Shown: in pieces, positions 1-64,000 of the stretch
Layout: every line of letters starts with the position of its first letter
Numbering within the stretch: the stretch's first letter is position 1
IMG/VR virus record: IMGVR_UViG_3300032242_002041
Span: 62,001 to 126,000 of that record
DNA: 64,000 nt
Reading direction: 5' to 3' (one strand)
The notes under the pieces: model-generated
Database searches by the model: none
Seen by the model: the letters and a program-made list of their open reading frames with translations, nothing else
What the model was told of the DNA's origin: nothing
Translations under genes and position numbers: made by a program

Positions 1-1222
1 GTGCCCAGTTGTATACTTGATCAATGTAATACACGTTCATAATACTGATGGTAGGCATAATACTGATAGAAAGATTTGGTAAATTTAATTCTTTGATTCT
101 GAGAATATTTGCCTCAACATCTTTCCAACTGCCGCCTCGTTGTAACTCAAACTGTTTTTCAACAGCATCAATACTAAAATGTATATCAACCAATTTAAAA
201 TCTGGCCAGTAAGGTAATAACTGTTCGGGCCATATAGACCCGTTACTGTTATAGTGCAATCTGATATGCGTGGAGTGCCCTTGATCAACAGCTAGCTCTA
301 GCACTTTTTTAAATTTTTTTATTAAAAATGGTTCGCCGCCAAACATGTCAATGTTTTGAATTCTTGGAAGCAACTCAACCATTTGATTAATAAAACTATC
401 ACTTTCACTCCAGTTGTCTTGTAAAACCAGCGGGATTCCTTGATACTTGTGTTCCTCTAATGCAAACAGTGAGCTGCTCTCGCCGTTGCATACACGACAT
501 TTAAAATTGCAAGTGTTATTAAACTTAAGATCAATGGTTGATATTTCAGGATCATCCAAAAACTTAGTTAAAAAATCTTTTTTTGTACGTTTTATATTAT
601 GCATACGTATTGAAGTTAAGTTTTTATCTTCAACTTTCCAACAGGAGCTACATTCTGCTGGTTTCCTGCCAGCTAAGAATTCTGCCCGCAATTGTGTTGC
701 AACCTCACTGTGAAATGCCTGTTCCAGCGTTGTAGTTTTAATATTGCCCAAACTTAAATTTTTGATCATACAACAAGGTGTAATATCACCAGTTGAACGG
801 ATTTCTAAATTGGTCCAGGGTATTGAGCAAATAGTATCGGGCAGCATATTTGAATCAACCACTTTGTGGGTAGGACCAAGAGCAACTTCTTGAAATCCAA
901 CAGGAATTGGATCTGTTGAAAACTGCCGGCACGATGATGCCACTAGATCCTTTAATTCAGCAGGACCGCAGATTAATATAAACCAGTTGCTAATATCAAT
1001 AAAGTTAATTGTTTCATACAGATTTTGCAAGAACTGCTCAGATAGGTGTTGCGAAGTGTAAAATACAATACGATCGTCGGCATTGTAACTCTCTTGATAT
1101 ACACTGTCTAGTGCTTTAAACAATCCATTAGGAGTGGCTGATAGCTTTCCTAAATCGTGTATCAGCTTGACATTAAATTTTTCTTTCAGTTGACTTTCGA
1201 GATCATCCGGCGAAATAATCAT
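1..1222 (-). CDS. Radical SAM protein with N-terminal twitch-like domain; 3' end runs off the window; absent from the ORF track
   Basis: Manual translation from ATG 1222 (ATGA overlap with the gp47 stop) is open to base 1: MIISPDDLESQLKEKF...CSIPW...TPCC...ECSSCW...FNNTCNFKCRVC...MFGGEPF...YNSNG...FSID. Confidence 0.9.
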   Translation of the reverse strand, partial: MIISPDDLESQLKEKFNVKLIHDLGKLSATPNGLFKALDSVYQESYNADDRIVFYTSQHLSEQFLQNLYETINFIDISNWFILICGPAELKDLVASSCRQFSTDPIPVGFQEVALGPTHKVVDSNMLPDTICSIPWTNLEIRSTGDITPCCMIKNLSLGNIKTTTLEQAFHSEVATQLRAEFLAGRKPAECSSCWKVEDKNLTSIRMHNIKRTKKDFLTKFLDDPEISTIDLKFNNTCNFKCRVCNGESSSLFALEEHKYQGIPLVLQDNWSESDSFINQMVELLPRIQNIDMFGGEPFLIKKFKKVLELAVDQGHSTHIRLHYNSNGSIWPEQLLPYWPDFKLVDIHFSIDAVEKQFELQRGGSWKDVEANILRIKELNLPNLSISIMPTISIMNVYYIDQVYNWA

Positions 1223-2235
1223 AGGCTCTGATATATTTTTAACAGTAGTTTAGGATCGTAAAACTCTGATTCAATGTTGGTAATCTGATCTGTGACAATC
1301 TGATCCACACTTTCAAACTTAATTTCGCCAGGCGCAAGATCTAAATCCACAGCGGTGCTCTTAATAGGCAACAGGGCCATTTCACGTAGGTTATAGTCTT
1401 TGATGAATGTTTCTTTGATAAAGTTGGCTTCTTCATAGCTGATATCAATGTCTAGTTCTACACGCACATGCATATTGGGTCGAAATATATTGGCACCGTT
1501 GTCAATGGCTTCACTTAACTTCATAACTCGATACAATGGTTGTCCTGGCCAAGCAAAGTATTGCTGTTCTTGCCCCCACTCCAGAACCATCATACCACGA
1601 TTAGCATCGCCAGCATCGGCAAAGTTGTGTGGAAAGCAGTTGCCAATATAGTTGATGTTCTTTTTCTGTTGACGCAAATGGAAGTGCCCGGAGTACACAC
1701 TTTCGACTCCGGTAAAGTTTTCTACTTTGATCTCACCGTGGTCTGGCATTTCTACCATGGCATTCATCTTAAAGTGCGGTAGCTCAAAGTGTCCAAACAT
1801 ATATTTTGCTGACATTTTAGCTAATTTTTTATGATCATCTCCAACCAACCAAGGAGCAATGATAACATCATCCTGTTTAAACCAGTCGTTGACCACAGTA
1901 ATATTGGGCAAGTGTTGTGCCCATTCTGCGCCGTGAATATCACGTTTATCTCTATAGTAAAGATCGTGATTGCCCGGAATAAAGTAAAATTGTTCAAACG
2001 CGGCACTTAACTTCTGTAGACTACGCAGGCTAAAGTGTAAGGTCTGTAGATTAATAGCGGCTCTGTGATGATGCCAATCGCCCAGGAACATGCCAGTTTC
2101 ACACCCTTGCTCCTTGGCAGTGGCAATAAACCAATCAATAAATGCTTCACAGTCTTGATTATGGGTTAAGCTATTTGATTTAAGTCCAAAGTGTATGTCT
2201 GTGCAGACAGCAGTCTTACGGAATAGATTTGTCAT
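1219..2235 (-). CDS. gp47: Recombination endonuclease subunit, T4 gp47/Mre11/SbcD-like metallophosphoesterase
   Basis: DIH, GDWHH, GNHD and GHFH motifs; adjacent to a gp55-like gene as in T4-like phages. Confidence 0.9.
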   Translation of the reverse strand: MTNLFRKTAVCTDIHFGLKSNSLTHNQDCEAFIDWFIATAKEQGCETGMFLGDWHHHRAAINLQTLHFSLRSLQKLSAAFEQFYFIPGNHDLYYRDKRDIHGAEWAQHLPNITVVNDWFKQDDVIIAPWLVGDDHKKLAKMSAKYMFGHFELPHFKMNAMVEMPDHGEIKVENFTGVESVYSGHFHLRQQKKNINYIGNCFPHNFADAGDANRGMMVLEWGQEQQYFAWPGQPLYRVMKLSEAIDNGANIFRPNMHVRVELDIDISYEEANFIKETFIKDYNLREMALLPIKSTAVDLDLAPGEIKFESVDQIVTDQITNIESEFYDPKLLLKIYQSL

Positions 2236-2242
2236 AGATTAA

Positions 2243-2271
2243 AGTATAAACTGATTGCAACAGGATTGCAA
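2243..2271 (-). promoter_or_regulatory. Sigma70-type promoter for gp47
   Basis: TTGCAA-N17-TATACT on the minus strand, 7 nt before the ATG, with no Shine-Dalgarno in between. Confidence 0.6.
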
Positions 2272-2280
2272 CCAGTATGG

Positions 2281-3192
2281 TTAAGTCTCGTCGTTGTATT
2301 CGGCGATGTCAATGTTTGTGACCACAGCCCCTGAGTTGGGATTCTTTTTACCTGCGTTCTGACGAGTCCAACTAGGATTAAGACCTGCTTGTTCCAGCAT
2401 GTCGTCGCGAATATTTTGATTTTTCTTTTCTAAATTCAAGATACGAGTAAAACTGTTAGTAATAGCAGCAGTGTAATAAGCAAATGGATTTTGACTTTTA
2501 GACTCATCAAATTGAAGGCCGATTTGACTTAATTGTAGTAAGGCTTGACCGCGCATTTCTTCATTGTAAGTGTATCCTCTCCAGTTAGAGCGAGTAGCAT
2601 ACCTCTCGCACAATTTCATATACATTGTTGCTAGTGTGCGTGTGGCCTGCCCGTGATCTTTTGAAAACTCTCCGTGCTCTAAATCACCTTTCCAGTGGCT
2701 TTTACCCACCAGGTACGGTTCTTTGTTTTCGTCTAGACGGTAATGATAAAATGGAGGAAAGTTTAGGCGAACATGCTTTTCGTCTAAGACCGGAATGTCA
2801 AGCAGCTCAGCCAACGGATCATCTTCGGGCATGTCCAATTCAAAAATATCTTCAATTTTCTTTTTCTTTTGTTGACTTTTTGGTATCTTTTTGGGTGCCA
2901 TGGGTATGTGTTCCCAGCAAGTAATACGGAATACTAAGTCGGTATTTGCAATCTTTTTTGGGTCTACAATCGTACCTTCACGCTTTAAACGATCGGCCTT
3001 GTTGCGACGAGCTTCGGCAATGGTACGCTGATTGATTTTAACCAGGGTAGGCAAAATGATATCATACTGATGATCGTTTACAGGATCTTGGTATGTACAG
3101 TAGGTGTTTTTGCTAAGGTGTATTTGTTTTAAGATATCTCTGTTGTTGAGATAATTGGTTTTTGCTGGTGTTCTTGTGGGTGTAGTTGACAC
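2281..3192 (-). CDS. gp55: Late-transcription sigma factor, T4 gp55-like (303 aa from GTG 3192)
   Basis: NYLNNRDIL, RGYTYNEEM and FDESKSQNPFAYYT..ITNSFTRILNLEKK match gp55 motifs. AGGAG precedes the in-frame GTG at 3192. The track's longer start overlaps the divergent gene. Confidence 0.85.
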   Translation of the reverse strand: MSTTPTRTPAKTNYLNNRDILKQIHLSKNTYCTYQDPVNDHQYDIILPTLVKINQRTIAEARRNKADRLKREGTIVDPKKIANTDLVFRITCWEHIPMAPKKIPKSQQKKKKIEDIFELDMPEDDPLAELLDIPVLDEKHVRLNFPPFYHYRLDENKEPYLVGKSHWKGDLEHGEFSKDHGQATRTLATMYMKLCERYATRSNWRGYTYNEEMRGQALLQLSQIGLQFDESKSQNPFAYYTAAITNSFTRILNLEKKNQNIRDDMLEQAGLNPSWTRQNAGKKNPNSGAVVTNIDIAEYNDET

Positions 3193-3212
3193 TAAGAAAT
3201 CTCCTAATAATG

Positions 3213-3245
3213 TATTTATTGTAGCATAAAAACCACACATGTCAA
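3213..3245 (-). promoter_or_regulatory. Overlapping sigma70-type and late-type promoters for gp55
   Basis: TTGACA-N16-TACAAT with extended -10 TG; TAAATA (3213-3218) overlaps the -10 box. Confidence 0.65.
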
Positions 3246-3279
3246 CCTCTAGATCATTATCTGGGTGGTTTATTTTCAC

Positions 3280-3287
3280 GGTAAATA
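3280..3287 (+). promoter_or_regulatory. Late promoter GGTAAATA for the baseplate operon
   Basis: Variant of the T4 late consensus TATAAATA; the same octamer recurs before several structural genes. Confidence 0.65.
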
Positions 3288-3308
3288 TATGATAGGGAAA
3301 AGTAAAGA

Positions 3309-4583
3309 ATGGCACAAACTCCACAAGAAGCAGCGCAGGCAGTAGCCGACACCACAGGCTATGTGCCCACACCTCTTACCGCTGAACAACAGGCAATTAA
3401 AGATTTATATAGTAAACCATTGCCTGTGTCAGGCGATCCTCAAACAAATTCCGAGGCTGCCGCTGCTACTGCAGCTGCAGAAGTTCCGGGTAGCAAAGTT
3501 GATAGATCGCCGGCACCTGTAGACCCTTACGTAGCACAAGATTTAGAAAATGGGCCTGGCACTAATGTTGCAGTTCCAACTGCTGACGTTCAAACAAGCG
3601 CAACAGCAGTTCAACCTAGCCCGGCTAGTGGACAAGTTGCCTATGATGATAATGGATATTTGTTACCAGGGTATACCTTAGATGAAAATAACAATCCAGT
3701 GTATCTAGGTAACGGGTTTGTGGAACCAGCAACACAGGCATCTGCAGATGAAACCCGTGCTAGCTTAGTTCAAGTAGGAACCGCGCAGGCTCAAAATCAA
3801 GAAACCAATTCCAGCCTATCACAACAGCCACGCAACACTGATTGGCGTGTGACATTAAGATTAGCACCCGGTGCTACCTATCTGTACAATGCTGCTGATG
3901 CTGGCCTATTGACACCCTTAAAAGTTACCAATGGAGTAATATTCCCTTACACTCCAAGTATTAGCACAGCCTATAAAGCCAACTATAGTCACTATGATTT
4001 AACACATTCAAACTATCGTGGATATTTTTATCAGAATAGTTATACTGATGTTATTACGTTGACCGCCAGCTTCACAGCACAAAGTACCGCTGATGCCTCT
4101 TACGTCTTGGCTGTGATTCACTTTTTCCGCTCAGTGACCAAAATGTTTTATGGTCAAGACGCACAACGTGGATCGCCTCCGCCTCTGGTATTTCTTAGCG
4201 GCCTAGGTGATTATCAATTTAACAATCATCCTTGTTTGGTTAGCCAATTTAACTATACCTTGCCGCCCGATGTGGACTATATAAGTTCTGGATCGCCTAA
4301 TAACTTGGGATTGAATTTGCAACCCTTACAAAATTTATACTCCACTACACTAAATGCTCTGTCACCAACCGTGACTCGATTGTCAGCGGCATTCTTGCCG
4401 CCTGGCGCAGAAAATGCCTTGCCTGCACCCTTAAAGGGGTTATTAAACAATCCTACCTATGTACCTAGTAAGATAGACATTACACTAAACTTGCTACCAG
4501 TGCAGAGTCGTCAACAGGTTAGCCAACAGTTTAGCCTCAAAGGCTTTGCTAATGGTCAGCTACTCAAAGGAGGGTTCTGGTAA
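3309..4583 (+). CDS. Baseplate/tail-tube initiator protein, gp48/gp54-like, with low-complexity N-terminus
   Basis: GVIFPYTPSI, LTHSNY and FFRSVTKMFYG..GSPPPLVFLSG tube-fold motifs; directly upstream of gp53-like gene. Confidence 0.6.
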   Translation: MAQTPQEAAQAVADTTGYVPTPLTAEQQAIKDLYSKPLPVSGDPQTNSEAAAATAAAEVPGSKVDRSPAPVDPYVAQDLENGPGTNVAVPTADVQTSATAVQPSPASGQVAYDDNGYLLPGYTLDENNNPVYLGNGFVEPATQASADETRASLVQVGTAQAQNQETNSSLSQQPRNTDWRVTLRLAPGATYLYNAADAGLLTPLKVTNGVIFPYTPSISTAYKANYSHYDLTHSNYRGYFYQNSYTDVITLTASFTAQSTADASYVLAVIHFFRSVTKMFYGQDAQRGSPPPLVFLSGLGDYQFNNHPCLVSQFNYTLPPDVDYISSGSPNNLGLNLQPLQNLYSTTLNALSPTVTRLSAAFLPPGAENALPAPLKGLLNNPTYVPSKIDITLNLLPVQSRQQVSQQFSLKGFANGQLLKGGFW

Positions 4584-4885
4584 TGGCCGGCCTATACACC
4601 AGCACTAGTCCCTATTACTTAACGGGCTATAGTCAATTTTTCCTAGATGTTATGGTCAACAGATCTATACCTAAATTTACTGATGATCTGCTGTTTACAA
4701 TTAATACTACCTTTCAGTATCGTCCTGATTTGTTAGCCTATGACTTGTATGGCGATGCTGGTCTTTGGTGGGTATTTTATCAACGCAATCCTAATACATT
4801 GACTGCCCCGCCAATGGACTTTTCTGCAGGGACAGCAATCTATCTTCCTAAATTAGATACATTACAAACAGTGTTAGGATTCTAA
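4583..4885 (+). CDS. gp53: Baseplate wedge protein gp53-like (LysM-like)
   Basis: YRPDLLAYDLYGDAGLWWVF motif, 100 aa, gene context. Confidence 0.8.
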   Translation: MAGLYTSTSPYYLTGYSQFFLDVMVNRSIPKFTDDLLFTINTTFQYRPDLLAYDLYGDAGLWWVFYQRNPNTLTAPPMDFSAGTAIYLPKLDTLQTVLGF

Positions 4886-4886
4886 C

Positions 4887-6227
4887 ATGGCTGCTACCGA
4901 TCAAGCACATTATTCTGGACCTTCGCCCACTGGCAAGTATTACTATACTAATTTAGCTACAGGTGATATCAATGAATCTGATACCCCACCAACTCCAAAT
5001 CAGCGAGCAACTTGGGCAGCAGACAATCCACAGTCAACATCGGGTACAGTAGGACAAACACAAGCTACATCGGAGCCAAATCAAACAATAGGCGGCCCTG
5101 TGCCAGTTTATAGACAAGATCAAATTAATCAAAGTCTTGCCGTCCAGGACAATGCTGTGCAACCGGCACCTACATCTGATGGGGTTGGAGCAGGTACAAC
5201 TGGCAATTCTGCCACCAGCGTAGACCCAGACGATAGTCCAAGGGTAACAGCCAGTAGCATACAATCCTCGGTTAATACGTCAGTGGCGGCACTTAATCAA
5301 CTTATCACAACACAGCCTAATCAGCTAGATCAATATACCAGCTATACCTATAATATTGGTTGGTATCTGCTTAGTCAAACACAGTATACCGCAATGGTTG
5401 ACTCACAAAAAGCTGATACTGCTGGCTGGCAATTACTCATGCAAAGCGGTGGAGCACCTGTTAAGGGTCGTAGCCCTGCTTTTCCGGTTGACTACTACAT
5501 GGATGATCTTGAAATTAACTCTAGAACTCCAGGCGGCGGCACAAATAGATCTAACTCGGCACTCGATCTACGATTCAAAGTTACTGAGCCAAATGGAATC
5601 ACACTATTAGAAAGTATTTTTACTGCATTGAAAAGTGTTTATAAAAATGATAAACAGTCACAAACTAATACTAGCAATAACGGAGCACCTGTTGCCACGG
5701 TATCCGACAACACAGGCACGCCAAATTATCTAGCGGCACAATATTGTTTAGTTATTGAGTTTTTTGGCTATGATCAAAATGGTAAGTTAGTTGCACCAGC
5801 TAAAGGTACCTTTAGCAGCACCGGTGGGTACGGCCAAGAAGCTGTTATTAAAAAATATTATCCATTTCGCATAATGGACATAAAGTTTCAGGTTGCTAAT
5901 AGAGCTATCGAATATCAAATTACCGGCATGTCGTTACCGCAATCTTATGCCAGCACTACCGATCGTGGCACCATACCGTTTCCGTTTACTCTGACTGGGC
6001 AGACAGTAGAACAACTGTTAAATGGTAGCCCTGCAGCATCTGGAAAAACCAGTGCCAGTTCTGGCACCAGCACTGCTGATAAAGGTGCCAGAAAGACTAC
6101 TCCAGAACCAATTAAGGTTGGTGATTTACCAATAAAACAACAAGCGGCCATTGCCGCTGGCACTGATCCTAACGCAGTTAATGACCAAGGCATGGCCTTT
6201 GGTGGCGGTGGACTCTCAGGAGCATAA
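4887..6227 (+). CDS. Putative baseplate hub protein, N-terminal part
   Basis: 446-aa ORF between gp53-like and gp5-like genes; NQLDQYTSYTYNI and FKVTEPNG core with low-complexity ends. Confidence 0.5.
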   Translation: MAATDQAHYSGPSPTGKYYYTNLATGDINESDTPPTPNQRATWAADNPQSTSGTVGQTQATSEPNQTIGGPVPVYRQDQINQSLAVQDNAVQPAPTSDGVGAGTTGNSATSVDPDDSPRVTASSIQSSVNTSVAALNQLITTQPNQLDQYTSYTYNIGWYLLSQTQYTAMVDSQKADTAGWQLLMQSGGAPVKGRSPAFPVDYYMDDLEINSRTPGGGTNRSNSALDLRFKVTEPNGITLLESIFTALKSVYKNDKQSQTNTSNNGAPVATVSDNTGTPNYLAAQYCLVIEFFGYDQNGKLVAPAKGTFSSTGGYGQEAVIKKYYPFRIMDIKFQVANRAIEYQITGMSLPQSYASTTDRGTIPFPFTLTGQTVEQLLNGSPAASGKTSASSGTSTADKGARKTTPEPIKVGDLPIKQQAAIAAGTDPNAVNDQGMAFGGGGLSGA

Positions 6228-6228
6228 T

Positions 6229-7947
6229 ATGCCAGCTAACCGACAAAATAATCCAAGTTTTTTTGGCAACGTAAATCTGTTTAATAACATAACAGGTGTT
6301 CCTAGTTTTGCTCAGCGTGTGTCAGAAACCAATGCCGCCAAAAGCGACCAAGCCCCGGCTAATGCGGCAGGCGCACCAGTTGCTGGTAAAGAAAATATTT
6401 TCACAGGACTTTGCGAAGCACTCAACCAAAATCAACGTGAGTTGGTTAAATTAAAGAAACGTGCGATTGCAGACGAATATGTGATTGAATTTGCACCTCC
6501 GGCAATTGGTGCGTCAACGGTCAGTCGTCCTGGTCCACAAGACGCAACTACCGCGCCTATGCAGACACCAGATTCTGCAGCCAGAATTTCCAATGAAACT
6601 AACAAAGTAAATCGTGCGGCCCGCACCTGGCCGGTAGAAGCAGGCACACAGATTATAAAACTTATCGATGATGTCATGCGAAATAGTAGCTATGTTACGG
6701 ATCAGCAAAATGTAGAAATCACTACAACTACAGATCCAGTTACTGGTATACAAGTGCAAAAACTTAATGCCAAAAAAGGCACTGGAAATTTTCAATGGTA
6801 TAAAATTACTGTGGCTACTCGACCGCTTGGCTATGATAAAATCATACGTGATTATGCCTATCGCATGACTTTTATCATTACACCCTATGCTGTTGCTCAA
6901 ATGACTAGTCAATATTTTCCAGACAGTCGATATCGCGGAGTGCATAAATCATATCAATATTGGTTCACTGGAGCAAACACACAAATTTTGCACTATGAAC
7001 AAAAATATGATAATGCTTATCGTTTGTTATTATCTGGTATTGGTGCAGATGCTCAACAGACCTCAACTACAGATTTTCGAGATCAAAATCGTTACATATT
7101 CATGGCCACCAGTGAAGATCAATCCAAGGGTGCTAAAAATTATGCCAACGAGCCAGGAAACAATGCAGCTAGTTTTTTATATGATCCATCCTCATTAAGC
7201 CAGGTTAAGCTACGTATTGTTGGTGACCCTGCCTGGATGCAACAAGGCGAAACCGGGCTAGGTGTAAGTGCTAGATCATTTAGTTTTAGTCCATTTAACG
7301 CCGACGGCACTATCAACTATGACGCCCAGCAAATTATGTTTGATGTAAGTTTTAATCAACCTACAGACTATAATTTTAATACAGGGTTAATGAATGTAAA
7401 TGCAAATAATCGAAACGGATTACCGCAAGAACATTATACATTCACTGCCTTGTCAGTTAAAAATATCTTTAGTAAAGGTCGATTTGAACAAGAACTTGAA
7501 GGTAGATTGGTTATTGAAAAGAAAACCAATCGAAGTAATAATGGTAGACCAGCTGCTCCCGCTGCTCCTGCGTCTGCTGGCAGTCGAGACACCACAAACA
7601 GTCTTGCTGGGTCTGGCTATCAAAACGAAGATCAACAAGCAGCCGATGGTAATGGCTCTGCGTTGCCCACCGGATATCAAAACGAAGATCAACAAGCGGC
7701 CGATGGTAATGGTCCGCCAACACCACAACCTGCATCCCCGTCAAGCGATCCAACCTCCAACGGAGATATAGCGGCTATACAGTCTGTACAAGCTAATTAT
7801 AATACTGGCGGCGGAGGATTTACTCCGCCTGCAGATGCAGCGGCCGCTGTTGCAGCTGCCAATGGTCCGTTGACTCCGTTGACTGCAGAACAACAACAGA
7901 TTCAAAAATTAAATAAACCACAAGTTATAGCAAAGGATGACTCATAA
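6229..7947 (+). CDS. Putative baseplate hub protein (gp27-like), C-terminal part; start revised to ATG 6229
   Basis: In-frame ATG just after the upstream stop; LRIVGDPAW and KNIFSKGRFEQEL hub-like motifs; precedes the spike gene. Confidence 0.55.
   Translation: MPANRQNNPSFFGNVNLFNNITGVPSFAQRVSETNAAKSDQAPANAAGAPVAGKENIFTGLCEALNQNQRELVKLKKRAIADEYVIEFAPPAIGASTVSRPGPQDATTAPMQTPDSAARISNETNKVNRAARTWPVEAGTQIIKLIDDVMRNSSYVTDQQNVEITTTTDPVTGIQVQKLNAKKGTGNFQWYKITVATRPLGYDKIIRDYAYRMTFIITPYAVAQMTSQYFPDSRYRGVHKSYQYWFTGANTQILHYEQKYDNAYRLLLSGIGADAQQTSTTDFRDQNRYIFMATSEDQSKGAKNYANEPGNNAASFLYDPSSLSQVKLRIVGDPAWMQQGETGLGVSARSFSFSPFNADGTINYDAQQIMFDVSFNQPTDYNFNTGLMNVNANNRNGLPQEHYTFTALSVKNIFSKGRFEQELEGRLVIEKKTNRSNNGRPAAPAAPASAGSRDTTNSLAGSGYQNEDQQAADGNGSALPTGYQNEDQQAADGNGPPTPQPASPSSDPTSNGDIAAIQSVQANYNTGGGGFTPPADAAAAVAAANGPLTPLTAEQQQIQKLNKPQVIAKDDS
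7615..7713 (+). repeat. Intragenic direct repeat, 57-nt period (GYQNEDQQAADGNG x2)
   Basis: Two near-identical 42-nt copies starting at 7615 and 7672. Confidence 0.9.
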
Positions 7948-9713
7948 TGTCTGAAATGACCGAATCAACGTCGGCAAAGCCACGGAACTATAAAGACGCA
8001 CTACCCCCTGGCGCCTACATTGGCGTAGTAAAAAATAACGTCGACTCCACTCGTAGTGGTCGACTACAGGTGTATATTCAACATCGTGGTTCGTCTGATC
8101 CTAAAAATCCTAACAGTTGGCAGACTGTAGTTTATTGTCCGCCATTCTACGGAACGACTCCTACTGGCGCACAAGCTGGTACTGGAGCATTTGAACAAGG
8201 CAACCCACAAAGCTACGGCATGTGGTTCACTCCGCCTGATATTGGCACACAGGTATTGTGCGTATATGTGGCAGGCGAAGCCATGGGTTACTATGTAGGT
8301 TGTATTCCTACGCTGTATGCTTCTCATATGATTCCAGCCATTGGATCTGTTCCTAAGGCACAAGCAGTTACACAGAATAAAAATCAAGCCAGCTACTTTG
8401 CGGGCTCAGAAAGATTACCGGTCACAGAAATCAACGTAACCGATGAAAAAATTAGTCAAAACCCTAAATTCTTTGATCAACCTAAACCAGTTCATAGTTA
8501 TCTAGCTGGTATACTGTTTCAACAAGGCTTGATCAACGATCAAGTACGTGGCAGTATTGGAAGTTCCAGTCAACGTGAAACTCCTAGTAACTGTTATGGT
8601 ATCAGCACACCGGGTCGTGCAATTTATCTAGGCGGTATCGGTGCCGATGCTGGTGGTGAAGCCGGCATTAATAACAAAGATTTAAAATCTAAACAACCAA
8701 GTGCAGCCAACGTTATTGCTCGTCGAGGTGGACATACCTTTGTCATGGATGATGGCGATTTACAAGGCAAAGATAGTTTGGTCCGCATACGCACTGCCAA
8801 AGGTCATCAAATCACCATGAGTGATGATGGTGATTGCTTGTATATTTGTCATGCCAATGGACAGGCCTGGATTGAACTAGGACAAGAAGGCACACTAGAT
8901 GTATATACTACCAACAGTGTAAACCTACGCAGTCAAGGAACTATCAATTTACATGCCGACGAAGATATCAACATGTTTGCTGGCGGCAAAATCAATATGA
9001 AAAGTGCCAAAGGAACTACCATGCAAAGTGACGCAGATATGACTGTGTCAAACAAAGGTAAATTGACCCTGTTCAGCCAAGGATCTATTGGAATTAAAAG
9101 TCCTGGAACTGTGGCCATAAGCAGTCAATTAGGCAGCTGGGCTTCCAGCTCAGAACTAACGTTTAATGGTAGTAAAATACAGCTCAATGGCGGACACCGT
9201 ATCGAAGTTGAGACACCAATTGGGTTGACCAAATACTTGCATCCTAAAGTTGAGTTTAATGCTAGTACTGGTTGGGTAGCTACACCTTCGGCTACAGAAA
9301 GTATAGTGACCCGGGCACCTACACACGAACCATATCCTTATCATAACGATGGAGTAAAGGTATCAGTTAAATTAGGTAGTGCAGCACCAACACCGCCACC
9401 AGATGCTCCACCGGTGCCCAAGGATGTTAAGATTACCAAGACAGCCGACACTCCGCCTAAAAAAGAAACTGCTCCAAATCCTCCAGCTGTTAATCCGTCT
9501 GCAGTCAGCTGGGATCCAAACAATATAGCCAGTATGCAAACAGCTAGAACGCAATTAGGCAATATGTCAGATCAATTAAAAGCATGGTTTACCCAATATC
9601 GCGATACGGCAACCGCAGAGCAAAGAACTATTGTTGGTAATTATATGGATATTATTAACTCCAAATTGGCACAAATACTTGCTGATATTACTGCATTAAA
9701 TAGCAGAGGATAG
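7947..9713 (+). CDS. gp5: Central spike protein, gp5/VgrG-like, without an internal lysozyme domain
   Basis: OB-fold motifs GVVKNNVD..RSGRLQVYI and GMWFTPPDIGTQV; GHTFVMDD and RTAKGHQI; beta-helix-like repeats; PTHEPYPYH near the C-terminus. Confidence 0.8.
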   Translation: MSEMTESTSAKPRNYKDALPPGAYIGVVKNNVDSTRSGRLQVYIQHRGSSDPKNPNSWQTVVYCPPFYGTTPTGAQAGTGAFEQGNPQSYGMWFTPPDIGTQVLCVYVAGEAMGYYVGCIPTLYASHMIPAIGSVPKAQAVTQNKNQASYFAGSERLPVTEINVTDEKISQNPKFFDQPKPVHSYLAGILFQQGLINDQVRGSIGSSSQRETPSNCYGISTPGRAIYLGGIGADAGGEAGINNKDLKSKQPSAANVIARRGGHTFVMDDGDLQGKDSLVRIRTAKGHQITMSDDGDCLYICHANGQAWIELGQEGTLDVYTTNSVNLRSQGTINLHADEDINMFAGGKINMKSAKGTTMQSDADMTVSNKGKLTLFSQGSIGIKSPGTVAISSQLGSWASSSELTFNGSKIQLNGGHRIEVETPIGLTKYLHPKVEFNASTGWVATPSATESIVTRAPTHEPYPYHNDGVKVSVKLGSAAPTPPPDAPPVPKDVKITKTADTPPKKETAPNPPAVNPSAVSWDPNNIASMQTARTQLGNMSDQLKAWFTQYRDTATAEQRTIVGNYMDIINSKLAQILADITALNSRG

Positions 9714-9720
9714 AGTATCA

Positions 9721-11292
9721 ATGGCACAATTTAACTATACCCTTCCTTCTGGTGCACAATTTACCATGGAAGCTCCTGCGGGCACCACCCAAGATCGAGC
9801 TGATTATATTTTCTATAGTCAGGTGGCCGCCGGTGCATTAGTAGGATTTGTACCAGGACAAAGTATTCAAGGCGGCACAGCTACTTTAGTCAAATTTGAA
9901 CTGAGTAGATTAGATCGTGGTACTGCTGGAGTAGACGACTCAGTAATTTTGTCTATTGTTAACGGATTGGCCACAGTTAATACCGCAACAAATACAATTC
10001 CGTCTTTGATTAATACCCCGTTAACTAATCCTGTAACACGTGCCAGCATATCTGCTGTTGTCAGCGGCAGCCGCACTGCTGGATCTGGATTTACAGCACC
10101 AGCTATAGGAGCATTATCTTCCGACCAAACACTGGCACTTATGGCTCAGGTAGCCGACTTAGTCAATCAACCTGCTTGTCAAATGACCAATGAGAAAGGA
10201 GTTGGCCAATATGGACTCAATTGCCAACAGTTAGAACAGGCTGGATATGTTAAACCTAACACTTATCAACAATTTTTACAAAATGGTTCTAGCACATTAG
10301 TTGATGCGTTGAGTGCTCCTGGTATATGGACAGGACTCGGCGGTATAAGTTCGTCAGACGATTTTCTTAATAATCCTTCTGCGCAGAATACAGCACAAGC
10401 CGCATTAATGAATAATAGTTATAATAGTTTACAAGCAGCTGGAGTAATTACAACTCCTACAGCACAAGGTCTTTCTGCAGTTGTTGGTCAAGTATATACA
10501 GGAACTACTGCAACACAAACAGCCGCAACAGTGACCAATATTGTTAATAGTCAAGTTGCAGCCTTGGTTACAAATTCAAGCCAATACGGAACACAACTTG
10601 CGTCACAATGGGCCAGTGGACTGCCACCGGTGACTAACCTTACTTCTAATTTAACTGGAATAGTAGGACAGCTAGGTACAGTCAGTCTAGCTTCAGCTCA
10701 AGATGCTATGAACGTTTTAGGAAAAGCTTCGCAATTTGCGTCGAGTGCTGCTAGTCCATTATCTAATTTAAGTTTGTCTAGTTTATCTAATCTTAGCGTT
10801 AGTGGCGTAGCTGACAAATTGGGAGCATCTGCTACAGCTCTAGCTGGACAAATTCAAGGACAAATAACAGGACAAGCTGCCGCATTAGCAGGACAAGCTA
10901 CCGCATTAGCCGGTCAGTTACAGGTCCAAGCAGGCGCATTAGTCAAACAAGCACAAGGTCAATTAAATTCGTTACTTGGCCAGGCCGATAGTTTGGTAGC
11001 AAGTGTGCAACAAGCTGCTGGATTTACTAACACAGTAAATCGTGCCACTGTGGACGTGGCCATGACTAAAATATTTGGTAGTGCAAAAATACCCACACCA
11101 AGTTTTGGAGTTCCAGATTCGGCCAGTATTGCTGCCGCACTTGATATTAGTAAAGCCCAAGCAATAGTAAAAAATCTCCAAGGCCAGGCCACAGGATTAG
11201 TTAACCAAGCACAAGGACTAGTTAATCAAGCACAAGGCCAGGCCAACAATTTAATAGACACAGCTAAAAATGCTGTAAATCTGAGAGTTTAA
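9721..11292 (+). CDS. Baseplate-associated protein with a possible lysozyme-like domain and A/Q-rich repeats
   Basis: Lies between gp5 and gp25; GVGQYGL..QQLEQAGY and WTGLGGI.S.DDFLNNP.AQ; 21-nt repeats near 10870 and 11190. Confidence 0.45.
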   Translation: MAQFNYTLPSGAQFTMEAPAGTTQDRADYIFYSQVAAGALVGFVPGQSIQGGTATLVKFELSRLDRGTAGVDDSVILSIVNGLATVNTATNTIPSLINTPLTNPVTRASISAVVSGSRTAGSGFTAPAIGALSSDQTLALMAQVADLVNQPACQMTNEKGVGQYGLNCQQLEQAGYVKPNTYQQFLQNGSSTLVDALSAPGIWTGLGGISSSDDFLNNPSAQNTAQAALMNNSYNSLQAAGVITTPTAQGLSAVVGQVYTGTTATQTAATVTNIVNSQVAALVTNSSQYGTQLASQWASGLPPVTNLTSNLTGIVGQLGTVSLASAQDAMNVLGKASQFASSAASPLSNLSLSSLSNLSVSGVADKLGASATALAGQIQGQITGQAAALAGQATALAGQLQVQAGALVKQAQGQLNSLLGQADSLVASVQQAAGFTNTVNRATVDVAMTKIFGSAKIPTPSFGVPDSASIAAALDISKAQAIVKNLQGQATGLVNQAQGLVNQAQGQANNLIDTAKNAVNLRV

Positions 11293-11295
11293 TAG

Positions 11296-11303
11296 AGTAA
11301 ATA
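11296..11303 (+). promoter_or_regulatory. Late promoter AGTAAATA
   Basis: TAAATA 4 nt before the gp25 ATG. Confidence 0.6.
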
Positions 11304-11307
11304 CAAG

Positions 11308-11682
11308 ATGCCTACATTTATTGGATTTAACACTATACGTCAAAATAAAAAATTTACTGCTGTAGATTTTGACCTAATTAAAATTGACCTGCTTAATGCC
11401 TTTAACATTAGGCAGGGCGAGTTACCTGGCCGTCCTGGGTATGGCACTGTGATTTGGAACTACTTGTTTGAAGGCCAGACAGTGGAAACACAAACAGTCA
11501 TAACTGAAGAAATACAACGTGTATGCGGCGGAGATCCTAGAATATTTGTCAGTGGCATGCAGATGTTTCCGCAACAAAATGGTATTTTAATACAGTTAGG
11601 AATAGCAGTAGTGCCTAGCACTCAGGCACAACAGTTGAGCATATTTTTTGATCAACAACAACGCTCAGCGTCCTACGTTTAA
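11308..11682 (+). CDS. gp25: Baseplate wedge subunit gp25-like
   Basis: DLLNAFNIRQGE.PGRPGYGT.IW.YLFE and DPRI motifs, 124 aa. Confidence 0.88.
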   Translation: MPTFIGFNTIRQNKKFTAVDFDLIKIDLLNAFNIRQGELPGRPGYGTVIWNYLFEGQTVETQTVITEEIQRVCGGDPRIFVSGMQMFPQQNGILIQLGIAVVPSTQAQQLSIFFDQQQRSASYV

Positions 11683-11701
11683 CTACCCAGTTTATTGTAT
11701 T

Positions 11702-11709
11702 GGTAAATA
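11702..11709 (+). promoter_or_regulatory. Late promoter GGTAAATA
   Basis: Intergenic, followed by AGGA and the gp6 ATG. Confidence 0.65.
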
Positions 11710-11727
11710 CTAAAACTAGGAACATTT

Positions 11728-14700
11728 ATGGCCACTACCTCAAGACAAACTGCAATTTTTGGAGTTGAAGATTGGAAACAGATCTATCAAACTTACCAAG
11801 AAGCCAACTTTCAAAGCTATGATTTTGAAACATTGCGTAAGAGTTTTGTGGACTATTTGCGCCTGTATTATCCAGAGACTTTTAATGATTACATTGAAAG
11901 TTCAGAATTTATTGCCCTGCTTGATGTTATGGCCTTTATGGGTCAGTCACTGGCTTTCCGTACCGACTTAAACACCAGAGAAAATTACTTAGATACCGCT
12001 GAACGACGTGACTCAGTTGTTCGTTTAGCTAACCTTGTTAGCTATACTCCCAGACGCAATACAGAAGCGTCAGGCTATCTTAAAGTTTTTAGCGTAAGCA
12101 CTACAGAAAACATCACAGACTATAACGGAGTTAATCTAGCTAATCTTACAGTAAACTGGGCTGACCCTACAAACCTTGATTGGCAAGAACAGTTTACTAC
12201 AATACTCAACGCAACACTTGTTAACACACAGAAGTTTGGTAATCCAGGCAACGATCAAGTTATCCTAGGAGTTGATACTCAAGAATATACTATTAATTTG
12301 GTTCCAGGATACTTGCCAGTAATTCCTTATACTTCTACAATCGACACAGTGAATATGCCATTTGAAGTGGTTAACAGTACTAGTGTAGGACAAAATTATG
12401 TTTACGAACCGCCACCGCTTCCAAACGGACAATTCAATATACTATTTAGAAATGATCAACAAGGGTACTTGAGTGCCAATACCGGATTTTTCTTTTTGTT
12501 CAAACAAGGTGTGTTACAAAATCAAGATTTTAATTTACCAGAGCGTATAACCAATCGTGCTGTGGCTGTTAACATCGAAGGCATCAACAACACCGATGTT
12601 TGGCTTTATCAGTTAGACAATCTAGGAAACGTTTCTAACTATTGGCAACGAGTTCAAAGTGTTTATTCAGCCGCGGTAGAGCAACTGGCACCAGGTACAA
12701 AAAATATTTACAGTGTAGCCAGTCGTACCAACGATCAGATCACTTTAAACTTTGGCGACGGAATATTCAGCACAATTCCTGTGGGCACTTTCCGTACTTA
12801 CGTTCGCGCCAGTAACGGTCTACAATATATTATTAATCCAGTGGAAATGCAAAGTATAACTGTACCTATTAGTTATGTAAGCCGTACTGGACAAATTGAA
12901 ACAATTACATTTACCTGCGGTATTACTCAGCCGGTAACAAATGCCCAGGCACGTGAAACTATTGCAGAAATCAAACAACGTGCCCCTGCGCAATACTACA
13001 CACAAAATCGTATGGTCAATGGCGAAGACTACAGCCAATTTCCGTTTACACAGTATAACAGTATTCTTAAAAGTACTGCTGTTAATCGTGCGTCAATTGG
13101 AACCAGCCGATATCTTGACCTAGTAGATGGCACTGGCAAATATTCTAGTACTGATATTTTTGCCAGCGACGGTGCTCTATGGAAATCCAATGATTTATAT
13201 ACATTCCAATTTAGTTGGTTAACCTCCAATGATATTAGTAATGCGGTGATTAATCAAATTAACCCATTGACCCAGAGAGCTGGACTACAACAGTTTTACT
13301 ATGCCAATTTTCCACGTCCTACGTTGGCATCGTTGAATTTGACCTGGCATCAAAGTACAGTAATTACTAATGAAACCACTGGATATTTTCAAAATGCGCA
13401 AGGTAATCCGGTGCCGGTCGGTAGTTATGCCAGCGACAATACCAAATATATTACACAAGGTAGCCTGGTACAATTTGCAGCTCCTAGTGGATATTATTTT
13501 AATAACGAAAATCAACTGGTAGTTGGCGCACCAACCAAAGCCGACGATAAACTTACTATCTGGGCAGCTCCTACTGCGGTTTATCTGTCAGGAACTGCAC
13601 AGGGCTTGGGCAACTTACCGTCGGGCATTGGCCCTGTGGTATTAAATGCATTTGTTCCAACAGGCGCCATACCCGTTCAGGTAATTCCACTGTTTGTTAC
13701 AGATATTCCTGTGAGCATTCAACAGAGTGTTGTTGAACAAATTGCTCTTAGTCAAAACTTTGGCTTAGGCTACAATAATCTTACTGCAACTTGGTATGTT
13801 ATTACCTCCAATAATCTTGCAGTAAATGCCACATTTAGTTTAACTAATGCACAAAGCACAGCCGGAACTAATAGTGATGCCAGCTGGTTAGTTCAGGCAA
13901 CCTTTGATGGTGCCGCCTATACTGTAGTTTCAAGAAGTTTAGACTACTTTTTTGGCAGTGTATTGCAAACAAGATTTTTCTTTTATACCAGTGATCCTAT
14001 CTACGACAGTAGAACAGGAACTGTGATACGTGACTATGTAAATGTATTAAAAATTAATAGTCTTCCTGACACGTCGGTTCCAATCGGCATAGACAATCGA
14101 TTAACCATTATTGATCAACCTGTACTCAGCGACGGCCTGGTAGACGATTTCCAAGTGGTAGTAAGTTTTGCCAAGTCGCCAGGCGACCTTACACCAATCA
14201 ATCCAGATTTCTTTGACGACATTGTGGCTCCTACAGTCAACGCCAATCACAAATACGTATTCTTCCAGGCCACAGTGGACTTTGATAATTTACAACGTTA
14301 CCTGCTGATAGAAGCTGGTATAGTCAACAGTGATTATCCAACTCTTGCAAGTATACAGGCAGTACAAACGCAATATGTTGTGGGTCAAGTTTTTTATGCC
14401 TACGCTCAAACAACCAACAGTGCGCTGACACCCACATTTTATGTTCTTGGCGTAGATAGTTTAGGCAACCCAACGTTAACTCCAAACAATAGTTATTTGG
14501 CCAAAACAGGCCGCCAGGACTTATATTTCCAATATCGTCACAACAGTCCATTGACCAGTCGGATTGATCCTGGATCTACAAACATTATTGACCTATATGT
14601 AGTAACCAATGCTTACCACACAGCTTATATCAATTGGTTGCAAGATACCACTGGCACTGTCGCAAAACCAGAACAGCCCACAATTGATCAATTGAACACC

Positions 14701-15153
14701 GCTTACCAAGGCTTACAAAACTATAAGATGATATCAGATAATATGATCCTTAACAGCGTAGATTTTCAACCCTTGTTTGGACAAAAAGCAGATCCAGCAT
14801 TGAGAGCTACAATCAAAGTGATCCGTGCTTCTGGCAGTACAGCCAGTACTAGCACTATTAAAAATTTAGTAGTGGCCAACATAAATGCTTATTTTGATAT
14901 TGCTAATTGGAACTTTGGAGACACTTTTTACTTTAGTGAATTAAGTGCTTACCTACACCAAAATATTGGTAATGTAGTTAGCTCTATAGTATTAGTTCCG
15001 TTGAACCAACAAAAGAGTTTTGGTGATCTATACGAAATTCGATGCGCACCAAATCAAATTTTTGTCAACGGCGCAACAGTTAATGACATTGAAGTGATTA
15101 CTGCCTTAACCAGTACCAATTTGCAAACTGCACCCGGTAGTGGAGTAATTTAA
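11728..15153 (+). CDS. gp6: Baseplate wedge subunit gp6-like (enlarged, 1141 aa)
   Basis: DFETLR, FNDYIESSEF..LLD..A, ENYLDTAERRDSV, FGDG, ETIAEIKQRAP and QNRMVNGEDY are gp6/baseplate J motifs. Confidence 0.88.
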   Translation: MATTSRQTAIFGVEDWKQIYQTYQEANFQSYDFETLRKSFVDYLRLYYPETFNDYIESSEFIALLDVMAFMGQSLAFRTDLNTRENYLDTAERRDSVVRLANLVSYTPRRNTEASGYLKVFSVSTTENITDYNGVNLANLTVNWADPTNLDWQEQFTTILNATLVNTQKFGNPGNDQVILGVDTQEYTINLVPGYLPVIPYTSTIDTVNMPFEVVNSTSVGQNYVYEPPPLPNGQFNILFRNDQQGYLSANTGFFFLFKQGVLQNQDFNLPERITNRAVAVNIEGINNTDVWLYQLDNLGNVSNYWQRVQSVYSAAVEQLAPGTKNIYSVASRTNDQITLNFGDGIFSTIPVGTFRTYVRASNGLQYIINPVEMQSITVPISYVSRTGQIETITFTCGITQPVTNAQARETIAEIKQRAPAQYYTQNRMVNGEDYSQFPFTQYNSILKSTAVNRASIGTSRYLDLVDGTGKYSSTDIFASDGALWKSNDLYTFQFSWLTSNDISNAVINQINPLTQRAGLQQFYYANFPRPTLASLNLTWHQSTVITNETTGYFQNAQGNPVPVGSYASDNTKYITQGSLVQFAAPSGYYFNNENQLVVGAPTKADDKLTIWAAPTAVYLSGTAQGLGNLPSGIGPVVLNAFVPTGAIPVQVIPLFVTDIPVSIQQSVVEQIALSQNFGLGYNNLTATWYVITSNNLAVNATFSLTNAQSTAGTNSDASWLVQATFDGAAYTVVSRSLDYFFGSVLQTRFFFYTSDPIYDSRTGTVIRDYVNVLKINSLPDTSVPIGIDNRLTIIDQPVLSDGLVDDFQVVVSFAKSPGDLTPINPDFFDDIVAPTVNANHKYVFFQATVDFDNLQRYLLIEAGIVNSDYPTLASIQAVQTQYVVGQVFYAYAQTTNSALTPTFYVLGVDSLGNPTLTPNNSYLAKTGRQDLYFQYRHNSPLTSRIDPGSTNIIDLYVVTNAYHTAYINWLQDTTGTVAKPEQPTIDQLNTAYQGLQNYKMISDNMILNSVDFQPLFGQKADPALRATIKVIRASGSTASTSTIKNLVVANINAYFDIANWNFGDTFYFSELSAYLHQNIGNVVSSIVLVPLNQQKSFGDLYEIRCAPNQIFVNGATVNDIEVITALTSTNLQTAPGSGVI

Positions 15154-18100
15154 TGGCCAAACAAGTTCGAAGTGTAGAGTTTTTACCGGCGATATTCCAA
15201 ACCCCAATCAACGATCAGTTTTTGTCGGCTACACTGGATCAGTTGATCCAGAATCCTCAGTTTACACAAACGCAAGGTTTTATTGGACGCCGAGTTGGCC
15301 CTGGAGTCAATGCCAATGACAAGTATGTCGTTGAACCAACTAAAATTCGCAACAATTATCAATTAGAACCCGGAGTAGCACAATTAAATCCCACAGATAG
15401 TCATCGAGTTGTAGATGTCATCACTTATCCTGGCATTAACGATGCACTAAAATTACAAGGTGCCTACACCGACAACGCCGACAGACTTTATAACAGTGAC
15501 TATTATACCTGGGATCCGTTTGTTGACTTTGATAAATTTGTAAACTACGCTCAATACTATTGGTTACCAGGCGGCCCATTGGCCGTGGATGTGTCGTCCG
15601 AAGGTGTCCCGTTTACAGACAGTTTTACGGTAACTCGAGCCAATGGAGCTTATACATTTTCGGGCGTTGAGGGTGATAATCCTACACTTACTTTAGCCCG
15701 TACGGGCAGATATACTTTTAATGTAGCGCAAAATCAACAAGAGACAGCTAATTTTCGTGTTACTAATAATGGAACAAGTAGTTGGAATATAAATTATTCT
15801 CCAAATCCTACCCTAACGTTAGTACGTGGTGGCACTTATAATTTTAATCTAATACAGACTTTTCCTTGGGCATTTTATTTTAAAACTAAACTCAGTCTTG
15901 GAACTACCAACATATATTCCAACGGCGTGTTTAACAACGGAGCCGGATCAAATTTAATTACATTCACTGTGCCACAAGATGCTCCGGATACCTTGTACTA
16001 TTGTAATGACTTAGAAATTAATCTGCGCGGACAAATCAATATTATTGATGGTACTCCTGGTACCGGCGACGGATTCTGGATTCAAACAGATCCAGGAGTC
16101 AATGGCCGTATCCCTACAACGCCCAATATCAGTAGCAGAAACGTACTTGGTGTTACCAATAACGGAATTGATTTGGGTACAGTTACTTTTAATGTACCAT
16201 CGGCCACAGCTCAGGATTTTTACTTTAATATGCCTAACATTGGCCAGGTAGATTTAATCACCACATTACAGTTTGATCAAATTAACAATCAGCTTGTAGA
16301 TATATTTTTAGAGAATAACCCTGATGGTATCGACGGAATTACAAATTTACAAAATCGTACCATAGCATTTATTACACAGAATTCAGATCCCGGCACTGGT
16401 GGATGGCAACAAGCTACATTCTTTGACCCATTACTTAATGCAGGTAATGTAGAAAGTGGCGCAGGATCTTATGATTCTACTACATTTGCCGAGACTACAT
16501 TTATCACTGATCCAGCAACACAGTATGGTGTGTGGCGCATACAATATCTGACTGCCGAAACTGGTGACATTTACATGTCCTTGCAATTTGTACAAAATGT
16601 AGAACTTGACAATAAGTTTACAGTTGGGTTTGGCAAAGAATACGCTAGTACCAGTTGGTACAAAGATAGCAGTGGATTCTTTAGTGAAATTCCTTTGCTT
16701 ACCGCTGACCGGAGTTTGTTATTTTATCAAGACGGCACAGATCCAAATATATTTGGGCGAATTCGCATAATCAATCAACAGACATCCACCACATTAAACG
16801 TTGACGAAATTATTGGATTGCCTACTTATACTAGTCCCAACGGTGTTATTTTTACCAATGGTATGAAGGTAGTGTTTCGCGGTGATGTTTACCCTGCGTC
16901 GTACCAAAATAATGAATACTATGTAGAAGGGGTAGGAACAGCAATTCGACTATTGCCTGTGGGTAATTTTGTAACTCCTGAGACTTATACCGTAGGAGCA
17001 AGTATACCCTATGACTCAACTCTTTACGACTCAGGAAACTTTGATGGTGACTTAAATCAACCTGTAGTTCCAGATTATCTTACAGTAAATCGCGCAAGTT
17101 TAGATCTTAATGCTTGGACTCGTAGTAATCGTTGGTTCCATATTGATGTAATCAATGCTAGTGCAGCATATAATAATACTACTCCAATTTTAGACAACAA
17201 TTTCCGTGCTCGCAGACCTATCTTAGAATTTCGTGCCGGCACAAGATTATTTGATTTTGGAACTGAGGGCCTACAACCGGTCAACATTATTGACTTTACA
17301 CAAACCGATGCCTTAAGCAATGTTGAAGGATCTGTTGGTTATAGTACCGATGGATACACGTTGTTAAATGGAAGTACAATTATTTTTGCTGCAGATCAAG
17401 ATCCTGAAGTACGCAAAACAGTTTACAGGGTTGAGTTTATTACTCCAGATACCGTGCCACCGTTGATTCCAGAACCTATAATTGTGCTAACTCCAATTGC
17501 AACAGCCGTGGCAGACCAGACTGTGGTTGTTTTAAGTGGCACCACTGAGCAAGGTATGTCTTGTTACTACAGTGGTGTTGATTGGTCACCGCCACCAAAG
17601 ATTTGGGTCACTACATCGGGTACCACACGTCTTGCAGGATCAACAGCAGTTGATAGTGCATACGCGACCAGAGTGATTCAAGAAGGCTTGGAAGCAGCTC
17701 AACAAAAGATCAGCGTAAATCAACCTCCTTTGTTTAATATCTATGATAGTAATGGAATTAGCTTTGGTAACCGACTGGTATACTCTAGTTCAAACTTCAA
17801 CGGCAGTCCTTTGTTCAGCTATGCCATTGGTAATGCCGCTCCTGATCTTGTATTAGGATTTCCATTAACATATTTGAGTTTGACTAATCTTGGTGATATT
17901 GTTTTTGACAATAATTTTTACAAAGATTCTTTTACCTATACCATTAACAGTACAGGAAAAACTGTTGAACTTAGTACTGGGTTTGTACGTCAATACAGCA
18001 CTAGAGTCATATCTAAACGAGAGATTGGCTGGCAAACTGCCGTTACAACCAGCTTAGTTCGTCAACAGTTTCAGTTTACCTATGACGGAAGTCCTTTACA

Positions 18101-21100
18101 ATTAGATGTAGCAGTTAATAATAATACTACCGTTCCTGCTGTACAAATATTTGCCAATGGTCAGTTCCAAGAAGCCTACAACTATCAGTACACTGTTGGC
18201 ACCAACACCACTACTATCAATCTATTAACTACCTATGTGCCGGGTGATTTGATTGAAGTTGTAGTACTCAGTGATCAAGTTAGTGCAACAGGTTTTTACC
18301 AAGTGCCTATGAACTTGTCTAATAATCCATTGAATGGCAACAGTAATCAATTTACTCTGGGTACCATACGCAATCATTACACCAGCATAGCTGAAAATTT
18401 AATAAACTTGTCAGGTCCTGTCATTGGTGCCAACAATACTAGAGACCTAGGTAATATTGTACCTTATGGTTTACAAATCCTACAACAAAGTTCGCCTGCA
18501 ACCCTGACCGGTTACTTCATGCGCGATGCCAACTATGATATTTTTGCCGCGTTGGCCTATAACAGCACAGAATACATTAAATTTAAATCACAGTTGTTAA
18601 ATGCTGTGACCACATTTGGCATTGCTGATTATGATAACTGGACAGTGGCTCAACTATTAGATGCTAGTATTGCTCAAATAACCGCAGGCAGAACCAACCT
18701 CAATTCGTTCTACTGGAGCGACATGTTGCCCACCGGTACAGCGTTTATCTCCAATAGTTACACAGTTAATCCTATAACTACCAATAAATTTAATACGGTA
18801 CAAACTTACAATTTTACAGAATCAAATTATCTAGGATTGTGCGTATATGTTAACAATCGATTATTGACTCGCGAATACGAATATGTAGTTTCTACAGAAG
18901 GTCCTACCCTGACTGTTACTATACCGTTGTCAGTGACTGATGTAGTTACAATCAATGAGTACTCTGACACCGCTGGCAATTTTGTACCTAACACTCCTAC
19001 CAAGCTAGGACTATATCCCAAGTATGAACCTAAGATTTTCTTAGATGTAGACTATGTTAATCCTACTCCTGTAATTCAAGGACACGACGGATCAATCACA
19101 GTAGCATTTGGTGATATACGTGACCAAGTATTATTAGAATTTGAACAACGTATTTTTAGTAATCTTAAAAATGATGGCAATCCTCCTCCACTGGTTGCAG
19201 AAGATGTAATCCCAGGTCAGTTCCGCACTACAGATTATACCCAAGCAGAAGTTAATCAAATTCTTGGAGAAAACTTTTTGGCCTGGGCTGGTGCAAATAA
19301 AATAGATTATACTGCACAAACTTACATAGCCAATAACGAATTCACTTATAATTACAGTCAATCTAGTAATCGTCTTGATACCGGTACTCCATTACTGGGT
19401 GCATGGCGTGGAATTTATCGTTGGTTCTACGATACATTGACTCCTAATCTCACACCTTGGGAAATGTTGGGATTTAGTGAAATGCCCGTGTGGTGGACTG
19501 ATCGTTATGGTCCTGTACCTTATACCGCTGATAACTTAGTACTGTGGGGAGATCTTGAGCTAGGGCTGGTTGCAGATCCTGTGGCACCTTACATTATACC
19601 TAAGTATCGTCGCCCTGGATTAACTTCGGTGATCCCTGTTGACAGCCAAGGTCAGCTAATCGCACCTTTCTACAGTGTAATGGGCGCATACAATCCTCAA
19701 GGTTTTCAGAAGAGCTGGCAAGTAGGCGACGGTGGACCGGTTGAAGCTTCGTGGTGGTCAAGTTCCAGTTACCCATTTGCTGTCATGCGCTTACTGGTCT
19801 TAACACGTCCGGCAGAATTCTTTAGCCTATTTGCTGATCGCGACTTGTATCGTTATAGTGCCGAGTTTGATCAATATCTATATAACGGTCGTTATAGAAT
19901 ACAACCACAGAACATTGAAGTTTATGGTAATGGTGTTAGTAAAGCCAGTTATATTAACTGGATTGTAGATTACAATCAACAATTGGCAATGAACAGTACT
20001 GATGCACTGACCACAGACTTGGCCAATCTTGACGTTAGACTATGCTATCGTGCTGCATCATTTGTAGCACAACAAAATTTGAAATTATATTTAGAAAAAA
20101 GCGCCCCACAGAGTCAAAACGATAGTTTACTAATTCCTCCAGAAAGTTATAACCTATTACTGTACAAAAATCAACCGTTCAATCGAATTGATTATAGTGC
20201 TGTTATTGTAGAAGTGGTCGACGGTGGATATAGCATATATGGGTACAGCACCACAAATCCTTATTTTAATATCTCGGTCAGTAAAGTAGCTGGCCTCACA
20301 CAAACAATCACGGCTGGAAATATTAGTGTTACAGTTCCAAGTCAATATAGTGGACAAGTAGCACAAATACCTTATGGTTATACATTTACTAGTCTGGCCA
20401 GTGTGGTTGATTTTCTGTTAAGTTATGGCGATTATCTTAAAAATCAAGGCCTTACATTTATTACCCAAGAAAATGGCTATACCTTAAACTGGCTACAAAT
20501 GGCACAAGAGTTTGTGTACTTTGCCAATCAAGGTTGGGCCAACGGTACTATTATCAATTTGAATCCATCAGCCACTCAGGCTATTGCACTGAGGCCAGGT
20601 TCTGTTGTAGATTCTATTGTAACCTATACTCCAGAAAATTTAATTAAAGATCAAAATCGTCAGGCACTTAACACTAGAGATTTAATTGTGTTTAGACAAG
20701 GAAACTTATTCAGGGTGAATCCGGCACCAGGTGGCAATCAAACCATCAGTTACTTACAATTAAAATTTACTGACTATGAAGACATAGTAGTTTTAGATAA
20801 TCGTACTATTTTCAATGATTTAATTTATAATACTGTAACTGCTGAAAGACAAAATCGCCTTCGATTAAATGCTGCTACAAGTACTCAATGGAATGGTACA
20901 TTAAATGCTCAAGGATTTATTTTAAATCAAAATAATGTAGTAGCCTGGAAATCCAATACCAACTACACCAAGGGTGATATTGTTATCTATAAAAATAATT
21001 ATTGGCAAGCGTCAAACATTGTACAACCCAAAGAAACATTTGACTACACAGATTGGTATAAGAGCAATTACGACCGCATTGAGCAAGGCTTATTACAAAA

Positions 21101-24100
21101 CTTGGCAACTAAAGCTGACCAATTGGCCAACAGCTACAATACACAAACAGCCAACCTCAACAGAGATAATGACTTGTTAGCATTTGGGCTTATCGGGTTC
21201 CGCCCAAGACAATACATGGTTGATTTAAATTTAACAGACACCAGCCAGGTTCAATTGTATCAACAATTTGTTAAGACCATGGGTAGCAAAAATGCTACAA
21301 ATTTGTTTACCGAAGTTAATTTTAATAATTTAACAAGTCAATACAACATTTATGAAACCTGGGGGATTCAAATTGGAACCTACGGCGCTCAAGCTAATCG
21401 TAGTTGGTTTGAAGTAGCCCTCAACGAAGCAGTGCTAAACGGTAATCCTAGTACATTCCAAATTATTCAACCAGGACAGACTAGCGAAGCTGACCAAACT
21501 ATTCTGTTGAGCAATTTGTGGGCAGAAAGTTATGCTATACCCAATACTGACATATTACCTACAACCTATACTAGAAATTTAGACACAGCCTTACCAACGG
21601 CTGGGTATGTTAATCTTAACGATGTCGACATTACAGTGTTTAATCTTAACGACCCAAGTGCTATCGCGGCACAGTTGTCAACCGTTGGCAACGGTACTAC
21701 AATTTGGGTAGCGCAAGATAACAGCTACGATTGGAACATTTATGAATGTGTTCAAGTTACTGGGCGTTTAATCCAACTGTCGGACAATCTCAACGGAACC
21801 AGCGTTGCACAATTCAGTGGCACTATTGATCTAGCCATTGGCGACTTAATAATTGTTCGTTATTTTGACACCGCAGTTGATGGAGTATATCGTGTATTAA
21901 GCAGGCCTGCCGTTGACTCGGTAGTTATCCAATATGCATTTGTTAACTCTAATCAAACTACAATTTCTGGCACCGGCATTGTGTTCCGTTTACAAACCAT
22001 GCGAGTAAGGCAGGCCAGCGATATTATTAATTTGCCTTATGCTAATCAACTTATACCCGGGGCACAAGCCTGGGTCGACAACAACGGTTCCGGACACTGG
22101 GAAGTTCTAAAGAAAACTGATCCATTTGCTGCTATAGAATCCATAACAACCAACAGCCCAGAAGTTAATTCGTTGTTTGGCTCTAGTCTGGCTCAGAGTT
22201 CAGATCATTATGTTATGATAGTAGGTGCACCTGGTGCTGTCGGCGGCGCCGGAGCAGTTTGCACATATCGTGCATATCAAAATCAATACATAGAAAATAC
22301 AAAATTATTATTGTCTGCTACCGCTGCCGCAGGGTATGGTAACAGCGTAGATTTTGGCAACAGAACTTGGGCAGTAGCCGGAGCAAGTGCTAGTAATTCA
22401 GGCGCTGGCTATGCCACTGTATTATACTTGATTCCGGGATCAGGTGACTACATTCAAACGCAATTGTTGGTGGCACCGGACCAAGATTTTAGTGCAACAG
22501 GATTTGGATCAGCAGTACAAATCAGCGACGACGAGCGATGGATGTATATTAGTGCTCCGGGTGCTAACAAAATTTACGCATACGGTCGCGTTGACGTGCC
22601 AGAACAATCGGTTTCCTACGTAGCCAACGGCACAACTTCCGCGTTTAATTACAGCAACAGCATTATGATTAACTCTGCTTATCCAGAACAATTGTTGGTA
22701 ACTGTAAATAACGTCTTGAAAACAGCAGGAGTCGATTATACCGTGTCAGGAACATCGGTTAATTTTACATCAGCTCCTGTAGCTAACAATAAGATTTTTA
22801 TTAGCCGTCGGACAACACTACAGATAAGAAATTTTAATGACTCAACTCTTTCTCTGGTAACTTACTTGTCTACAGTTACAACCTACGATTCTTTTACTGT
22901 TACAGTAAACGGGGTGTTACAACGACCCTATATCGATTACACCTTTAGCAGTGGTGTTGTTACATTTATTGTTTCGTTGCCAAGTAACGCTACCGTTGCA
23001 GTATCATCTGCTGTAGCTGGTGCATATTGGCAATATGTCAACGTTATTACAGCGGCTGGCATTGATAGCGATGCTCGTCTTGGTACCAGTTTAACCACAG
23101 ATCAACTGGGCCTGCAACTTTTAGCCGGCGCACCTTACGATAGTGCTACGGATGCCATTGGAAATATTATTAATAATCCTGGTACTGTATATGCGTTTGA
23201 TCGAAGTAACATCAGATATATCATAACCGATGCTAGTCAATTAACTTATGCAATTCCTGGGACCTATACTAGCCCACTAGCAGTAATGTTGAATAATCAA
23301 TATTTGACCAACACTGCTCAATATGTTAATGGACAGTTTACAGTCAGTGGCAGTAACATTATACTATCTAGTTCTGTTGCATTGACAATAGGTGACACCT
23401 TGGAAATTGAAACTAATCAGTTTCAATTTGTACAAAAATTTGCAAGCAAGGTTGTAATTGATGAAGCTAAATTTGGCCAAAGTATAGATATCTGTTCAAA
23501 CAATTGCAGTGTATATGTTGGTGCACCACAAGATACTTACGCTACCGGCGTATTTAAAGCTGGACTGGTTCAACGTCAAGTTAACCAGTCTCGAATATAT
23601 GGTGTAACTACAAGCACTGTGGCTAATCCTACACTGACACCAGGCGATACTATACGCATTAACCTTCAACAGGTTGCTGTTCCGGCAGTTCCTAACAATA
23701 CTGTTGCTGGCCTAGCTAGTGCCATTAACGCTTCCGGTATACCCAATGTTGCAGCATCCGCAAGTGCCGCTGGCTTTTTAACAATCAACGTAATTAACAG
23801 CGCAGCAGCTGTGGAGTTTAACAGACTTACAGTATTGCCTGGTGTGACCGGAACGGCGTTTGCTGATCTTGGATTTACAACTTACCTGTACACACAAACT
23901 ATTACAAGTCCAAATCCTACAGCCTATGCACAATTTGGCTCTAGCGTAAACGTGAATACCGGCGCTGTAAACTTGGTGGTAGGATCGCCCAATGGTGATG
24001 TCTATGAACCAACTACATTTGATGCTGGTAAAACATATTTTGATGAGCATAGCACTACAGTATTTGGCTATATTACCAATTCTGGAGTAGTATACACTTA

Positions 24101-27100
24101 CGATTACCTGCCAAGTTCTAGTGTCAGTGCCGCTAATCCTGGAAACTTTGTATTTGGACAACAGGTCTATGTAACCACTTTAAATACCGGAGATCAATTT
24201 GGTTCTGCTGTTAACTATCGCAATGGTAGATTAGTAGTAGGTGCTCCAGGAACTGACCTTCCTGGCGGCAATCAAAATTATGGAAGTATATCGATCTTAG
24301 ACAACCCAGCTGATGCCGCAGTATGGCAGGTACTTTATAAACAACTACCAATGGTTGATGTAAATCTTATCAACAGTGTCTATTCATACAACAAGTTATT
24401 AAACAGTGTCCAAACTTATTTTGATTATATTGATCCATTGCAAGGAAAAATATTAGGAATAGCCCGTAGAAATATTGATTACATTGGCGCGGTCGATCCA
24501 GCTAGTTACAACGCCGGCACAGTGCATAATACCGGCACCAGTTGGGGTGCTGCACATGAAGGCGAAATCTGGTGGGATACCAATAGTGTTAGATTCATTG
24601 ACGCTAACCAAGATAATTTAACCTACGCTAGTCGTCGTTGGGGCCAGGCATTTCCTGGTAGTCGCATAGACATTTATCAATGGATTGCAAGTTCAGTTCT
24701 TCCAGCTAACTATACCGGTTCCGGAACGCCATTGAGCACAACTAGTTATACCACACATTCTACGGTTAACAATCAAGGCTTGATAACTACTACGTATTAT
24801 TTCTGGGTTCGTGGCATTGCCACAACCGCTACCCAGTTTGGAAAAACTCTAAGTGCTACAGCTATTGCTAGTTATATTCTTGATCCTTCTAGTAGTGGAT
24901 TGCCTTACATAGCAGCCTTAACAGCCAACGCTGTAGCCATTTATAATTCTGCTAGTTTGTTATCAGCCAATAATACTATATTACATGTTGAATACGATAG
25001 ACAGGCCGTCGGCAGTACCAGTGACATACACACAGAATATGAATTCATTGCCGACGGAAAAGCCGAGGCTTTCTTAAATCCTAACCTATACCGTAAATTG
25101 CTAGACAGTTTCTGCGGTACAACTACAACCGGTGCTGCAGTGCCAGATCCTCTGTTAAGTCCTGGCATGCAGTACGGAGTTGAGTTCCGTCCACGCCAGA
25201 GCATGTTTGTCAATCGCTATAAGGCATTAGAAAACTATCTAACTCATGTTAACAACATATTAGTACAATATCCTATTACTGAAACTCGCAGTTTACATTT
25301 ATTAAACAGTGCAGAACCCACACCAACACAGTTTGTGCAAATTAATGCTGGCAAGTTTGTTGTAGGCACTCAATATACCATTTATACAGTAGGAACTACA
25401 GACTTTACTCTTATTGGTGCTGCCAATAACAACATAGGCACAACATTCGTTGCTACTGGTGCAGGAATAGGAACAGGTTCAGCATCATATTATAGTTGGA
25501 ACTACGAAGTTGCTAATCTTGAAATTTTAGCCTACCAAGATCTTACATTAGTTCCGGTTGGTTATCGATATCTGGTACAGACCGATGCTAGTCAACATGG
25601 CCGCTGGACCATATACCAAGTAATTCAAATCAGTGAAACAGGACAACCAGCATTGGAATTGGCGCAGGTACAAAGCTATGATACTCCTTTGTATTGGAAT
25701 TATATTGATTGGTATCTACCTGGATACAACAGCAGTATACAACCTGCAGCCACAGTGGCCAATACTGCTGAACTACAAACTTTAAGTTTGGATACTGCAC
25801 CCATTGGAAGCAGTGTTAAAGTTAGCAATATCAACAGCACTGGCAAATTTGAAATTTATCTCCGCGCTGGAATAAATCCGGTAACTGGCTGGCAACGAGT
25901 AGGACTTCAAGACGGAACAATAGCATTCAGCGAAGTGCTTTGGAACTATCCATTGGGCGGTTTTGGATTTGATGCAGAAGTATTTGACGCACTGTATTTT
26001 GACCAAGAGCCTGTGGTTGAAACTCGTTATATTATAGAGGCAATTAATAAAGAATTATTCATCGACGATTTGTTAATTTACCGTAATCAAAGTTTGATGT
26101 TGATGTTCCAATTTATCTACAGTGAGCTTACTAGTCCAAGTTGGTTAATCAAAACCAGTTACATTGATGTGGATCATGTTGTTGGCGGATTGTATCCTTA
26201 CCAACTATATCAACCTGACAATCAAACATTTGTACTAGATTATCTCAATGAGGTCAAACCTTATCACGTACAAACTTTGGCATTTAACTTGATCTATGAA
26301 GGGCTGGATCTTTATTCTGGATCCTTAACTGATTATGATGTGCCATCCTATTGGGACTTAGCGTTAGAATCACCACAGTTTGTTAGTCCAATACTAACCC
26401 CTTACACTTACTCCAACAGTGTAGACCAGTCGTTTGCTAGCGATGCAGCCAGTAACGCACAAATTTGGCTACAACAGCCCTGGAGTAATTGGTTTAACAA
26501 TCACACATTGAGTGTAGATAGCATCAATGTTGTTGATACTACAACTGTATATAATGATGTGCCAGTTATAACCATTGGATATAAATGGGAAAGCGAAACT
26601 GCATACTCTGCAGGCGCCCAAATATTCTACGGTAATAATTTATACACAGTTACCGTGGCCGGAACTACCGGAACCTCAGCTCCAACATTTACTTCTGGAA
26701 GCTCAGTTGACGGCACAGCAACTCTGACCTATACAGGAATAGCAGCCAAAGCTACAGTAATTTTAAGATCCAACGGCACTATATATTCAGTTACAGTTAC
26801 AACTCCAGGATCTGGATATCTGACCACGCCTGTAATAGCCATTAATGGCGTTTATCCTATTTTTGATCCAGAATTGCCGCCATCAAAGGTAAAATTAGTA
26901 CCTGTAATGGGCAATAGCCTGGTTAGAGATAGTAAGACCACAATCAAATACGATCGTTGCCAATATGCCAGTACTATTTTTGAGTGGCAACCTGATGTAG
27001 TTTATGCCGAGGGTGATCGAGTGCGCTGGCACAATCGTGTATGGTCTGCCAACTCTACTCAACGCTCTCCAACATTTGTTGTATTTGATTGGACTATAGT

Positions 27101-28517
27101 ATCAGCCAGCGATCTTGACTGTGCAGATCGTACCATGGGGTATTACACACCTACAATTGACATGCCAGGCCTTAGTTTACCATTGTTAATTGATGGTATT
27201 ACATATCCTGGAGTGCAAGTCTCTGCACCAGGATTCAATCAGAATACTGGATTTGATGTTGGTAATTTTGATATTAATCCCTTTGATAACTTAGCTTACG
27301 GTGCCGAAGGTCAACCTACCTATGACCCAGCAATACTAGATGCACGGTACAGCAGTGCTTATTTAGATACCTATTTAGGAACTAGACCCACAGACATCAA
27401 TGTTGATGGCGGCGGCTATATTGATGCATTCAGTAGTTATGCTCCAGAAGAATTAGTTCCGGGCAGCGAGTTTGATACCATGGACTTCCGTGTGTACACA
27501 CGCCCGGTCTCTGTTTATGTTGGCAACGGATCTACTACTGCATTTGCCGCACCTGTTGGAGCAACAGAGGTTGTGGTTACGGTCAATAATTTAGTGCTAA
27601 CACCCGGAGTAGATTATACCTATGCCAGCGGAATTGCTACATTAACTAGTCCTCCTGCCAATGGATCCCAAACTGTCGTACTTGAAAGCAATCCAGAAAG
27701 TGCTGGCTTAGCATTTCGCATATTTCAAGACATGAGGGGAGTGCAGGCTACATATCGTATAACTCCTGAAACAACTACAACATTGGTTCGGCCCCTATTA
27801 ATTACTGACGAAGTAATCTATGTTAACAATGCCGATACATTACTACAACCAAATTTATCTGCTAATGTCTGGGGAGTGTTAACGGTAAATGCTGAACGTA
27901 TTATGTATCGTGAAATAGATCTTGATAACAACACAGTAAGTGGGTTGTTAAGAGGCACCGCCGGTACAGGCATTGCTACACACTCTAATGGCGCTGTAGT
28001 TTATAACATGGGCCGAGATAATTTATTACCACTACCATATCAAAACTATGTGGTCAGTAATAGTCAATTAGGCAATGGAACCAATACTGTATTTGTGGCT
28101 GACAATATATCGCTAGAATACAGCGAAAACTTTGATATATTGCCATATGATTTTGGTAACATAACTGGAGAATCTGGTTCATATGATTTTAGTGAAACTG
28201 TTACTCCAGACAGTGCTGTGGAAGTGTATGTAGGCGGAACACGAGTTCAAACCGGCTATACAATAATTCAAACAGCAGGATTTGACACTAGCGGCTATGC
28301 TAGTTATCCATTTGATACAAGTGCATACAGACCGAATAATACTCAGATTGTTGTTGTAGAGTTTGATATTGCTCCGCCCGCGGGTGTTGATGTTACTATT
28401 TTGGTACGTAGAGGGGTTGATTGGTATCAACCAGGAATAAATCCAATATCACCTAGCAACGGTCAACCCTTACAAGTAACCCAAACGGTGCCTGCACAGT
28501 TTTTCCGGGGCGAATAA
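15153..28517 (+). CDS. Giant (4454 aa) baseplate wedge/adhesion protein in the gp7 position
   Basis: Coupled to gp6; DKFVNYAQYYWLP N-terminus; YLNEVKPYH motif; FG-GAP-like blades, CBM-like, cupredoxin-like and Ig-like modules. Confidence 0.7.
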   Translation: MAKQVRSVEFLPAIFQTPINDQFLSATLDQLIQNPQFTQTQGFIGRRVGPGVNANDKYVVEPTKIRNNYQLEPGVAQLNPTDSHRVVDVITYPGINDALKLQGAYTDNADRLYNSDYYTWDPFVDFDKFVNYAQYYWLPGGPLAVDVSSEGVPFTDSFTVTRANGAYTFSGVEGDNPTLTLARTGRYTFNVAQNQQETANFRVTNNGTSSWNINYSPNPTLTLVRGGTYNFNLIQTFPWAFYFKTKLSLGTTNIYSNGVFNNGAGSNLITFTVPQDAPDTLYYCNDLEINLRGQINIIDGTPGTGDGFWIQTDPGVNGRIPTTPNISSRNVLGVTNNGIDLGTVTFNVPSATAQDFYFNMPNIGQVDLITTLQFDQINNQLVDIFLENNPDGIDGITNLQNRTIAFITQNSDPGTGGWQQATFFDPLLNAGNVESGAGSYDSTTFAETTFITDPATQYGVWRIQYLTAETGDIYMSLQFVQNVELDNKFTVGFGKEYASTSWYKDSSGFFSEIPLLTADRSLLFYQDGTDPNIFGRIRIINQQTSTTLNVDEIIGLPTYTSPNGVIFTNGMKVVFRGDVYPASYQNNEYYVEGVGTAIRLLPVGNFVTPETYTVGASIPYDSTLYDSGNFDGDLNQPVVPDYLTVNRASLDLNAWTRSNRWFHIDVINASAAYNNTTPILDNNFRARRPILEFRAGTRLFDFGTEGLQPVNIIDFTQTDALSNVEGSVGYSTDGYTLLNGSTIIFAADQDPEVRKTVYRVEFITPDTVPPLIPEPIIVLTPIATAVADQTVVVLSGTTEQGMSCYYSGVDWSPPPKIWVTTSGTTRLAGSTAVDSAYATRVIQEGLEAAQQKISVNQPPLFNIYDSNGISFGNRLVYSSSNFNGSPLFSYAIGNAAPDLVLGFPLTYLSLTNLGDIVFDNNFYKDSFTYTINSTGKTVELSTGFVRQYSTRVISKREIGWQTAVTTSLVRQQFQFTYDGSPLQLDVAVNNNTTVPAVQIFANGQFQEAYNYQYTVGTNTTTINLLTTYVPGDLIEVVVLSDQVSATGFYQVPMNLSNNPLNGNSNQFTLGTIRNHYTSIAENLINLSGPVIGANNTRDLGNIVPYGLQILQQSSPATLTGYFMRDANYDIFAALAYNSTEYIKFKSQLLNAVTTFGIADYDNWTVAQLLDASIAQITAGRTNLNSFYWSDMLPTGTAFISNSYTVNPITTNKFNTVQTYNFTESNYLGLCVYVNNRLLTREYEYVVSTEGPTLTVTIPLSVTDVVTINEYSDTAGNFVPNTPTKLGLYPKYEPKIFLDVDYVNPTPVIQGHDGSITVAFGDIRDQVLLEFEQRIFSNLKNDGNPPPLVAEDVIPGQFRTTDYTQAEVNQILGENFLAWAGANKIDYTAQTYIANNEFTYNYSQSSNRLDTGTPLLGAWRGIYRWFYDTLTPNLTPWEMLGFSEMPVWWTDRYGPVPYTADNLVLWGDLELGLVADPVAPYIIPKYRRPGLTSVIPVDSQGQLIAPFYSVMGAYNPQGFQKSWQVGDGGPVEASWWSSSSYPFAVMRLLVLTRPAEFFSLFADRDLYRYSAEFDQYLYNGRYRIQPQNIEVYGNGVSKASYINWIVDYNQQLAMNSTDALTTDLANLDVRLCYRAASFVAQQNLKLYLEKSAPQSQNDSLLIPPESYNLLLYKNQPFNRIDYSAVIVEVVDGGYSIYGYSTTNPYFNISVSKVAGLTQTITAGNISVTVPSQYSGQVAQIPYGYTFTSLASVVDFLLSYGDYLKNQGLTFITQENGYTLNWLQMAQEFVYFANQGWANGTIINLNPSATQAIALRPGSVVDSIVTYTPENLIKDQNRQALNTRDLIVFRQGNLFRVNPAPGGNQTISYLQLKFTDYEDIVVLDNRTIFNDLIYNTVTAERQNRLRLNAATSTQWNGTLNAQGFILNQNNVVAWKSNTNYTKGDIVIYKNNYWQASNIVQPKETFDYTDWYKSNYDRIEQGLLQNLATKADQLANSYNTQTANLNRDNDLLAFGLIGFRPRQYMVDLNLTDTSQVQLYQQFVKTMGSKNATNLFTEVNFNNLTSQYNIYETWGIQIGTYGAQANRSWFEVALNEAVLNGNPSTFQIIQPGQTSEADQTILLSNLWAESYAIPNTDILPTTYTRNLDTALPTAGYVNLNDVDITVFNLNDPSAIAAQLSTVGNGTTIWVAQDNSYDWNIYECVQVTGRLIQLSDNLNGTSVAQFSGTIDLAIGDLIIVRYFDTAVDGVYRVLSRPAVDSVVIQYAFVNSNQTTISGTGIVFRLQTMRVRQASDIINLPYANQLIPGAQAWVDNNGSGHWEVLKKTDPFAAIESITTNSPEVNSLFGSSLAQSSDHYVMIVGAPGAVGGAGAVCTYRAYQNQYIENTKLLLSATAAAGYGNSVDFGNRTWAVAGASASNSGAGYATVLYLIPGSGDYIQTQLLVAPDQDFSATGFGSAVQISDDERWMYISAPGANKIYAYGRVDVPEQSVSYVANGTTSAFNYSNSIMINSAYPEQLLVTVNNVLKTAGVDYTVSGTSVNFTSAPVANNKIFISRRTTLQIRNFNDSTLSLVTYLSTVTTYDSFTVTVNGVLQRPYIDYTFSSGVVTFIVSLPSNATVAVSSAVAGAYWQYVNVITAAGIDSDARLGTSLTTDQLGLQLLAGAPYDSATDAIGNIINNPGTVYAFDRSNIRYIITDASQLTYAIPGTYTSPLAVMLNNQYLTNTAQYVNGQFTVSGSNIILSSSVALTIGDTLEIETNQFQFVQKFASKVVIDEAKFGQSIDICSNNCSVYVGAPQDTYATGVFKAGLVQRQVNQSRIYGVTTSTVANPTLTPGDTIRINLQQVAVPAVPNNTVAGLASAINASGIPNVAASASAAGFLTINVINSAAAVEFNRLTVLPGVTGTAFADLGFTTYLYTQTITSPNPTAYAQFGSSVNVNTGAVNLVVGSPNGDVYEPTTFDAGKTYFDEHSTTVFGYITNSGVVYTYDYLPSSSVSAANPGNFVFGQQVYVTTLNTGDQFGSAVNYRNGRLVVGAPGTDLPGGNQNYGSISILDNPADAAVWQVLYKQLPMVDVNLINSVYSYNKLLNSVQTYFDYIDPLQGKILGIARRNIDYIGAVDPASYNAGTVHNTGTSWGAAHEGEIWWDTNSVRFIDANQDNLTYASRRWGQAFPGSRIDIYQWIASSVLPANYTGSGTPLSTTSYTTHSTVNNQGLITTTYYFWVRGIATTATQFGKTLSATAIASYILDPSSSGLPYIAALTANAVAIYNSASLLSANNTILHVEYDRQAVGSTSDIHTEYEFIADGKAEAFLNPNLYRKLLDSFCGTTTTGAAVPDPLLSPGMQYGVEFRPRQSMFVNRYKALENYLTHVNNILVQYPITETRSLHLLNSAEPTPTQFVQINAGKFVVGTQYTIYTVGTTDFTLIGAANNNIGTTFVATGAGIGTGSASYYSWNYEVANLEILAYQDLTLVPVGYRYLVQTDASQHGRWTIYQVIQISETGQPALELAQVQSYDTPLYWNYIDWYLPGYNSSIQPAATVANTAELQTLSLDTAPIGSSVKVSNINSTGKFEIYLRAGINPVTGWQRVGLQDGTIAFSEVLWNYPLGGFGFDAEVFDALYFDQEPVVETRYIIEAINKELFIDDLLIYRNQSLMLMFQFIYSELTSPSWLIKTSYIDVDHVVGGLYPYQLYQPDNQTFVLDYLNEVKPYHVQTLAFNLIYEGLDLYSGSLTDYDVPSYWDLALESPQFVSPILTPYTYSNSVDQSFASDAASNAQIWLQQPWSNWFNNHTLSVDSINVVDTTTVYNDVPVITIGYKWESETAYSAGAQIFYGNNLYTVTVAGTTGTSAPTFTSGSSVDGTATLTYTGIAAKATVILRSNGTIYSVTVTTPGSGYLTTPVIAINGVYPIFDPELPPSKVKLVPVMGNSLVRDSKTTIKYDRCQYASTIFEWQPDVVYAEGDRVRWHNRVWSANSTQRSPTFVVFDWTIVSASDLDCADRTMGYYTPTIDMPGLSLPLLIDGITYPGVQVSAPGFNQNTGFDVGNFDINPFDNLAYGAEGQPTYDPAILDARYSSAYLDTYLGTRPTDINVDGGGYIDAFSSYAPEELVPGSEFDTMDFRVYTRPVSVYVGNGSTTAFAAPVGATEVVVTVNNLVLTPGVDYTYASGIATLTSPPANGSQTVVLESNPESAGLAFRIFQDMRGVQATYRITPETTTTLVRPLLITDEVIYVNNADTLLQPNLSANVWGVLTVNAERIMYREIDLDNNTVSGLLRGTAGTGIATHSNGAVVYNMGRDNLLPLPYQNYVVSNSQLGNGTNTVFVADNISLEYSENFDILPYDFGNITGESGSYDFSETVTPDSAVEVYVGGTRVQTGYTIIQTAGFDTSGYASYPFDTSAYRPNNTQIVVVEFDIAPPAGVDVTILVRRGVDWYQPGINPISPSNGQPLQVTQTVPAQFFRGE

Positions 28518-28521
28518 TCAA

Positions 28522-28529
28522 GGTAAATA
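28522..28529 (+). promoter_or_regulatory. Late promoter GGTAAATA
   Basis: 4 nt before ATG 28534. Confidence 0.65.
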
Positions 28530-28533
28530 ATGT

Positions 28534-28671
28534 ATGACTGAAAATAAACAACCAAATCAGACACAAACTCCTACAAAACGACCCAACGAAACTGGCTCAA
28601 TAAAGGTAGAAGGTTTTGTACGAATACACGATCCAAAAACAAAAGAAGTTTTTGTGGAGAAGCGAGCATGA
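28534..28671 (+). CDS. 45-aa protein duplicating the N-terminus of the next gene; absent from the ORF track
   Basis: MTENKQPNQTQTPTKRPNETGSIKVEGFVRIHDPKTKEVFVEKRA*; fills the gap; ATGA overlap with 28668. Confidence 0.8.
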   Translation: MTENKQPNQTQTPTKRPNETGSIKVEGFVRIHDPKTKEVFVEKRA

Positions 28672-29285
28672 TAACTCCAGGTTTATGCAAAATTGAAGGA
28701 TTTGTAAAAATCCACGATCCAAAAACAAAAGAAGTTTTTGTAGATAAAAGAAATGCCATTCACTACGAAAACATCAGTATTGCCATGGCCGAAACACTAA
28801 GCAATCGTACCAGCGCACAAGGTGGCGGTTGGATTTATGGTATGGCCTTTGGTAACGGCGGAAGTGCCGTAGACCCAACAGGTGTTATTACCTATTTGCC
28901 GCCAAACACAACTGGTCAAAATGCTAATTTGTATAATCCAACTTATTTTAAAGTAGTAGACGATAATTCAGCGGCCAATACTGACCCTGCTAATAATTAC
29001 ATGACTGTAGTACATACTTCAGGCCAGGCCTACACTGATATTATAACCACTTGTCTACTTGACTATGGTGAACCTGCAGGACAACAGGCCTTTGATAATT
29101 CAACTAATTTCAATGGTCAGTATGTATTTGACGAACTAGGGCTAAAATGTTGGAACGGTAGTGCTAGTAATTTGCTATTAATTACCCATGTGATTTTTCA
29201 TCCAGTGCAAAAAAGTTTAAATCGTCAAATCCAAATAGATTATACTTTGCGTATTCAAACATTAACTAACTTGAGTGCGGCATAA
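28668..29285 (+). CDS. Virion structural protein (baseplate/fibre attachment)
   Basis: MAFGNGG, FDELGL and HVIFHPVQKSLNRQIQIDYTLRI; lies between baseplate and fibre genes. Confidence 0.55.
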   Translation: MITPGLCKIEGFVKIHDPKTKEVFVDKRNAIHYENISIAMAETLSNRTSAQGGGWIYGMAFGNGGSAVDPTGVITYLPPNTTGQNANLYNPTYFKVVDDNSAANTDPANNYMTVVHTSGQAYTDIITTCLLDYGEPAGQQAFDNSTNFNGQYVFDELGLKCWNGSASNLLLITHVIFHPVQKSLNRQIQIDYTLRIQTLTNLSAA

Positions 29286-29313
29286 ATACGAGCATATTAA
29301 AATGCGGTAAATA
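29283..29313 (+). promoter_or_regulatory. Two late-type TAAATA boxes
   Basis: TAAATA at 29283 and GGTAAATA at 29306, then GGAG before ATG 29332. Confidence 0.6.
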
Positions 29314-29331
29314 TACGAAACGGAGCAATAA

Positions 29332-30351
29332 ATGTCATATACAATTAATTTAACAGATGGTGCGTTATTCGCTACTATTCCAGACGGTACCATTAATACT
29401 ACCAGCTCAATGACCCTAGTAGGTAAAAACTACGCTGGTTATGGTCAGTTTTTAGATACCAACTTTATCCATCTGCTTGAAAATGCATCAAATACCACTG
29501 CACCGAGTGCTCCGCTAACAGGCCAACTTTGGTGGAACTCCGGCTCTGGTATCCTTAATGTTTACAACGGAACTGCATGGAAAGTTATCGGAAGTGCTAC
29601 TGCTAGTACTACTGCCCCGAGTGGCAGTGTTAGTGTTGCTGGCGACCTATGGTACGACAGTGTTAATGCACAACTAAATGTTTATACCGGTACTTCCTGG
29701 TTGTTAGTGGGCCCACAGGCCAGTGCAGGACAAGGTGTTACTGGCGCTATTGCAGCTACAATCACAGACACCTTAAGCACAGCTCACGTTGTTCTTGAAT
29801 TATATACTGCCAACACCATTGTTGGAATGGTTAGCAAAGATTCTACATTTACTCCTGGAACCTCTGTACCAGGCGGGTGGGGAATACAACCGATCTCACC
29901 TGGAATTACATTGTCCACAAATGTGGCTAATTCGGCATTTCAAGGAACATCCATCAAAGCCCTATATGCTGACGTTGCAGAAAGATTTGCCGCAGACGTA
30001 GAAATGCCAGCTGGTACTGTAGTTGAACTTGGCGGATCCGCAGAAATTACTCTTTCTAATAATGAATTAAGTGAAAATGTATTCGGGGTCATAAGTACAC
30101 AAGCAGCATATTTAATGAATAGTGCCGCCGGAACAGACGCTACACATCCCCCAGTTGCAATGACTGGACGTGTTCCGGTTCGCGCAATTGGTCAGATCCG
30201 CAAAGGCGACAGATTAGTTTCTGCTGGTAACGGACTAGCAAGATCGGCTGCTGCAGGAGAGGCCAATGCGTTTAATGTTATTGGCCGAGCTCTTAAAGAT
30301 AAACTAGACACAAACATTGGCACCGTAGAAGCTATAGTGACAATCAAATAA
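29332..30351 (+). CDS. Tail fibre-like protein with C-terminal peptidase G2-type intramolecular chaperone
   Basis: Repeated G(Q/D)LW(W/Y)..LNVY.GT.W fibre motifs; ADVAERF, FGVIST, PVAMTGRVPV, KGDRLVS and VIGRAL. Confidence 0.7.
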   Translation: MSYTINLTDGALFATIPDGTINTTSSMTLVGKNYAGYGQFLDTNFIHLLENASNTTAPSAPLTGQLWWNSGSGILNVYNGTAWKVIGSATASTTAPSGSVSVAGDLWYDSVNAQLNVYTGTSWLLVGPQASAGQGVTGAIAATITDTLSTAHVVLELYTANTIVGMVSKDSTFTPGTSVPGGWGIQPISPGITLSTNVANSAFQGTSIKALYADVAERFAADVEMPAGTVVELGGSAEITLSNNELSENVFGVISTQAAYLMNSAAGTDATHPPVAMTGRVPVRAIGQIRKGDRLVSAGNGLARSAAAGEANAFNVIGRALKDKLDTNIGTVEAIVTIK

Positions 30352-30367
30352 TATCAAGGATTAAGTA

Positions 30368-31351
30368 ATGACATATTCATCAGGTGGATTAATTCAAGCA
30401 ACAGACTATAATGGGTTTGTTAGCACAACAGCAGGTGCCAACGTTAATGCAACCTGGAGTACTGGTACTACCAATGCTGGTTGGGGACAAACAGCGTTAG
30501 GTACCGTTGCTGCAGGCGGAACCGTAACAGCAGCACAATGGGCTAGCTTGGTTAACACACTTGCTAGTATGGGTAGCCAAACAGGCACAACAATTACAGC
30601 AAGAACAGCCCCAACCGCAGGTCAAACTATTAGTGTATTAGCCGCGGTTAATACTGACTTAACAAACTGCTATAACAATCGTGGTAATGCATCGTCATCT
30701 GGAACAGCTTACGGTACATTCTCAGGAACAACTAGTAAAACTACAGCCACTGGTTCTGGGCAGACAACTTGGACTATTACATTTACACACACTGTAACAT
30801 TTCCAAGTGCTGACCAAGCACGTTATTTCTTCAACGCAGGCGGCATTGTAAAAATTCAATACGGTAAATCCTCGACCGGTACAGACATTGACCCAGATTG
30901 GAATACCTTTGCAGGCTATTGCGGATCAATTAACATCACTGGCGGCGCACAAACTATTGCTGGCCAGGCCTATACAGGAACTACACGTTTAGGCGGTACA
31001 GGTGGCACACAAACTACTTTAGCCACCACAACAGGATGGTATGCACTTACTGGAACGCCGGTTACTATATTCCAATTAAACAATACCAACTCACCGTACA
31101 CCGGTGAATACATCCGTACACAAGCATCTGCATCTGCTACTGTGTTAACATTAACAACAACTTGGGTTCAACCGGCAGTTAGTGGAGCTGGTACAACCTG
31201 CAACATTTCGGGCGGTACAGCAGTGGCAAGTCCAGCAACCACAATTGGTGCCGCAACAGCGCCGACCACTTTGGTCACATACGTTCCACCAAGTACAACT
31301 TACCTAACTAATAGTTGGGGAACACCAACTATTGCCGCATCTGTAGCCTAA
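30368..31351 (+). CDS. Thr/Ala/Gly-rich virion structural protein
   Basis: Very T/S-rich 327 aa; TF.SADQARYFFNAGG motif; last gene before a terminator. Confidence 0.55.
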   Translation: MTYSSGGLIQATDYNGFVSTTAGANVNATWSTGTTNAGWGQTALGTVAAGGTVTAAQWASLVNTLASMGSQTGTTITARTAPTAGQTISVLAAVNTDLTNCYNNRGNASSSGTAYGTFSGTTSKTTATGSGQTTWTITFTHTVTFPSADQARYFFNAGGIVKIQYGKSSTGTDIDPDWNTFAGYCGSINITGGAQTIAGQAYTGTTRLGGTGGTQTTLATTTGWYALTGTPVTIFQLNNTNSPYTGEYIRTQASASATVLTLTTTWVQPAVSGAGTTCNISGGTAVASPATTIGAATAPTTLVTYVPPSTTYLTNSWGTPTIAASVA

Positions 31352-31370
31352 CGGCACTGTAGCTTTACCA

Positions 31371-31390
31371 AAAGCCCCGCAAGGGGCTTT
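31371..31390 (+). terminator. Intrinsic terminator hairpin ending the structural operon
   Basis: AAAGCCCC-GCAA-GGGGCTTT, perfect stem with GNRA loop. Confidence 0.75.
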
Positions 31391-31416
31391 ACCTTATCCG
31401 CTTTTTGTAGTATAAT
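31388..31416 (+). promoter_or_regulatory. Sigma70-type promoter at the head of the modification island
   Basis: TTTACC-N17-TATAAT, 6 nt before ATG 31423. Confidence 0.6.
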
Positions 31417-31422
31417 AAACAC

Positions 31423-31737
31423 ATGAATACTGACGAACTTATTGCTCACGGCCGCGCCCGTTTTGAACATGCGGCTGCACGACGCACCCTTAAAGAAAAA
31501 TACCAAGCCAAGCTGACATTTGCTTATAATGGTGGAATGTGGCGAGCTGGTCCAGAATTAATTAATATTTTAGCCGCTTCGTTAGAGCACGGGCAACAAG
31601 GTCTGGTACTACTTGACCTGTATGAAACTCCAATCATGGTTGATTACAAAGAACTATTAAAGTTAGCACACGAACGTTGGCAAGAACAAATGACGGCCTG
31701 GCTTGTAGAACACGAAGAACTAAACAAAAATAGATGA
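31423..31737 (+). CDS. Hypothetical protein
   Basis: 104-aa ORF coupled to the next gene by ATGA. Confidence 0.7.
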   Translation: MNTDELIAHGRARFEHAAARRTLKEKYQAKLTFAYNGGMWRAGPELINILAASLEHGQQGLVLLDLYETPIMVDYKELLKLAHERWQEQMTAWLVEHEELNKNR

Positions 31738-32486
31738 GGACAGGCGCTGTAATCTTTGCCCGCAACAATGAACAAATTGATTATGTTGCTATGGCTCGTT
31801 GGTCTGCCCGTAATATTGAGCGACATCTTGGCATTCCAACGCATATTATTACAGATGATGAACCCAACAAGAATACAAGACACTTTACAGATGTCGGAAA
31901 TGTAACCTGGCATAATCATAACCGTATGGATGCTTATCGTTTGACCCCATGGGACCGTACACTAGTGTTAGATGCTGATTATGTTGTAGCTACAGATCAA
32001 TTAAAGTCATTGCTCGAAGTAGACCAAGATTTTTTAGCACCGCGGTGGGCATATGATGTTACAGGGTGTGATGCCTTTGAAGGATTGAATTCATTTGGTG
32101 CCAATCGTATGCCCATGTGGTGGGCAACTGTGATGATGTTCCGCCGGAGTCGGCAAGCAGAATTAATTTTTAATTCAATGCAGATGATTAGAGATAACTG
32201 GACACACTATAGAAATTTGTACAAAAATACAACAACAACTTATCGCAATGATCATGCACTCAGTGTTGCATTAGGTATTGTCAACGGACATACATTAGAG
32301 CACAATAGTATTCCTTGGGCATTGGCCAGCTTAACGCCAGCACATAAGTTAACACAACTGAGCCAAGATCGATATAGGGTTGATTTTGTGAACACAGAAA
32401 ATCAAACTCGGTGGATAGAACTACGTCAAGACTTCCATGCCATGGGTAAACAACAACTGGGAGAGATCGTTGCCAATCCTTGCTGA
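31734..32486 (+). CDS. Glycosyltransferase, GT-A fold (GT8-like)
   Basis: TPWDRTLVLDADY DxD motif, RND, C-terminal H.MGK. Confidence 0.65.
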   Translation: MRTGAVIFARNNEQIDYVAMARWSARNIERHLGIPTHIITDDEPNKNTRHFTDVGNVTWHNHNRMDAYRLTPWDRTLVLDADYVVATDQLKSLLEVDQDFLAPRWAYDVTGCDAFEGLNSFGANRMPMWWATVMMFRRSRQAELIFNSMQMIRDNWTHYRNLYKNTTTTYRNDHALSVALGIVNGHTLEHNSIPWALASLTPAHKLTQLSQDRYRVDFVNTENQTRWIELRQDFHAMGKQQLGEIVANPC

Positions 32487-33198
32487 ACGTGGCTACTTAA
32501 TTCCTGCTATAGGCGACGCTTATGTAGCCTGTGCCGAACAATTGAAACAGAGTATTTTACAGTTTCATCCCAAGGCACACATAACTATCTTGACCAAAGA
32601 AATGTTACCCTATGGCGACTTGGGCGGGTTTGCCAATGACTGGCAATGTTTTGCCGCTAGTCCATATAGGCAAACTATCAAACTAGAAGCCGATATGATC
32701 TGTGCTAGCGCAATTGATCATTGGTGGACCATGTTTGAACGGCGTGACCTAGTTGTTAGCCAAGGAGCAAGAACATTTTATGATGACCCTGCTGAATCCA
32801 GATACTATAGAAAAATATTTGATACCAACAACTTGCCAGATGTTTATAATGCCATTACCTATTGGCGATTAAGTAATACAGCTAAAGAGTTTTTTGATTT
32901 GGTGCGTCAAATATTTGAACAATGGAATAGTTATCGACAATTATTAAAATTTCCAGATAATGAGCCAACTACTGATGTAGTCTACGCTATTGCCGCTGTT
33001 ATCATAGGAGTAGAAACGGTTACCTTACCTGCAGGACTAGGACTAACTATAGTACATATGAAACGCCATATCAATCCTATACAAACAGACAACTGGACAC
33101 GAGAATTAGTTTGGGAAAATAATCCATTAAGGATTAATACTGTGGCCCAGTGGGGCCTAGTGCATTATCACGTTAAGGAGTGGAACTATGAGCAATGA
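32470..33198 (+). CDS. Glycosyltransferase-like paralog (GT8-like); probable TTG start at 32470
   Basis: SPYRQTIKLEADM, TTD, VHMK and VHYH; GGAGAG before the in-frame TTG. Confidence 0.6.
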   Translation: MPILAERGYLIPAIGDAYVACAEQLKQSILQFHPKAHITILTKEMLPYGDLGGFANDWQCFAASPYRQTIKLEADMICASAIDHWWTMFERRDLVVSQGARTFYDDPAESRYYRKIFDTNNLPDVYNAITYWRLSNTAKEFFDLVRQIFEQWNSYRQLLKFPDNEPTTDVVYAIAAVIIGVETVTLPAGLGLTIVHMKRHINPIQTDNWTRELVWENNPLRINTVAQWGLVHYHVKEWNYEQ

Positions 33199-33472
33199 TC
33201 AAGATAAAACAAAACACAATACACGAATGCATCGTGCGTGGCGAGCTATTAAGAAACAACTGAATATCATTAAACAACGAAAATATTTTGGTGAGGCATC
33301 AAAACGCATCGACGAAGCACAGCCACATCGGCTTGCTAAAAAACACGCAATGGATTGCGGCCAGCCTGGTTGCGTAATATGTGGTAATCCTCGACATAAT
33401 AAATTCCACAAAGGCAAAGACAAGTTAACCACGCAAGAGCGTCGCAATAATCAAAAAAGCAATGATGAGTGA
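33188..33472 (+). CDS. Small basic Cys-motif protein
   Basis: K/R-rich; HAMDCGQPGCVICGNPR may bind Zn. Confidence 0.65.
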   Translation: MSNDQDKTKHNTRMHRAWRAIKKQLNIIKQRKYFGEASKRIDEAQPHRLAKKHAMDCGQPGCVICGNPRHNKFHKGKDKLTTQERRNNQKSNDE

Positions 33473-33821
33473 TACGCTGTTAACCGAACAAGATTTTTGG
33501 GCAATCCTACAGGCTACGCCAGAACCTAAGCCAATATTCTATAGACTGTATTACAACAACGACGGTACTCCTATTATCTACAGCATGGAGGTGTTGCCTG
33601 GTAATTACATAGACGTTGATCAGCCGACTTATGTACTAGCACCGTTTAATGTTCGGGTAGTTGACGGCAAAATCACTTATATCAAACCAGTAATTACCGT
33701 TAAAAAATTACAGCCCAATGAATCAAATGGAACTGCGTGTGATCCCAGTGATGTATGCATAGTAGTCAATGCAGATCAACCACATACAAAATGGACGATA
33801 GTAACTAATGAAATTGATTGA
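33462..33821 (+). CDS. Hypothetical protein
   Basis: 119-aa ORF overlapping both neighbours by a few nt. Confidence 0.7.
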   Translation: MMSDTLLTEQDFWAILQATPEPKPIFYRLYYNNDGTPIIYSMEVLPGNYIDVDQPTYVLAPFNVRVVDGKITYIKPVITVKKLQPNESNGTACDPSDVCIVVNADQPHTKWTIVTNEID

Positions 33822-34725
33822 CACAGCAGACTTAGACTGCATTTACCTAACATATGATGAGCCAAACGCTGAAGAAAATTGGGTTAAGATTAAGAACATG
33901 GTACCATGGGCCCGCCGTGTGGATGGTGTTAAAGGGTCAGACGCCGCCCACAAAGCAGCCGCGGATGCTAGTGATACTGATCGATTTGTGCTTGTCGATG
34001 GCGACAACATTCCAGATCCTGCGTTCTTTAATCTTACGTTAACAGTAAACGAAGTATGCGTATATCGTTGGCGTGCCAAGAATCATATCAACGGCTTAAT
34101 GTACGGCAATGGTGGCTTAAGCGTATGGTCAAAAGAATTTGTTTATGCCATGCGTACACACGAAGCAACAGATGGCTCGGTAGAAAATGATGTAGAGTTT
34201 TGTTTCTATCCCAACTACTATGCCATGCATGACTGCTATTCAACAACATACCCTAACGGGTCGGCATTCCAGGCCTGGCGAGCAGGGTTCCGCGAAGGTG
34301 TTAAGATGTGCTTAAACAAAGGAGCACGTCCTACCTTGCAAGAGTTTAAGAACCGTGTACATCAACGCAACTTAGACCATTTGACCATATGGCATAACAT
34401 AGGACGCGATGTAGACAATGGCATCTGGGCAATAGCCGGCGCTCGTATGGGCACCTATATGACCATGATTACCCCACAGTGGGACTATCGTACTGTACAA
34501 GACTTTGCTGCATTAGAAGAACTTTGGGCAACAGTCAAAGATACTAATCCTGAGTTGTTGGCTGGACGTGTAGCCGAAGACCTAGCCACACAATTAGATT
34601 TACCAATGACCACTATACTAGGACCAGAGAGTACGTTCTTTAAACAACACTACCGTTCCAACTGGCACAACCAAGGTGTTATGATTAAAGAAATTGATGT
34701 GATTAGGAATCAAGAAGGATGGTAA
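33808..34725 (+). CDS. Glycosyltransferase, GT-A fold
   Basis: YDEPNAEENW, AHKAAA, VLVDGDN (DxD), NGLMYGNGG and AWRAGFREG. Confidence 0.65.
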   Translation: MKLIDTADLDCIYLTYDEPNAEENWVKIKNMVPWARRVDGVKGSDAAHKAAADASDTDRFVLVDGDNIPDPAFFNLTLTVNEVCVYRWRAKNHINGLMYGNGGLSVWSKEFVYAMRTHEATDGSVENDVEFCFYPNYYAMHDCYSTTYPNGSAFQAWRAGFREGVKMCLNKGARPTLQEFKNRVHQRNLDHLTIWHNIGRDVDNGIWAIAGARMGTYMTMITPQWDYRTVQDFAALEELWATVKDTNPELLAGRVAEDLATQLDLPMTTILGPESTFFKQHYRSNWHNQGVMIKEIDVIRNQEGW

Positions 34726-35627
34726 GTAAAAAGATATTAATTACAGGGAGCACCGGATTTATCGGAGCCCATGTTGCAAAGTATCTTTCCAATTGTGGAT
34801 ACACAGTAATCGGTGTAGACAAAAATTTACCAAACACACCAGTTAACTTTGAGTTTATTCAATTTGACTTAACTAATCTCTGCAATAATTTACCAGATGT
34901 TGATGTTGTGTTACACCTGGCTGCATTTAATGGAACAAAATATTTTTACACAGATTCTTTTAGTGTTATTAAACAAAATATAATTCCAACTATAAATTTA
35001 CTTGAACGCTATCAAGGAAACGTTGAAAGGTTTGTGTATGCTGGATCTCCAGAAAGTACTGCTGGAGCCACCGATTTTTTTAACTATCCAATTCCAACCG
35101 ATGAACACTGTCCTCTAGTAGTAGAAGATCCAACAAATCTACGATGGAGTTATGCAGGATCAAAAGCACTCGGCGAGCAAGCAACCATTGCCTCTAAAGT
35201 GCCGTACACAATAATTAGATATAACAATATTTTTGGCCCAGGACAAGTTGATCATTTTATATCAGAATTTTATGACAGAACTCAGCAAGGAGTGTATGAA
35301 TTGTACGGTTGGGAAAATACTAGAACTTTTATGTATGTCAGCGATGCTGTTGAAGCTACCAGACAATTAATTGAGTCTAACAATGCAATGAATCAAATTG
35401 TCAATGTAGGCGGAGATCAAGAAGTTACAATATTAGAAGTAGCAAAATTTATGTTAGACAGTCTGGGAATAACAGACCAGCCGATTATTTGTAAAGATGC
35501 AGCAACCGGAAGCGCCAAACGCCGTTGTCCTGATGTTTCTAAATTAAAATTATTACTTAATTTCCAAACGCAGGTAACCTGGCAAGAAGGAATTATTAAA
35601 ACGCTCAAGGAGTTTACATGCACATAG
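34719..35627 (+). CDS. NAD-dependent nucleotide-sugar epimerase/dehydratase (extended SDR)
   Basis: ITGSTGFIG, HLAA, YAGSK (YxxxK), RYNNIFGP and TRTFMYVSDAV. Confidence 0.9.
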   Translation: MVSKKILITGSTGFIGAHVAKYLSNCGYTVIGVDKNLPNTPVNFEFIQFDLTNLCNNLPDVDVVLHLAAFNGTKYFYTDSFSVIKQNIIPTINLLERYQGNVERFVYAGSPESTAGATDFFNYPIPTDEHCPLVVEDPTNLRWSYAGSKALGEQATIASKVPYTIIRYNNIFGPGQVDHFISEFYDRTQQGVYELYGWENTRTFMYVSDAVEATRQLIESNNAMNQIVNVGGDQEVTILEVAKFMLDSLGITDQPIICKDAATGSAKRRCPDVSKLKLLLNFQTQVTWQEGIIKTLKEFTCT

Positions 35628-36421
35628 GAATCATAGGAATGGGCTGTATAGGTTCCGCTAATCAAGCTGGATTTGAATTTCTTGGGCATACTGTTGTAGG
35701 ACATGATCCTAAACTTAATACCACTATTGATATTGTAAAAAATACAGAGATTGTTTTTGTTTGTGTTCCTACTCCGAGCTATGACGATGGTGGTTGCGAT
35801 CTATCTATTATTGAAGCTGTGTTAAAAGATCTTAACAGTATCAATTACAAAGGAATTATTGCCATTCGAAGTACAGTAATTCCAGGGTTTACCCAACAGG
35901 TAATTAATAGATATACAAATTTATCTATTTGTTTTGTGCCAGAATTTTTAAGAGAACGATGTGCGGTTAATGATTTTATTAAAAATCAAAAGTTACTGGC
36001 AGTAGGAACAAATGACCGTTATATCTATCAACAAATTAAATTAGCATTTGGAACTTTGCCCGACCAAACTATACATTTAACCCCTAACGAAGCAGAGATA
36101 CTAAAGTACTTTAACAATTCGTATGCCGCATTGCGAGTGACCTTTGCCAACATCATGTATGAACTTTGTAAAAAATTTGAAGCGGACTATACAGTGGTAA
36201 AAAATGCATACATTAGCACAGGTAAAGCCGGCGATATGTACCTTGATGTTGCTCCACATTTACGAGGCTACGGAGGTAAATGTTTACCAAAAGATATTAA
36301 AGCATTGTCGTTGTTGATAAAGGAACACGGTTTACCATTTGACTTAATATCGGCTATTGATCATGACAATGATCAAATTGATACTACAGTGTTCAATGGA
36401 ATGAGGAAAGCCAATGACTAA
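35618..36421 (+). CDS. ugd: UDP-glucose/GDP-mannose dehydrogenase family protein, short form
   Basis: GIIGMG.IG, FVCVPTP, IRSTVIPG, PEFLRE, K.FNN and GYGGKCLPKD; only 267 aa. Confidence 0.85.
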   Translation: MHIGIIGMGCIGSANQAGFEFLGHTVVGHDPKLNTTIDIVKNTEIVFVCVPTPSYDDGGCDLSIIEAVLKDLNSINYKGIIAIRSTVIPGFTQQVINRYTNLSICFVPEFLRERCAVNDFIKNQKLLAVGTNDRYIYQQIKLAFGTLPDQTIHLTPNEAEILKYFNNSYAALRVTFANIMYELCKKFEADYTVVKNAYISTGKAGDMYLDVAPHLRGYGGKCLPKDIKALSLLIKEHGLPFDLISAIDHDNDQIDTTVFNGMRKAND

Positions 36422-37364
36422 CAACTATTGCGTTATCTGCACAAACGATCGACTATGGAAGCTCACGGAATTGCTGTCATTTCTTAAAGAGAATCAGGGG
36501 CAGTCGATTATACTAGATATTAATCCAGAAGCCATTGATCTTGAAAAGATCGGACTGTATAAAATACTAGATTTATTTGATTTTGAGTCAGTAATAATTT
36601 TTACATATAACCCGTTCGAGTGTCATAACAAGTACACTATAGTTTGTAAAAACACAACTGTTTTTTTAGAAGAAGCGGCAGTAGTTGATCCTTTGCTGCA
36701 CCAATGGACCAAAGATAAAATATTTTTAACTATGTATCGTCGCCCTACTGCCGGTCGCCTTGGGTTAGCAGGTCATCTGTTTGCTAACCATAATGACATT
36801 AGTCATATACATTTTTCTGCTAGTACATCAACAGATGAGCTGGAACTTTACGAAATGAATAAGTTATTAACTTACGATTTACCTTCTATCATCGATGCTG
36901 GCAAAATGATTCCTAACATGCCGTTGGAACTTGCTAGCAGTCAGTACTATTCAAAATTTGGGCTCATGTCAAATTTTGATTCTGCTCTGAGAGAGTACTA
37001 TCGACAAATATTAATTGATATTGTTGGAGAAACACATGTGTCAGGAGATACCTTTTTTCCTACAGAAAAAACCACAAGACCCATGTGGCTTAAAAAACCA
37101 TTTATAGTATTTGCTTCTAAAAACTATCTTGATTACCTACGGCAGATGGGGTTCAGAACATTTAGTGATTTTTGGCCCGAGGATTATGATGGATTTGACG
37201 GACGAGATCGTTACATTAAAATACTAGAGTTAATTGACAACTTAGCTCAAAAATCAATTGATGAACTAGAAAAAATGTACTGGGACATGCAATACACACT
37301 TGATCATAATTATAATCTTTTATTGAATCAAAACTACAACACTACCATTAGCTATCTACTATGA
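36414..37364 (+). CDS. Putative glycosyltransferase (GT10-like TEK motif), paralog 1
   Basis: DIVGET..FFPTEKTTRP..KKPFIV..LRQMGFRTF..EDYD..R. Confidence 0.5.
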   Translation: MTNNYCVICTNDRLWKLTELLSFLKENQGQSIILDINPEAIDLEKIGLYKILDLFDFESVIIFTYNPFECHNKYTIVCKNTTVFLEEAAVVDPLLHQWTKDKIFLTMYRRPTAGRLGLAGHLFANHNDISHIHFSASTSTDELELYEMNKLLTYDLPSIIDAGKMIPNMPLELASSQYYSKFGLMSNFDSALREYYRQILIDIVGETHVSGDTFFPTEKTTRPMWLKKPFIVFASKNYLDYLRQMGFRTFSDFWPEDYDGFDGRDRYIKILELIDNLAQKSIDELEKMYWDMQYTLDHNYNLLLNQNYNTTISYLL

Positions 37365-38776
37365 CAAACAAAGGCGACGAAGTCACACAGGATTTTAAAT
37401 CAAAGTTCTTAGGTGATGCAGAATTTATGAAGGAGAATCTCGGTCCAGCACTCTGCTTGGCCAAATGGAAGCAAGTTAGTCTACACTTGCCCACAGGACT
37501 TAATAACAGTTGCTATCATCCTCCCTTACATCCAATCGATGCTACCCTATTAGCAGACAATCCCAGCGCACTGCATAATACTCCGCACAAGAAAGAACAG
37601 CGTAAAATTATGCTCAAACAAGAACGCCCTGCAGAGTGTAGTTACTGCTGGGCTATGGAAGACAATAATAAACTAAGTGATCGTCACTACCGTTCTGGCG
37701 AGCCATGGGCTGCTAAAGACTTTAATATTGTTGTAAATTCAATAGGAGATGAAGATGTTATACCTAGCTATGTGGAAGTTAATTTTAATCATGCTTGTAA
37801 CTTGGCTTGTAGTTATTGTAGTCCTCAATTCAGTAGCACATGGCAGCAAGAGGTCACTAAATGGGGAGGGTATCCTACTAGTACTATTCATAACGATCCT
37901 AGTCATTTCCGTGGTCGTAATTTACCGATTCCTAACTCACAGCCTAATCCTTATGTAGATGCATTTTGGGAGTGGTGGCCTACCTTATACCCAGAATTAG
38001 AACACTTCCGTATGACCGGTGGCGAACCCATGTTGGACCGGAATACCTATAGAGTATTTGACTATGTGCTGGCCAATCCTAAACCCAACTTACATCTTAA
38101 TGTAACTAGTAACTTCAGTGTGGATGAAAAGACCTGGCAAAAGTATTTAGGCTACACAAAAGAATTATGCCAAGAAGGTCGTCTTGAACACTTTATGCAA
38201 TATATTAGTCTTGATTCATTTGGTCCACAAGCAGAATATATCCGCTACGGCTTAGACTTTGACCTACTATGGGATCGCGTTAATCAATTCCTTACAGAAG
38301 TTCCTAGTTACAATAGTGTGACGTTTATTGTCACTATGAATAATTTGAGCGTAACAGGCCTGCCTAACTTGATGGCTGGTATCTTAGGCCTACGTAAGCT
38401 GTACTCAACAACATACCAACGTGTATGGTTTGATACTCCTGTACTACGTCAGCCCGCATGGCAGAGCTTGCAGATACTACCGGAAAGCTATGCTGAACAG
38501 TTAGAATACTTGTGGGCCTGGATGCTACGTCAAATTGAAACAGAAGACACACGCTTCCAAGGATTCAAGGACTATGAAATAGCCAGACTTGACCGCGATA
38601 TTGCCTGGATGCGTGATGGACAGACGCTAGATCCTGCGTATATTAATCAATGTAAAGCAGACTTCTTTCGTTTCTTTAACGAAGCTGATCGCAGGCACGG
38701 TACAGATTTTCTTGCAACCTTTCCAGAAATGACTACCTGGTGGAAGGAGTGCGAATATCATGCTAGGCAGTCGTAA
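37361..38776 (+). CDS. Radical SAM protein with N-terminal twitch-like domain
   Basis: CLAKW..SCYHP..CSYCW; CNLACSYC; TGGEP. Confidence 0.9.
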   Translation: MTNKGDEVTQDFKSKFLGDAEFMKENLGPALCLAKWKQVSLHLPTGLNNSCYHPPLHPIDATLLADNPSALHNTPHKKEQRKIMLKQERPAECSYCWAMEDNNKLSDRHYRSGEPWAAKDFNIVVNSIGDEDVIPSYVEVNFNHACNLACSYCSPQFSSTWQQEVTKWGGYPTSTIHNDPSHFRGRNLPIPNSQPNPYVDAFWEWWPTLYPELEHFRMTGGEPMLDRNTYRVFDYVLANPKPNLHLNVTSNFSVDEKTWQKYLGYTKELCQEGRLEHFMQYISLDSFGPQAEYIRYGLDFDLLWDRVNQFLTEVPSYNSVTFIVTMNNLSVTGLPNLMAGILGLRKLYSTTYQRVWFDTPVLRQPAWQSLQILPESYAEQLEYLWAWMLRQIETEDTRFQGFKDYEIARLDRDIAWMRDGQTLDPAYINQCKADFFRFFNEADRRHGTDFLATFPEMTTWWKECEYHARQS

Positions 38777-39842
38777 GTTAATTGTAGACACACACAGTGA
38801 AATTTACAGCATGATTCGTAATTGTGCTGATGGTATATTTTGGAATCTGGAACAGCATATTCAAAAAAATGAACTGGTGCCTGATGCAATTTATGTAATT
38901 GGTCGAGAACAAACACGCCTGTATAACAAACAACTGCGTACACTGATTGAAACCGCTGGCATAAAAGTTATCTTTAGTAATCCACACGAAGGGTCTGAAA
39001 CTTTAAAAAATCACTGTTATCAGTATGGCATTGCAGATTTGGTCTTGTCGGGTAAAATTTTATTAGTTGGTGGCGGTGATATGGAAAGCTTTTGGCCTCA
39101 TTTGCAGTATGATAGTTTTTTACCTAAAATTTTAAATTATGATGAAAATCTTTTGGCCATTGCAGATTACAAAGAAAAGTTTACAACACAACGTCCTTAT
39201 AAATTTTTGTTGCTGAATGGTCGAGCACGAGAACATAGAATACAACTGCTGGCTAAACTTGAAGGCATATTGGATCAAGCAATCTGGACCAATTTAGATT
39301 CTTCTGCTGGTCCTATACGACCGCTGGATCCAAGGTATGAATACAGCCATGTGATCAGCAACACACCACTGCCAGTTTCTGGATTTGTCAAACATCAGTT
39401 GTTTGATAACAAATGGGGCGATGTTTATATCAAACCAGAACTATATCAAGATACCTATTTTAGTATAGTTACCGAAACTGTGTTTGATTACCCGTACAGT
39501 TTTAGAACAGAAAAAATTTGGAAACCCATAGCAATTGGGCATCCTTGGATAGCAGTAGCCAACGCAGGCTTTTACAGAGACATGCACAATTTAGGATTTC
39601 AAACATTTAAAAACACAATCGATGAGTCATTTGATCAAATTGAAAACAATGCGGATCGTCTGGATCGCATCGCTCAAGTTGTTCTGGACTTATGTCAACA
39701 AGACCTTGTGACTTTTATAAAAGAGTGTTATAATGTATGTAAATACAATCAGCAACACCTTGCTGAACTAAGTCAAAAAGTTCCGCAAGAGTTCCCCAAC
39801 CGTTTTTTCCAATTTATTAAGAAATATCAATTCAATGAATGA
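38760..39842 (+). CDS. Putative glycosyltransferase (GT10-like TEK motif), paralog 2
   Basis: FLLLNGRAREHR; SIVTET..RTEKIWKP..HPWI..GFQTF..DESFD. Confidence 0.5.
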   Translation: MLGSRKLIVDTHSEIYSMIRNCADGIFWNLEQHIQKNELVPDAIYVIGREQTRLYNKQLRTLIETAGIKVIFSNPHEGSETLKNHCYQYGIADLVLSGKILLVGGGDMESFWPHLQYDSFLPKILNYDENLLAIADYKEKFTTQRPYKFLLLNGRAREHRIQLLAKLEGILDQAIWTNLDSSAGPIRPLDPRYEYSHVISNTPLPVSGFVKHQLFDNKWGDVYIKPELYQDTYFSIVTETVFDYPYSFRTEKIWKPIAIGHPWIAVANAGFYRDMHNLGFQTFKNTIDESFDQIENNADRLDRIAQVVLDLCQQDLVTFIKECYNVCKYNQQHLAELSQKVPQEFPNRFFQFIKKYQFNE

Positions 39843-41172
39843 CTTAGAGTTTCGTAAGCAGGTTCTTGACACTAAAAGTGCCAGCTTTTGTGCGGCCAAA
39901 TGGTACAATGCAACTATTTGGCTAGGTAGTGGTATGACTACAAGCTGTCATCATCCACCTGCACACAAGATTGATCTAGAGGAAATTAAAACTCGTCCTA
40001 GTGCTATACACAACACAGTAGAAAAGAAGATAGATCGACTAAACATGCAGTTAGGCAATCGTCCCAGAGGTTGTGAGTATTGTTGGAAGATCGAAGACAT
40101 GGGTCGCGATGCCATTAGCGACCGTGTATATAAAAGTAAAATTTACCCTATAGAGGCTTTAGATGAAGCAAATAACACCCCACACCAAGCGGACATCAAT
40201 CTTCGTACACTTGAAATCGCATTCGATCGCACTTGCCAATTTGCTTGTAGCTATTGTAACCCTGCTTTCAGTAGTACATGGGTTCGAGACATACAACGCA
40301 ACGGCCCCTATGAGCGTCTGGTGTCTGATGGGCGTAATCACTTTACTCACAGTCACGATAGTGCTCAACTATACCGGTTTGGTGAAGTTAATCCATATAG
40401 CGAAGCGTTCTTTAAGTGGTGGGAAACAGACCTACACAAGACTCTTCAAGAACTAAGAATCACCGGTGGTGAGCCGTTAATGAGCGGTGAAACGTGGAAG
40501 CTGATTGATTGGTTTAAAAATAATCCTGGACGTAGTCAAACACGCTTGGCTATTAATAGTAATCTAGGCAACGAAGTTGATGTAGATAGATTACTAGACG
40601 CAACTCAAAATATTAGTTTAGATTTGTATACCAGTATGGAAAGTGTTGGCCAACCAGCAGAGTATATCCGTGATGGCTTGAACTATTCAGCTTGGGTTAT
40701 GAACATGATCAAGTTGATGGATAGTAAGCGTCTGCGTGGCCTGCACGTTATGTGTACTATTAATGCATTATGCTTAGATACACTTCCAAAACTGCTGACA
40801 GTGTTCATGCGCTGGAAACACCAGTACGGACCGGACTTTCCTAATTTTACTTTAAATATTTTAAGGTTTCCTAGTTTTCAAAGCCCGCTAGTTTTACCAG
40901 ATGATATGCGTACACGTCACAAAGAACAATTGCAAGCCTGGCTTGACACCAATACTACCGATCCTATGTTACAAGAGCACGAACGCAACCATGTACAACG
41001 CCTGATTGATTATTTAGACGTAGTTAAAACTCCGCACAGTGATGCTTTTGAAATGCCCAAGCTACACAACGATTTTAAACAATTTTATCAACAATATGAT
41101 CAACGTCGTGGCAAGAACTTTACACAAACATTCTCTAACTTAGCAAAGTGGTATGACTCAATACAAATATAA
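39835..41172 (+). CDS. Radical SAM protein with N-terminal twitch-like domain
   Basis: CAAKW..SCHHP..CEYCW; CQFACSYC; TGGEP. Confidence 0.9.
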   Translation: MNDLEFRKQVLDTKSASFCAAKWYNATIWLGSGMTTSCHHPPAHKIDLEEIKTRPSAIHNTVEKKIDRLNMQLGNRPRGCEYCWKIEDMGRDAISDRVYKSKIYPIEALDEANNTPHQADINLRTLEIAFDRTCQFACSYCNPAFSSTWVRDIQRNGPYERLVSDGRNHFTHSHDSAQLYRFGEVNPYSEAFFKWWETDLHKTLQELRITGGEPLMSGETWKLIDWFKNNPGRSQTRLAINSNLGNEVDVDRLLDATQNISLDLYTSMESVGQPAEYIRDGLNYSAWVMNMIKLMDSKRLRGLHVMCTINALCLDTLPKLLTVFMRWKHQYGPDFPNFTLNILRFPSFQSPLVLPDDMRTRHKEQLQAWLDTNTTDPMLQEHERNHVQRLIDYLDVVKTPHSDAFEMPKLHNDFKQFYQQYDQRRGKNFTQTFSNLAKWYDSIQI

Positions 41173-42412
41173 CTCCGCCGATCTAGTACAGCCTGTAGAG
41201 CTGACAGAACGTGAAGAATTCTTATTAAAAGATTCAAAAACGTTTTGCATCTATCCATGGATACACTTACACGCTTACCCAACAGGCGAAGCATATCCTT
41301 GCTGTCATGCTGAAATGGCATACCCTGTGGGCAATGCTCGTTATAAAACACTAGAAGAAATTTATCGTGACGCACCTATGCGCAGCCTACGTGATGATAT
41401 GTTAAACGAGCGTCCTAATCCTGCTTGTGGTCGTTGCTATGAGCAAGAAGAGTCTGGATTTTTTAGTGGCCGCCGATCGGCCAACAAGCACCACGGGCAT
41501 CATATCAAGCGCATCGATGATGACAAATTTCAAATGAGCTACTGGGACATACGCTTCAGTAACCTGTGTAACCTAAGTTGTCGTAGCTGTGGACATATAT
41601 TCAGTTCAAGCTGGTATCAGGATCAGGCCAAATTAGCCGGTGGCACATGGAAGGAACAGAATCAGGCATTAAACTATGCCGGACGCACAGAAACAGACAT
41701 GTGGGAACAGTTGATTCCGCACTTGGACTATGTAGAACAAATATATTTTGCTGGCGGCGAGCCATTAATGATGAAAGAGCACTATAATATTTTAGATGAA
41801 CTAGAACGTAGAGGTCGCTTTGATGTGCGTTTAATTTACAATACTAACTTTACACAAACTAAGTTAAAAGATCGCACAGTGTTTGATTATTGGAAGAAGT
41901 TTAAAAGTGTAGCGGTTGGCGCAAGTTTAGACGATCAACACGGTCGTGCTGAATATATTCGCCGCGGCACAGAATGGCATAAAGTACTAGCTAATCGTGC
42001 TGAAATGATTCGTACTTGTCCAAATGTAGATTTTTATATAAGCCCTACATTAAGTATAATGAATGCTTGGAGTCTGACAGATTTTCATCGCCAGTGGACC
42101 GAAACAGGGCTAATACGGGCACAGGATCTTAATGTAAATATTCTTCAGGACCCAGCATACTATAGAATAGATATTGCCACACCGGATTATAAACAAAAAC
42201 TAATTGCTCGTTATCAAGAGCATCTTGAATGGTTACGTCCGCAAGACCCCTTACAACGTGCAACAGTGGGATTTGAAAGTGCTATTAATTTTTTACAAAC
42301 CACAGATAATACTGCACTGCTACCAAAGTTTTGGGCAAAGACGCACGAACTTGATGCAATACGTAACGAGAACATACTAGAAGTAATACCCGAATTGAAA
42401 GAATTACTATGA
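41153..42412 (+). CDS. Radical SAM protein with N-terminal twitch-like domain
   Basis: CIYPW..YPCC..CGRC; CNLSCRSC; AGGEP. Confidence 0.9.
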   Translation: MTQYKYNSADLVQPVELTEREEFLLKDSKTFCIYPWIHLHAYPTGEAYPCCHAEMAYPVGNARYKTLEEIYRDAPMRSLRDDMLNERPNPACGRCYEQEESGFFSGRRSANKHHGHHIKRIDDDKFQMSYWDIRFSNLCNLSCRSCGHIFSSSWYQDQAKLAGGTWKEQNQALNYAGRTETDMWEQLIPHLDYVEQIYFAGGEPLMMKEHYNILDELERRGRFDVRLIYNTNFTQTKLKDRTVFDYWKKFKSVAVGASLDDQHGRAEYIRRGTEWHKVLANRAEMIRTCPNVDFYISPTLSIMNAWSLTDFHRQWTETGLIRAQDLNVNILQDPAYYRIDIATPDYKQKLIARYQEHLEWLRPQDPLQRATVGFESAINFLQTTDNTALLPKFWAKTHELDAIRNENILEVIPELKELL

Positions 42413-43626
42413 ACATTCCACACGATAAATTTTGCGTACTACCTTGGGTCAGTTTAGAAACCAGCCCAATTGGCACAGTACGTCCTTGTTGTCTAGCCGA
42501 GGATGAACTGGTAGACAATGATGGCAATAAATTTGATTTGTCTACTGCTAGTTTTAGTAGCATACAAACAAGTAACAGTATGCAACGCTTGCGACAAGAG
42601 TTTATAGATAAAAAACAACCACAGACTTGTCGTAAATGTTTTCGTGAAGAACGTGCAGGCCGTACCAGTAAACGTATGCATACCTTGGATAGACTTAAAC
42701 ACATGCTACCCGATCAAGAGTGGACAGCAGATGCCAAGCCTTTGATGTTTTTAGATTTAAAATTAGGAAACATTTGCAATTTAAAATGTCGTATCTGCGG
42801 GTCATGGAGCTCCAGTACCTTTGCTACGGAAGAACTACAGTGGTTAAGATATAACGAAGATCGCAAAGATAATCATCACTATCGGATGTTACAGCAAGGC
42901 GCATGGCCTAGAGAAAATCCTACATTTTGGACTGAAATAGAAAAAGTCAGCGAGCAAATACAGTATATAGAATTTACCGGCGGCGAACCCTTTATGATTC
43001 GGGAGCATTTTAACATGCTACAAGGGTTAGTTGATCGTGGAATTGCCAGTGGGATAGAAATACACTATAATACCAACGGCACACAATGGCCAGAACATGC
43101 AGAAGCTATATGGCAGCATTTTAAAGCAGTTGAAATAGCATTTAGTATTGACGATGTGGGTGAGCGTTTTGAGTATCAACGCTCAAATGCCGTATGGACA
43201 GAAGTAGAGGCAAATATAGCTCGCTTTAAAGAATTAAAAAATCGTAATACAAATATACAATTACAGGTATGTAGTACTGTTAATGTGTTCAATGTTTACT
43301 ATCTTGAAACCCTGGCTAACTGGATTGGCCAACAAGGATTTGATTTTGTTTACTGGAATATGATGCACGAAGCATATTATTTTAGTATTAATACTCTGCC
43401 TGAAACAGCTAAACAAGCCATTGCTGAACATTTGATAACAGCTCAAGTTGACGGTCGCACAAGAGTAGAATTTGACCGCATCATAGATTTTATGAATAAC
43501 GGCGTTAGTCTTGATGGTAATATTCTGCGTATGCGTATAGCCGATTTAGATCGCAAACGAGAACAAAACTTAGCTCAAGTCAAGCCAGAGTTCGCTAAAC
43601 TTATAGATTATAATGGACCAGACTGA
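42409..43626 (+). CDS. Radical SAM protein with N-terminal twitch-like domain
   Basis: CVLPW..RPCC..CRKC; CNLKCRIC; TGGEP; NTNG. Confidence 0.9.
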   Translation: MNIPHDKFCVLPWVSLETSPIGTVRPCCLAEDELVDNDGNKFDLSTASFSSIQTSNSMQRLRQEFIDKKQPQTCRKCFREERAGRTSKRMHTLDRLKHMLPDQEWTADAKPLMFLDLKLGNICNLKCRICGSWSSSTFATEELQWLRYNEDRKDNHHYRMLQQGAWPRENPTFWTEIEKVSEQIQYIEFTGGEPFMIREHFNMLQGLVDRGIASGIEIHYNTNGTQWPEHAEAIWQHFKAVEIAFSIDDVGERFEYQRSNAVWTEVEANIARFKELKNRNTNIQLQVCSTVNVFNVYYLETLANWIGQQGFDFVYWNMMHEAYYFSINTLPETAKQAIAEHLITAQVDGRTRVEFDRIIDFMNNGVSLDGNILRMRIADLDRKREQNLAQVKPEFAKLIDYNGPD

Positions 43627-44908
43627 TACCCTGTGCATGGCACCGTGGACACACACTTATCTAAGTCCACAAACAGAACGCCGTATGTGCTGTGCTAGCC
43701 GCGAACCTGCACAGAGCTTTGAACAGTATATAGATACTGGTTCTGGAACAGGCCAATACCATCCACTAACTCTTGAAGAACACTGGAATTCAGAGCATAT
43801 GCGTTCGGTCAGACGCAGAATGATGGCTGGGGAAACTTTACCCGAGTGCGACGTGTGTAACAGTAAACTATTAAACACAGACGTTTACCGCAGTTATTTT
43901 AATCAATTATTTGCTCACAAGCGTGATGAAGTTATAGCCAACACAGACGCCACTGGTTATACTACTGTAAAACCGGTTAGTTGGGATTATCGTTTTAGTA
44001 ATCTCTGCAACTTTAAATGTCGTACATGCGGGGACATGTTGTCTAGCAGTTGGGAAGTTGAACAACGCACCAACAATATGATTGACTGGACAAATAGTAA
44101 AAACAATTGGATGCGCCCAGCGGTACGAAAAGAAATTAGTCAGTTCCAAGATACTCAAATTGAGCAAGAGTTCGCCCAAGCAGTAGAACAACATCGTGTA
44201 GAAGAAGTATATTGGGTCGGCGGCGAACCTTTGATGTATGAACAACACTGGCGCTATATGCGTCGTATAATTGAATTAGGAGATGGACCACGTGTTTACG
44301 CTAGATACAATACTAACCTTAGTCGTGTTAATTACAGGGGTGTCAGCTTGTATGCTGATATTCTTGCCCACATTCGTGACTGGCAAATCTGCGCAAGTCT
44401 TGACGGAACAGGAGCCACAGGAGAATACATCCGTACAGGACTGGACTACCCTGCTTGGCTAGAAAATTTTAAACAAGGACTTGACTATGCACAGCATCGT
44501 AGACAGATGCGTATAGACTTTACGCTGACCTTACCAGGCTTGTTTGAAGTAGCACGTATACAGCAACTAGCAGATGAGTTGGGAGTAGACATATTGGCCA
44601 AAGTAGTATTCAGCTTTTCGCCAGATATTATCTTAAGCCCGTTAGCATTGCCTAGAGAGTTACTGGACAAAACGATAGATAGTCTAGTAACCAATTTGCC
44701 TGCAGGTGCATTACAGGACGTGTTGCTACAGTTAAAGCATCGTCCTACATTTAGTGAACAATGGCCAGATACACATCAAGCTGGATTAGTTCGAGGCAAA
44801 CAACGTATGCTAAAATTAGAAGCCATACGCGGCGATGCTTATCGACTTGCGGATATATTAAATAATGATAAAGATATAGGAGCATGGTATGAATCAATTG
44901 TTACTTGA
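43613..44908 (+). CDS. Radical SAM protein with N-terminal twitch-like domain
   Basis: CMAPW..RMCC..CDVC; CNFKCRTC; VGGEP; SLDG. Confidence 0.9.
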   Translation: MDQTDTLCMAPWTHTYLSPQTERRMCCASREPAQSFEQYIDTGSGTGQYHPLTLEEHWNSEHMRSVRRRMMAGETLPECDVCNSKLLNTDVYRSYFNQLFAHKRDEVIANTDATGYTTVKPVSWDYRFSNLCNFKCRTCGDMLSSSWEVEQRTNNMIDWTNSKNNWMRPAVRKEISQFQDTQIEQEFAQAVEQHRVEEVYWVGGEPLMYEQHWRYMRRIIELGDGPRVYARYNTNLSRVNYRGVSLYADILAHIRDWQICASLDGTGATGEYIRTGLDYPAWLENFKQGLDYAQHRRQMRIDFTLTLPGLFEVARIQQLADELGVDILAKVVFSFSPDIILSPLALPRELLDKTIDSLVTNLPAGALQDVLLQLKHRPTFSEQWPDTHQAGLVRGKQRMLKLEAIRGDAYRLADILNNDKDIGAWYESIVT

Positions 44909-45944
44909 CGTAATAGAAATGGATCTTGGGACTCCAGGCAATTTGTTCACGGTTTACATCGATGTACACAATAGCAGTTTAGGTCGCAAATGGTTAACAG
45001 CACTGAATGAGTTAATTCGTAAAGATTATCATTTAGAAAAGAACTATTGTTTCTTTGGGTTTGCTGATAGCGAGCGCGACGGTGCTTATCTAATAACACA
45101 AATTAATACCAGCATAGCAGAAATCAATGCGGCCAAACTTGGCTATATAATCAATGATGTATTCACATTGGAATCTGTCGTGGATTCAGAATATCAATTA
45201 AATCACGAGCGGTTTAATCAGTTGCATCGTTACTTTGAAGACTTACAGGGCGTAAGTGGTCGCATGAGCCCTTACTATAATGATGCTGACACAGCCACAC
45301 GCTGGCATATTCGCCAGCTAAATTTGCTGTGTCATGAGTTTGAATCCTGGGCATTAAGCTATCGCAAAAAACATACAGCTCCCGAATGGCAACGGCCCAG
45401 TCAACTCATGTGCTGGTTAAACAGTCCACGCTTTATATTAGATGATGAAGACTATGAACTATTTGGCATAGAAAGCATTAATCGCCCAATGGGTGGAGTA
45501 TTTGTTGGAGTTAATAAAGCTGTGGGCAAGCATCATTGGGAAGTATTTGTTGATGAAGCTGGCTACGATCCAGAACATCGTACTGACTCATTAACCACAA
45601 CAACGCTAAAACCACAAACTGAAGCTGCTGGCGATTTTGATATAGAGTGGGCACAAAATCCAGCAGGTAACCCGTGGCAAACCAAACACTTGGCAGACTT
45701 TAGAACTTGGTTAATAAACAACGGATTTGATCCAGATGATAAATCATTGACCATTGGGCATCCACAGGTAGGACAAGTGGATTTAGCTCGTAGCTTTGGT
45801 ACAGAAGATTACCGCTACGTATGGGCCAAGTTAAATACACATCTAAATGTATATGCTATTAGAACTAGTAACGCCACAGTAGTATATGAATACAGCTGGA
45901 ATGACGTAGATTATAAGGAGCACCAAATAAAATGTCTTGGATAA
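44889..45944 (+). CDS. Hypothetical protein with His/Glu motifs
   Basis: 351 aa; AGGAG RBS; NQLHRYFE and LNLLCHEFE. Confidence 0.7.
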   Translation: MNQLLLDVIEMDLGTPGNLFTVYIDVHNSSLGRKWLTALNELIRKDYHLEKNYCFFGFADSERDGAYLITQINTSIAEINAAKLGYIINDVFTLESVVDSEYQLNHERFNQLHRYFEDLQGVSGRMSPYYNDADTATRWHIRQLNLLCHEFESWALSYRKKHTAPEWQRPSQLMCWLNSPRFILDDEDYELFGIESINRPMGGVFVGVNKAVGKHHWEVFVDEAGYDPEHRTDSLTTTTLKPQTEAAGDFDIEWAQNPAGNPWQTKHLADFRTWLINNGFDPDDKSLTIGHPQVGQVDLARSFGTEDYRYVWAKLNTHLNVYAIRTSNATVVYEYSWNDVDYKEHQIKCLG

Positions 45945-46033
45945 AAAATATTATCAATCGTATTAAGTTAGAAATTCGTTATCGTAAAAAATTAAAAAAA
46001 ATGTACGACGAAGATCCTTTTATTTACTTTTAA
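45932..46033 (+). CDS. 33-aa basic peptide, copy 1; absent from the ORF track
   Basis: MSWIKNIINRIKLEIRYRKKLKKMYDEDPFIYF*; fills the gap; paralog at 46555. Confidence 0.75.
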   Translation: MSWIKNIINRIKLEIRYRKKLKKMYDEDPFIYF

Positions 46034-46034
46034 T

Positions 46035-46568
46035 ATGAACATAACTATTCAAAAAGACATTTGTACTTGGATTACAGAATTTGTTGAGGTGAACCATAAA
46101 TTTTATAATTACAAATTCCCACCGTGTCCTTATGCTAAATCGGCTAGATTAAAAAATTTAGTCGATGTACAAGCATATGAACAAAATCCTATCACCTTTA
46201 CCTTAGATCAAATTGACAATTTATTACAACATAAAAAATTTAATGTAAGAGTGTTAGTGTACCCTTACTATATGCGATGGAATTATTTGTTGCGATGGAA
46301 AATAGATAAACTAAATCAAACATTAATAAAAGATGATTACTACGCACAATATGGAGCAGCAATTAGTACAAAAAGCCAATACCCTGGACTGTTTAAAAAT
46401 AAACCGTATTTTATTATTATAATTAATAAATTATCAGATGTGTTGGCAGCACAGGAATCACTAGACAAGACAGATTATTATCAAAATTGGACTCCTCAAC
46501 ATTATCATAATGTAGTTGTAAAAAGAAAAAACATATTTAGGAAAGTAAAACAAAATGTCATGGATTAA
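46035..46568 (+). CDS. Hypothetical AT-rich gene with a PPCPYA motif
   Basis: 177-aa ORF flanked by the two peptide genes. Confidence 0.7.
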   Translation: MNITIQKDICTWITEFVEVNHKFYNYKFPPCPYAKSARLKNLVDVQAYEQNPITFTLDQIDNLLQHKKFNVRVLVYPYYMRWNYLLRWKIDKLNQTLIKDDYYAQYGAAISTKSQYPGLFKNKPYFIIIINKLSDVLAAQESLDKTDYYQNWTPQHYHNVVVKRKNIFRKVKQNVMD

Positions 46569-46656
46569 AAATATTTACAATCGTATTACACTTGAAATTC
46601 GTTATCGCAAAAAGTTAAAAGAATTGCGCAAAAGAGATCCCTTTATCTACAAATGA
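46555..46656 (+). CDS. 33-aa basic peptide, copy 2; absent from the ORF track
   Basis: MSWIKNIYNRITLEIRYRKKLKELRKRDPFIYK*; ATGA overlap with the carbamoyltransferase start. Confidence 0.8.
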   Translation: MSWIKNIYNRITLEIRYRKKLKELRKRDPFIYK

Positions 46657-48107
46657 ATATTCTAGGTATTAGTGCAGGGTTTCATGACGCCTCTGCTACA
46701 GTAATCGACAGTGCAGGTAATATAGCGTATGCTGGACACGCAGAACGTTATAGCAAACGTAAGAATGACCCAGATTTACACCCAGCAATGTTTTGGGAAT
46801 TAGCCTGCGGACGTCATATTGATCATATTGCCTATTACGAAACTCCTTGGAAGAAACAGTTACGTCAACTATATTCAGGACAAGGTGTAGAGTGGTCAAA
46901 GTTAACTACTCATCAGATACTGAAGAAGCAACTGCAGGGATTCTTCAGCCATGTTCCTACTACAACATACAATCATCATTTAAGTCACGCAGCCGCAGGC
47001 TTTCAAACAAGTCCGTTTGATCAGGCCACAGTAGTTGTTATTGATGCCATTGGAGAGTGGGATACTATTAGTATTTTTGGAGCAGAATATAGTAGTGCAG
47101 GCCGCGCAACATACAAGCGGCTTTGGAGACAACGTTATCCTCAAAGCCTTGGATTATTTTATAGTGCTATTACAGAACGTATCGGTTTACGCCCAATGGA
47201 AGATGAATATATTACCATGGGCATGAGTGCTTGGGGTAAGCCTGCATATACCGATACCATGAGTATCCTGCTCAAAGAAAACTTGCACGTGGGCATTGAT
47301 CACATGTTCTTGCCTTTGGCACGAGACGTAGACATTGCCGCAAGTGCGCAGGCCATCATTGAACAAGAGATATATAGTGTAATGCAACGAGCCCGTGACT
47401 TTGGGTGGAGCTCAAATTTAGTATATCAAGGCGGAGTTGCACTTAACTGTCTTGCAAATAGATATCTTGGTGAATATTTTGAAGAAATATGGATTATGCC
47501 TAACCCTGGCGATGCTGGTAGCAGTCTTGGAGCTGCTGCCCTCGCCTATGGTGGGCCAATTAAGTTTGATCATGCATTCCTGGGTACAGAAATCAGCGGC
47601 GACTATCCTGTTGATGCCATCATCCGTAGCTTACTCAGGGATAAGATCGTTGGAGTTGCTTCAGGACGAGCCGAATTCGGTCCTAGGGCACTGGGTAATA
47701 GAAGTCTCCTCGCCGACCCCAGAGGACCGGATATAAAGGATCGAGTAAATGAAATCAAGCGTAGACAGCAATTTAGGCCATTTGCGCCGGTTATTCTGGA
47801 GGAATATGCTGATCAGTATTTTGATATCCCTAGTGGTTTCTGTGACACTAGGTATATGCAGGTCGTCGGTCGTTGTAGGCATCCTGACCTATTTCCTGCT
47901 ATTACCCACATTGACGGTACTAGTAGGATACAGACTGTGCCTAAAGACAGAAGTGGAATCAGACAGTTACTAGAAGCCTGGCATGACAGAACCAATTGCC
48001 CTATGTTATTAAACACCAGCCTTAACATACGCGGCGAGCCAATGGTAAACGATCGTCGAGATGCCGACCGTTTTGAACAGCTATACGGAGTCAAGGTACA
48101 TAGCTAA
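46653..48107 (+). CDS. O-carbamoyltransferase, NodU/CmcH/TobZ family
   Basis: HDASA, ERYSKRK, HHLSHAA, DAIGE, GGVALNC, GDAG, EFGPRALGNRS, RPFAP and NTSLNIRGEP. Confidence 0.95.
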   Translation: MNILGISAGFHDASATVIDSAGNIAYAGHAERYSKRKNDPDLHPAMFWELACGRHIDHIAYYETPWKKQLRQLYSGQGVEWSKLTTHQILKKQLQGFFSHVPTTTYNHHLSHAAAGFQTSPFDQATVVVIDAIGEWDTISIFGAEYSSAGRATYKRLWRQRYPQSLGLFYSAITERIGLRPMEDEYITMGMSAWGKPAYTDTMSILLKENLHVGIDHMFLPLARDVDIAASAQAIIEQEIYSVMQRARDFGWSSNLVYQGGVALNCLANRYLGEYFEEIWIMPNPGDAGSSLGAAALAYGGPIKFDHAFLGTEISGDYPVDAIIRSLLRDKIVGVASGRAEFGPRALGNRSLLADPRGPDIKDRVNEIKRRQQFRPFAPVILEEYADQYFDIPSGFCDTRYMQVVGRCRHPDLFPAITHIDGTSRIQTVPKDRSGIRQLLEAWHDRTNCPMLLNTSLNIRGEPMVNDRRDADRFEQLYGVKVHS

Positions 48108-48886
48108 TGAATAAAAATATTATATTTTGTGGAGATAGTTTTGCCGCCAGTTATAAGGAAGTCGGTGTGTGTTTTTATTATCCTGGTTGCCAAAATAATC
48201 CACTCAATAATAATCAAGACCGCGGTCGCGGTCCAATCAAGTGGTCCATAGCGCACCCTAGTCAAGTAGCCAGCCACTATGGATATAATTTGTATAATTT
48301 TGCATATGGTGGTAAAAGTTGGTGGTACAGTAGATGTGTAATGTTTAATTATTTGCGTGATTTTCCGGAGCTACTGGAAAATACTCAAGCCATGGTATTC
48401 TTTCATACTGACTCGCACCGTTTAAATATCAGTTCAAAATTTGAGTCTGACAACAACACCTGGAAGACCGTACAGAAATTGTGGAAAATGGATCTAATAG
48501 ACGAGGATTTTCAACCTTGGGCTCAAATGCAATGGTTTAAAGAAATTGATCAACATTTCGGTTCAGTACCTAGCATACATTTTCACTGTTTTCCAGAAAC
48601 TGTACAATACGATTCTTTTTTGCCAGGTATGAGGTTTACTACACCATTGATACACTTATCTGTAGGCGAACTCACTGGATCTGATTCAGAAATAAGTACC
48701 CAATTAAGTGACAACGAAACTCGTGTCAATCATTTAAATGCACACAATAACCAAGCATTAGCTGATGTAATTATCAATGCGTTAGATAACTATCAACCGG
48801 GTAGTTATCCTATAGACACTTCAAAGTTTGATCTGATCAATCCCAATGCCAGTAAATGGCCCACACTGGGTTATGGAACTAAGTAA
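48107..48886 (+). CDS. SGNH/GDSL-like protein (possible esterase or acyltransferase)
   Basis: FCGDSFA, N.AYGGKS and NHLN motifs. Confidence 0.55.
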   Translation: MNKNIIFCGDSFAASYKEVGVCFYYPGCQNNPLNNNQDRGRGPIKWSIAHPSQVASHYGYNLYNFAYGGKSWWYSRCVMFNYLRDFPELLENTQAMVFFHTDSHRLNISSKFESDNNTWKTVQKLWKMDLIDEDFQPWAQMQWFKEIDQHFGSVPSIHFHCFPETVQYDSFLPGMRFTTPLIHLSVGELTGSDSEISTQLSDNETRVNHLNAHNNQALADVIINALDNYQPGSYPIDTSKFDLINPNASKWPTLGYGTK

Positions 48887-48891
48887 ACATA

Positions 48892-50178
48892 ATGAATCCA
48901 CCAATATTTCCAATACAAACAGAAACAGGGTGTCTGCTTAAATGGGCCTGGAGTACTATATATCTAGGGCAGGGCAAGACAGCAAGTTGTCATAGAGTTG
49001 ATCAACATACAATAGATCCCAATAATGTTGGTAATTTTCATAATCAACCTGAAAAGATACTGGCCAGAGAATTAATGCTCGACGGTAAATGGCCTGGCAA
49101 AGGATGCGAATACTGTAAAAAAATTGAAGATGCCGGCGGCATGAGCGATCGTATATATCAGCTAGAACAAGTTGAAAACAATAAAAATTATGAAATAATT
49201 CCCAAGGCATTGGTAAACAATCCACAGGCCACTCATGTGGTTCCTACCATATTAGAGATATACTTTAACAATACTTGCAACATGAGCTGTTTATATTGTG
49301 GCAGTCATTTTAGCTCCAAGTGGGAAGAAGAAAATCGTCGATTTGGGGAATATCGTAGTGAACGCTTGCGCTTTGGCTACAACTTGGCACAGAATCCCAA
49401 TTATGAACAAATGCTAGCCGACTTCTGGACCTGGTTAGCAAAAGACAATAATTATTTACATATTAGACAATATCAAATAGCCGGAGGTGAACCCTTTTAT
49501 CAGAAAGAATTTGATCAGAGCATTGAATTTTGGGAACAGCATCCCAATCCTGATCTTACTTTCAATATGATAACTAATCTTAAAGTGGCACCCAAAAAGT
49601 TTCGCAGCTACATAGACAAGTTTGGTGACATGGTTCGCGATGGAAAGCTAAGGAAATTACAAATCAGCAGCAGCTTAGACTGCTGGGGCCCCGAACAAGA
49701 ATATGTGCGTTGGGGATTAGATCTCAGTGAATGGCAGGAAAATTTTGAATATCTATTAGATAAACCCTGGGTGCAACAGTGCATCAACAGTGCTGTTAGC
49801 GCACTTACTATAAAGACACTGCCAGAGTTAATTAAAAATATAATACAATGGAATAGTCAGGCAGAAGGAATAAAAAAAATATACTATAGTTTTATGAGTA
49901 TCATGTATCCTAAACAAATGGATCCTGCTATATTTGGCGCTGGCGTGTTTGACGATGACTTTGCACTGGTATTAGAATTAATGGATCAAATTCCTAATCC
50001 TTCGCCTGCTGATCGGTCCAGTAGAGCACACATGCAAGGTATAGCACAACAAATAGCACAAGCACCTAGAGATGTAAACAGCATTGAGTGTTTACAAGAA
50101 TATCTTACTGAACTAGATCGTCGCCGCGATACCAATTGGCGCGAGTTATTTCCCTGGTTAGATCGAGACTGGCGCTAA
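48892..50178 (+). CDS. Radical SAM protein with N-terminal twitch-like domain
   Basis: CLLKW..SCHR..CEYC; CNMSCLYC; AGGEP. Confidence 0.9.
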   Translation: MNPPIFPIQTETGCLLKWAWSTIYLGQGKTASCHRVDQHTIDPNNVGNFHNQPEKILARELMLDGKWPGKGCEYCKKIEDAGGMSDRIYQLEQVENNKNYEIIPKALVNNPQATHVVPTILEIYFNNTCNMSCLYCGSHFSSKWEEENRRFGEYRSERLRFGYNLAQNPNYEQMLADFWTWLAKDNNYLHIRQYQIAGGEPFYQKEFDQSIEFWEQHPNPDLTFNMITNLKVAPKKFRSYIDKFGDMVRDGKLRKLQISSSLDCWGPEQEYVRWGLDLSEWQENFEYLLDKPWVQQCINSAVSALTIKTLPELIKNIIQWNSQAEGIKKIYYSFMSIMYPKQMDPAIFGAGVFDDDFALVLELMDQIPNPSPADRSSRAHMQGIAQQIAQAPRDVNSIECLQEYLTELDRRRDTNWRELFPWLDRDWR

Positions 50179-51458
50179 AACCAAGGTGCCCATTCTGGCA
50201 CTACTTCAACTAGTGGTTTTTTACTCACTGAATCTTCCTTGCGAATGTGTCTAACAAATTGAGGTATAAACTCTGGACAATGCTCTGTGTATTCTATAAC
50301 ACTAATATAGCGATCAACTAATTCTCTATAATAGTTATCGTAAATAGTATCTGCAGAAAATCTAAGGCGCCCATTGGCAAGTCTTGATAACGCTAATTGT
50401 CTTAGTTCTGGTGGCAATGCGCCCACGCCTAAATGATCTACTCTAAACACCGGACTCACGTTAATATAACTACGCGGTAAATGTATAGGATAAGTGGGTC
50501 CAATTTTATTATCATATGCCCAATTAATAAAATCCATAATACTAGTAGCATTAATGGCAGACAATACGTAGTTAATAACTGTAGATATGCTAGGATGAAA
50601 CATCAGCTCTAAACTGTTGGCCTCAACGTCAGACCATCGACATCCTCTACGCTGATACTCTATAACTGATTCAGTGCCATCGATACTGACATTGTATATT
50701 ACTTGTTTAAAATGTTTGAACTTGTCCATCAGCTCGTTGGCACTGCTGCTAGCATTGGTCAGCAAAGTTATCATGATGTTTTTAGCTAGATCTTTTTCAA
50801 TCAAGTAATCCATTATTTTATGAACTTGTTTTTGTAGCGCAGTTTCGCCACCGGTAAAGTTAATAATTTCCACACGATCCAACACTGAATAAAAATCTGG
50901 GTCTGTAGGATTTAACACTATTTTTTCTTTACGTCCTAATACCTGAACTTCAAAGGTCTGTCGCTGACTACTGGCACCTCCGGCACACATAACACAACTA
51001 TAATTACAGTAATTACTTGGATAGTAATCTAAAGTAAGTATATCTTTAACTGTGTTATTATTGGAAACAATTTCTTGAACCTCTTTAACAATATCTACAC
51101 TAAGAAATTCACTGTAAAATTTGTTGTTCATTTGTCTAGGACTGGTTGCGCCCGCCTGTTCGTTGCGAGAACAACTTGCACAATCGGATATTTGTTCCAA
51201 TTGACCGTCGATCATGGCCTGACGTATACTGCGCCAATTTTCACTGTTTCTAGAATCTACAACACTGTTATTAATTACATCCCATTTATTGCGATTATTG
51301 CTCATCACAATACTACAAGGACGAACACTGTTAGGCAGGCTATCCACAGATGTAGGAACTACATTATTAGTTTGATAGAAAGCTCCGAAGAATGGGTACA
51401 AGCATATTTTTTCTCCTAGCTCGTTATATATGTGATCAAGTTGATTAATTGGATTCAT
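50175..51458 (-). CDS. Radical SAM protein with N-terminal twitch-like domain (start 51458 or 51482)
   Basis: CLYPF..RPCS..CASC; CNYSCVMC; TGGET; SIDG. Confidence 0.88.
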   Translation of the reverse strand: MNPINQLDHIYNELGEKICLYPFFGAFYQTNNVVPTSVDSLPNSVRPCSIVMSNNRNKWDVINNSVVDSRNSENWRSIRQAMIDGQLEQISDCASCSRNEQAGATSPRQMNNKFYSEFLSVDIVKEVQEIVSNNNTVKDILTLDYYPSNYCNYSCVMCAGGASSQRQTFEVQVLGRKEKIVLNPTDPDFYSVLDRVEIINFTGGETALQKQVHKIMDYLIEKDLAKNIMITLLTNASSSANELMDKFKHFKQVIYNVSIDGTESVIEYQRRGCRWSDVEANSLELMFHPSISTVINYVLSAINATSIMDFINWAYDNKIGPTYPIHLPRSYINVSPVFRVDHLGVGALPPELRQLALSRLANGRLRFSADTIYDNYYRELVDRYISVIEYTEHCPEFIPQFVRHIRKEDSVSKKPLVEVVPEWAPWF

Positions 51459-52545
51459 GGCATATTTCTTTAAGACTTGCATTGTATATTATGTTTAAGC
51501 CTTGGCTAGTTACACGATTATATACTTGTTTTAGTTCAGCTATGGCTTGTTGGTGTTCAGGGTGAGCAGAGTTGCCCACAACATCGTGATTTAAATAGTC
51601 ATCCCAGGTTCCCCAATCTTCTAATCTATTAATAATACCTTGAAATCCATAGTGTGTACATAAATCAACAAATTGTTGTTGATCATTCCAATTGCCTTTT
51701 TGCAAGACAAATTTAAGTAACACATGTGCATTAGTCTGTCGAACTAGGTCCTGCAAAAAATCTAAATTTTTAATTAATTGATCAAAGCGACCCGGTTGTC
51801 GCACTTGTTCGTATACGTCGGCTGACCCGGCATCTATACTAATATAATATTGTGTAATATTGTTAACAATAGAATTGTTGTCCAATTGCTTGGATAATAA
51901 TAATCCATTGGTAAACAAACGCAAACTATGATTACTTTTGGGCTGATAGTTATGTAATAATGGACGCATAATGTTGCTGGCCAGTGGATCACCGTTGCCC
52001 GTCATTATTATGTGTGTAGGAGCATCAAATTTTTCTAATAACTCAATCACGTGATTTACCATGGCCAATCGACGGTCGTAATCAGCTCCAGAATTAGACA
52101 TGATCGGATGAGCCCTACAACTAGGACAAGCTAAATTGCAACTGTCGTCAATATTGATACTAATATAGTAGCAACGATAACTTTTGTCTATAGTCTTACT
52201 AGGACTGACAGCAGCATAATTGTTGGTCAATCGATCAGAATTTAATATTCCACAACGATCTACCGCACAATGAGTAAACTTGCGATCATCAATATCTTTT
52301 TGTAAACTACGAGCTACAGGACTAAGCCAAATGTCTTCTAGTCTAGAAAAGTTCATGATATTGCCCACTGACATGGGTAACCAAGCTTCGCATGCACAGA
52401 CAAAACATTCGCCTTTTCGGTCAATGACTAGGGTATATGATGGAAAATCACAGTGATTGGTAATGTTGAGTTTTAAATCTTTATTACGTGGTATATTAGT
52501 ATAACTGTGTTGATTGTCAATGGGAATTATTGGGTATGTATACAT
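51445..52545 (-). CDS. Radical SAM protein, divergent subtype with N-terminal Cys domain
   Basis: CDFP..CFVCAC..HCAVDRC; CNLACPSC; GNGDPL; FTNG; SIDAG. Confidence 0.88.
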   Translation of the reverse strand: MYTYPIIPIDNQHSYTNIPRNKDLKLNITNHCDFPSYTLVIDRKGECFVCACEAWLPMSVGNIMNFSRLEDIWLSPVARSLQKDIDDRKFTHCAVDRCGILNSDRLTNNYAAVSPSKTIDKSYRCYYISINIDDSCNLACPSCRAHPIMSNSGADYDRRLAMVNHVIELLEKFDAPTHIIMTGNGDPLASNIMRPLLHNYQPKSNHSLRLFTNGLLLSKQLDNNSIVNNITQYYISIDAGSADVYEQVRQPGRFDQLIKNLDFLQDLVRQTNAHVLLKFVLQKGNWNDQQQFVDLCTHYGFQGIINRLEDWGTWDDYLNHDVVGNSAHPEHQQAIAELKQVYNRVTSQGLNIIYNASLKEICHESN

Positions 52546-52551
52546 GGCAAC

Positions 52552-52557
52552 TATTTA
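52552..52557 (-). promoter_or_regulatory. Late-type TAAATA box
   Basis: Intergenic, 6 nt before ATG 52545. Confidence 0.5.
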
Positions 52558-52581
52558 TTGACCTGTTGTGCTCTTGGACAT

Positions 52582-53607
52582 TTACAAGTAGCTTTCTAGG
52601 CCGCCGCGACGACGTAAATCTTGTGTGCAGCAGGATATGCCACCATCCCAAAAGTAACTATGCCGTAGTTCTGAAATAATAGGATTAATCCTGTGCTTTT
52701 TACAAAAATCAAATACATCTTTGTTGTAGGCACTAAAGATTACATTTTCTTCATCTAGTACTAAGCAGTTAACATCAAATACTGTTTCAGCAACAAAGCC
52801 GGTCCACTTATTTAGATATGTGTCTACAAAGTTAGTAAACTCTGCGGTAGGTGTTTGCCCTTGAACATACCAGGCTCCTGGATTTGATTCCCACTTAAAC
52901 TTGCCCACTTCCATGGCAGCCCAAATACTACTATCCCAAATTTTCATTACATCCCAGCCGGGAAAGTCTTCAGCTAAATGCAAGTGCATATCATGTTTAC
53001 TACTTAAGATAACACCAGGCTTGAGAATGGCAAACACAGCATCACCATGCCCATCGGTTACAGCTTCGTGTATGCGATACTCGGGCCCCAAACAGTTTTC
53101 TACTATCCATTGTGTTTGCTCTGGTCTTAGGTAATCACTGTTATCAAAGAATACATCACGTCCTACACGCACGATACAACTAGCACTGGCACCATTCAAA
53201 ATACAATTTTCGTCCCAGTGTTTGCCGTGTGGATTAACAACTTGATCCGCATAGTTGGCACAGATGTCATTTAACTCGTCCATTGGCAAAACACGTAATA
53301 GTTTTTGCCCTAGGCTAATTTGCCAATCTCTAGGTGTAAGCGGGGGTAGTGGTGCTCCTTGCCCATTTATTTGTGCCTTTTGAAATTGATCTTTGTCAAT
53401 AAGTGTAGGACGACAAACTTTGGCCCCATACTGCTCGATAGTCTGTTGTAAATTGTTTAAATCTTCTTCGGTTTCTGACAATATTTGCTGTAATTGATTA
53501 CGCACTTGTGCGTCGTCGATAAAGTCAAAATAATCAGGGCTATATGCTCGCCCTACTATAACTTCTTCAAGTGGTTGCCAGGATGTATAACTATTAATCA
53601 TTGTCAT
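52582..53607 (-). CDS. Amidinotransferase (glycine/inosamine-phosphate amidinotransferase family)
   Basis: NSYTSWQPLEEVIVG, PRD, GHGD, DVN and GGISCCTQDLRR with the catalytic Cys. Confidence 0.85.
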   Translation of the reverse strand: MTMINSYTSWQPLEEVIVGRAYSPDYFDFIDDAQVRNQLQQILSETEEDLNNLQQTIEQYGAKVCRPTLIDKDQFQKAQINGQGAPLPPLTPRDWQISLGQKLLRVLPMDELNDICANYADQVVNPHGKHWDENCILNGASASCIVRVGRDVFFDNSDYLRPEQTQWIVENCLGPEYRIHEAVTDGHGDAVFAILKPGVILSSKHDMHLHLAEDFPGWDVMKIWDSSIWAAMEVGKFKWESNPGAWYVQGQTPTAEFTNFVDTYLNKWTGFVAETVFDVNCLVLDEENVIFSAYNKDVFDFCKKHRINPIISELRHSYFWDGGISCCTQDLRRRGGLESYL

Positions 53608-53657
53608 TCTTTCTTTGTACGATATTTAAACTAAAATTATGTTGGGAGTATTTTTTA

Positions 53658-54809
53658 TCATCGCATGCTAGGATTAAAAATCTTGTCATAGTTTGTGCCT
53701 CTTGACTGATCTAAAGCAGACACATATTCTCTAAATTGTCGAAATAACTCGTTACTAAACACAGTATTTTTTAAATTCAAAACAGCAGACTTTACAGAGT
53801 CTGAAATATACGTATTATTTTTGGCCCATAAAATAAATCTATCTAAATCTTCTGGAGGAATAGATTCAGGAACAAGACATTGATTTCCTTGTACATAGGT
53901 CAAAGTCAACTCCATGCTATTTTTTTCACACCAATCTATCAGTGGAGGAAGAGAGTATGCGCTGGTATGCTGTAGCACATGATGAACACGATTTAACCGT
54001 ATGTTGGTAGTGTTTTTAATACGCTGAATATTATTTTCAATTTCTGCCCAGCAACTTGGATATCTTAGATAATCATTCATTGCTCCTGTTCCTTCTAAAC
54101 TTATAATCAAGTCTAAATTTTCAAATGGTTCTAGTTTAGCTATTAACCGGTTTGGAATCTTGCTAAAGTTGGTAGTACTCTGAAGAGTAACATCAGTGCG
54201 ATTTAAATTAACTAATTCGTCAAGTAAATTTAAAGTGCCTGGCATGGTCAATGGCTCGCCACCTGACAGATTTATTCTACGGGCTGTAGCCAAATGTGGA
54301 CGTATAAATTTTAAAAATTCAGGATCTTCCCAGGTATTGGCAACTGGCGCAACCAGTGTATGCTCTTTTATTGCAGTTACATTTTTAAATATATCTTGGT
54401 GTTTAACTAGCTCAGTATACCAGGTTGAACTGGCTGAGCTAGAACACATTATACAAGCAAGATTACAATGGGTTCCCATTCTGAATTCTAAATCATAGGT
54501 ATCAAACGAATCATTATTGTAGCCATCTCGATTGTTGGAAACGTTTCTCAGACTAGTATATCCAATATTTTCTTCATTCCAGCAATGAGAACATTCTTTA
54601 ACTCTATTTCCTTGTACAAGTTCGTTGATTAATTTGGGCTTAAATTCAGTCTGATATCGATCAAACTCTTGCCAACTTATTGAGGATTCATAATATGTTT
54701 TGTACTGGCAACATGGTGATAATGATTTACCGTCATGAGATATAGCCAGCCCATGATTAATTAAAGAACAAGTTATTTTTTCAGATTGAGTCATTGATTT
54801 AAAATTCAC
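53658..54809 (-). CDS. Radical SAM protein with N-terminal twitch-like domain
   Basis: CSLI..SPCC..CSHCW; CNLACIMC; SGGEP. Confidence 0.9.
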   Translation of the reverse strand: MNFKSMTQSEKITCSLINHGLAISHDGKSLSPCCQYKTYYESSISWQEFDRYQTEFKPKLINELVQGNRVKECSHCWNEENIGYTSLRNVSNNRDGYNNDSFDTYDLEFRMGTHCNLACIMCSSSASSTWYTELVKHQDIFKNVTAIKEHTLVAPVANTWEDPEFLKFIRPHLATARRINLSGGEPLTMPGTLNLLDELVNLNRTDVTLQSTTNFSKIPNRLIAKLEPFENLDLIISLEGTGAMNDYLRYPSCWAEIENNIQRIKNTTNIRLNRVHHVLQHTSAYSLPPLIDWCEKNSMELTLTYVQGNQCLVPESIPPEDLDRFILWAKNNTYISDSVKSAVLNLKNTVFSNELFRQFREYVSALDQSRGTNYDKIFNPSMR

Positions 54810-55890
54810 GGAGCATGGCCTGAAGTTCTTGCCATAATACGTCAGTTAGACCACCATTATAAAAATGATTAAAGTTATGCTCTACTATGGGCAAACAAGC
54901 GCGGTGTATCGCTCGACGTTCTTTTACGCTTAATGTATCTAATTCTTTTAACAATTTAGTAACACGTTCTATTCTGAGTATATCATCTGTTTCTGTATCG
55001 TAGCTTTCATCAAATATGCCTGCAAAAGTTTGAAATCCATATTCACGCATATACTCTAAACTGCCAGCAGGTGCTACTAGAACAAATGGCATTTCTAAGG
55101 CAATTGCTTTAAATGTCTTTTCGGTTATGTGCTGTCTGCGTCCAAAGTAAACAGTTTCAGTAGGAACATATACTAGACTATCCTGCGCTTCAGTAAAGTT
55201 ACTCAGCCAGCAACTTGTCATTTCCTGTTGCTCTTCGCCACGAAATAGTCTTGGCAGTTTGGCCTGCTCAAACACATCGGTTATATCCTGGTATACATGT
55301 TGATACTTTTGTGCTATAATAGATATATCCACATTCTCATATTGGCAAGTTCTGGGCGCACTAATATGATTATGTTCTAATTGATTTTTGAATACGTTAT
55401 ATAAGAACAACACACGATGATCACGCTTGCCTGCTACAATACGATTGGGACTCATGAAGGTTTGAGTAGGAGTTCTTTCACTGGCTCTGGGAATCAAGAA
55501 AGTTTTATCATATCCACGAAACCAGTCTTGACAAGCCCAACCATGAAAGAAATAGTAGTGTGTGCGCCAACCGTATTGGGCAGAAAGTTGTTCAACATAT
55601 TCTCCACGCTCACTAACTACAATATGTCCAGGTGGATTATTGGGCCAATTGATATCTTTGTTGCGTTCAAGCACCTCCGTAAACAACGGTTTGTGTAGAT
55701 CCAAATGAACAGGTTCTTGATCATGCAAATACACATAGTCGTTTTCTGTGATATCGTCACGCCCTAGATTAAATAAGTGATCACTGTCAGTATGCCCAAA
55801 CGGATCACAAAAGAATACTCTTGTGCCCGGCCTATGTTGATTAAACCAAGGCCAAAATGTATTGTTGTAAATTTCATCTATTCTAATCAT
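54799..55890 (-). CDS. Putative glycosyltransferase (GT10-like TEK motif), paralog 3
   Basis: FMSPNR..RDHR; VPTET..ITEKTFK..MPFV..YGFQTF..DESYD..R. Confidence 0.5.
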   Translation of the reverse strand: MIRIDEIYNNTFWPWFNQHRPGTRVFFCDPFGHTDSDHLFNLGRDDITENDYVYLHDQEPVHLDLHKPLFTEVLERNKDINWPNNPPGHIVVSERGEYVEQLSAQYGWRTHYYFFHGWACQDWFRGYDKTFLIPRASERTPTQTFMSPNRIVAGKRDHRVLFLYNVFKNQLEHNHISAPRTCQYENVDISIIAQKYQHVYQDITDVFEQAKLPRLFRGEEQQEMTSCWLSNFTEAQDSLVYVPTETVYFGRRQHITEKTFKAIALEMPFVLVAPAGSLEYMREYGFQTFAGIFDESYDTETDDILRIERVTKLLKELDTLSVKERRAIHRACLPIVEHNFNHFYNGGLTDVLWQELQAMLREF

Positions 55891-58800
55891 GTTTGACGTA
55901 TTTTATTCTGGAACAAAACCTAACTTATTTGCACACGAGCGCGAAGCACGTGATATTCAACACGCACAAGAATTAAGTCGGACTCGTTACTTTTGGTGGG
56001 TAAACTATTTAACTGACTACTCGAGCTTTGACTTTTTATTTGAGCCAGTTCCTTGGGAAGCAGACTATACACACACTTGGCCCAGTCGGTGGCATGAGTA
56101 TTCTGGAACCTTTTTAGTTCCTAAGCATAACACGAATATAGATTATAAGTTCCATAAGGAAATACTTCCTTTAAAAGAATTAAAAGAACATTACTTGATT
56201 AATCATCCCTGCGAGTTTGATTGGACTTGGCATCCACATCCGATGGATCCGCCATATAATTATGTATTTGGTAATCAGTGGTATCCGGCTAATCGTATGT
56301 CTACTGTTGAATACCGTCTGCCAGGCGCAACAGAAACAAAGTATATTTTTACTCCTAGAGCACAACTATTACCCAAACTGGGCAGTCAATGGCAAACTCT
56401 AGCAGACTGTGAGTTTGATTATTCATGGAGACCAGATCCGGGCGACGCACCTTACATTTATGTATTTGGTAATCAGTGGTATCGTGCAGAGATCATGTCC
56501 ACAGTGGAATATCATGTTCCTGGTGCTACTGAGCGTAAGTACATTCCTTATCCTCGAGCTCGGCTAGTAGAAAATACCGCTAATTGGTCGGTGCCCACAG
56601 GTGTTGACAGCGTAGATTATACTTGGGTTCCGGATCCAGGAGATCCGCCATATATCTATCAATTTGGTACGCAACATCAAGCTACTGGTGGCCCGCAATA
56701 TTGTGTACCTGGAGCAACTGACATAAAGTATGTTAGTGTGTTTAGAGCAACAATTAATAGTGTTAACATGGACATGTGGACAACTTCAGATGACGTCACT
56801 GACTTTGATTATACCTGGCATCCTGATGATCGCGACCCTGCTTACATATATCAATTTGGTACACAACATCAAGCTACCGGTGGCCCCGAATACCGTGTCA
56901 CGGGCGCAACAGAAATGAAGTATGTTAGTGCTCCTAGAGCCAGTATTAGTAGTGTTGATATGACTAATTGGACAACACCCAATGATGTCACTGACTTTGA
57001 TTATACCTGGCATCCTGATGATCGCGACCCTGCTTACATATATCAATTTGGTACACAACATCAAGCTACCGGCGGTCCTAGATACGTTGTGCCTGGTGCT
57101 ACAGAAATAAAGTATGTTAGTGCTCCTAGAGCCAGACGTACTCGAGTAGACGATTGTTGGACTATTCCCAAAAATACTAATCTTGAAGCATTTGATTTAA
57201 CATGGCATCCAGACAGCCGCGAGTCTGCCTACATATATCAGTTTGCTACACAATGGAATCGTGCAGGCGGCCCTACATATCGTGCGCCAGGCGCCACTGA
57301 GATAAAATATGTTACAGCACAGGTAGCCAAGATGCTACCCACTGATCTGAACTGGGTAATACCTGCAGGTATAGACGTTAACAGTTTTGACTTTAGCTGG
57401 ACTCCTGACACTACAGAAGCTCCGTACATATACGAGTTTGGTACACAGTGGCAAAAAACTGGTGGTCCAAGATATATAGTTCCGGGCGCAACAGAAATAA
57501 AATACGTTACAGAACCTAGAGCACATAAAAACGTTAAAGATGCGTGTTGGACTGTGCCCGATGGTGCTGATGTAGACAGCTTTGATTGGACCTGGCATCC
57601 TGATGCTACTGAACAGCCTTACATATATCAGTTTGGCACACAGCATCAACGCACAGGAGGCCCACAGTACCGTGTTCCTGGAGCAACAGATACAAAGTAT
57701 GTAGATCAAATACGCATTAAGACTGATCGTGTTGCCACAGCTATCTATGAAATAGATCACATGGATGGCAACGCTGGACAAATATTGGATGCTGTTAAAA
57801 CAGTACGCTACTTTGACAATTACCTGGATACACTAAAGCGCATAGCCAAGAACATTCCTGACGACCAGGAGTTTGTTTGGATTTGTTCAAGTGTATGTGA
57901 CTACTCTGACTTTGACTTTACCTGGCATCCTGAGGTATGGCAAGCAGGTATGTTGCACGTATTTCCTAGCGACGGACAAAAGTTTGGTGATACATTCTTT
58001 ATGCATGTTCCTACATTTAAGTATCGTAGTGAAAAGCTACAATTACTTGATTGGTACGATATAAACTTTATGGATAAGAATGTGCCGCGTCGCCCTTTGC
58101 CTGTTGTTAACCATACATATGATACACACGTAGACGCAGTTAAGAGCTTGGACTTTAAAGGACCGTTGGCTATTTTTACTACCCAAGATTCAACCTACTG
58201 CAACATAAATCACTTGCTCACTGATAATACACCAGCTGTTCCGTTATGGCGTGAAAAGACCAAGACTGTTGTTCCGTTAAGTGCAGGCGCCAGTATTTGT
58301 ATTGTGCCCAAGGTCTCAGTTCCTTATATTAAACATCAGTTATACGACTATCCTAACGTACTCCGCACCCAGCGTCATCTGTTTAAAGATCAACTGTTAG
58401 ATATAGTGTTTATCGACAACGGCGAACCCAACGCAGAAGAAAATTATCAACACTTAAAATGGACAGCTGAACGTGCCAATGACATTAAGATACATCGTAG
58501 TAGTGGTGTCACAGGTCGTGTGGCTGCTTATCAAGCTGCCGCAGAGTTAAGCACAACACCTTGGTTCTTTGCTGTATTTGCCAAGTTAAGAGTCGACGAA
58601 GGGTTTGACTGGGCATGGCAACCAGATCGTCTACAAGAATCCAAGCACTATATCTTTCATGCACGTAATCCTGTTAACGGATTAGAATACGGACATCAAG
58701 CCATGATTGCCTACAACAAGAAACTAGTGTTGGCAAACGCCGGGGACGGACTAGACTTTACCCTAGATCAAGCGCACGAAGTAGTTCCTATCTTGTCCGG

Positions 58801-59086
58801 TACAGCAGAATATGCGTACACACCTTGGATGGCCTGGCGCACTGCTTTCCGCGAATGTATTAAGCTACGAGCCAGTGCGGATGTAGAAAGCAAGTATCGC
58901 TTGGACAAATGGTTAACAGTTGATCTAACGCATTCCAACGGTGAATATAGTATATTCGGGGCCCAAGATGCTGTGGAGTACTACGAAGCGGTTGCGGGAG
59001 ATTTTGCGGAGCTAAAGCGGAGCTATGATTGGGCTTGGCTAGCTAGTTACGCATTGATAAAGCGGAATCTAATACCGAGTCAATGA
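55889..59086 (+). CDS. 1065-aa protein with eight ~64-aa repeats and a C-terminal GT-A-like domain
   Basis: Repeat FDxTWHPD..YIYQFGTQ..TGGPxYxVPGATExKYV; C-terminus matches 33808 (EPNAEEN, NGLEYG, AWRTAFRE). Confidence 0.75.
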   Translation: MFDVFYSGTKPNLFAHEREARDIQHAQELSRTRYFWWVNYLTDYSSFDFLFEPVPWEADYTHTWPSRWHEYSGTFLVPKHNTNIDYKFHKEILPLKELKEHYLINHPCEFDWTWHPHPMDPPYNYVFGNQWYPANRMSTVEYRLPGATETKYIFTPRAQLLPKLGSQWQTLADCEFDYSWRPDPGDAPYIYVFGNQWYRAEIMSTVEYHVPGATERKYIPYPRARLVENTANWSVPTGVDSVDYTWVPDPGDPPYIYQFGTQHQATGGPQYCVPGATDIKYVSVFRATINSVNMDMWTTSDDVTDFDYTWHPDDRDPAYIYQFGTQHQATGGPEYRVTGATEMKYVSAPRASISSVDMTNWTTPNDVTDFDYTWHPDDRDPAYIYQFGTQHQATGGPRYVVPGATEIKYVSAPRARRTRVDDCWTIPKNTNLEAFDLTWHPDSRESAYIYQFATQWNRAGGPTYRAPGATEIKYVTAQVAKMLPTDLNWVIPAGIDVNSFDFSWTPDTTEAPYIYEFGTQWQKTGGPRYIVPGATEIKYVTEPRAHKNVKDACWTVPDGADVDSFDWTWHPDATEQPYIYQFGTQHQRTGGPQYRVPGATDTKYVDQIRIKTDRVATAIYEIDHMDGNAGQILDAVKTVRYFDNYLDTLKRIAKNIPDDQEFVWICSSVCDYSDFDFTWHPEVWQAGMLHVFPSDGQKFGDTFFMHVPTFKYRSEKLQLLDWYDINFMDKNVPRRPLPVVNHTYDTHVDAVKSLDFKGPLAIFTTQDSTYCNINHLLTDNTPAVPLWREKTKTVVPLSAGASICIVPKVSVPYIKHQLYDYPNVLRTQRHLFKDQLLDIVFIDNGEPNAEENYQHLKWTAERANDIKIHRSSGVTGRVAAYQAAAELSTTPWFFAVFAKLRVDEGFDWAWQPDRLQESKHYIFHARNPVNGLEYGHQAMIAYNKKLVLANAGDGLDFTLDQAHEVVPILSGTAEYAYTPWMAWRTAFRECIKLRASADVESKYRLDKWLTVDLTHSNGEYSIFGAQDAVEYYEAVAGDFAELKRSYDWAWLASYALIKRNLIPSQ
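56795..57072 (+). repeat. Exact 86-nt direct repeat at a 192-nt period within the coding repeat array
   Basis: 56795-56880 is identical to 56987-57072. Confidence 0.9.
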
Positions 59087-60128
59087 TATACTCAACTTCC
59101 AAGTCGGTAAGTTCAGGATGAATAGGTAAACTTAATACTCTACGTGATAGTGCGCTAGCAACACTTAGGATATCGGGGCCAGCAAACTCACTATAAGCAG
59201 GCAACTCGTGTAGGGGTTCTCGATAGTGAATCCTAGTTTCGATTCCTTTGATAGCCAAGTTTCGAGCAAGTATATCTCTACCGTCTACATCAATAACAAA
59301 CTTGTGACACGAATGTGTTTCAAAGTTTTGTGCTGTAATTAAACTTCTAATGCCGGTATTCTTTAACCGACCAATCCAGTACAAGGCAATGTTCTTACGG
59401 CGGTCCTGCCATTGATCAATATACCGTGTTTTAATCATCATTTGGGCGCATTCTACCTCGCTCATACGACTGTTAGTTCCTATGGTTGAATGATTGGGCT
59501 TGCCGTTGTTAGTCCATTCTCTAGCAAATTCTAATAGATCTATGTCGTCTGTGACCACTGCACCCCCGTTACCGTAGGCATTTAAGTTTTTCATTGGATC
59601 AAAACTAATAGCAGTAGCGTTGCCTACTCTATTACAATTGTTGCTTAACCAATGCTGAGCACCGTCTTCTATGATCAAGTCCGTTCCCCAGAAACGGTCT
59701 GCATTGACAGCCGCACCGTATAAGCCAACCAACACTGTTGCCTGTACACTTAGTTCTTGTGGTATTTTTTTCTTATCTAACAGGCCGTGTGTATCTGTGT
59801 CAGCAATATATACTTCCCAACCAGCACGGACAAATGCACTAGCAGTGGCCACATAAGTCATTGCGGGTACAACTACCCTGGGCGGGTTTACACTAGTTTG
59901 TAATCGATAGTATTCAGCAATTATTTCTAATGCTTGACTACCCGAGTGACAAGTTACAGCATATTTGCTATGATTTTTCTTGGCCAACCAGTTTTCAAAT
60001 TCAGCTGTATAGTTACCAGCCATGAGTTGACCACTACGAAGGACTTCGTCGGTAGCATCTAATATCTCTGTGCGGAGATTATTATACTGCTTTTTTAATC
60101 CCGTAAAAGGAATCTTTAAGCCATTCAT
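59043..60128 (-). CDS. DegT/DnrJ/EryC1/StrS PLP-dependent sugar aminotransferase
   Basis: SGSQAL, EDGAQ, SFDPMKNL.AYGNGG, GTNSRM and LSLPIHP. Confidence 0.93.
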   Translation of the reverse strand: MNGLKIPFTGLKKQYNNLRTEILDATDEVLRSGQLMAGNYTAEFENWLAKKNHSKYAVTCHSGSQALEIIAEYYRLQTSVNPPRVVVPAMTYVATASAFVRAGWEVYIADTDTHGLLDKKKIPQELSVQATVLVGLYGAAVNADRFWGTDLIIEDGAQHWLSNNCNRVGNATAISFDPMKNLNAYGNGGAVVTDDIDLLEFAREWTNNGKPNHSTIGTNSRMSEVECAQMMIKTRYIDQWQDRRKNIALYWIGRLKNTGIRSLITAQNFETHSCHKFVIDVDGRDILARNLAIKGIETRIHYREPLHELPAYSEFAGPDILSVASALSRRVLSLPIHPELTDLEVEYIIDSVLDSALSMRN

Positions 60129-61062
60129 AGTATTCTTGGAACCCTTGTTCTATATCAATTTCTGGAGTATAACCAAAGTCCTGGTGTGCTCTTTGTGTAT
60201 TTAACTGACCACGGTTAGGAAAGTTTTCGTCAGGATCACGCACTTCAATTGTGCCTTGCCCTGCTATACTGACTGCCAGTTTAGCTGCTTCTAATAGAGT
60301 TTTAGAGTTCCCACGAGTTATGTTGTAGGTGGTGTTATAGGTATCTTCACTAATGGCGGCTTCAGCAATACCTTCGGCTGCATCAGAAACATAAGTAAAA
60401 TCTAGTTCCTGATTACCACCACGCACCTGTATAGCGTGGCCGCGCATGGCATCTAATAGGAATTTTGATACTACACGATCTTCTACATCAAGTGGGCCAT
60501 ATACTGCACTGGGTCTTATAATAGTGTGTGCCATGTTGGTACGCCTGCTGTAATCACGGACTAGCCATTCTCCGGCCAACTTCATTATACCATACTGCCC
60601 AATTGGATTGGTTGGATGACTTTCGTTGACGCCATCAAAGTAGGTATCATTGAAATTGCCATAGACCATACTTGAGCTAACATAAACAAATTTTTGTACA
60701 CGATGTTTAACGCTGGCTTCTAACAGGTTAAGCAAGCCCTCACTCATGGACCGTGAGCCCAGCTGTGGGTCGGCATTGACTACTTTTTGTCTAGGGAAAC
60801 TGGCTAGGTGTACAACAATATCAGGACGATGCTCACCAATTAGCCAGGCAATACCGTCGCGGTCCGTGATGTCAATGCCGTAGATTCTATCAGTTTTAAT
60901 TTTTTTCTTACGTTCACAAATTAGATAATCTAGCTCGTCTTGAGGTATAATGCCATAGGTTGTCTGCGTATCAGTGATGATGCAGGTGTGTCCTTGACTT
61001 TCTAACAAGGCCACAACATTATGCCCTATAAAGCCAAGTCCACCAGTTACAAGTATTTTCAT
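60082..61062 (-). CDS. NAD-dependent nucleotide-sugar epimerase/dehydratase; start revised to 61062
   Basis: ILVTGGLGFIG, SSSMVYG, YGIMK, RPSAVYGP and DFTYVSD; ATGA overlap with the upstream stop. Confidence 0.92.
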   Translation of the reverse strand: MKILVTGGLGFIGHNVVALLESQGHTCIITDTQTTYGIIPQDELDYLICERKKKIKTDRIYGIDITDRDGIAWLIGEHRPDIVVHLASFPRQKVVNADPQLGSRSMSEGLLNLLEASVKHRVQKFVYVSSSMVYGNFNDTYFDGVNESHPTNPIGQYGIMKLAGEWLVRDYSRRTNMAHTIIRPSAVYGPLDVEDRVVSKFLLDAMRGHAIQVRGGNQELDFTYVSDAAEGIAEAAISEDTYNTTYNITRGNSKTLLEAAKLAVSIAGQGTIEVRDPDENFPNRGQLNTQRAHQDFGYTPEIDIEQGFQEYYEWLKDSFYGIKKAV

Positions 61063-61298
61063 TTGCCCCACCGTAGTAAATATTCTGTTGCTAATCGATC
61101 TTCAAGTTGACCGTAGACAATAATTCTATGTCCCCAACGATGATCGTCTGGCCGTACAATGTATTGTGGATCTGGACAATTGGCTTTAATCCACTGTCCT
61201 TGTTCTGTCTGCATAAACTTGTACAATGGTTCCGCGGCATAGAGCTCTGGATCCTCTACATCGCCCATGGTAAAGGAGTGGAATGTAATCTTCTGCAT
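61059..61298 (-). CDS. Hypothetical protein
   Basis: 79 aa with its own promoter; coupled to the epimerase. Confidence 0.7.
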   Translation of the reverse strand: MQKITFHSFTMGDVEDPELYAAEPLYKFMQTEQGQWIKANCPDPQYIVRPDDHRWGHRIIVYGQLEDRLATEYLLRWGK

Positions 61299-61304
61299 AC
61301 TGTT

Positions 61305-61333
61305 ATTATAGCAAAAAACTCTAGATTTTGCAA
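61305..61333 (-). promoter_or_regulatory. Sigma70-type promoter for the epimerase/aminotransferase operon
   Basis: TTGCAA-N17-TATAAT, 6 nt before ATG 61298. Confidence 0.65.
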
Positions 61334-61343
61334 TCTAGAGTTT
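61313..61343 (-). terminator. Intrinsic terminator
   Basis: Minus strand reads AAACTCTAGATT-GCAA-AATCTAGAGTTT-TTT; contains the upstream stop codon. Confidence 0.7.
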
Positions 61344-61637
61344 GCCTAACAGCTTATCAGTTTCTGGTTGTACCAAATTGGCTACAGCGGTAACGTCTAC
61401 TACAAAGTCTACATCGCGAATTACATGATCATTCTCACTAAAATATCTTGTGAGCATCTGTTCAACTTCTGGCAAGTCTAGGCCTTGTTTAAGTAGAGTA
61501 TGAACGTTGATGGTTTTTTGCTTGCCGCCGTCTAGTTTGATCACTACCTTTTTGATACATTCTAGAGGTACATCAGTTTTGTTTACGTCGGCAAGTATGT
61601 GTTCCCATCTGGTTAAAAAATCATCATTGTGCAGCAT
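61335..61637 (-). CDS. Hypothetical protein (probable start 61637)
   Basis: ATG 61637 minimises overlap with the upstream gene; KTDVPLECIKK core. Confidence 0.65.
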   Translation of the reverse strand: MLHNDDFLTRWEHILADVNKTDVPLECIKKVVIKLDGGKQKTINVHTLLKQGLDLPEVEQMLTRYFSENDHVIRDVDFVVDVTAVANLVQPETDKLLGKL

Positions 61638-62364
61638 CAGCCACCGCAGTCTTTGGTTTGTTAGGACCACGAGTACGCTTCTTAGGTGCTTCTACGCTCT
61701 CGGTAACTGGGGCTACTGCTCTAGCTGTAACAGTTGGATCCATGCGCTCTGCTTCTTTTTTCATACGAGCAGCTTCTGCAACCATACTTCTAGCACTAAC
61801 TTCCATAGCTTTAGCTTGTGCCAACATATTAGCGGCAATGTCACGATCTGACAGTGCGCCATCTTGTCCGGCTTTAAGAGGAGGAGGTGTAAATGCATCT
61901 ACCTTAGGTGCTTGGCTAGCTTTATATTCTGCTTCAGCTTTGCGTTTAACTTCTGGAGCAACCATACCACGACTAGCATCATTCTCGGCCATCTTCTTGA
62001 TAGCAGCTTCGCCTTGCTTCATTTCGTTAAGCATCTTATTAAGTTCATCTAAACGAATCTTGGCATCTGGAGTTGGAGTTACAATGATATCACTAGTACG
62101 CAACTTCTTGATCATGCGCTCTTGGTGCAGTGTTTCCAACACAGGACGACCGTCTGGCAAGTAACTACGATGTAATGCGTCAGCAAGTTCTTCGCTTTGC
62201 TGTGCTACATCACTTTCCAGGGCCTTTTGAATTGAATCTTGCCAGTGTGCGTGTAAGGTGTCTGGATAGATGACCAAACACATGTGATCTTCACCGGGTA
62301 CCTGACGGAACAGGATGCAAACCTTACGGTCTCCATGTTTTCCTACGTGTTTCATAAATGCCAT
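61624..62364 (-). CDS. Hypothetical protein with helical, low-complexity C-terminus
   Basis: 246 aa; AGGAG RBS. Confidence 0.75.
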   Translation of the reverse strand: MAFMKHVGKHGDRKVCILFRQVPGEDHMCLVIYPDTLHAHWQDSIQKALESDVAQQSEELADALHRSYLPDGRPVLETLHQERMIKKLRTSDIIVTPTPDAKIRLDELNKMLNEMKQGEAAIKKMAENDASRGMVAPEVKRKAEAEYKASQAPKVDAFTPPPLKAGQDGALSDRDIAANMLAQAKAMEVSARSMVAEAARMKKEAERMDPTVTARAVAPVTESVEAPKKRTRGPNKPKTAVADAAQ

Positions 62365-62365
62365 T

Positions 62366-62581
62366 TTATTCTCCTTGAGTTTCGCCGGCTTCAGCGTTTG
62401 CTGCTTCTTCGTTGGCTTTCGCCTGAGCTATTACTGCTTCTAAAAATGAGTTGAGCTTGTCAAAGACAGCGCCCACCTGACTAACTTCTGCACCACGGAA
62501 TGCACCACGGGTGCAGGCCAGGTCAATAATGTTCTTGATAGTATCAAGATCTGCGACTGTAATTTGTGTAGTATTTTCCAT
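62366..62581 (-). CDS. Hypothetical protein
   Basis: 71 aa, with TAAATA (62587-62592) just upstream. Confidence 0.75.
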   Translation of the reverse strand: MENTTQITVADLDTIKNIIDLACTRGAFRGAEVSQVGAVFDKLNSFLEAVIAQAKANEEAANAEAGETQGE

Positions 62582-62625
62582 ATAGATATTTACGACTAAT
62601 ATATGCCGTTAATTTATTTTTACAA

Positions 62626-62652
62626 AGAAAAACACCCCATTTAGGGGTGTTT
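62626..62652 (-). terminator. Intrinsic terminator
   Basis: Minus strand reads AAACACCCC-TAAAT-GGGGTGTTT then TTCTTT. Confidence 0.75.
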
Positions 62653-62668
62653 CGGTAAAACTGACCTG

Positions 62669-62836
62669 CTACTTTTTGTTTAGATAGTAGTTGGCAAAGG
62701 CCAGCACCGATGAAAACACAGCATCGGTATAATCACCTTTGCCCAGGCTGTCTAGTGCAGTCGCAATTAAAAAACCAATAATAAACCAAGCAATTTCTAC
62801 GGTATTATTTAAATACCATTGTCTAAATTTATTCAT
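62669..62836 (-). CDS. 55-aa small membrane protein; absent from the ORF track
   Basis: MNKFRQWYLNNTVEIAWFIIGFLIATALDSLGKGDYTDAVFSSVLAFANYYLNKK*; GGAG upstream. Confidence 0.7.
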   Translation of the reverse strand: MNKFRQWYLNNTVEIAWFIIGFLIATALDSLGKGDYTDAVFSSVLAFANYYLNKK

Positions 62837-63020
62837 CTTCTTCTCCATTTAATTCTAAATCTTGCCCAACCATATCTACCATACAACTGTAGCAGGTAGG
62901 GCAAAATGCTACAGGTAATATTCCAAAGTGTCCTTGTATGCCGCCTTCATCGTCTGAAAAATCACAGGCACATACATTACACTTGTGGTCGGTACCCACA
63001 TGTTCAAATCCTATAATCAT
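62829..63020 (-). CDS. Small Zn-finger-like protein
   Basis: CNVC...CPTC in 63 aa. Confidence 0.65.
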   Translation of the reverse strand: MIIGFEHVGTDHKCNVCACDFSDDEGGIQGHFGILPVAFCPTCYSCMVDMVGQDLELNGEEDE

Positions 63021-63021
63021 G

Positions 63022-63141
63022 CTATATCTTTAAGCACTCGGCACGATAAATCACAGTATATTCTGGTATAGTGCGCCAACTAAGGAAACCAAGCCATACA
63101 ACCATGCATATTGTAAAACCATACCAAAATTGTTTGGTCAT
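63022..63141 (-). CDS. 39-aa membrane peptide; absent from the ORF track
   Basis: MTKQFWYGFTICMVVWLGFLSWRTIPEYTVIYRAECLKI*; ATGA overlap; GGAG upstream. Confidence 0.6.
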   Translation of the reverse strand: MTKQFWYGFTICMVVWLGFLSWRTIPEYTVIYRAECLKI

Positions 63142-63359
63142 TCTCCAACTCCAAAATATTCATGTAATTTAGTTCGTAATCCACCCTGGCCAAACTGTTG
63201 GTTGTAACCATTATATTCTGCTTGTTTAGCACACTCTTCTATAATTGACTCAGCAAACTTTTCTAGTGTGGTAGTGCTAACAGAATGAGTCCTGATATCC
63301 TTGTTATCTTCAAACCAAATACCAGATTGTTTGGCAAGTTCTTTAATGCGAGTGTTCAT
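63138..63359 (-). CDS. Hypothetical phage protein
   Basis: MNTRIKELAKQSG..LEKFAESIIEEC..FGV, a typical small phage ORF. Confidence 0.75.
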   Translation of the reverse strand: MNTRIKELAKQSGIWFEDNKDIRTHSVSTTTLEKFAESIIEECAKQAEYNGYNQQFGQGGLRTKLHEYFGVGE

Positions 63360-63526
63360 TAGTAATTTTCTTTTACAATATAGAAAGCAGGTTTCTTGTA
63401 TTCTTCTAAGATATTATTTTCTTTGATAAAACGATTCATATCGGGTGCTGTAAAAAACATCTTGTGAATAACCGGCTTGTGGGTTGCAGTATCTACTACA
63501 CTTAGGTACCAGGATTTAACTGCCAT
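63359..63526 (-). CDS. Hypothetical protein (55 aa, start revised to 63526)
   Basis: ATG just after the VWA gene stop; the track's longer version overlaps that gene. Confidence 0.65.
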   Translation of the reverse strand: MAVKSWYLSVVDTATHKPVIHKMFFTAPDMNRFIKENNILEEYKKPAFYIVKENY

Positions 63527-63527
63527 A

Positions 63528-64000
63528 TTAATGTTTACTTTCTTCTTCGTAGTAGGCATACTGTCCGAATGGTGGAACAATGGTCTTGGTACCGTGCATA
63601 ATAAACACAGTATCACAGTACTGTTCATCACCCCATGAACCGTTGGGATAACCGTCTGTGAACATGATGTGACGCTTGGGTTCGATTTCGTTGGCTTTAA
63701 AGTATTCAAATACACAATTAAAGTCTGTACCACCACCACCCGCAATTTCATAGCCTGTAATATCGTCTAAGTTTTCACTATCAAACTGCTGTGGATTGTA
63801 CACTTGTGTATCAAACGATAAGACATGAATACGATAGTTAGGGAACTGTTCCATGATACCTGCTACTTCTGCTAGGAAGTCTTTGAGCATGCTGTCTAGC
63901 ATCGAACCCGACGCATCGATACTGATAGCAATATCAATCATGGGATCCAACTTCATACCGGGCATGACCGCATCCATGTGCCACCCTCTACGACTGTTAC
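63528..64000 (-). CDS. VWA-domain protein (DUF2201-like C-terminus), 5'-partial
   Basis: MIDAS motif DASGSM, GGGGTDF and FTDGY; frame stays open to the window edge (NSRRGWHM...). Confidence 0.85.
   Translation of the reverse strand, partial: NSRRGWHMDAVMPGMKLDPMIDIAISIDASGSMLDSMLKDFLAEVAGIMEQFPNYRIHVLSFDTQVYNPQQFDSENLDDITGYEIAGGGGTDFNCVFEYFKANEIEPKRHIMFTDGYPNGSWGDEQYCDTVFIMHGTKTIVPPFGQYAYYEEESKH

What the first reader, a model, noticed from the sequence alone, without database searches (positions are those of the whole stretch)
55889..59086. Repeat-array protein fused to an apparently inactive copy of the 33808 glycosyltransferase
Seen: eight tandem ~64-aa aromatic-rich repeats (about 56180-57720). 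Repeats 4 and 5 share an exact 86-nt stretch, so expansion is recent. The FDxxWxP core also recurs in the flanking domains. The C-terminal domain aligns with 33808 but has FAVFAK where 33808 has VLVDGD, so the DxD is lost. Inference: a scaffold or molecular ruler that partners the active GT, with repeat number possibly setting glycan length or valency.
Basis: partly seen in the sequence, partly recalled or inferred. Interest (0 to 1): 0.65.

Follow-up and report, generated by a model that had tools for sequence, protein, structure and literature searches.

The report
Variable-repeat glycosyltransferase-like protein of jumbo phages
A freshwater jumbo-phage gene encodes a protein built from three glycosyltransferase-like modules and a stalk of 65-residue beta repeats; relatives carry about 0 to 25 repeats, and the catalytic metal-binding motif is always replaced by a lysine, so this looks like an undescribed, length-tunable part of a phage sugar pathway.

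Summary
ORF 55889-59086 (1065 aa) holds eight tandem 64-66-aa repeats. Repeats 4 and 5 share an exact 86-nt tract. The FDxxWxP motif recurs in all three flanking domains. The C-terminal domain is a GT-A fold (Z 10-12) homologous to ORF 33808, with FAK where 33808 has DGD.

New findings:
- The window is part of a 228-kb T4-like jumbo-phage record.
- The protein belongs to a phage-only family: 152 clusters among 1.84 billion representatives, with no Pfam, NCBIfam or PHROG model.
- Family length follows a ladder of about 534 + 65n aa, with n = 0 to about 25. Repeat number changed at least 41 times among 81 loci.
- The gene always sits between the same neighbours (an unannotated 363-aa gene, then DegT aminotransferase and an SDR enzyme).
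- The 86-nt tract reflects concerted evolution and unequal crossover, not a recent duplication.
- All 265 members examined have Lys at the third DxD position. Bacterial and phage relatives without repeats keep an invariant DxD.
- Other conserved polar positions are retained, so "inactive" is unproven. A metal-independent or donor-binding module is at least as likely.
- A partnership with 33808 found no support.

The repeats have no structural match. Function remains inferred.

The parts
55889..59086 (+). Whole ORF, 1065 aa (P0001). Its ATG overlaps the divergent start codon of the upstream gene in a CATG at 55888-55891, and its 3' end overlaps the convergent DegT gene by 44 nt.
   Evidence: the same arrangement is seen in L003
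55889..56215 (+). N-terminal domain, aa 1-109: a small alpha/beta module with a weak GT-A-like fold. It has a degenerate copy of the repeat motif (FDF at aa 47) and NYL where a DxD would sit.
   Evidence: AF2 model pLDDT 92. All 50 best VIA matches over residues 1-97 are GT-A or nucleotidyltransferase folds, Z 4.8-6.4. Homologous to the middle domain: hhalign 97.35%, E 1.6e-11.
56216..57775 (+). Array of eight 64-66-aa repeats (aa 110-629). Consensus FDxSWHPDPxDPPYIYxFGTQW..GGxxYxVPGATExKY; three beta strands per repeat.
   Evidence: no PDB or Atlas match outside the family
56795..56880 (+). First copy of the exact 86-nt tract (start of repeat 4).
   Evidence: It forms its own unitig at depth 103, against 57-64 for the flanks, in the probable source run.
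56987..57072 (+). Second copy of the exact 86-nt tract (start of repeat 5).
57776..58387 (+). Middle domain, aa 630-833: an alpha/beta module that starts like the N-terminal domain and holds one repeat-like element (FDFTWHPE at aa 675). It has SSV where a DxD would sit.
   Evidence: AF2 model pLDDT 91.5; hhalign to the repeat profile and to the N-domain. Its fold was barely tested by the structure searches.
58388..59083 (+). C-terminal GT-A-fold domain, aa 834-1065, a distant paralogue of ORF 33808.
   Evidence: VIA Z 9-12 over model residues 205-350 against B4GALNT1, WrtF, SpsA, chlorovirus HAS, STIV A197 and PBCV-1 A64R; Foldseek ArnC/RmlT/SunS/TarS; BLASTP E 5e-8 to 33808
58577..58585 (+). 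FAK (aa 897-899) at the DxD position. Lys899 is invariant in the family.
   Evidence: 265 of 265 members have K; FAK in 227
33808..34725 (+). ORF 33808 (P0002, 305 aa): a DGD-bearing GT-A-like paralogue. It is extremely conserved among relatives (82-92% identity in the listed hits).
54799..55890 (-). Divergent 363-aa neighbour with no family hit; two paralogues at 36414 and 38760. Syntenic in 79 of 84 loci.
59043..60128 (-). Convergent DegT/DnrJ/EryC1-type sugar aminotransferase. Syntenic in 79 of 84 loci.
60082..61071 (-). NAD-dependent epimerase/dehydratase (SDR). Syntenic in 77 of 84 loci.

Best explanation
SHOWN. The gene belongs to a T4-like freshwater jumbo myophage and encodes a soluble multi-module protein made by internal duplication of GT-A-type material. 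It has a small N-terminal GT-A-like module, a stalk of 65-aa three-stranded beta repeats, a middle module homologous to the N-terminal one, and a full C-terminal GT-A domain. The repeats are amplified copies of the element that follows the 'DxD strand' in each module. In relatives the stalk has any number of repeats from 0 to about 25, while the end modules and the gene's neighbours stay fixed. Repeat number changes by in-register unequal recombination inside a tract that gene conversion keeps identical. The C-terminal domain belongs to a monophyletic clade of an unnamed GT-A superfamily in which DxD became x-x-Lys.

INFERRED. The C-terminal module is not a decayed enzyme. It is a non-canonical module in which Lys899 takes over the charge role of the metal at the donor's phosphates, so it still binds, and probably still transfers from, a nucleotide- or phospho-sugar without Mn2+. 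It works in the phage's amino-sugar glycan pathway (DegT aminotransferase, SDR dehydratase, carbamoyltransferase, many radical-SAM enzymes). The repeat stalk sets the distance between the N-terminal module and the middle and C-terminal modules, or adds binding sites. This would adapt the enzyme to a polymeric or surface-bound acceptor whose geometry differs between phage lineages.
For: Architecture and folds. Internal homology. Ladder of about 534 + 65n aa with n = 0-13 in 84 IMG/VR loci, and up to 21-25 repeats in protein searches. Lability: at least 41 changes of repeat number on a tree of 81 loci, and pairs 83-93% identical in the C-terminal region with n = 2 against 8 or 3 against 12. Recombination mechanism: an 86/86 identical tract followed by 68/115; positional orthology of repeats 1-8; lineage-specific residues shared by repeats 4 and 5 within each of three relatives, and a repeat-3/repeat-5 chimera in a 6-repeat relative whose repeat 1 is 100% identical. 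Conservation of the C-terminal 436 aa at 45-85%. K invariant in 265 of 265, while D-x-D is invariant in 27 repeat-less relatives from phages and bacteria. Shared invariant polar residues in both clades: E846, N927, the NGLxYG loop, and WRxxFRExxK. K clade monophyletic, SH-aLRT 100. Synteny with sugar enzymes in 77-79 of 84 loci. Precedents for active DxD-less GT-A enzymes that use basic side chains or none (PMC7185993; WrtF, PMC12595478, which is also the second-best structural match).
Against: No activity, ligand or partner has been measured. Loss of DxD is the classical mark of a dead GT-A, and the YG-x-GG stretch of DxD-bearing relatives is changed to YGHQA in this clade. Equating the invariant FRE with the xED catalytic base, and NGLxYG with the G-loop, rests on position in the alignment and predicted secondary structure. 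Model coordinates could not be inspected. The rigidity and length per repeat of the stalk were not measured. High conservation would also fit a non-catalytic binding role. The acceptor is unknown.
Confidence: 0.4

Rival explanations
1. One reading: the C-terminal domain is a catalytically dead pseudo-glycosyltransferase. The protein is a scaffold or molecular ruler that binds an active transferase (33808 or another), and repeat number sets glycan chain length or valency.
For: DxD is lost in all 265 members. Repeat number is highly variable while the ends are fixed. A DGD paralogue co-occurs in the same genomes and even on an 18.9-kb contig. Pseudo-GT partners such as COSMC are known (PMC7185993), and the CHSY3-CHPF complex is among the structural matches.
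Against: The complex prediction with 33808 gave no verdict and is no evidence either way. 33808 lies 22 kb away in another clade of the superfamily. The conserved neighbours are different genes. COSMC lost both DxD and xED, whereas here the other conserved polar positions are kept and an invariant Lys was gained.
Confidence: 0.22
2. The repeat array is a tolerated, recombination-prone linker whose length has no function. Number variation is neutral drift produced by unequal crossover, and only the end modules matter.
For: Forms with n = 0 and n = 1 are the commonest in the IMG/VR sample, so the protein works without any repeat. The recombination mechanism is evident. Repeat number shows only partial phylogenetic signal.
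Against: Repeats keep about 25 of 65 positions conserved, including polar ones (D2, Q21, K42 and the PGATExKY motif), across a family whose members are as little as 37% identical. Positional orthologues are 80-95% identical. All arrays stay in frame, with whole-unit steps only. AF2 predicts an ordered, confidently packed array: pLDDT 92, pTM 0.74.
Confidence: 0.2
3. The protein is a virion or other structural component. A GT-fold module would be used for binding a glycan (as in vaccinia H3), displayed on a repeat stalk of variable length, for example as an adhesin or decoration under host-driven diversification.
For: The sugar island lies directly downstream of the baseplate and fibre genes. 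Repeat-number variation is typical of exposed phage proteins. Vaccinia H3 is among the fold matches of the N-terminal module.
Against: The immediate, conserved neighbours are sugar-nucleotide enzymes, not structural genes. There is no PHROG structural family hit and no fibre-like or trimerisation features. The gene forms a separate unit on the opposite strand from its neighbours.
Confidence: 0.1

Closest known systems
GT-A fold (GT2-like) glycosyltransferases such as SpsA, WrtF, B4GALNT1, ArnC, TarS and chlorovirus hyaluronan synthase
   Same: The C-terminal domain has the alpha/beta/alpha Rossmann-like GT-A fold (VIA Z 9-12 with 130-145 residues aligned). It has an acidic residue after strand 1 (EPNA), a Gly-containing loop, and a conserved acidic residue on the following helix.
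   Different: It reaches no Pfam or NCBIfam model. DxD is replaced by x-x-Lys in every member. It is fused to two further degenerate GT-A-like modules and a repeat stalk.
Metal-independent GT-A enzymes (GT14 C2GnT-L, bacterial GT6 BoGT6a, WrtF)
   Same: GT-A fold without a functional DxD. In GT14, basic side chains take the place of the metal (PMC7185993; PMC3516806 and PMC12595478).
   Different: No sequence relationship. Here the Lys sits at the DxD position itself. Activity is untested.
Pseudo-glycosyltransferase partners (COSMC/C1GALT1C1; CHPF in the CHSY-CHPF complex)
   Same: A DxD-less paralogue coexists with a DxD-bearing one in the same genome.
   Different: COSMC lost both DxD and xED. 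This family keeps the other conserved polar positions. No interaction was predicted, and the two paralogues are distant.
Molecular-ruler enzymes of O-antigen synthesis (WbdD/WbdA, WbbB coiled-coil rulers; PglH ruler helix). Recalled from established literature, not tested here.
   Same: A spacer of defined length between functional modules could set product length. Here the spacer length varies in discrete units between lineages.
   Different: Those rulers are coiled coils or a helix of fixed length within a species. Here the spacer is a beta-repeat array of 0 to about 25 units in phages. No link to chain length is shown.
TarS/TarP/RmlT wall-teichoic-acid glycosyltransferases
   Same: A GT-A catalytic domain combined with tandem beta-rich domains that bind or organise a polymeric acceptor. 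TarS, TarP and RmlT are among the fold matches.
   Different: Domain order is reversed, the beta domains are unrelated, and repeat number is fixed in those enzymes.
Standalone DxD-bearing members of the same unnamed superfamily (Ralstonia phage RsoM2USA gp348; Parvibaculum, Dongia, Salinispora, Micromonospora, Nocardia, Streptomyces proteins)
   Same: 27-34% identity over the whole C-terminal domain, with shared motifs EPNA, NGLxYG and WRxxFRE.
   Different: They are 230-320 aa with no repeats and an invariant D-x-D. All are annotated as hypothetical.

Membership tests
GT-A fold glycosyltransferases | alpha/beta/alpha Rossmann-like GT-A fold | tested here: met
   AF2 model pLDDT 91.5. VIA Z up to 11.9 with rmsd 2.8-3.9 over 130-145 residues, and 58 chains with Z >= 8, nearly all GT-A or nucleotidyltransferase folds. 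Foldseek E about 1e-3 to GT2 enzymes.
GT-A fold glycosyltransferases | DxD metal- and donor-binding motif at the end of strand 4 | tested here: not met
   FAK at aa 897-899. K is in third place in 265 of 265 members and no Asp occurs. Relatives outside the clade have an invariant DxD.
GT-A fold glycosyltransferases | G-loop and xED catalytic base on the alpha-F helix (PMC7185993) | tested here: inconclusive
   Invariant NGLxYG (N927-G935) and WRxxFRExxK (W983-K992) are shared with the DxD clade. The latter lies on the helix predicted after the central strand. Equivalence to the G-loop and xED was not verified in 3D.
GT-A fold glycosyltransferases | Glycosyl transfer activity | not testable with these tools
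   Needs biochemistry.
Pfam GT2 families (Glycos_transf_2, Glyco_tranf_2_3) | Score above the gathering threshold | tested here: not met
   P0001 has no GT family hit at E <= 1. P0002 scores 16 bits against a 27-bit cut-off for Glyco_tranf_2_3.
Pseudo-GT scaffold (COSMC-like) | Loss of both DxD and the catalytic base, plus binding to an active paralogue | tested here: inconclusive
   DxD is lost. The candidate base E989 is kept. Complex prediction with P0002 gave no verdict.
Molecular-ruler polysaccharide enzymes | Spacer length determines product chain length | not testable with these tools
   Only the variation of spacer length is shown. The product is unknown.
Known repeat or carbohydrate-binding module families | Sequence or fold match of the 65-aa repeat to a described family | tested here: not met
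   No Pfam, NCBIfam or PHROG hit. No PDB sequence hit. No Foldseek or VIA match over the repeats. Atlas matches only the protein's own family. The exhaustive profile search found 152 clusters, nearly all of the full-length ones with this same architecture.

The most novel reading that the evidence does not exclude
The repeat stalk is a modular beta-repeat 'ruler' or processivity track. Each 65-aa unit would add a fixed distance, or one binding site for a glycan repeat unit, between a priming or terminating module and a metal-independent transferase module. Unequal recombination would then let phage lineages re-tune the length or spacing of a virus-made glycan in discrete steps. This would be a genetically programmable chain-length device of a kind not described for any glycosyltransferase.
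Probability: 0.12. Interest if true: 0.85.

Novelty: new variant of a known kind. Interest (0 to 1): 0.55.

Why it matters
Phage-encoded glycosylation of virions, DNA or host envelopes is emerging as a major factor in host range and immune evasion, but almost nothing is known for uncultured jumbo phages. This family is a fixed element of a large sugar island in a widespread freshwater jumbo-phage clade.

It offers a natural series of alleles with 0 to about 25 repeats in an otherwise constant protein. That is an unusually clean system for testing whether spacer length controls a glycan product or acceptor reach.

The invariant DxD-to-Lys change, set against DxD-bearing relatives in cultured bacteria, is also a clear test case for how GT-A enzymes become metal-independent or turn into pseudoenzymes. 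Finally, the repeat itself is a candidate new fold or module, derived from a piece of the GT-A domain.

Tried and rejected
- Pfam, PHROGs and NCBIfam scans of the protein and of four diverse homologues gave only noise: acetate kinase, LAG1, and Whi5 short-motif hits on the repeats.
- tblastn against 50,697 GenBank phage records found only a standalone DGD homologue in Ralstonia phage RsoM2USA and no repeat protein. Megablast of the region found nothing.
- PDB sequence searches with the repeat profile and the C-domain profile found nothing meaningful.
- Foldseek, VIA and Atlas fold searches found no partner for the repeats.
- Complex prediction of aa 630-1065 with ORF 33808 returned 'no answer' (ipSAE 0.00). 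This is neither evidence for nor against binding.
- DNA hypermodification as the target was considered. No thymidylate-synthase/hydroxymethylase or ThyX family gene was found in the 228-kb record, which is only 66% complete, so this has no support.
- A T4-type late promoter (TATAAATA) upstream of the gene was sought. The motif is absent from the whole window.
- Laying Logan contigs of four runs gave no bridging contig across the array and no reliable repeat-number variant. It showed only that the 86-mer is a two-fold-depth unitig. No RNA run holds the gene.
- The 'moraphage' paper (PMC12619734) and a huge-phage envelope preprint do not describe this protein. Whether the clade is the same could not be settled.
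- The N-domain against the DxD clade by hhalign is in the expected register but not significant: probability 6%.


Full report
WHAT IS THERE

The ORF at 55889-59086 (+) encodes 1065 aa. A motif scan and a repeat finder place eight tandem units at aa 110-629 (nt 56216-57775), with periods of 64-66 aa. Pairwise identity between units is 35-72% in protein and 56-79% in DNA. The exact 86-nt identity (56795-56880 equals 56987-57072) is real. The FDxxWxP core recurs at aa 47, 675 and 906. BLASTP aligns aa 837-1026 with aa 9-213 of ORF 33808 (28% identity, E 5e-8), and FAK lies opposite DGD.

THE GENOME AND THE LOCUS

The window is part of a 228-kb IMG/VR virus record estimated to be 66% complete. 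The window also carries these genes:
- a late sigma factor;
- a gp5-like baseplate hub;
- a gp6-like baseplate wedge (phrog_10646, E 9e-279);
- a 4454-aa ORF;
- a fibre with an intramolecular-chaperone domain.

The nearest cultured phages, judged by the wedge protein, are Atu_ph07, Phosso and the Rak2-like jumbo myoviruses, at only 33-34% identity. The runs that hold the DNA are metagenomes, one labelled freshwater.

From about 29 kb to 62 kb the window is a sugar island. It contains:
- two SDR epimerase/dehydratases;
- a UDP-glucose-dehydrogenase-like gene;
- a DegT aminotransferase;
- a NodU-like carbamoyltransferase;
- about ten paralogous N-terminal-twitch radical-SAM genes (NF033640);
- several unannotated families.

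In 84 related loci from IMG/VR the gene keeps the same neighbours. The 363-aa gene lies divergently upstream in 79 of 84. DegT lies convergently downstream in 79 of 84. The SDR follows in 77 of 84. This holds whatever the repeat number.

THE FAMILY AND THE LADDER

A word-based search found more than 3125 relatives, all unnamed, with lengths of 800-1855 aa in steps of about 65 aa. A repeat HMM counts 4-24 units in them. That search cannot see proteins shorter than 586 aa, so I scanned IMG/VR with the C-terminal alignment. The 84 loci give a clean ladder:
- about 534 aa with no repeat (10 loci);
- about 600 aa with one (20 loci);
- about 668, 737, 800, 864, 930, 1000, 1067, 1130, 1200, 1262, 1330 and 1395 aa for n = 2 to 13.

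An exhaustive profile search with the repeat alone found only 152 clusters at E <= 0.001 among 1.84 billion representative proteins. The longest has 25 matched stretches in 2248 aa. Nearly all full-length hits have the same N-terminal and C-terminal modules; two weak hits (P0347, P0398) carry neither module and may be unrelated. No repeat was found beside the bacterial homologues of the C-terminal domain. The repeat is therefore essentially confined to one phage protein architecture.

On a tree of the C-terminal 436 aa of 81 loci, repeat number needs at least 41 changes; 200 label shuffles need 47-60. Pairs that are 83-93% identical in that region differ by as much as n = 2 against 8 or 3 against 12.

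HOW THE NUMBER CHANGES

The 86 identical bases are followed by only 68/115 identities. Each of the eight repeats finds its best match in the same ordinal repeat of two relatives that are about 80% identical overall. Repeats 4 and 5 therefore both predate that split.

Within each of three relatives, repeats 4 and 5 share an identical N-terminal half carrying lineage-specific residues. Their C-terminal halves stay distinct and orthologous. This is concerted evolution by gene conversion.

One 6-repeat relative has repeats 1 and 2 that are 100% and 97% identical to those of the window. Its third repeat is the N-terminal half of repeat 3 joined to the C-terminal half of repeat 5. That is the exact product of an in-register unequal crossover removing two units.

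In the Logan assembly of the probable source run the 86-mer is a separate unitig at roughly twice the depth of its flanks.

DOMAIN ANATOMY

Two AlphaFold2 models built with family alignments are confident: aa 630-1065 has pLDDT 91.5 and pTM 0.87, and aa 1-437 has pLDDT 92.1 and pTM 0.74.
- C-terminal domain. Model residues 205-350, which are protein residues 834-980, match many GT-A glycosyltransferases at Z 9-12. These include B4GALNT1, WrtF, SpsA, chlorovirus hyaluronan synthase, STIV A197, PBCV-1 A64R and GnT-I. GT-A-like nucleotidyltransferases match as well. Foldseek agrees at E about 1e-3.
- N-terminal domain. All 50 best VIA matches for residues 1-97 are again GT-A or nucleotidyltransferase folds, but at Z 4.8-6.4, which alone is weak.
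- Repeats. Each is three beta strands, with no match in the PDB or the Atlas outside the family.

Profile-profile comparison ties the parts together. The repeat profile matches the middle domain at aa 675-737 (97.1%, E 5.7e-11). The N-terminal domain matches the middle domain at aa 661-707 (97.35%, E 1.6e-11).

In all three modules the FDxxWxP element directly follows the strand that carries DxD in canonical GT-A enzymes. That strand ends in NYL, SSV and FAK respectively. I read the protein as three GT-A-derived modules, with the post-DxD element of the first module amplified in tandem. The GT-A ancestry of the N-terminal and middle modules is an inference. The sequence link of the N-domain to the DxD clade is in register but not significant.

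THE C-TERMINAL DOMAIN IS A LYSINE VARIANT OF AN UNNAMED SUPERFAMILY

A scan of one genome per prokaryotic species found repeat-less homologues of 230-320 aa at 27-34% identity. They occur in Parvibaculum, Dongia, Salinispora, Micromonospora, Nocardia and Streptomyces, and in several MAGs. Ralstonia phage RsoM2USA gp348 is another. All of them, and the ORF 33808 family, have D-G/A-D, and both Asp residues are invariant in a 27-sequence alignment reaching down to 25% identity.

The repeat-bearing family forms one clade with a long stem (SH-aLRT 100; four members were mislabelled by my script, as the alignment shows). Among 265 members the triplet is FAK (227), PAK, NAK, FGK, NGK, PGK, FPK, WGK or FSK. 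The Lys is always present and an Asp never is.

The C-terminal 436 aa are 45-85% identical across the family. Both clades share invariant D838, E846, N927, L932, Y934, G935, W983, R984, F987, R988, E989 and K992. The Lys clade also has invariant residues of its own, including D913, D956 and H963.

ORF 33808 sits in a different clade, so the fused domain is a distant paralogue and not a recent copy.

INTERPRETATION

Shown:
- the architecture;
- the phage-only distribution;
- the ladder and its recombinational mechanism;
- the fixed locus among sugar-nucleotide enzymes;
- the GT-A fold;
- the invariant DxD-to-Lys change.

Inferred: what the protein does.

Loss of DxD abolishes canonical Mn2+-dependent donor binding. 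However, GT14 and bacterial GT6 enzymes lost DxD independently and remain active, GT14 by using basic side chains. COSMC, the textbook pseudo-GT scaffold, lost both DxD and the xED base (PMC7185993). WrtF, the second-best structural match here, works without metal (PMC12595478).

In this family a Lys is fixed at the very position of the metal-ligating Asp, and the other polar residues shared with DxD-bearing relatives are kept. I therefore favour a module that still binds a nucleotide- or phospho-sugar without metal and probably still transfers from it (confidence about 0.4 for the whole mechanism). In this reading the stalk sets reach or the number of binding sites toward a polymeric or surface-bound acceptor.

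The rivals, with my estimates, are:
- a functionally neutral linker (0.20), which fits the abundance of n = 0 and n = 1 forms but not the strong conservation of about 25 of 65 repeat positions;
- a structural or adhesin role (0.10).

The complex prediction with ORF 33808 gave no verdict and counts neither way.

COMPARISON WITH KNOWN SYSTEMS AND NOVELTY

The fold criterion for GT-A is met and the DxD criterion is not. The G-loop and xED criteria are inconclusive. The protein reaches no curated family model. I therefore do not file it as a member of any described GT family. It is a new variant of the GT-A kind, joined to a repeat module with no described relative.

Functionally it resembles three things:
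- metal-independent GT-A enzymes;
- GT-A enzymes with beta-rich polymer-binding tails (TarS, TarP, RmlT);
- in the most novel reading, the coiled-coil molecular rulers of O-antigen synthesis.

None of these relationships is homology.

CAVEATS
- Model coordinates could not be inspected, so the position of Lys899 in the pocket and the rigidity of the stalk are not verified.
- The middle domain's fold was barely tested.
- All family members are metagenomic. No host, transcript or product is known.
- The host lead is weak: two contigs carrying both paralogues are binned in a Haliscomenobacter MAG, and there is no Shine-Dalgarno sequence before the start codon.
- No alternative genetic code was used.

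Noticed in passing
window 2-1222(-), 37361-38776, 39835-41172, 41153-42412, 42409-43626, 43613-44908, 48892-50178 (+), 50175-51482, 51445-52545, 53658-54809 (-): About ten paralogous radical-SAM genes lie in one 64-kb window. The two that were scanned match NCBIfam NF033640 (N-terminal twitch-domain radical SAM; E 1e-64 and 5e-98). A similar radical-SAM gene sits next to the DGD homologue in Ralstonia phage RsoM2USA. This is an unusual expansion, presumably of sugar-tailoring enzymes.
   Followed up: partly
window 15153-28517 (+): A 4454-aa ORF lies directly after the gp6-like baseplate wedge gene and before a fibre gene with a Peptidase_G2 intramolecular-chaperone domain (29332-30351). It is probably a giant baseplate or fibre protein and a candidate glycosylation target.
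   Followed up: no
whole window: The T4 late-promoter octamer TATAAATA does not occur at all on either strand. About 6.5 +/- 2.2 occurrences are expected from shuffles, and a gp55-like late sigma factor is encoded at 2281-3372.
   Followed up: no
window 55888-55891: The start codons of this gene and of the divergent 363-aa gene overlap in the palindrome CATG, which leaves no intergenic promoter region. No Shine-Dalgarno sequence precedes the ATG. The same overlap is present in locus L003.
   Followed up: partly
window 33808-34725: ORF 33808 is extraordinarily conserved. All 8000 scored candidates matched, and the best 120 are 82-92% identical. All are unnamed. It appears to be a core gene of a very abundant uncultured phage group.
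   Followed up: partly
window 36414-37364, 38760-39842, 54799-55890: Three paralogous proteins of 316-363 aa have no Pfam, NCBIfam or PDB sequence hit. One of them is the strictly syntenic divergent neighbour of the repeat protein.
   Followed up: partly
window 46653-48107: A NodU-like carbamoyltransferase (E 2.6e-38) suggests that the phage glycan is carbamoylated. It is syntenic in 64 of 84 related loci.
   Followed up: no
L005, L006, L039, L040 (two contigs of 148 and 183 kb of a Haliscomenobacter MAG); L007 (Pacearchaeota MAG); L008 (Fischerella MAG): Phage-like contigs that carry the repeat protein, and in some cases the DGD paralogue too, are binned into cellular MAGs. This is either mis-binning or a weak host hint toward Bacteroidota.
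   Followed up: partly
window 56881-56986: In the probable source run, the unitig between the two 86-nt copies has depth 44.5, against 57-63 for the flanks. This could mean that part of the population has one repeat fewer, but contig depths are too crude to tell.
   Followed up: no
L016 (Salinispora pacifica), L013 (Parvibaculum sedimenti): The bacterial DxD-bearing homologues lie among unannotated genes. In Salinispora a GT2-like gene and an FkbM methyltransferase are nearby, so the family is likely glycan-related in bacteria too.
   Followed up: partly
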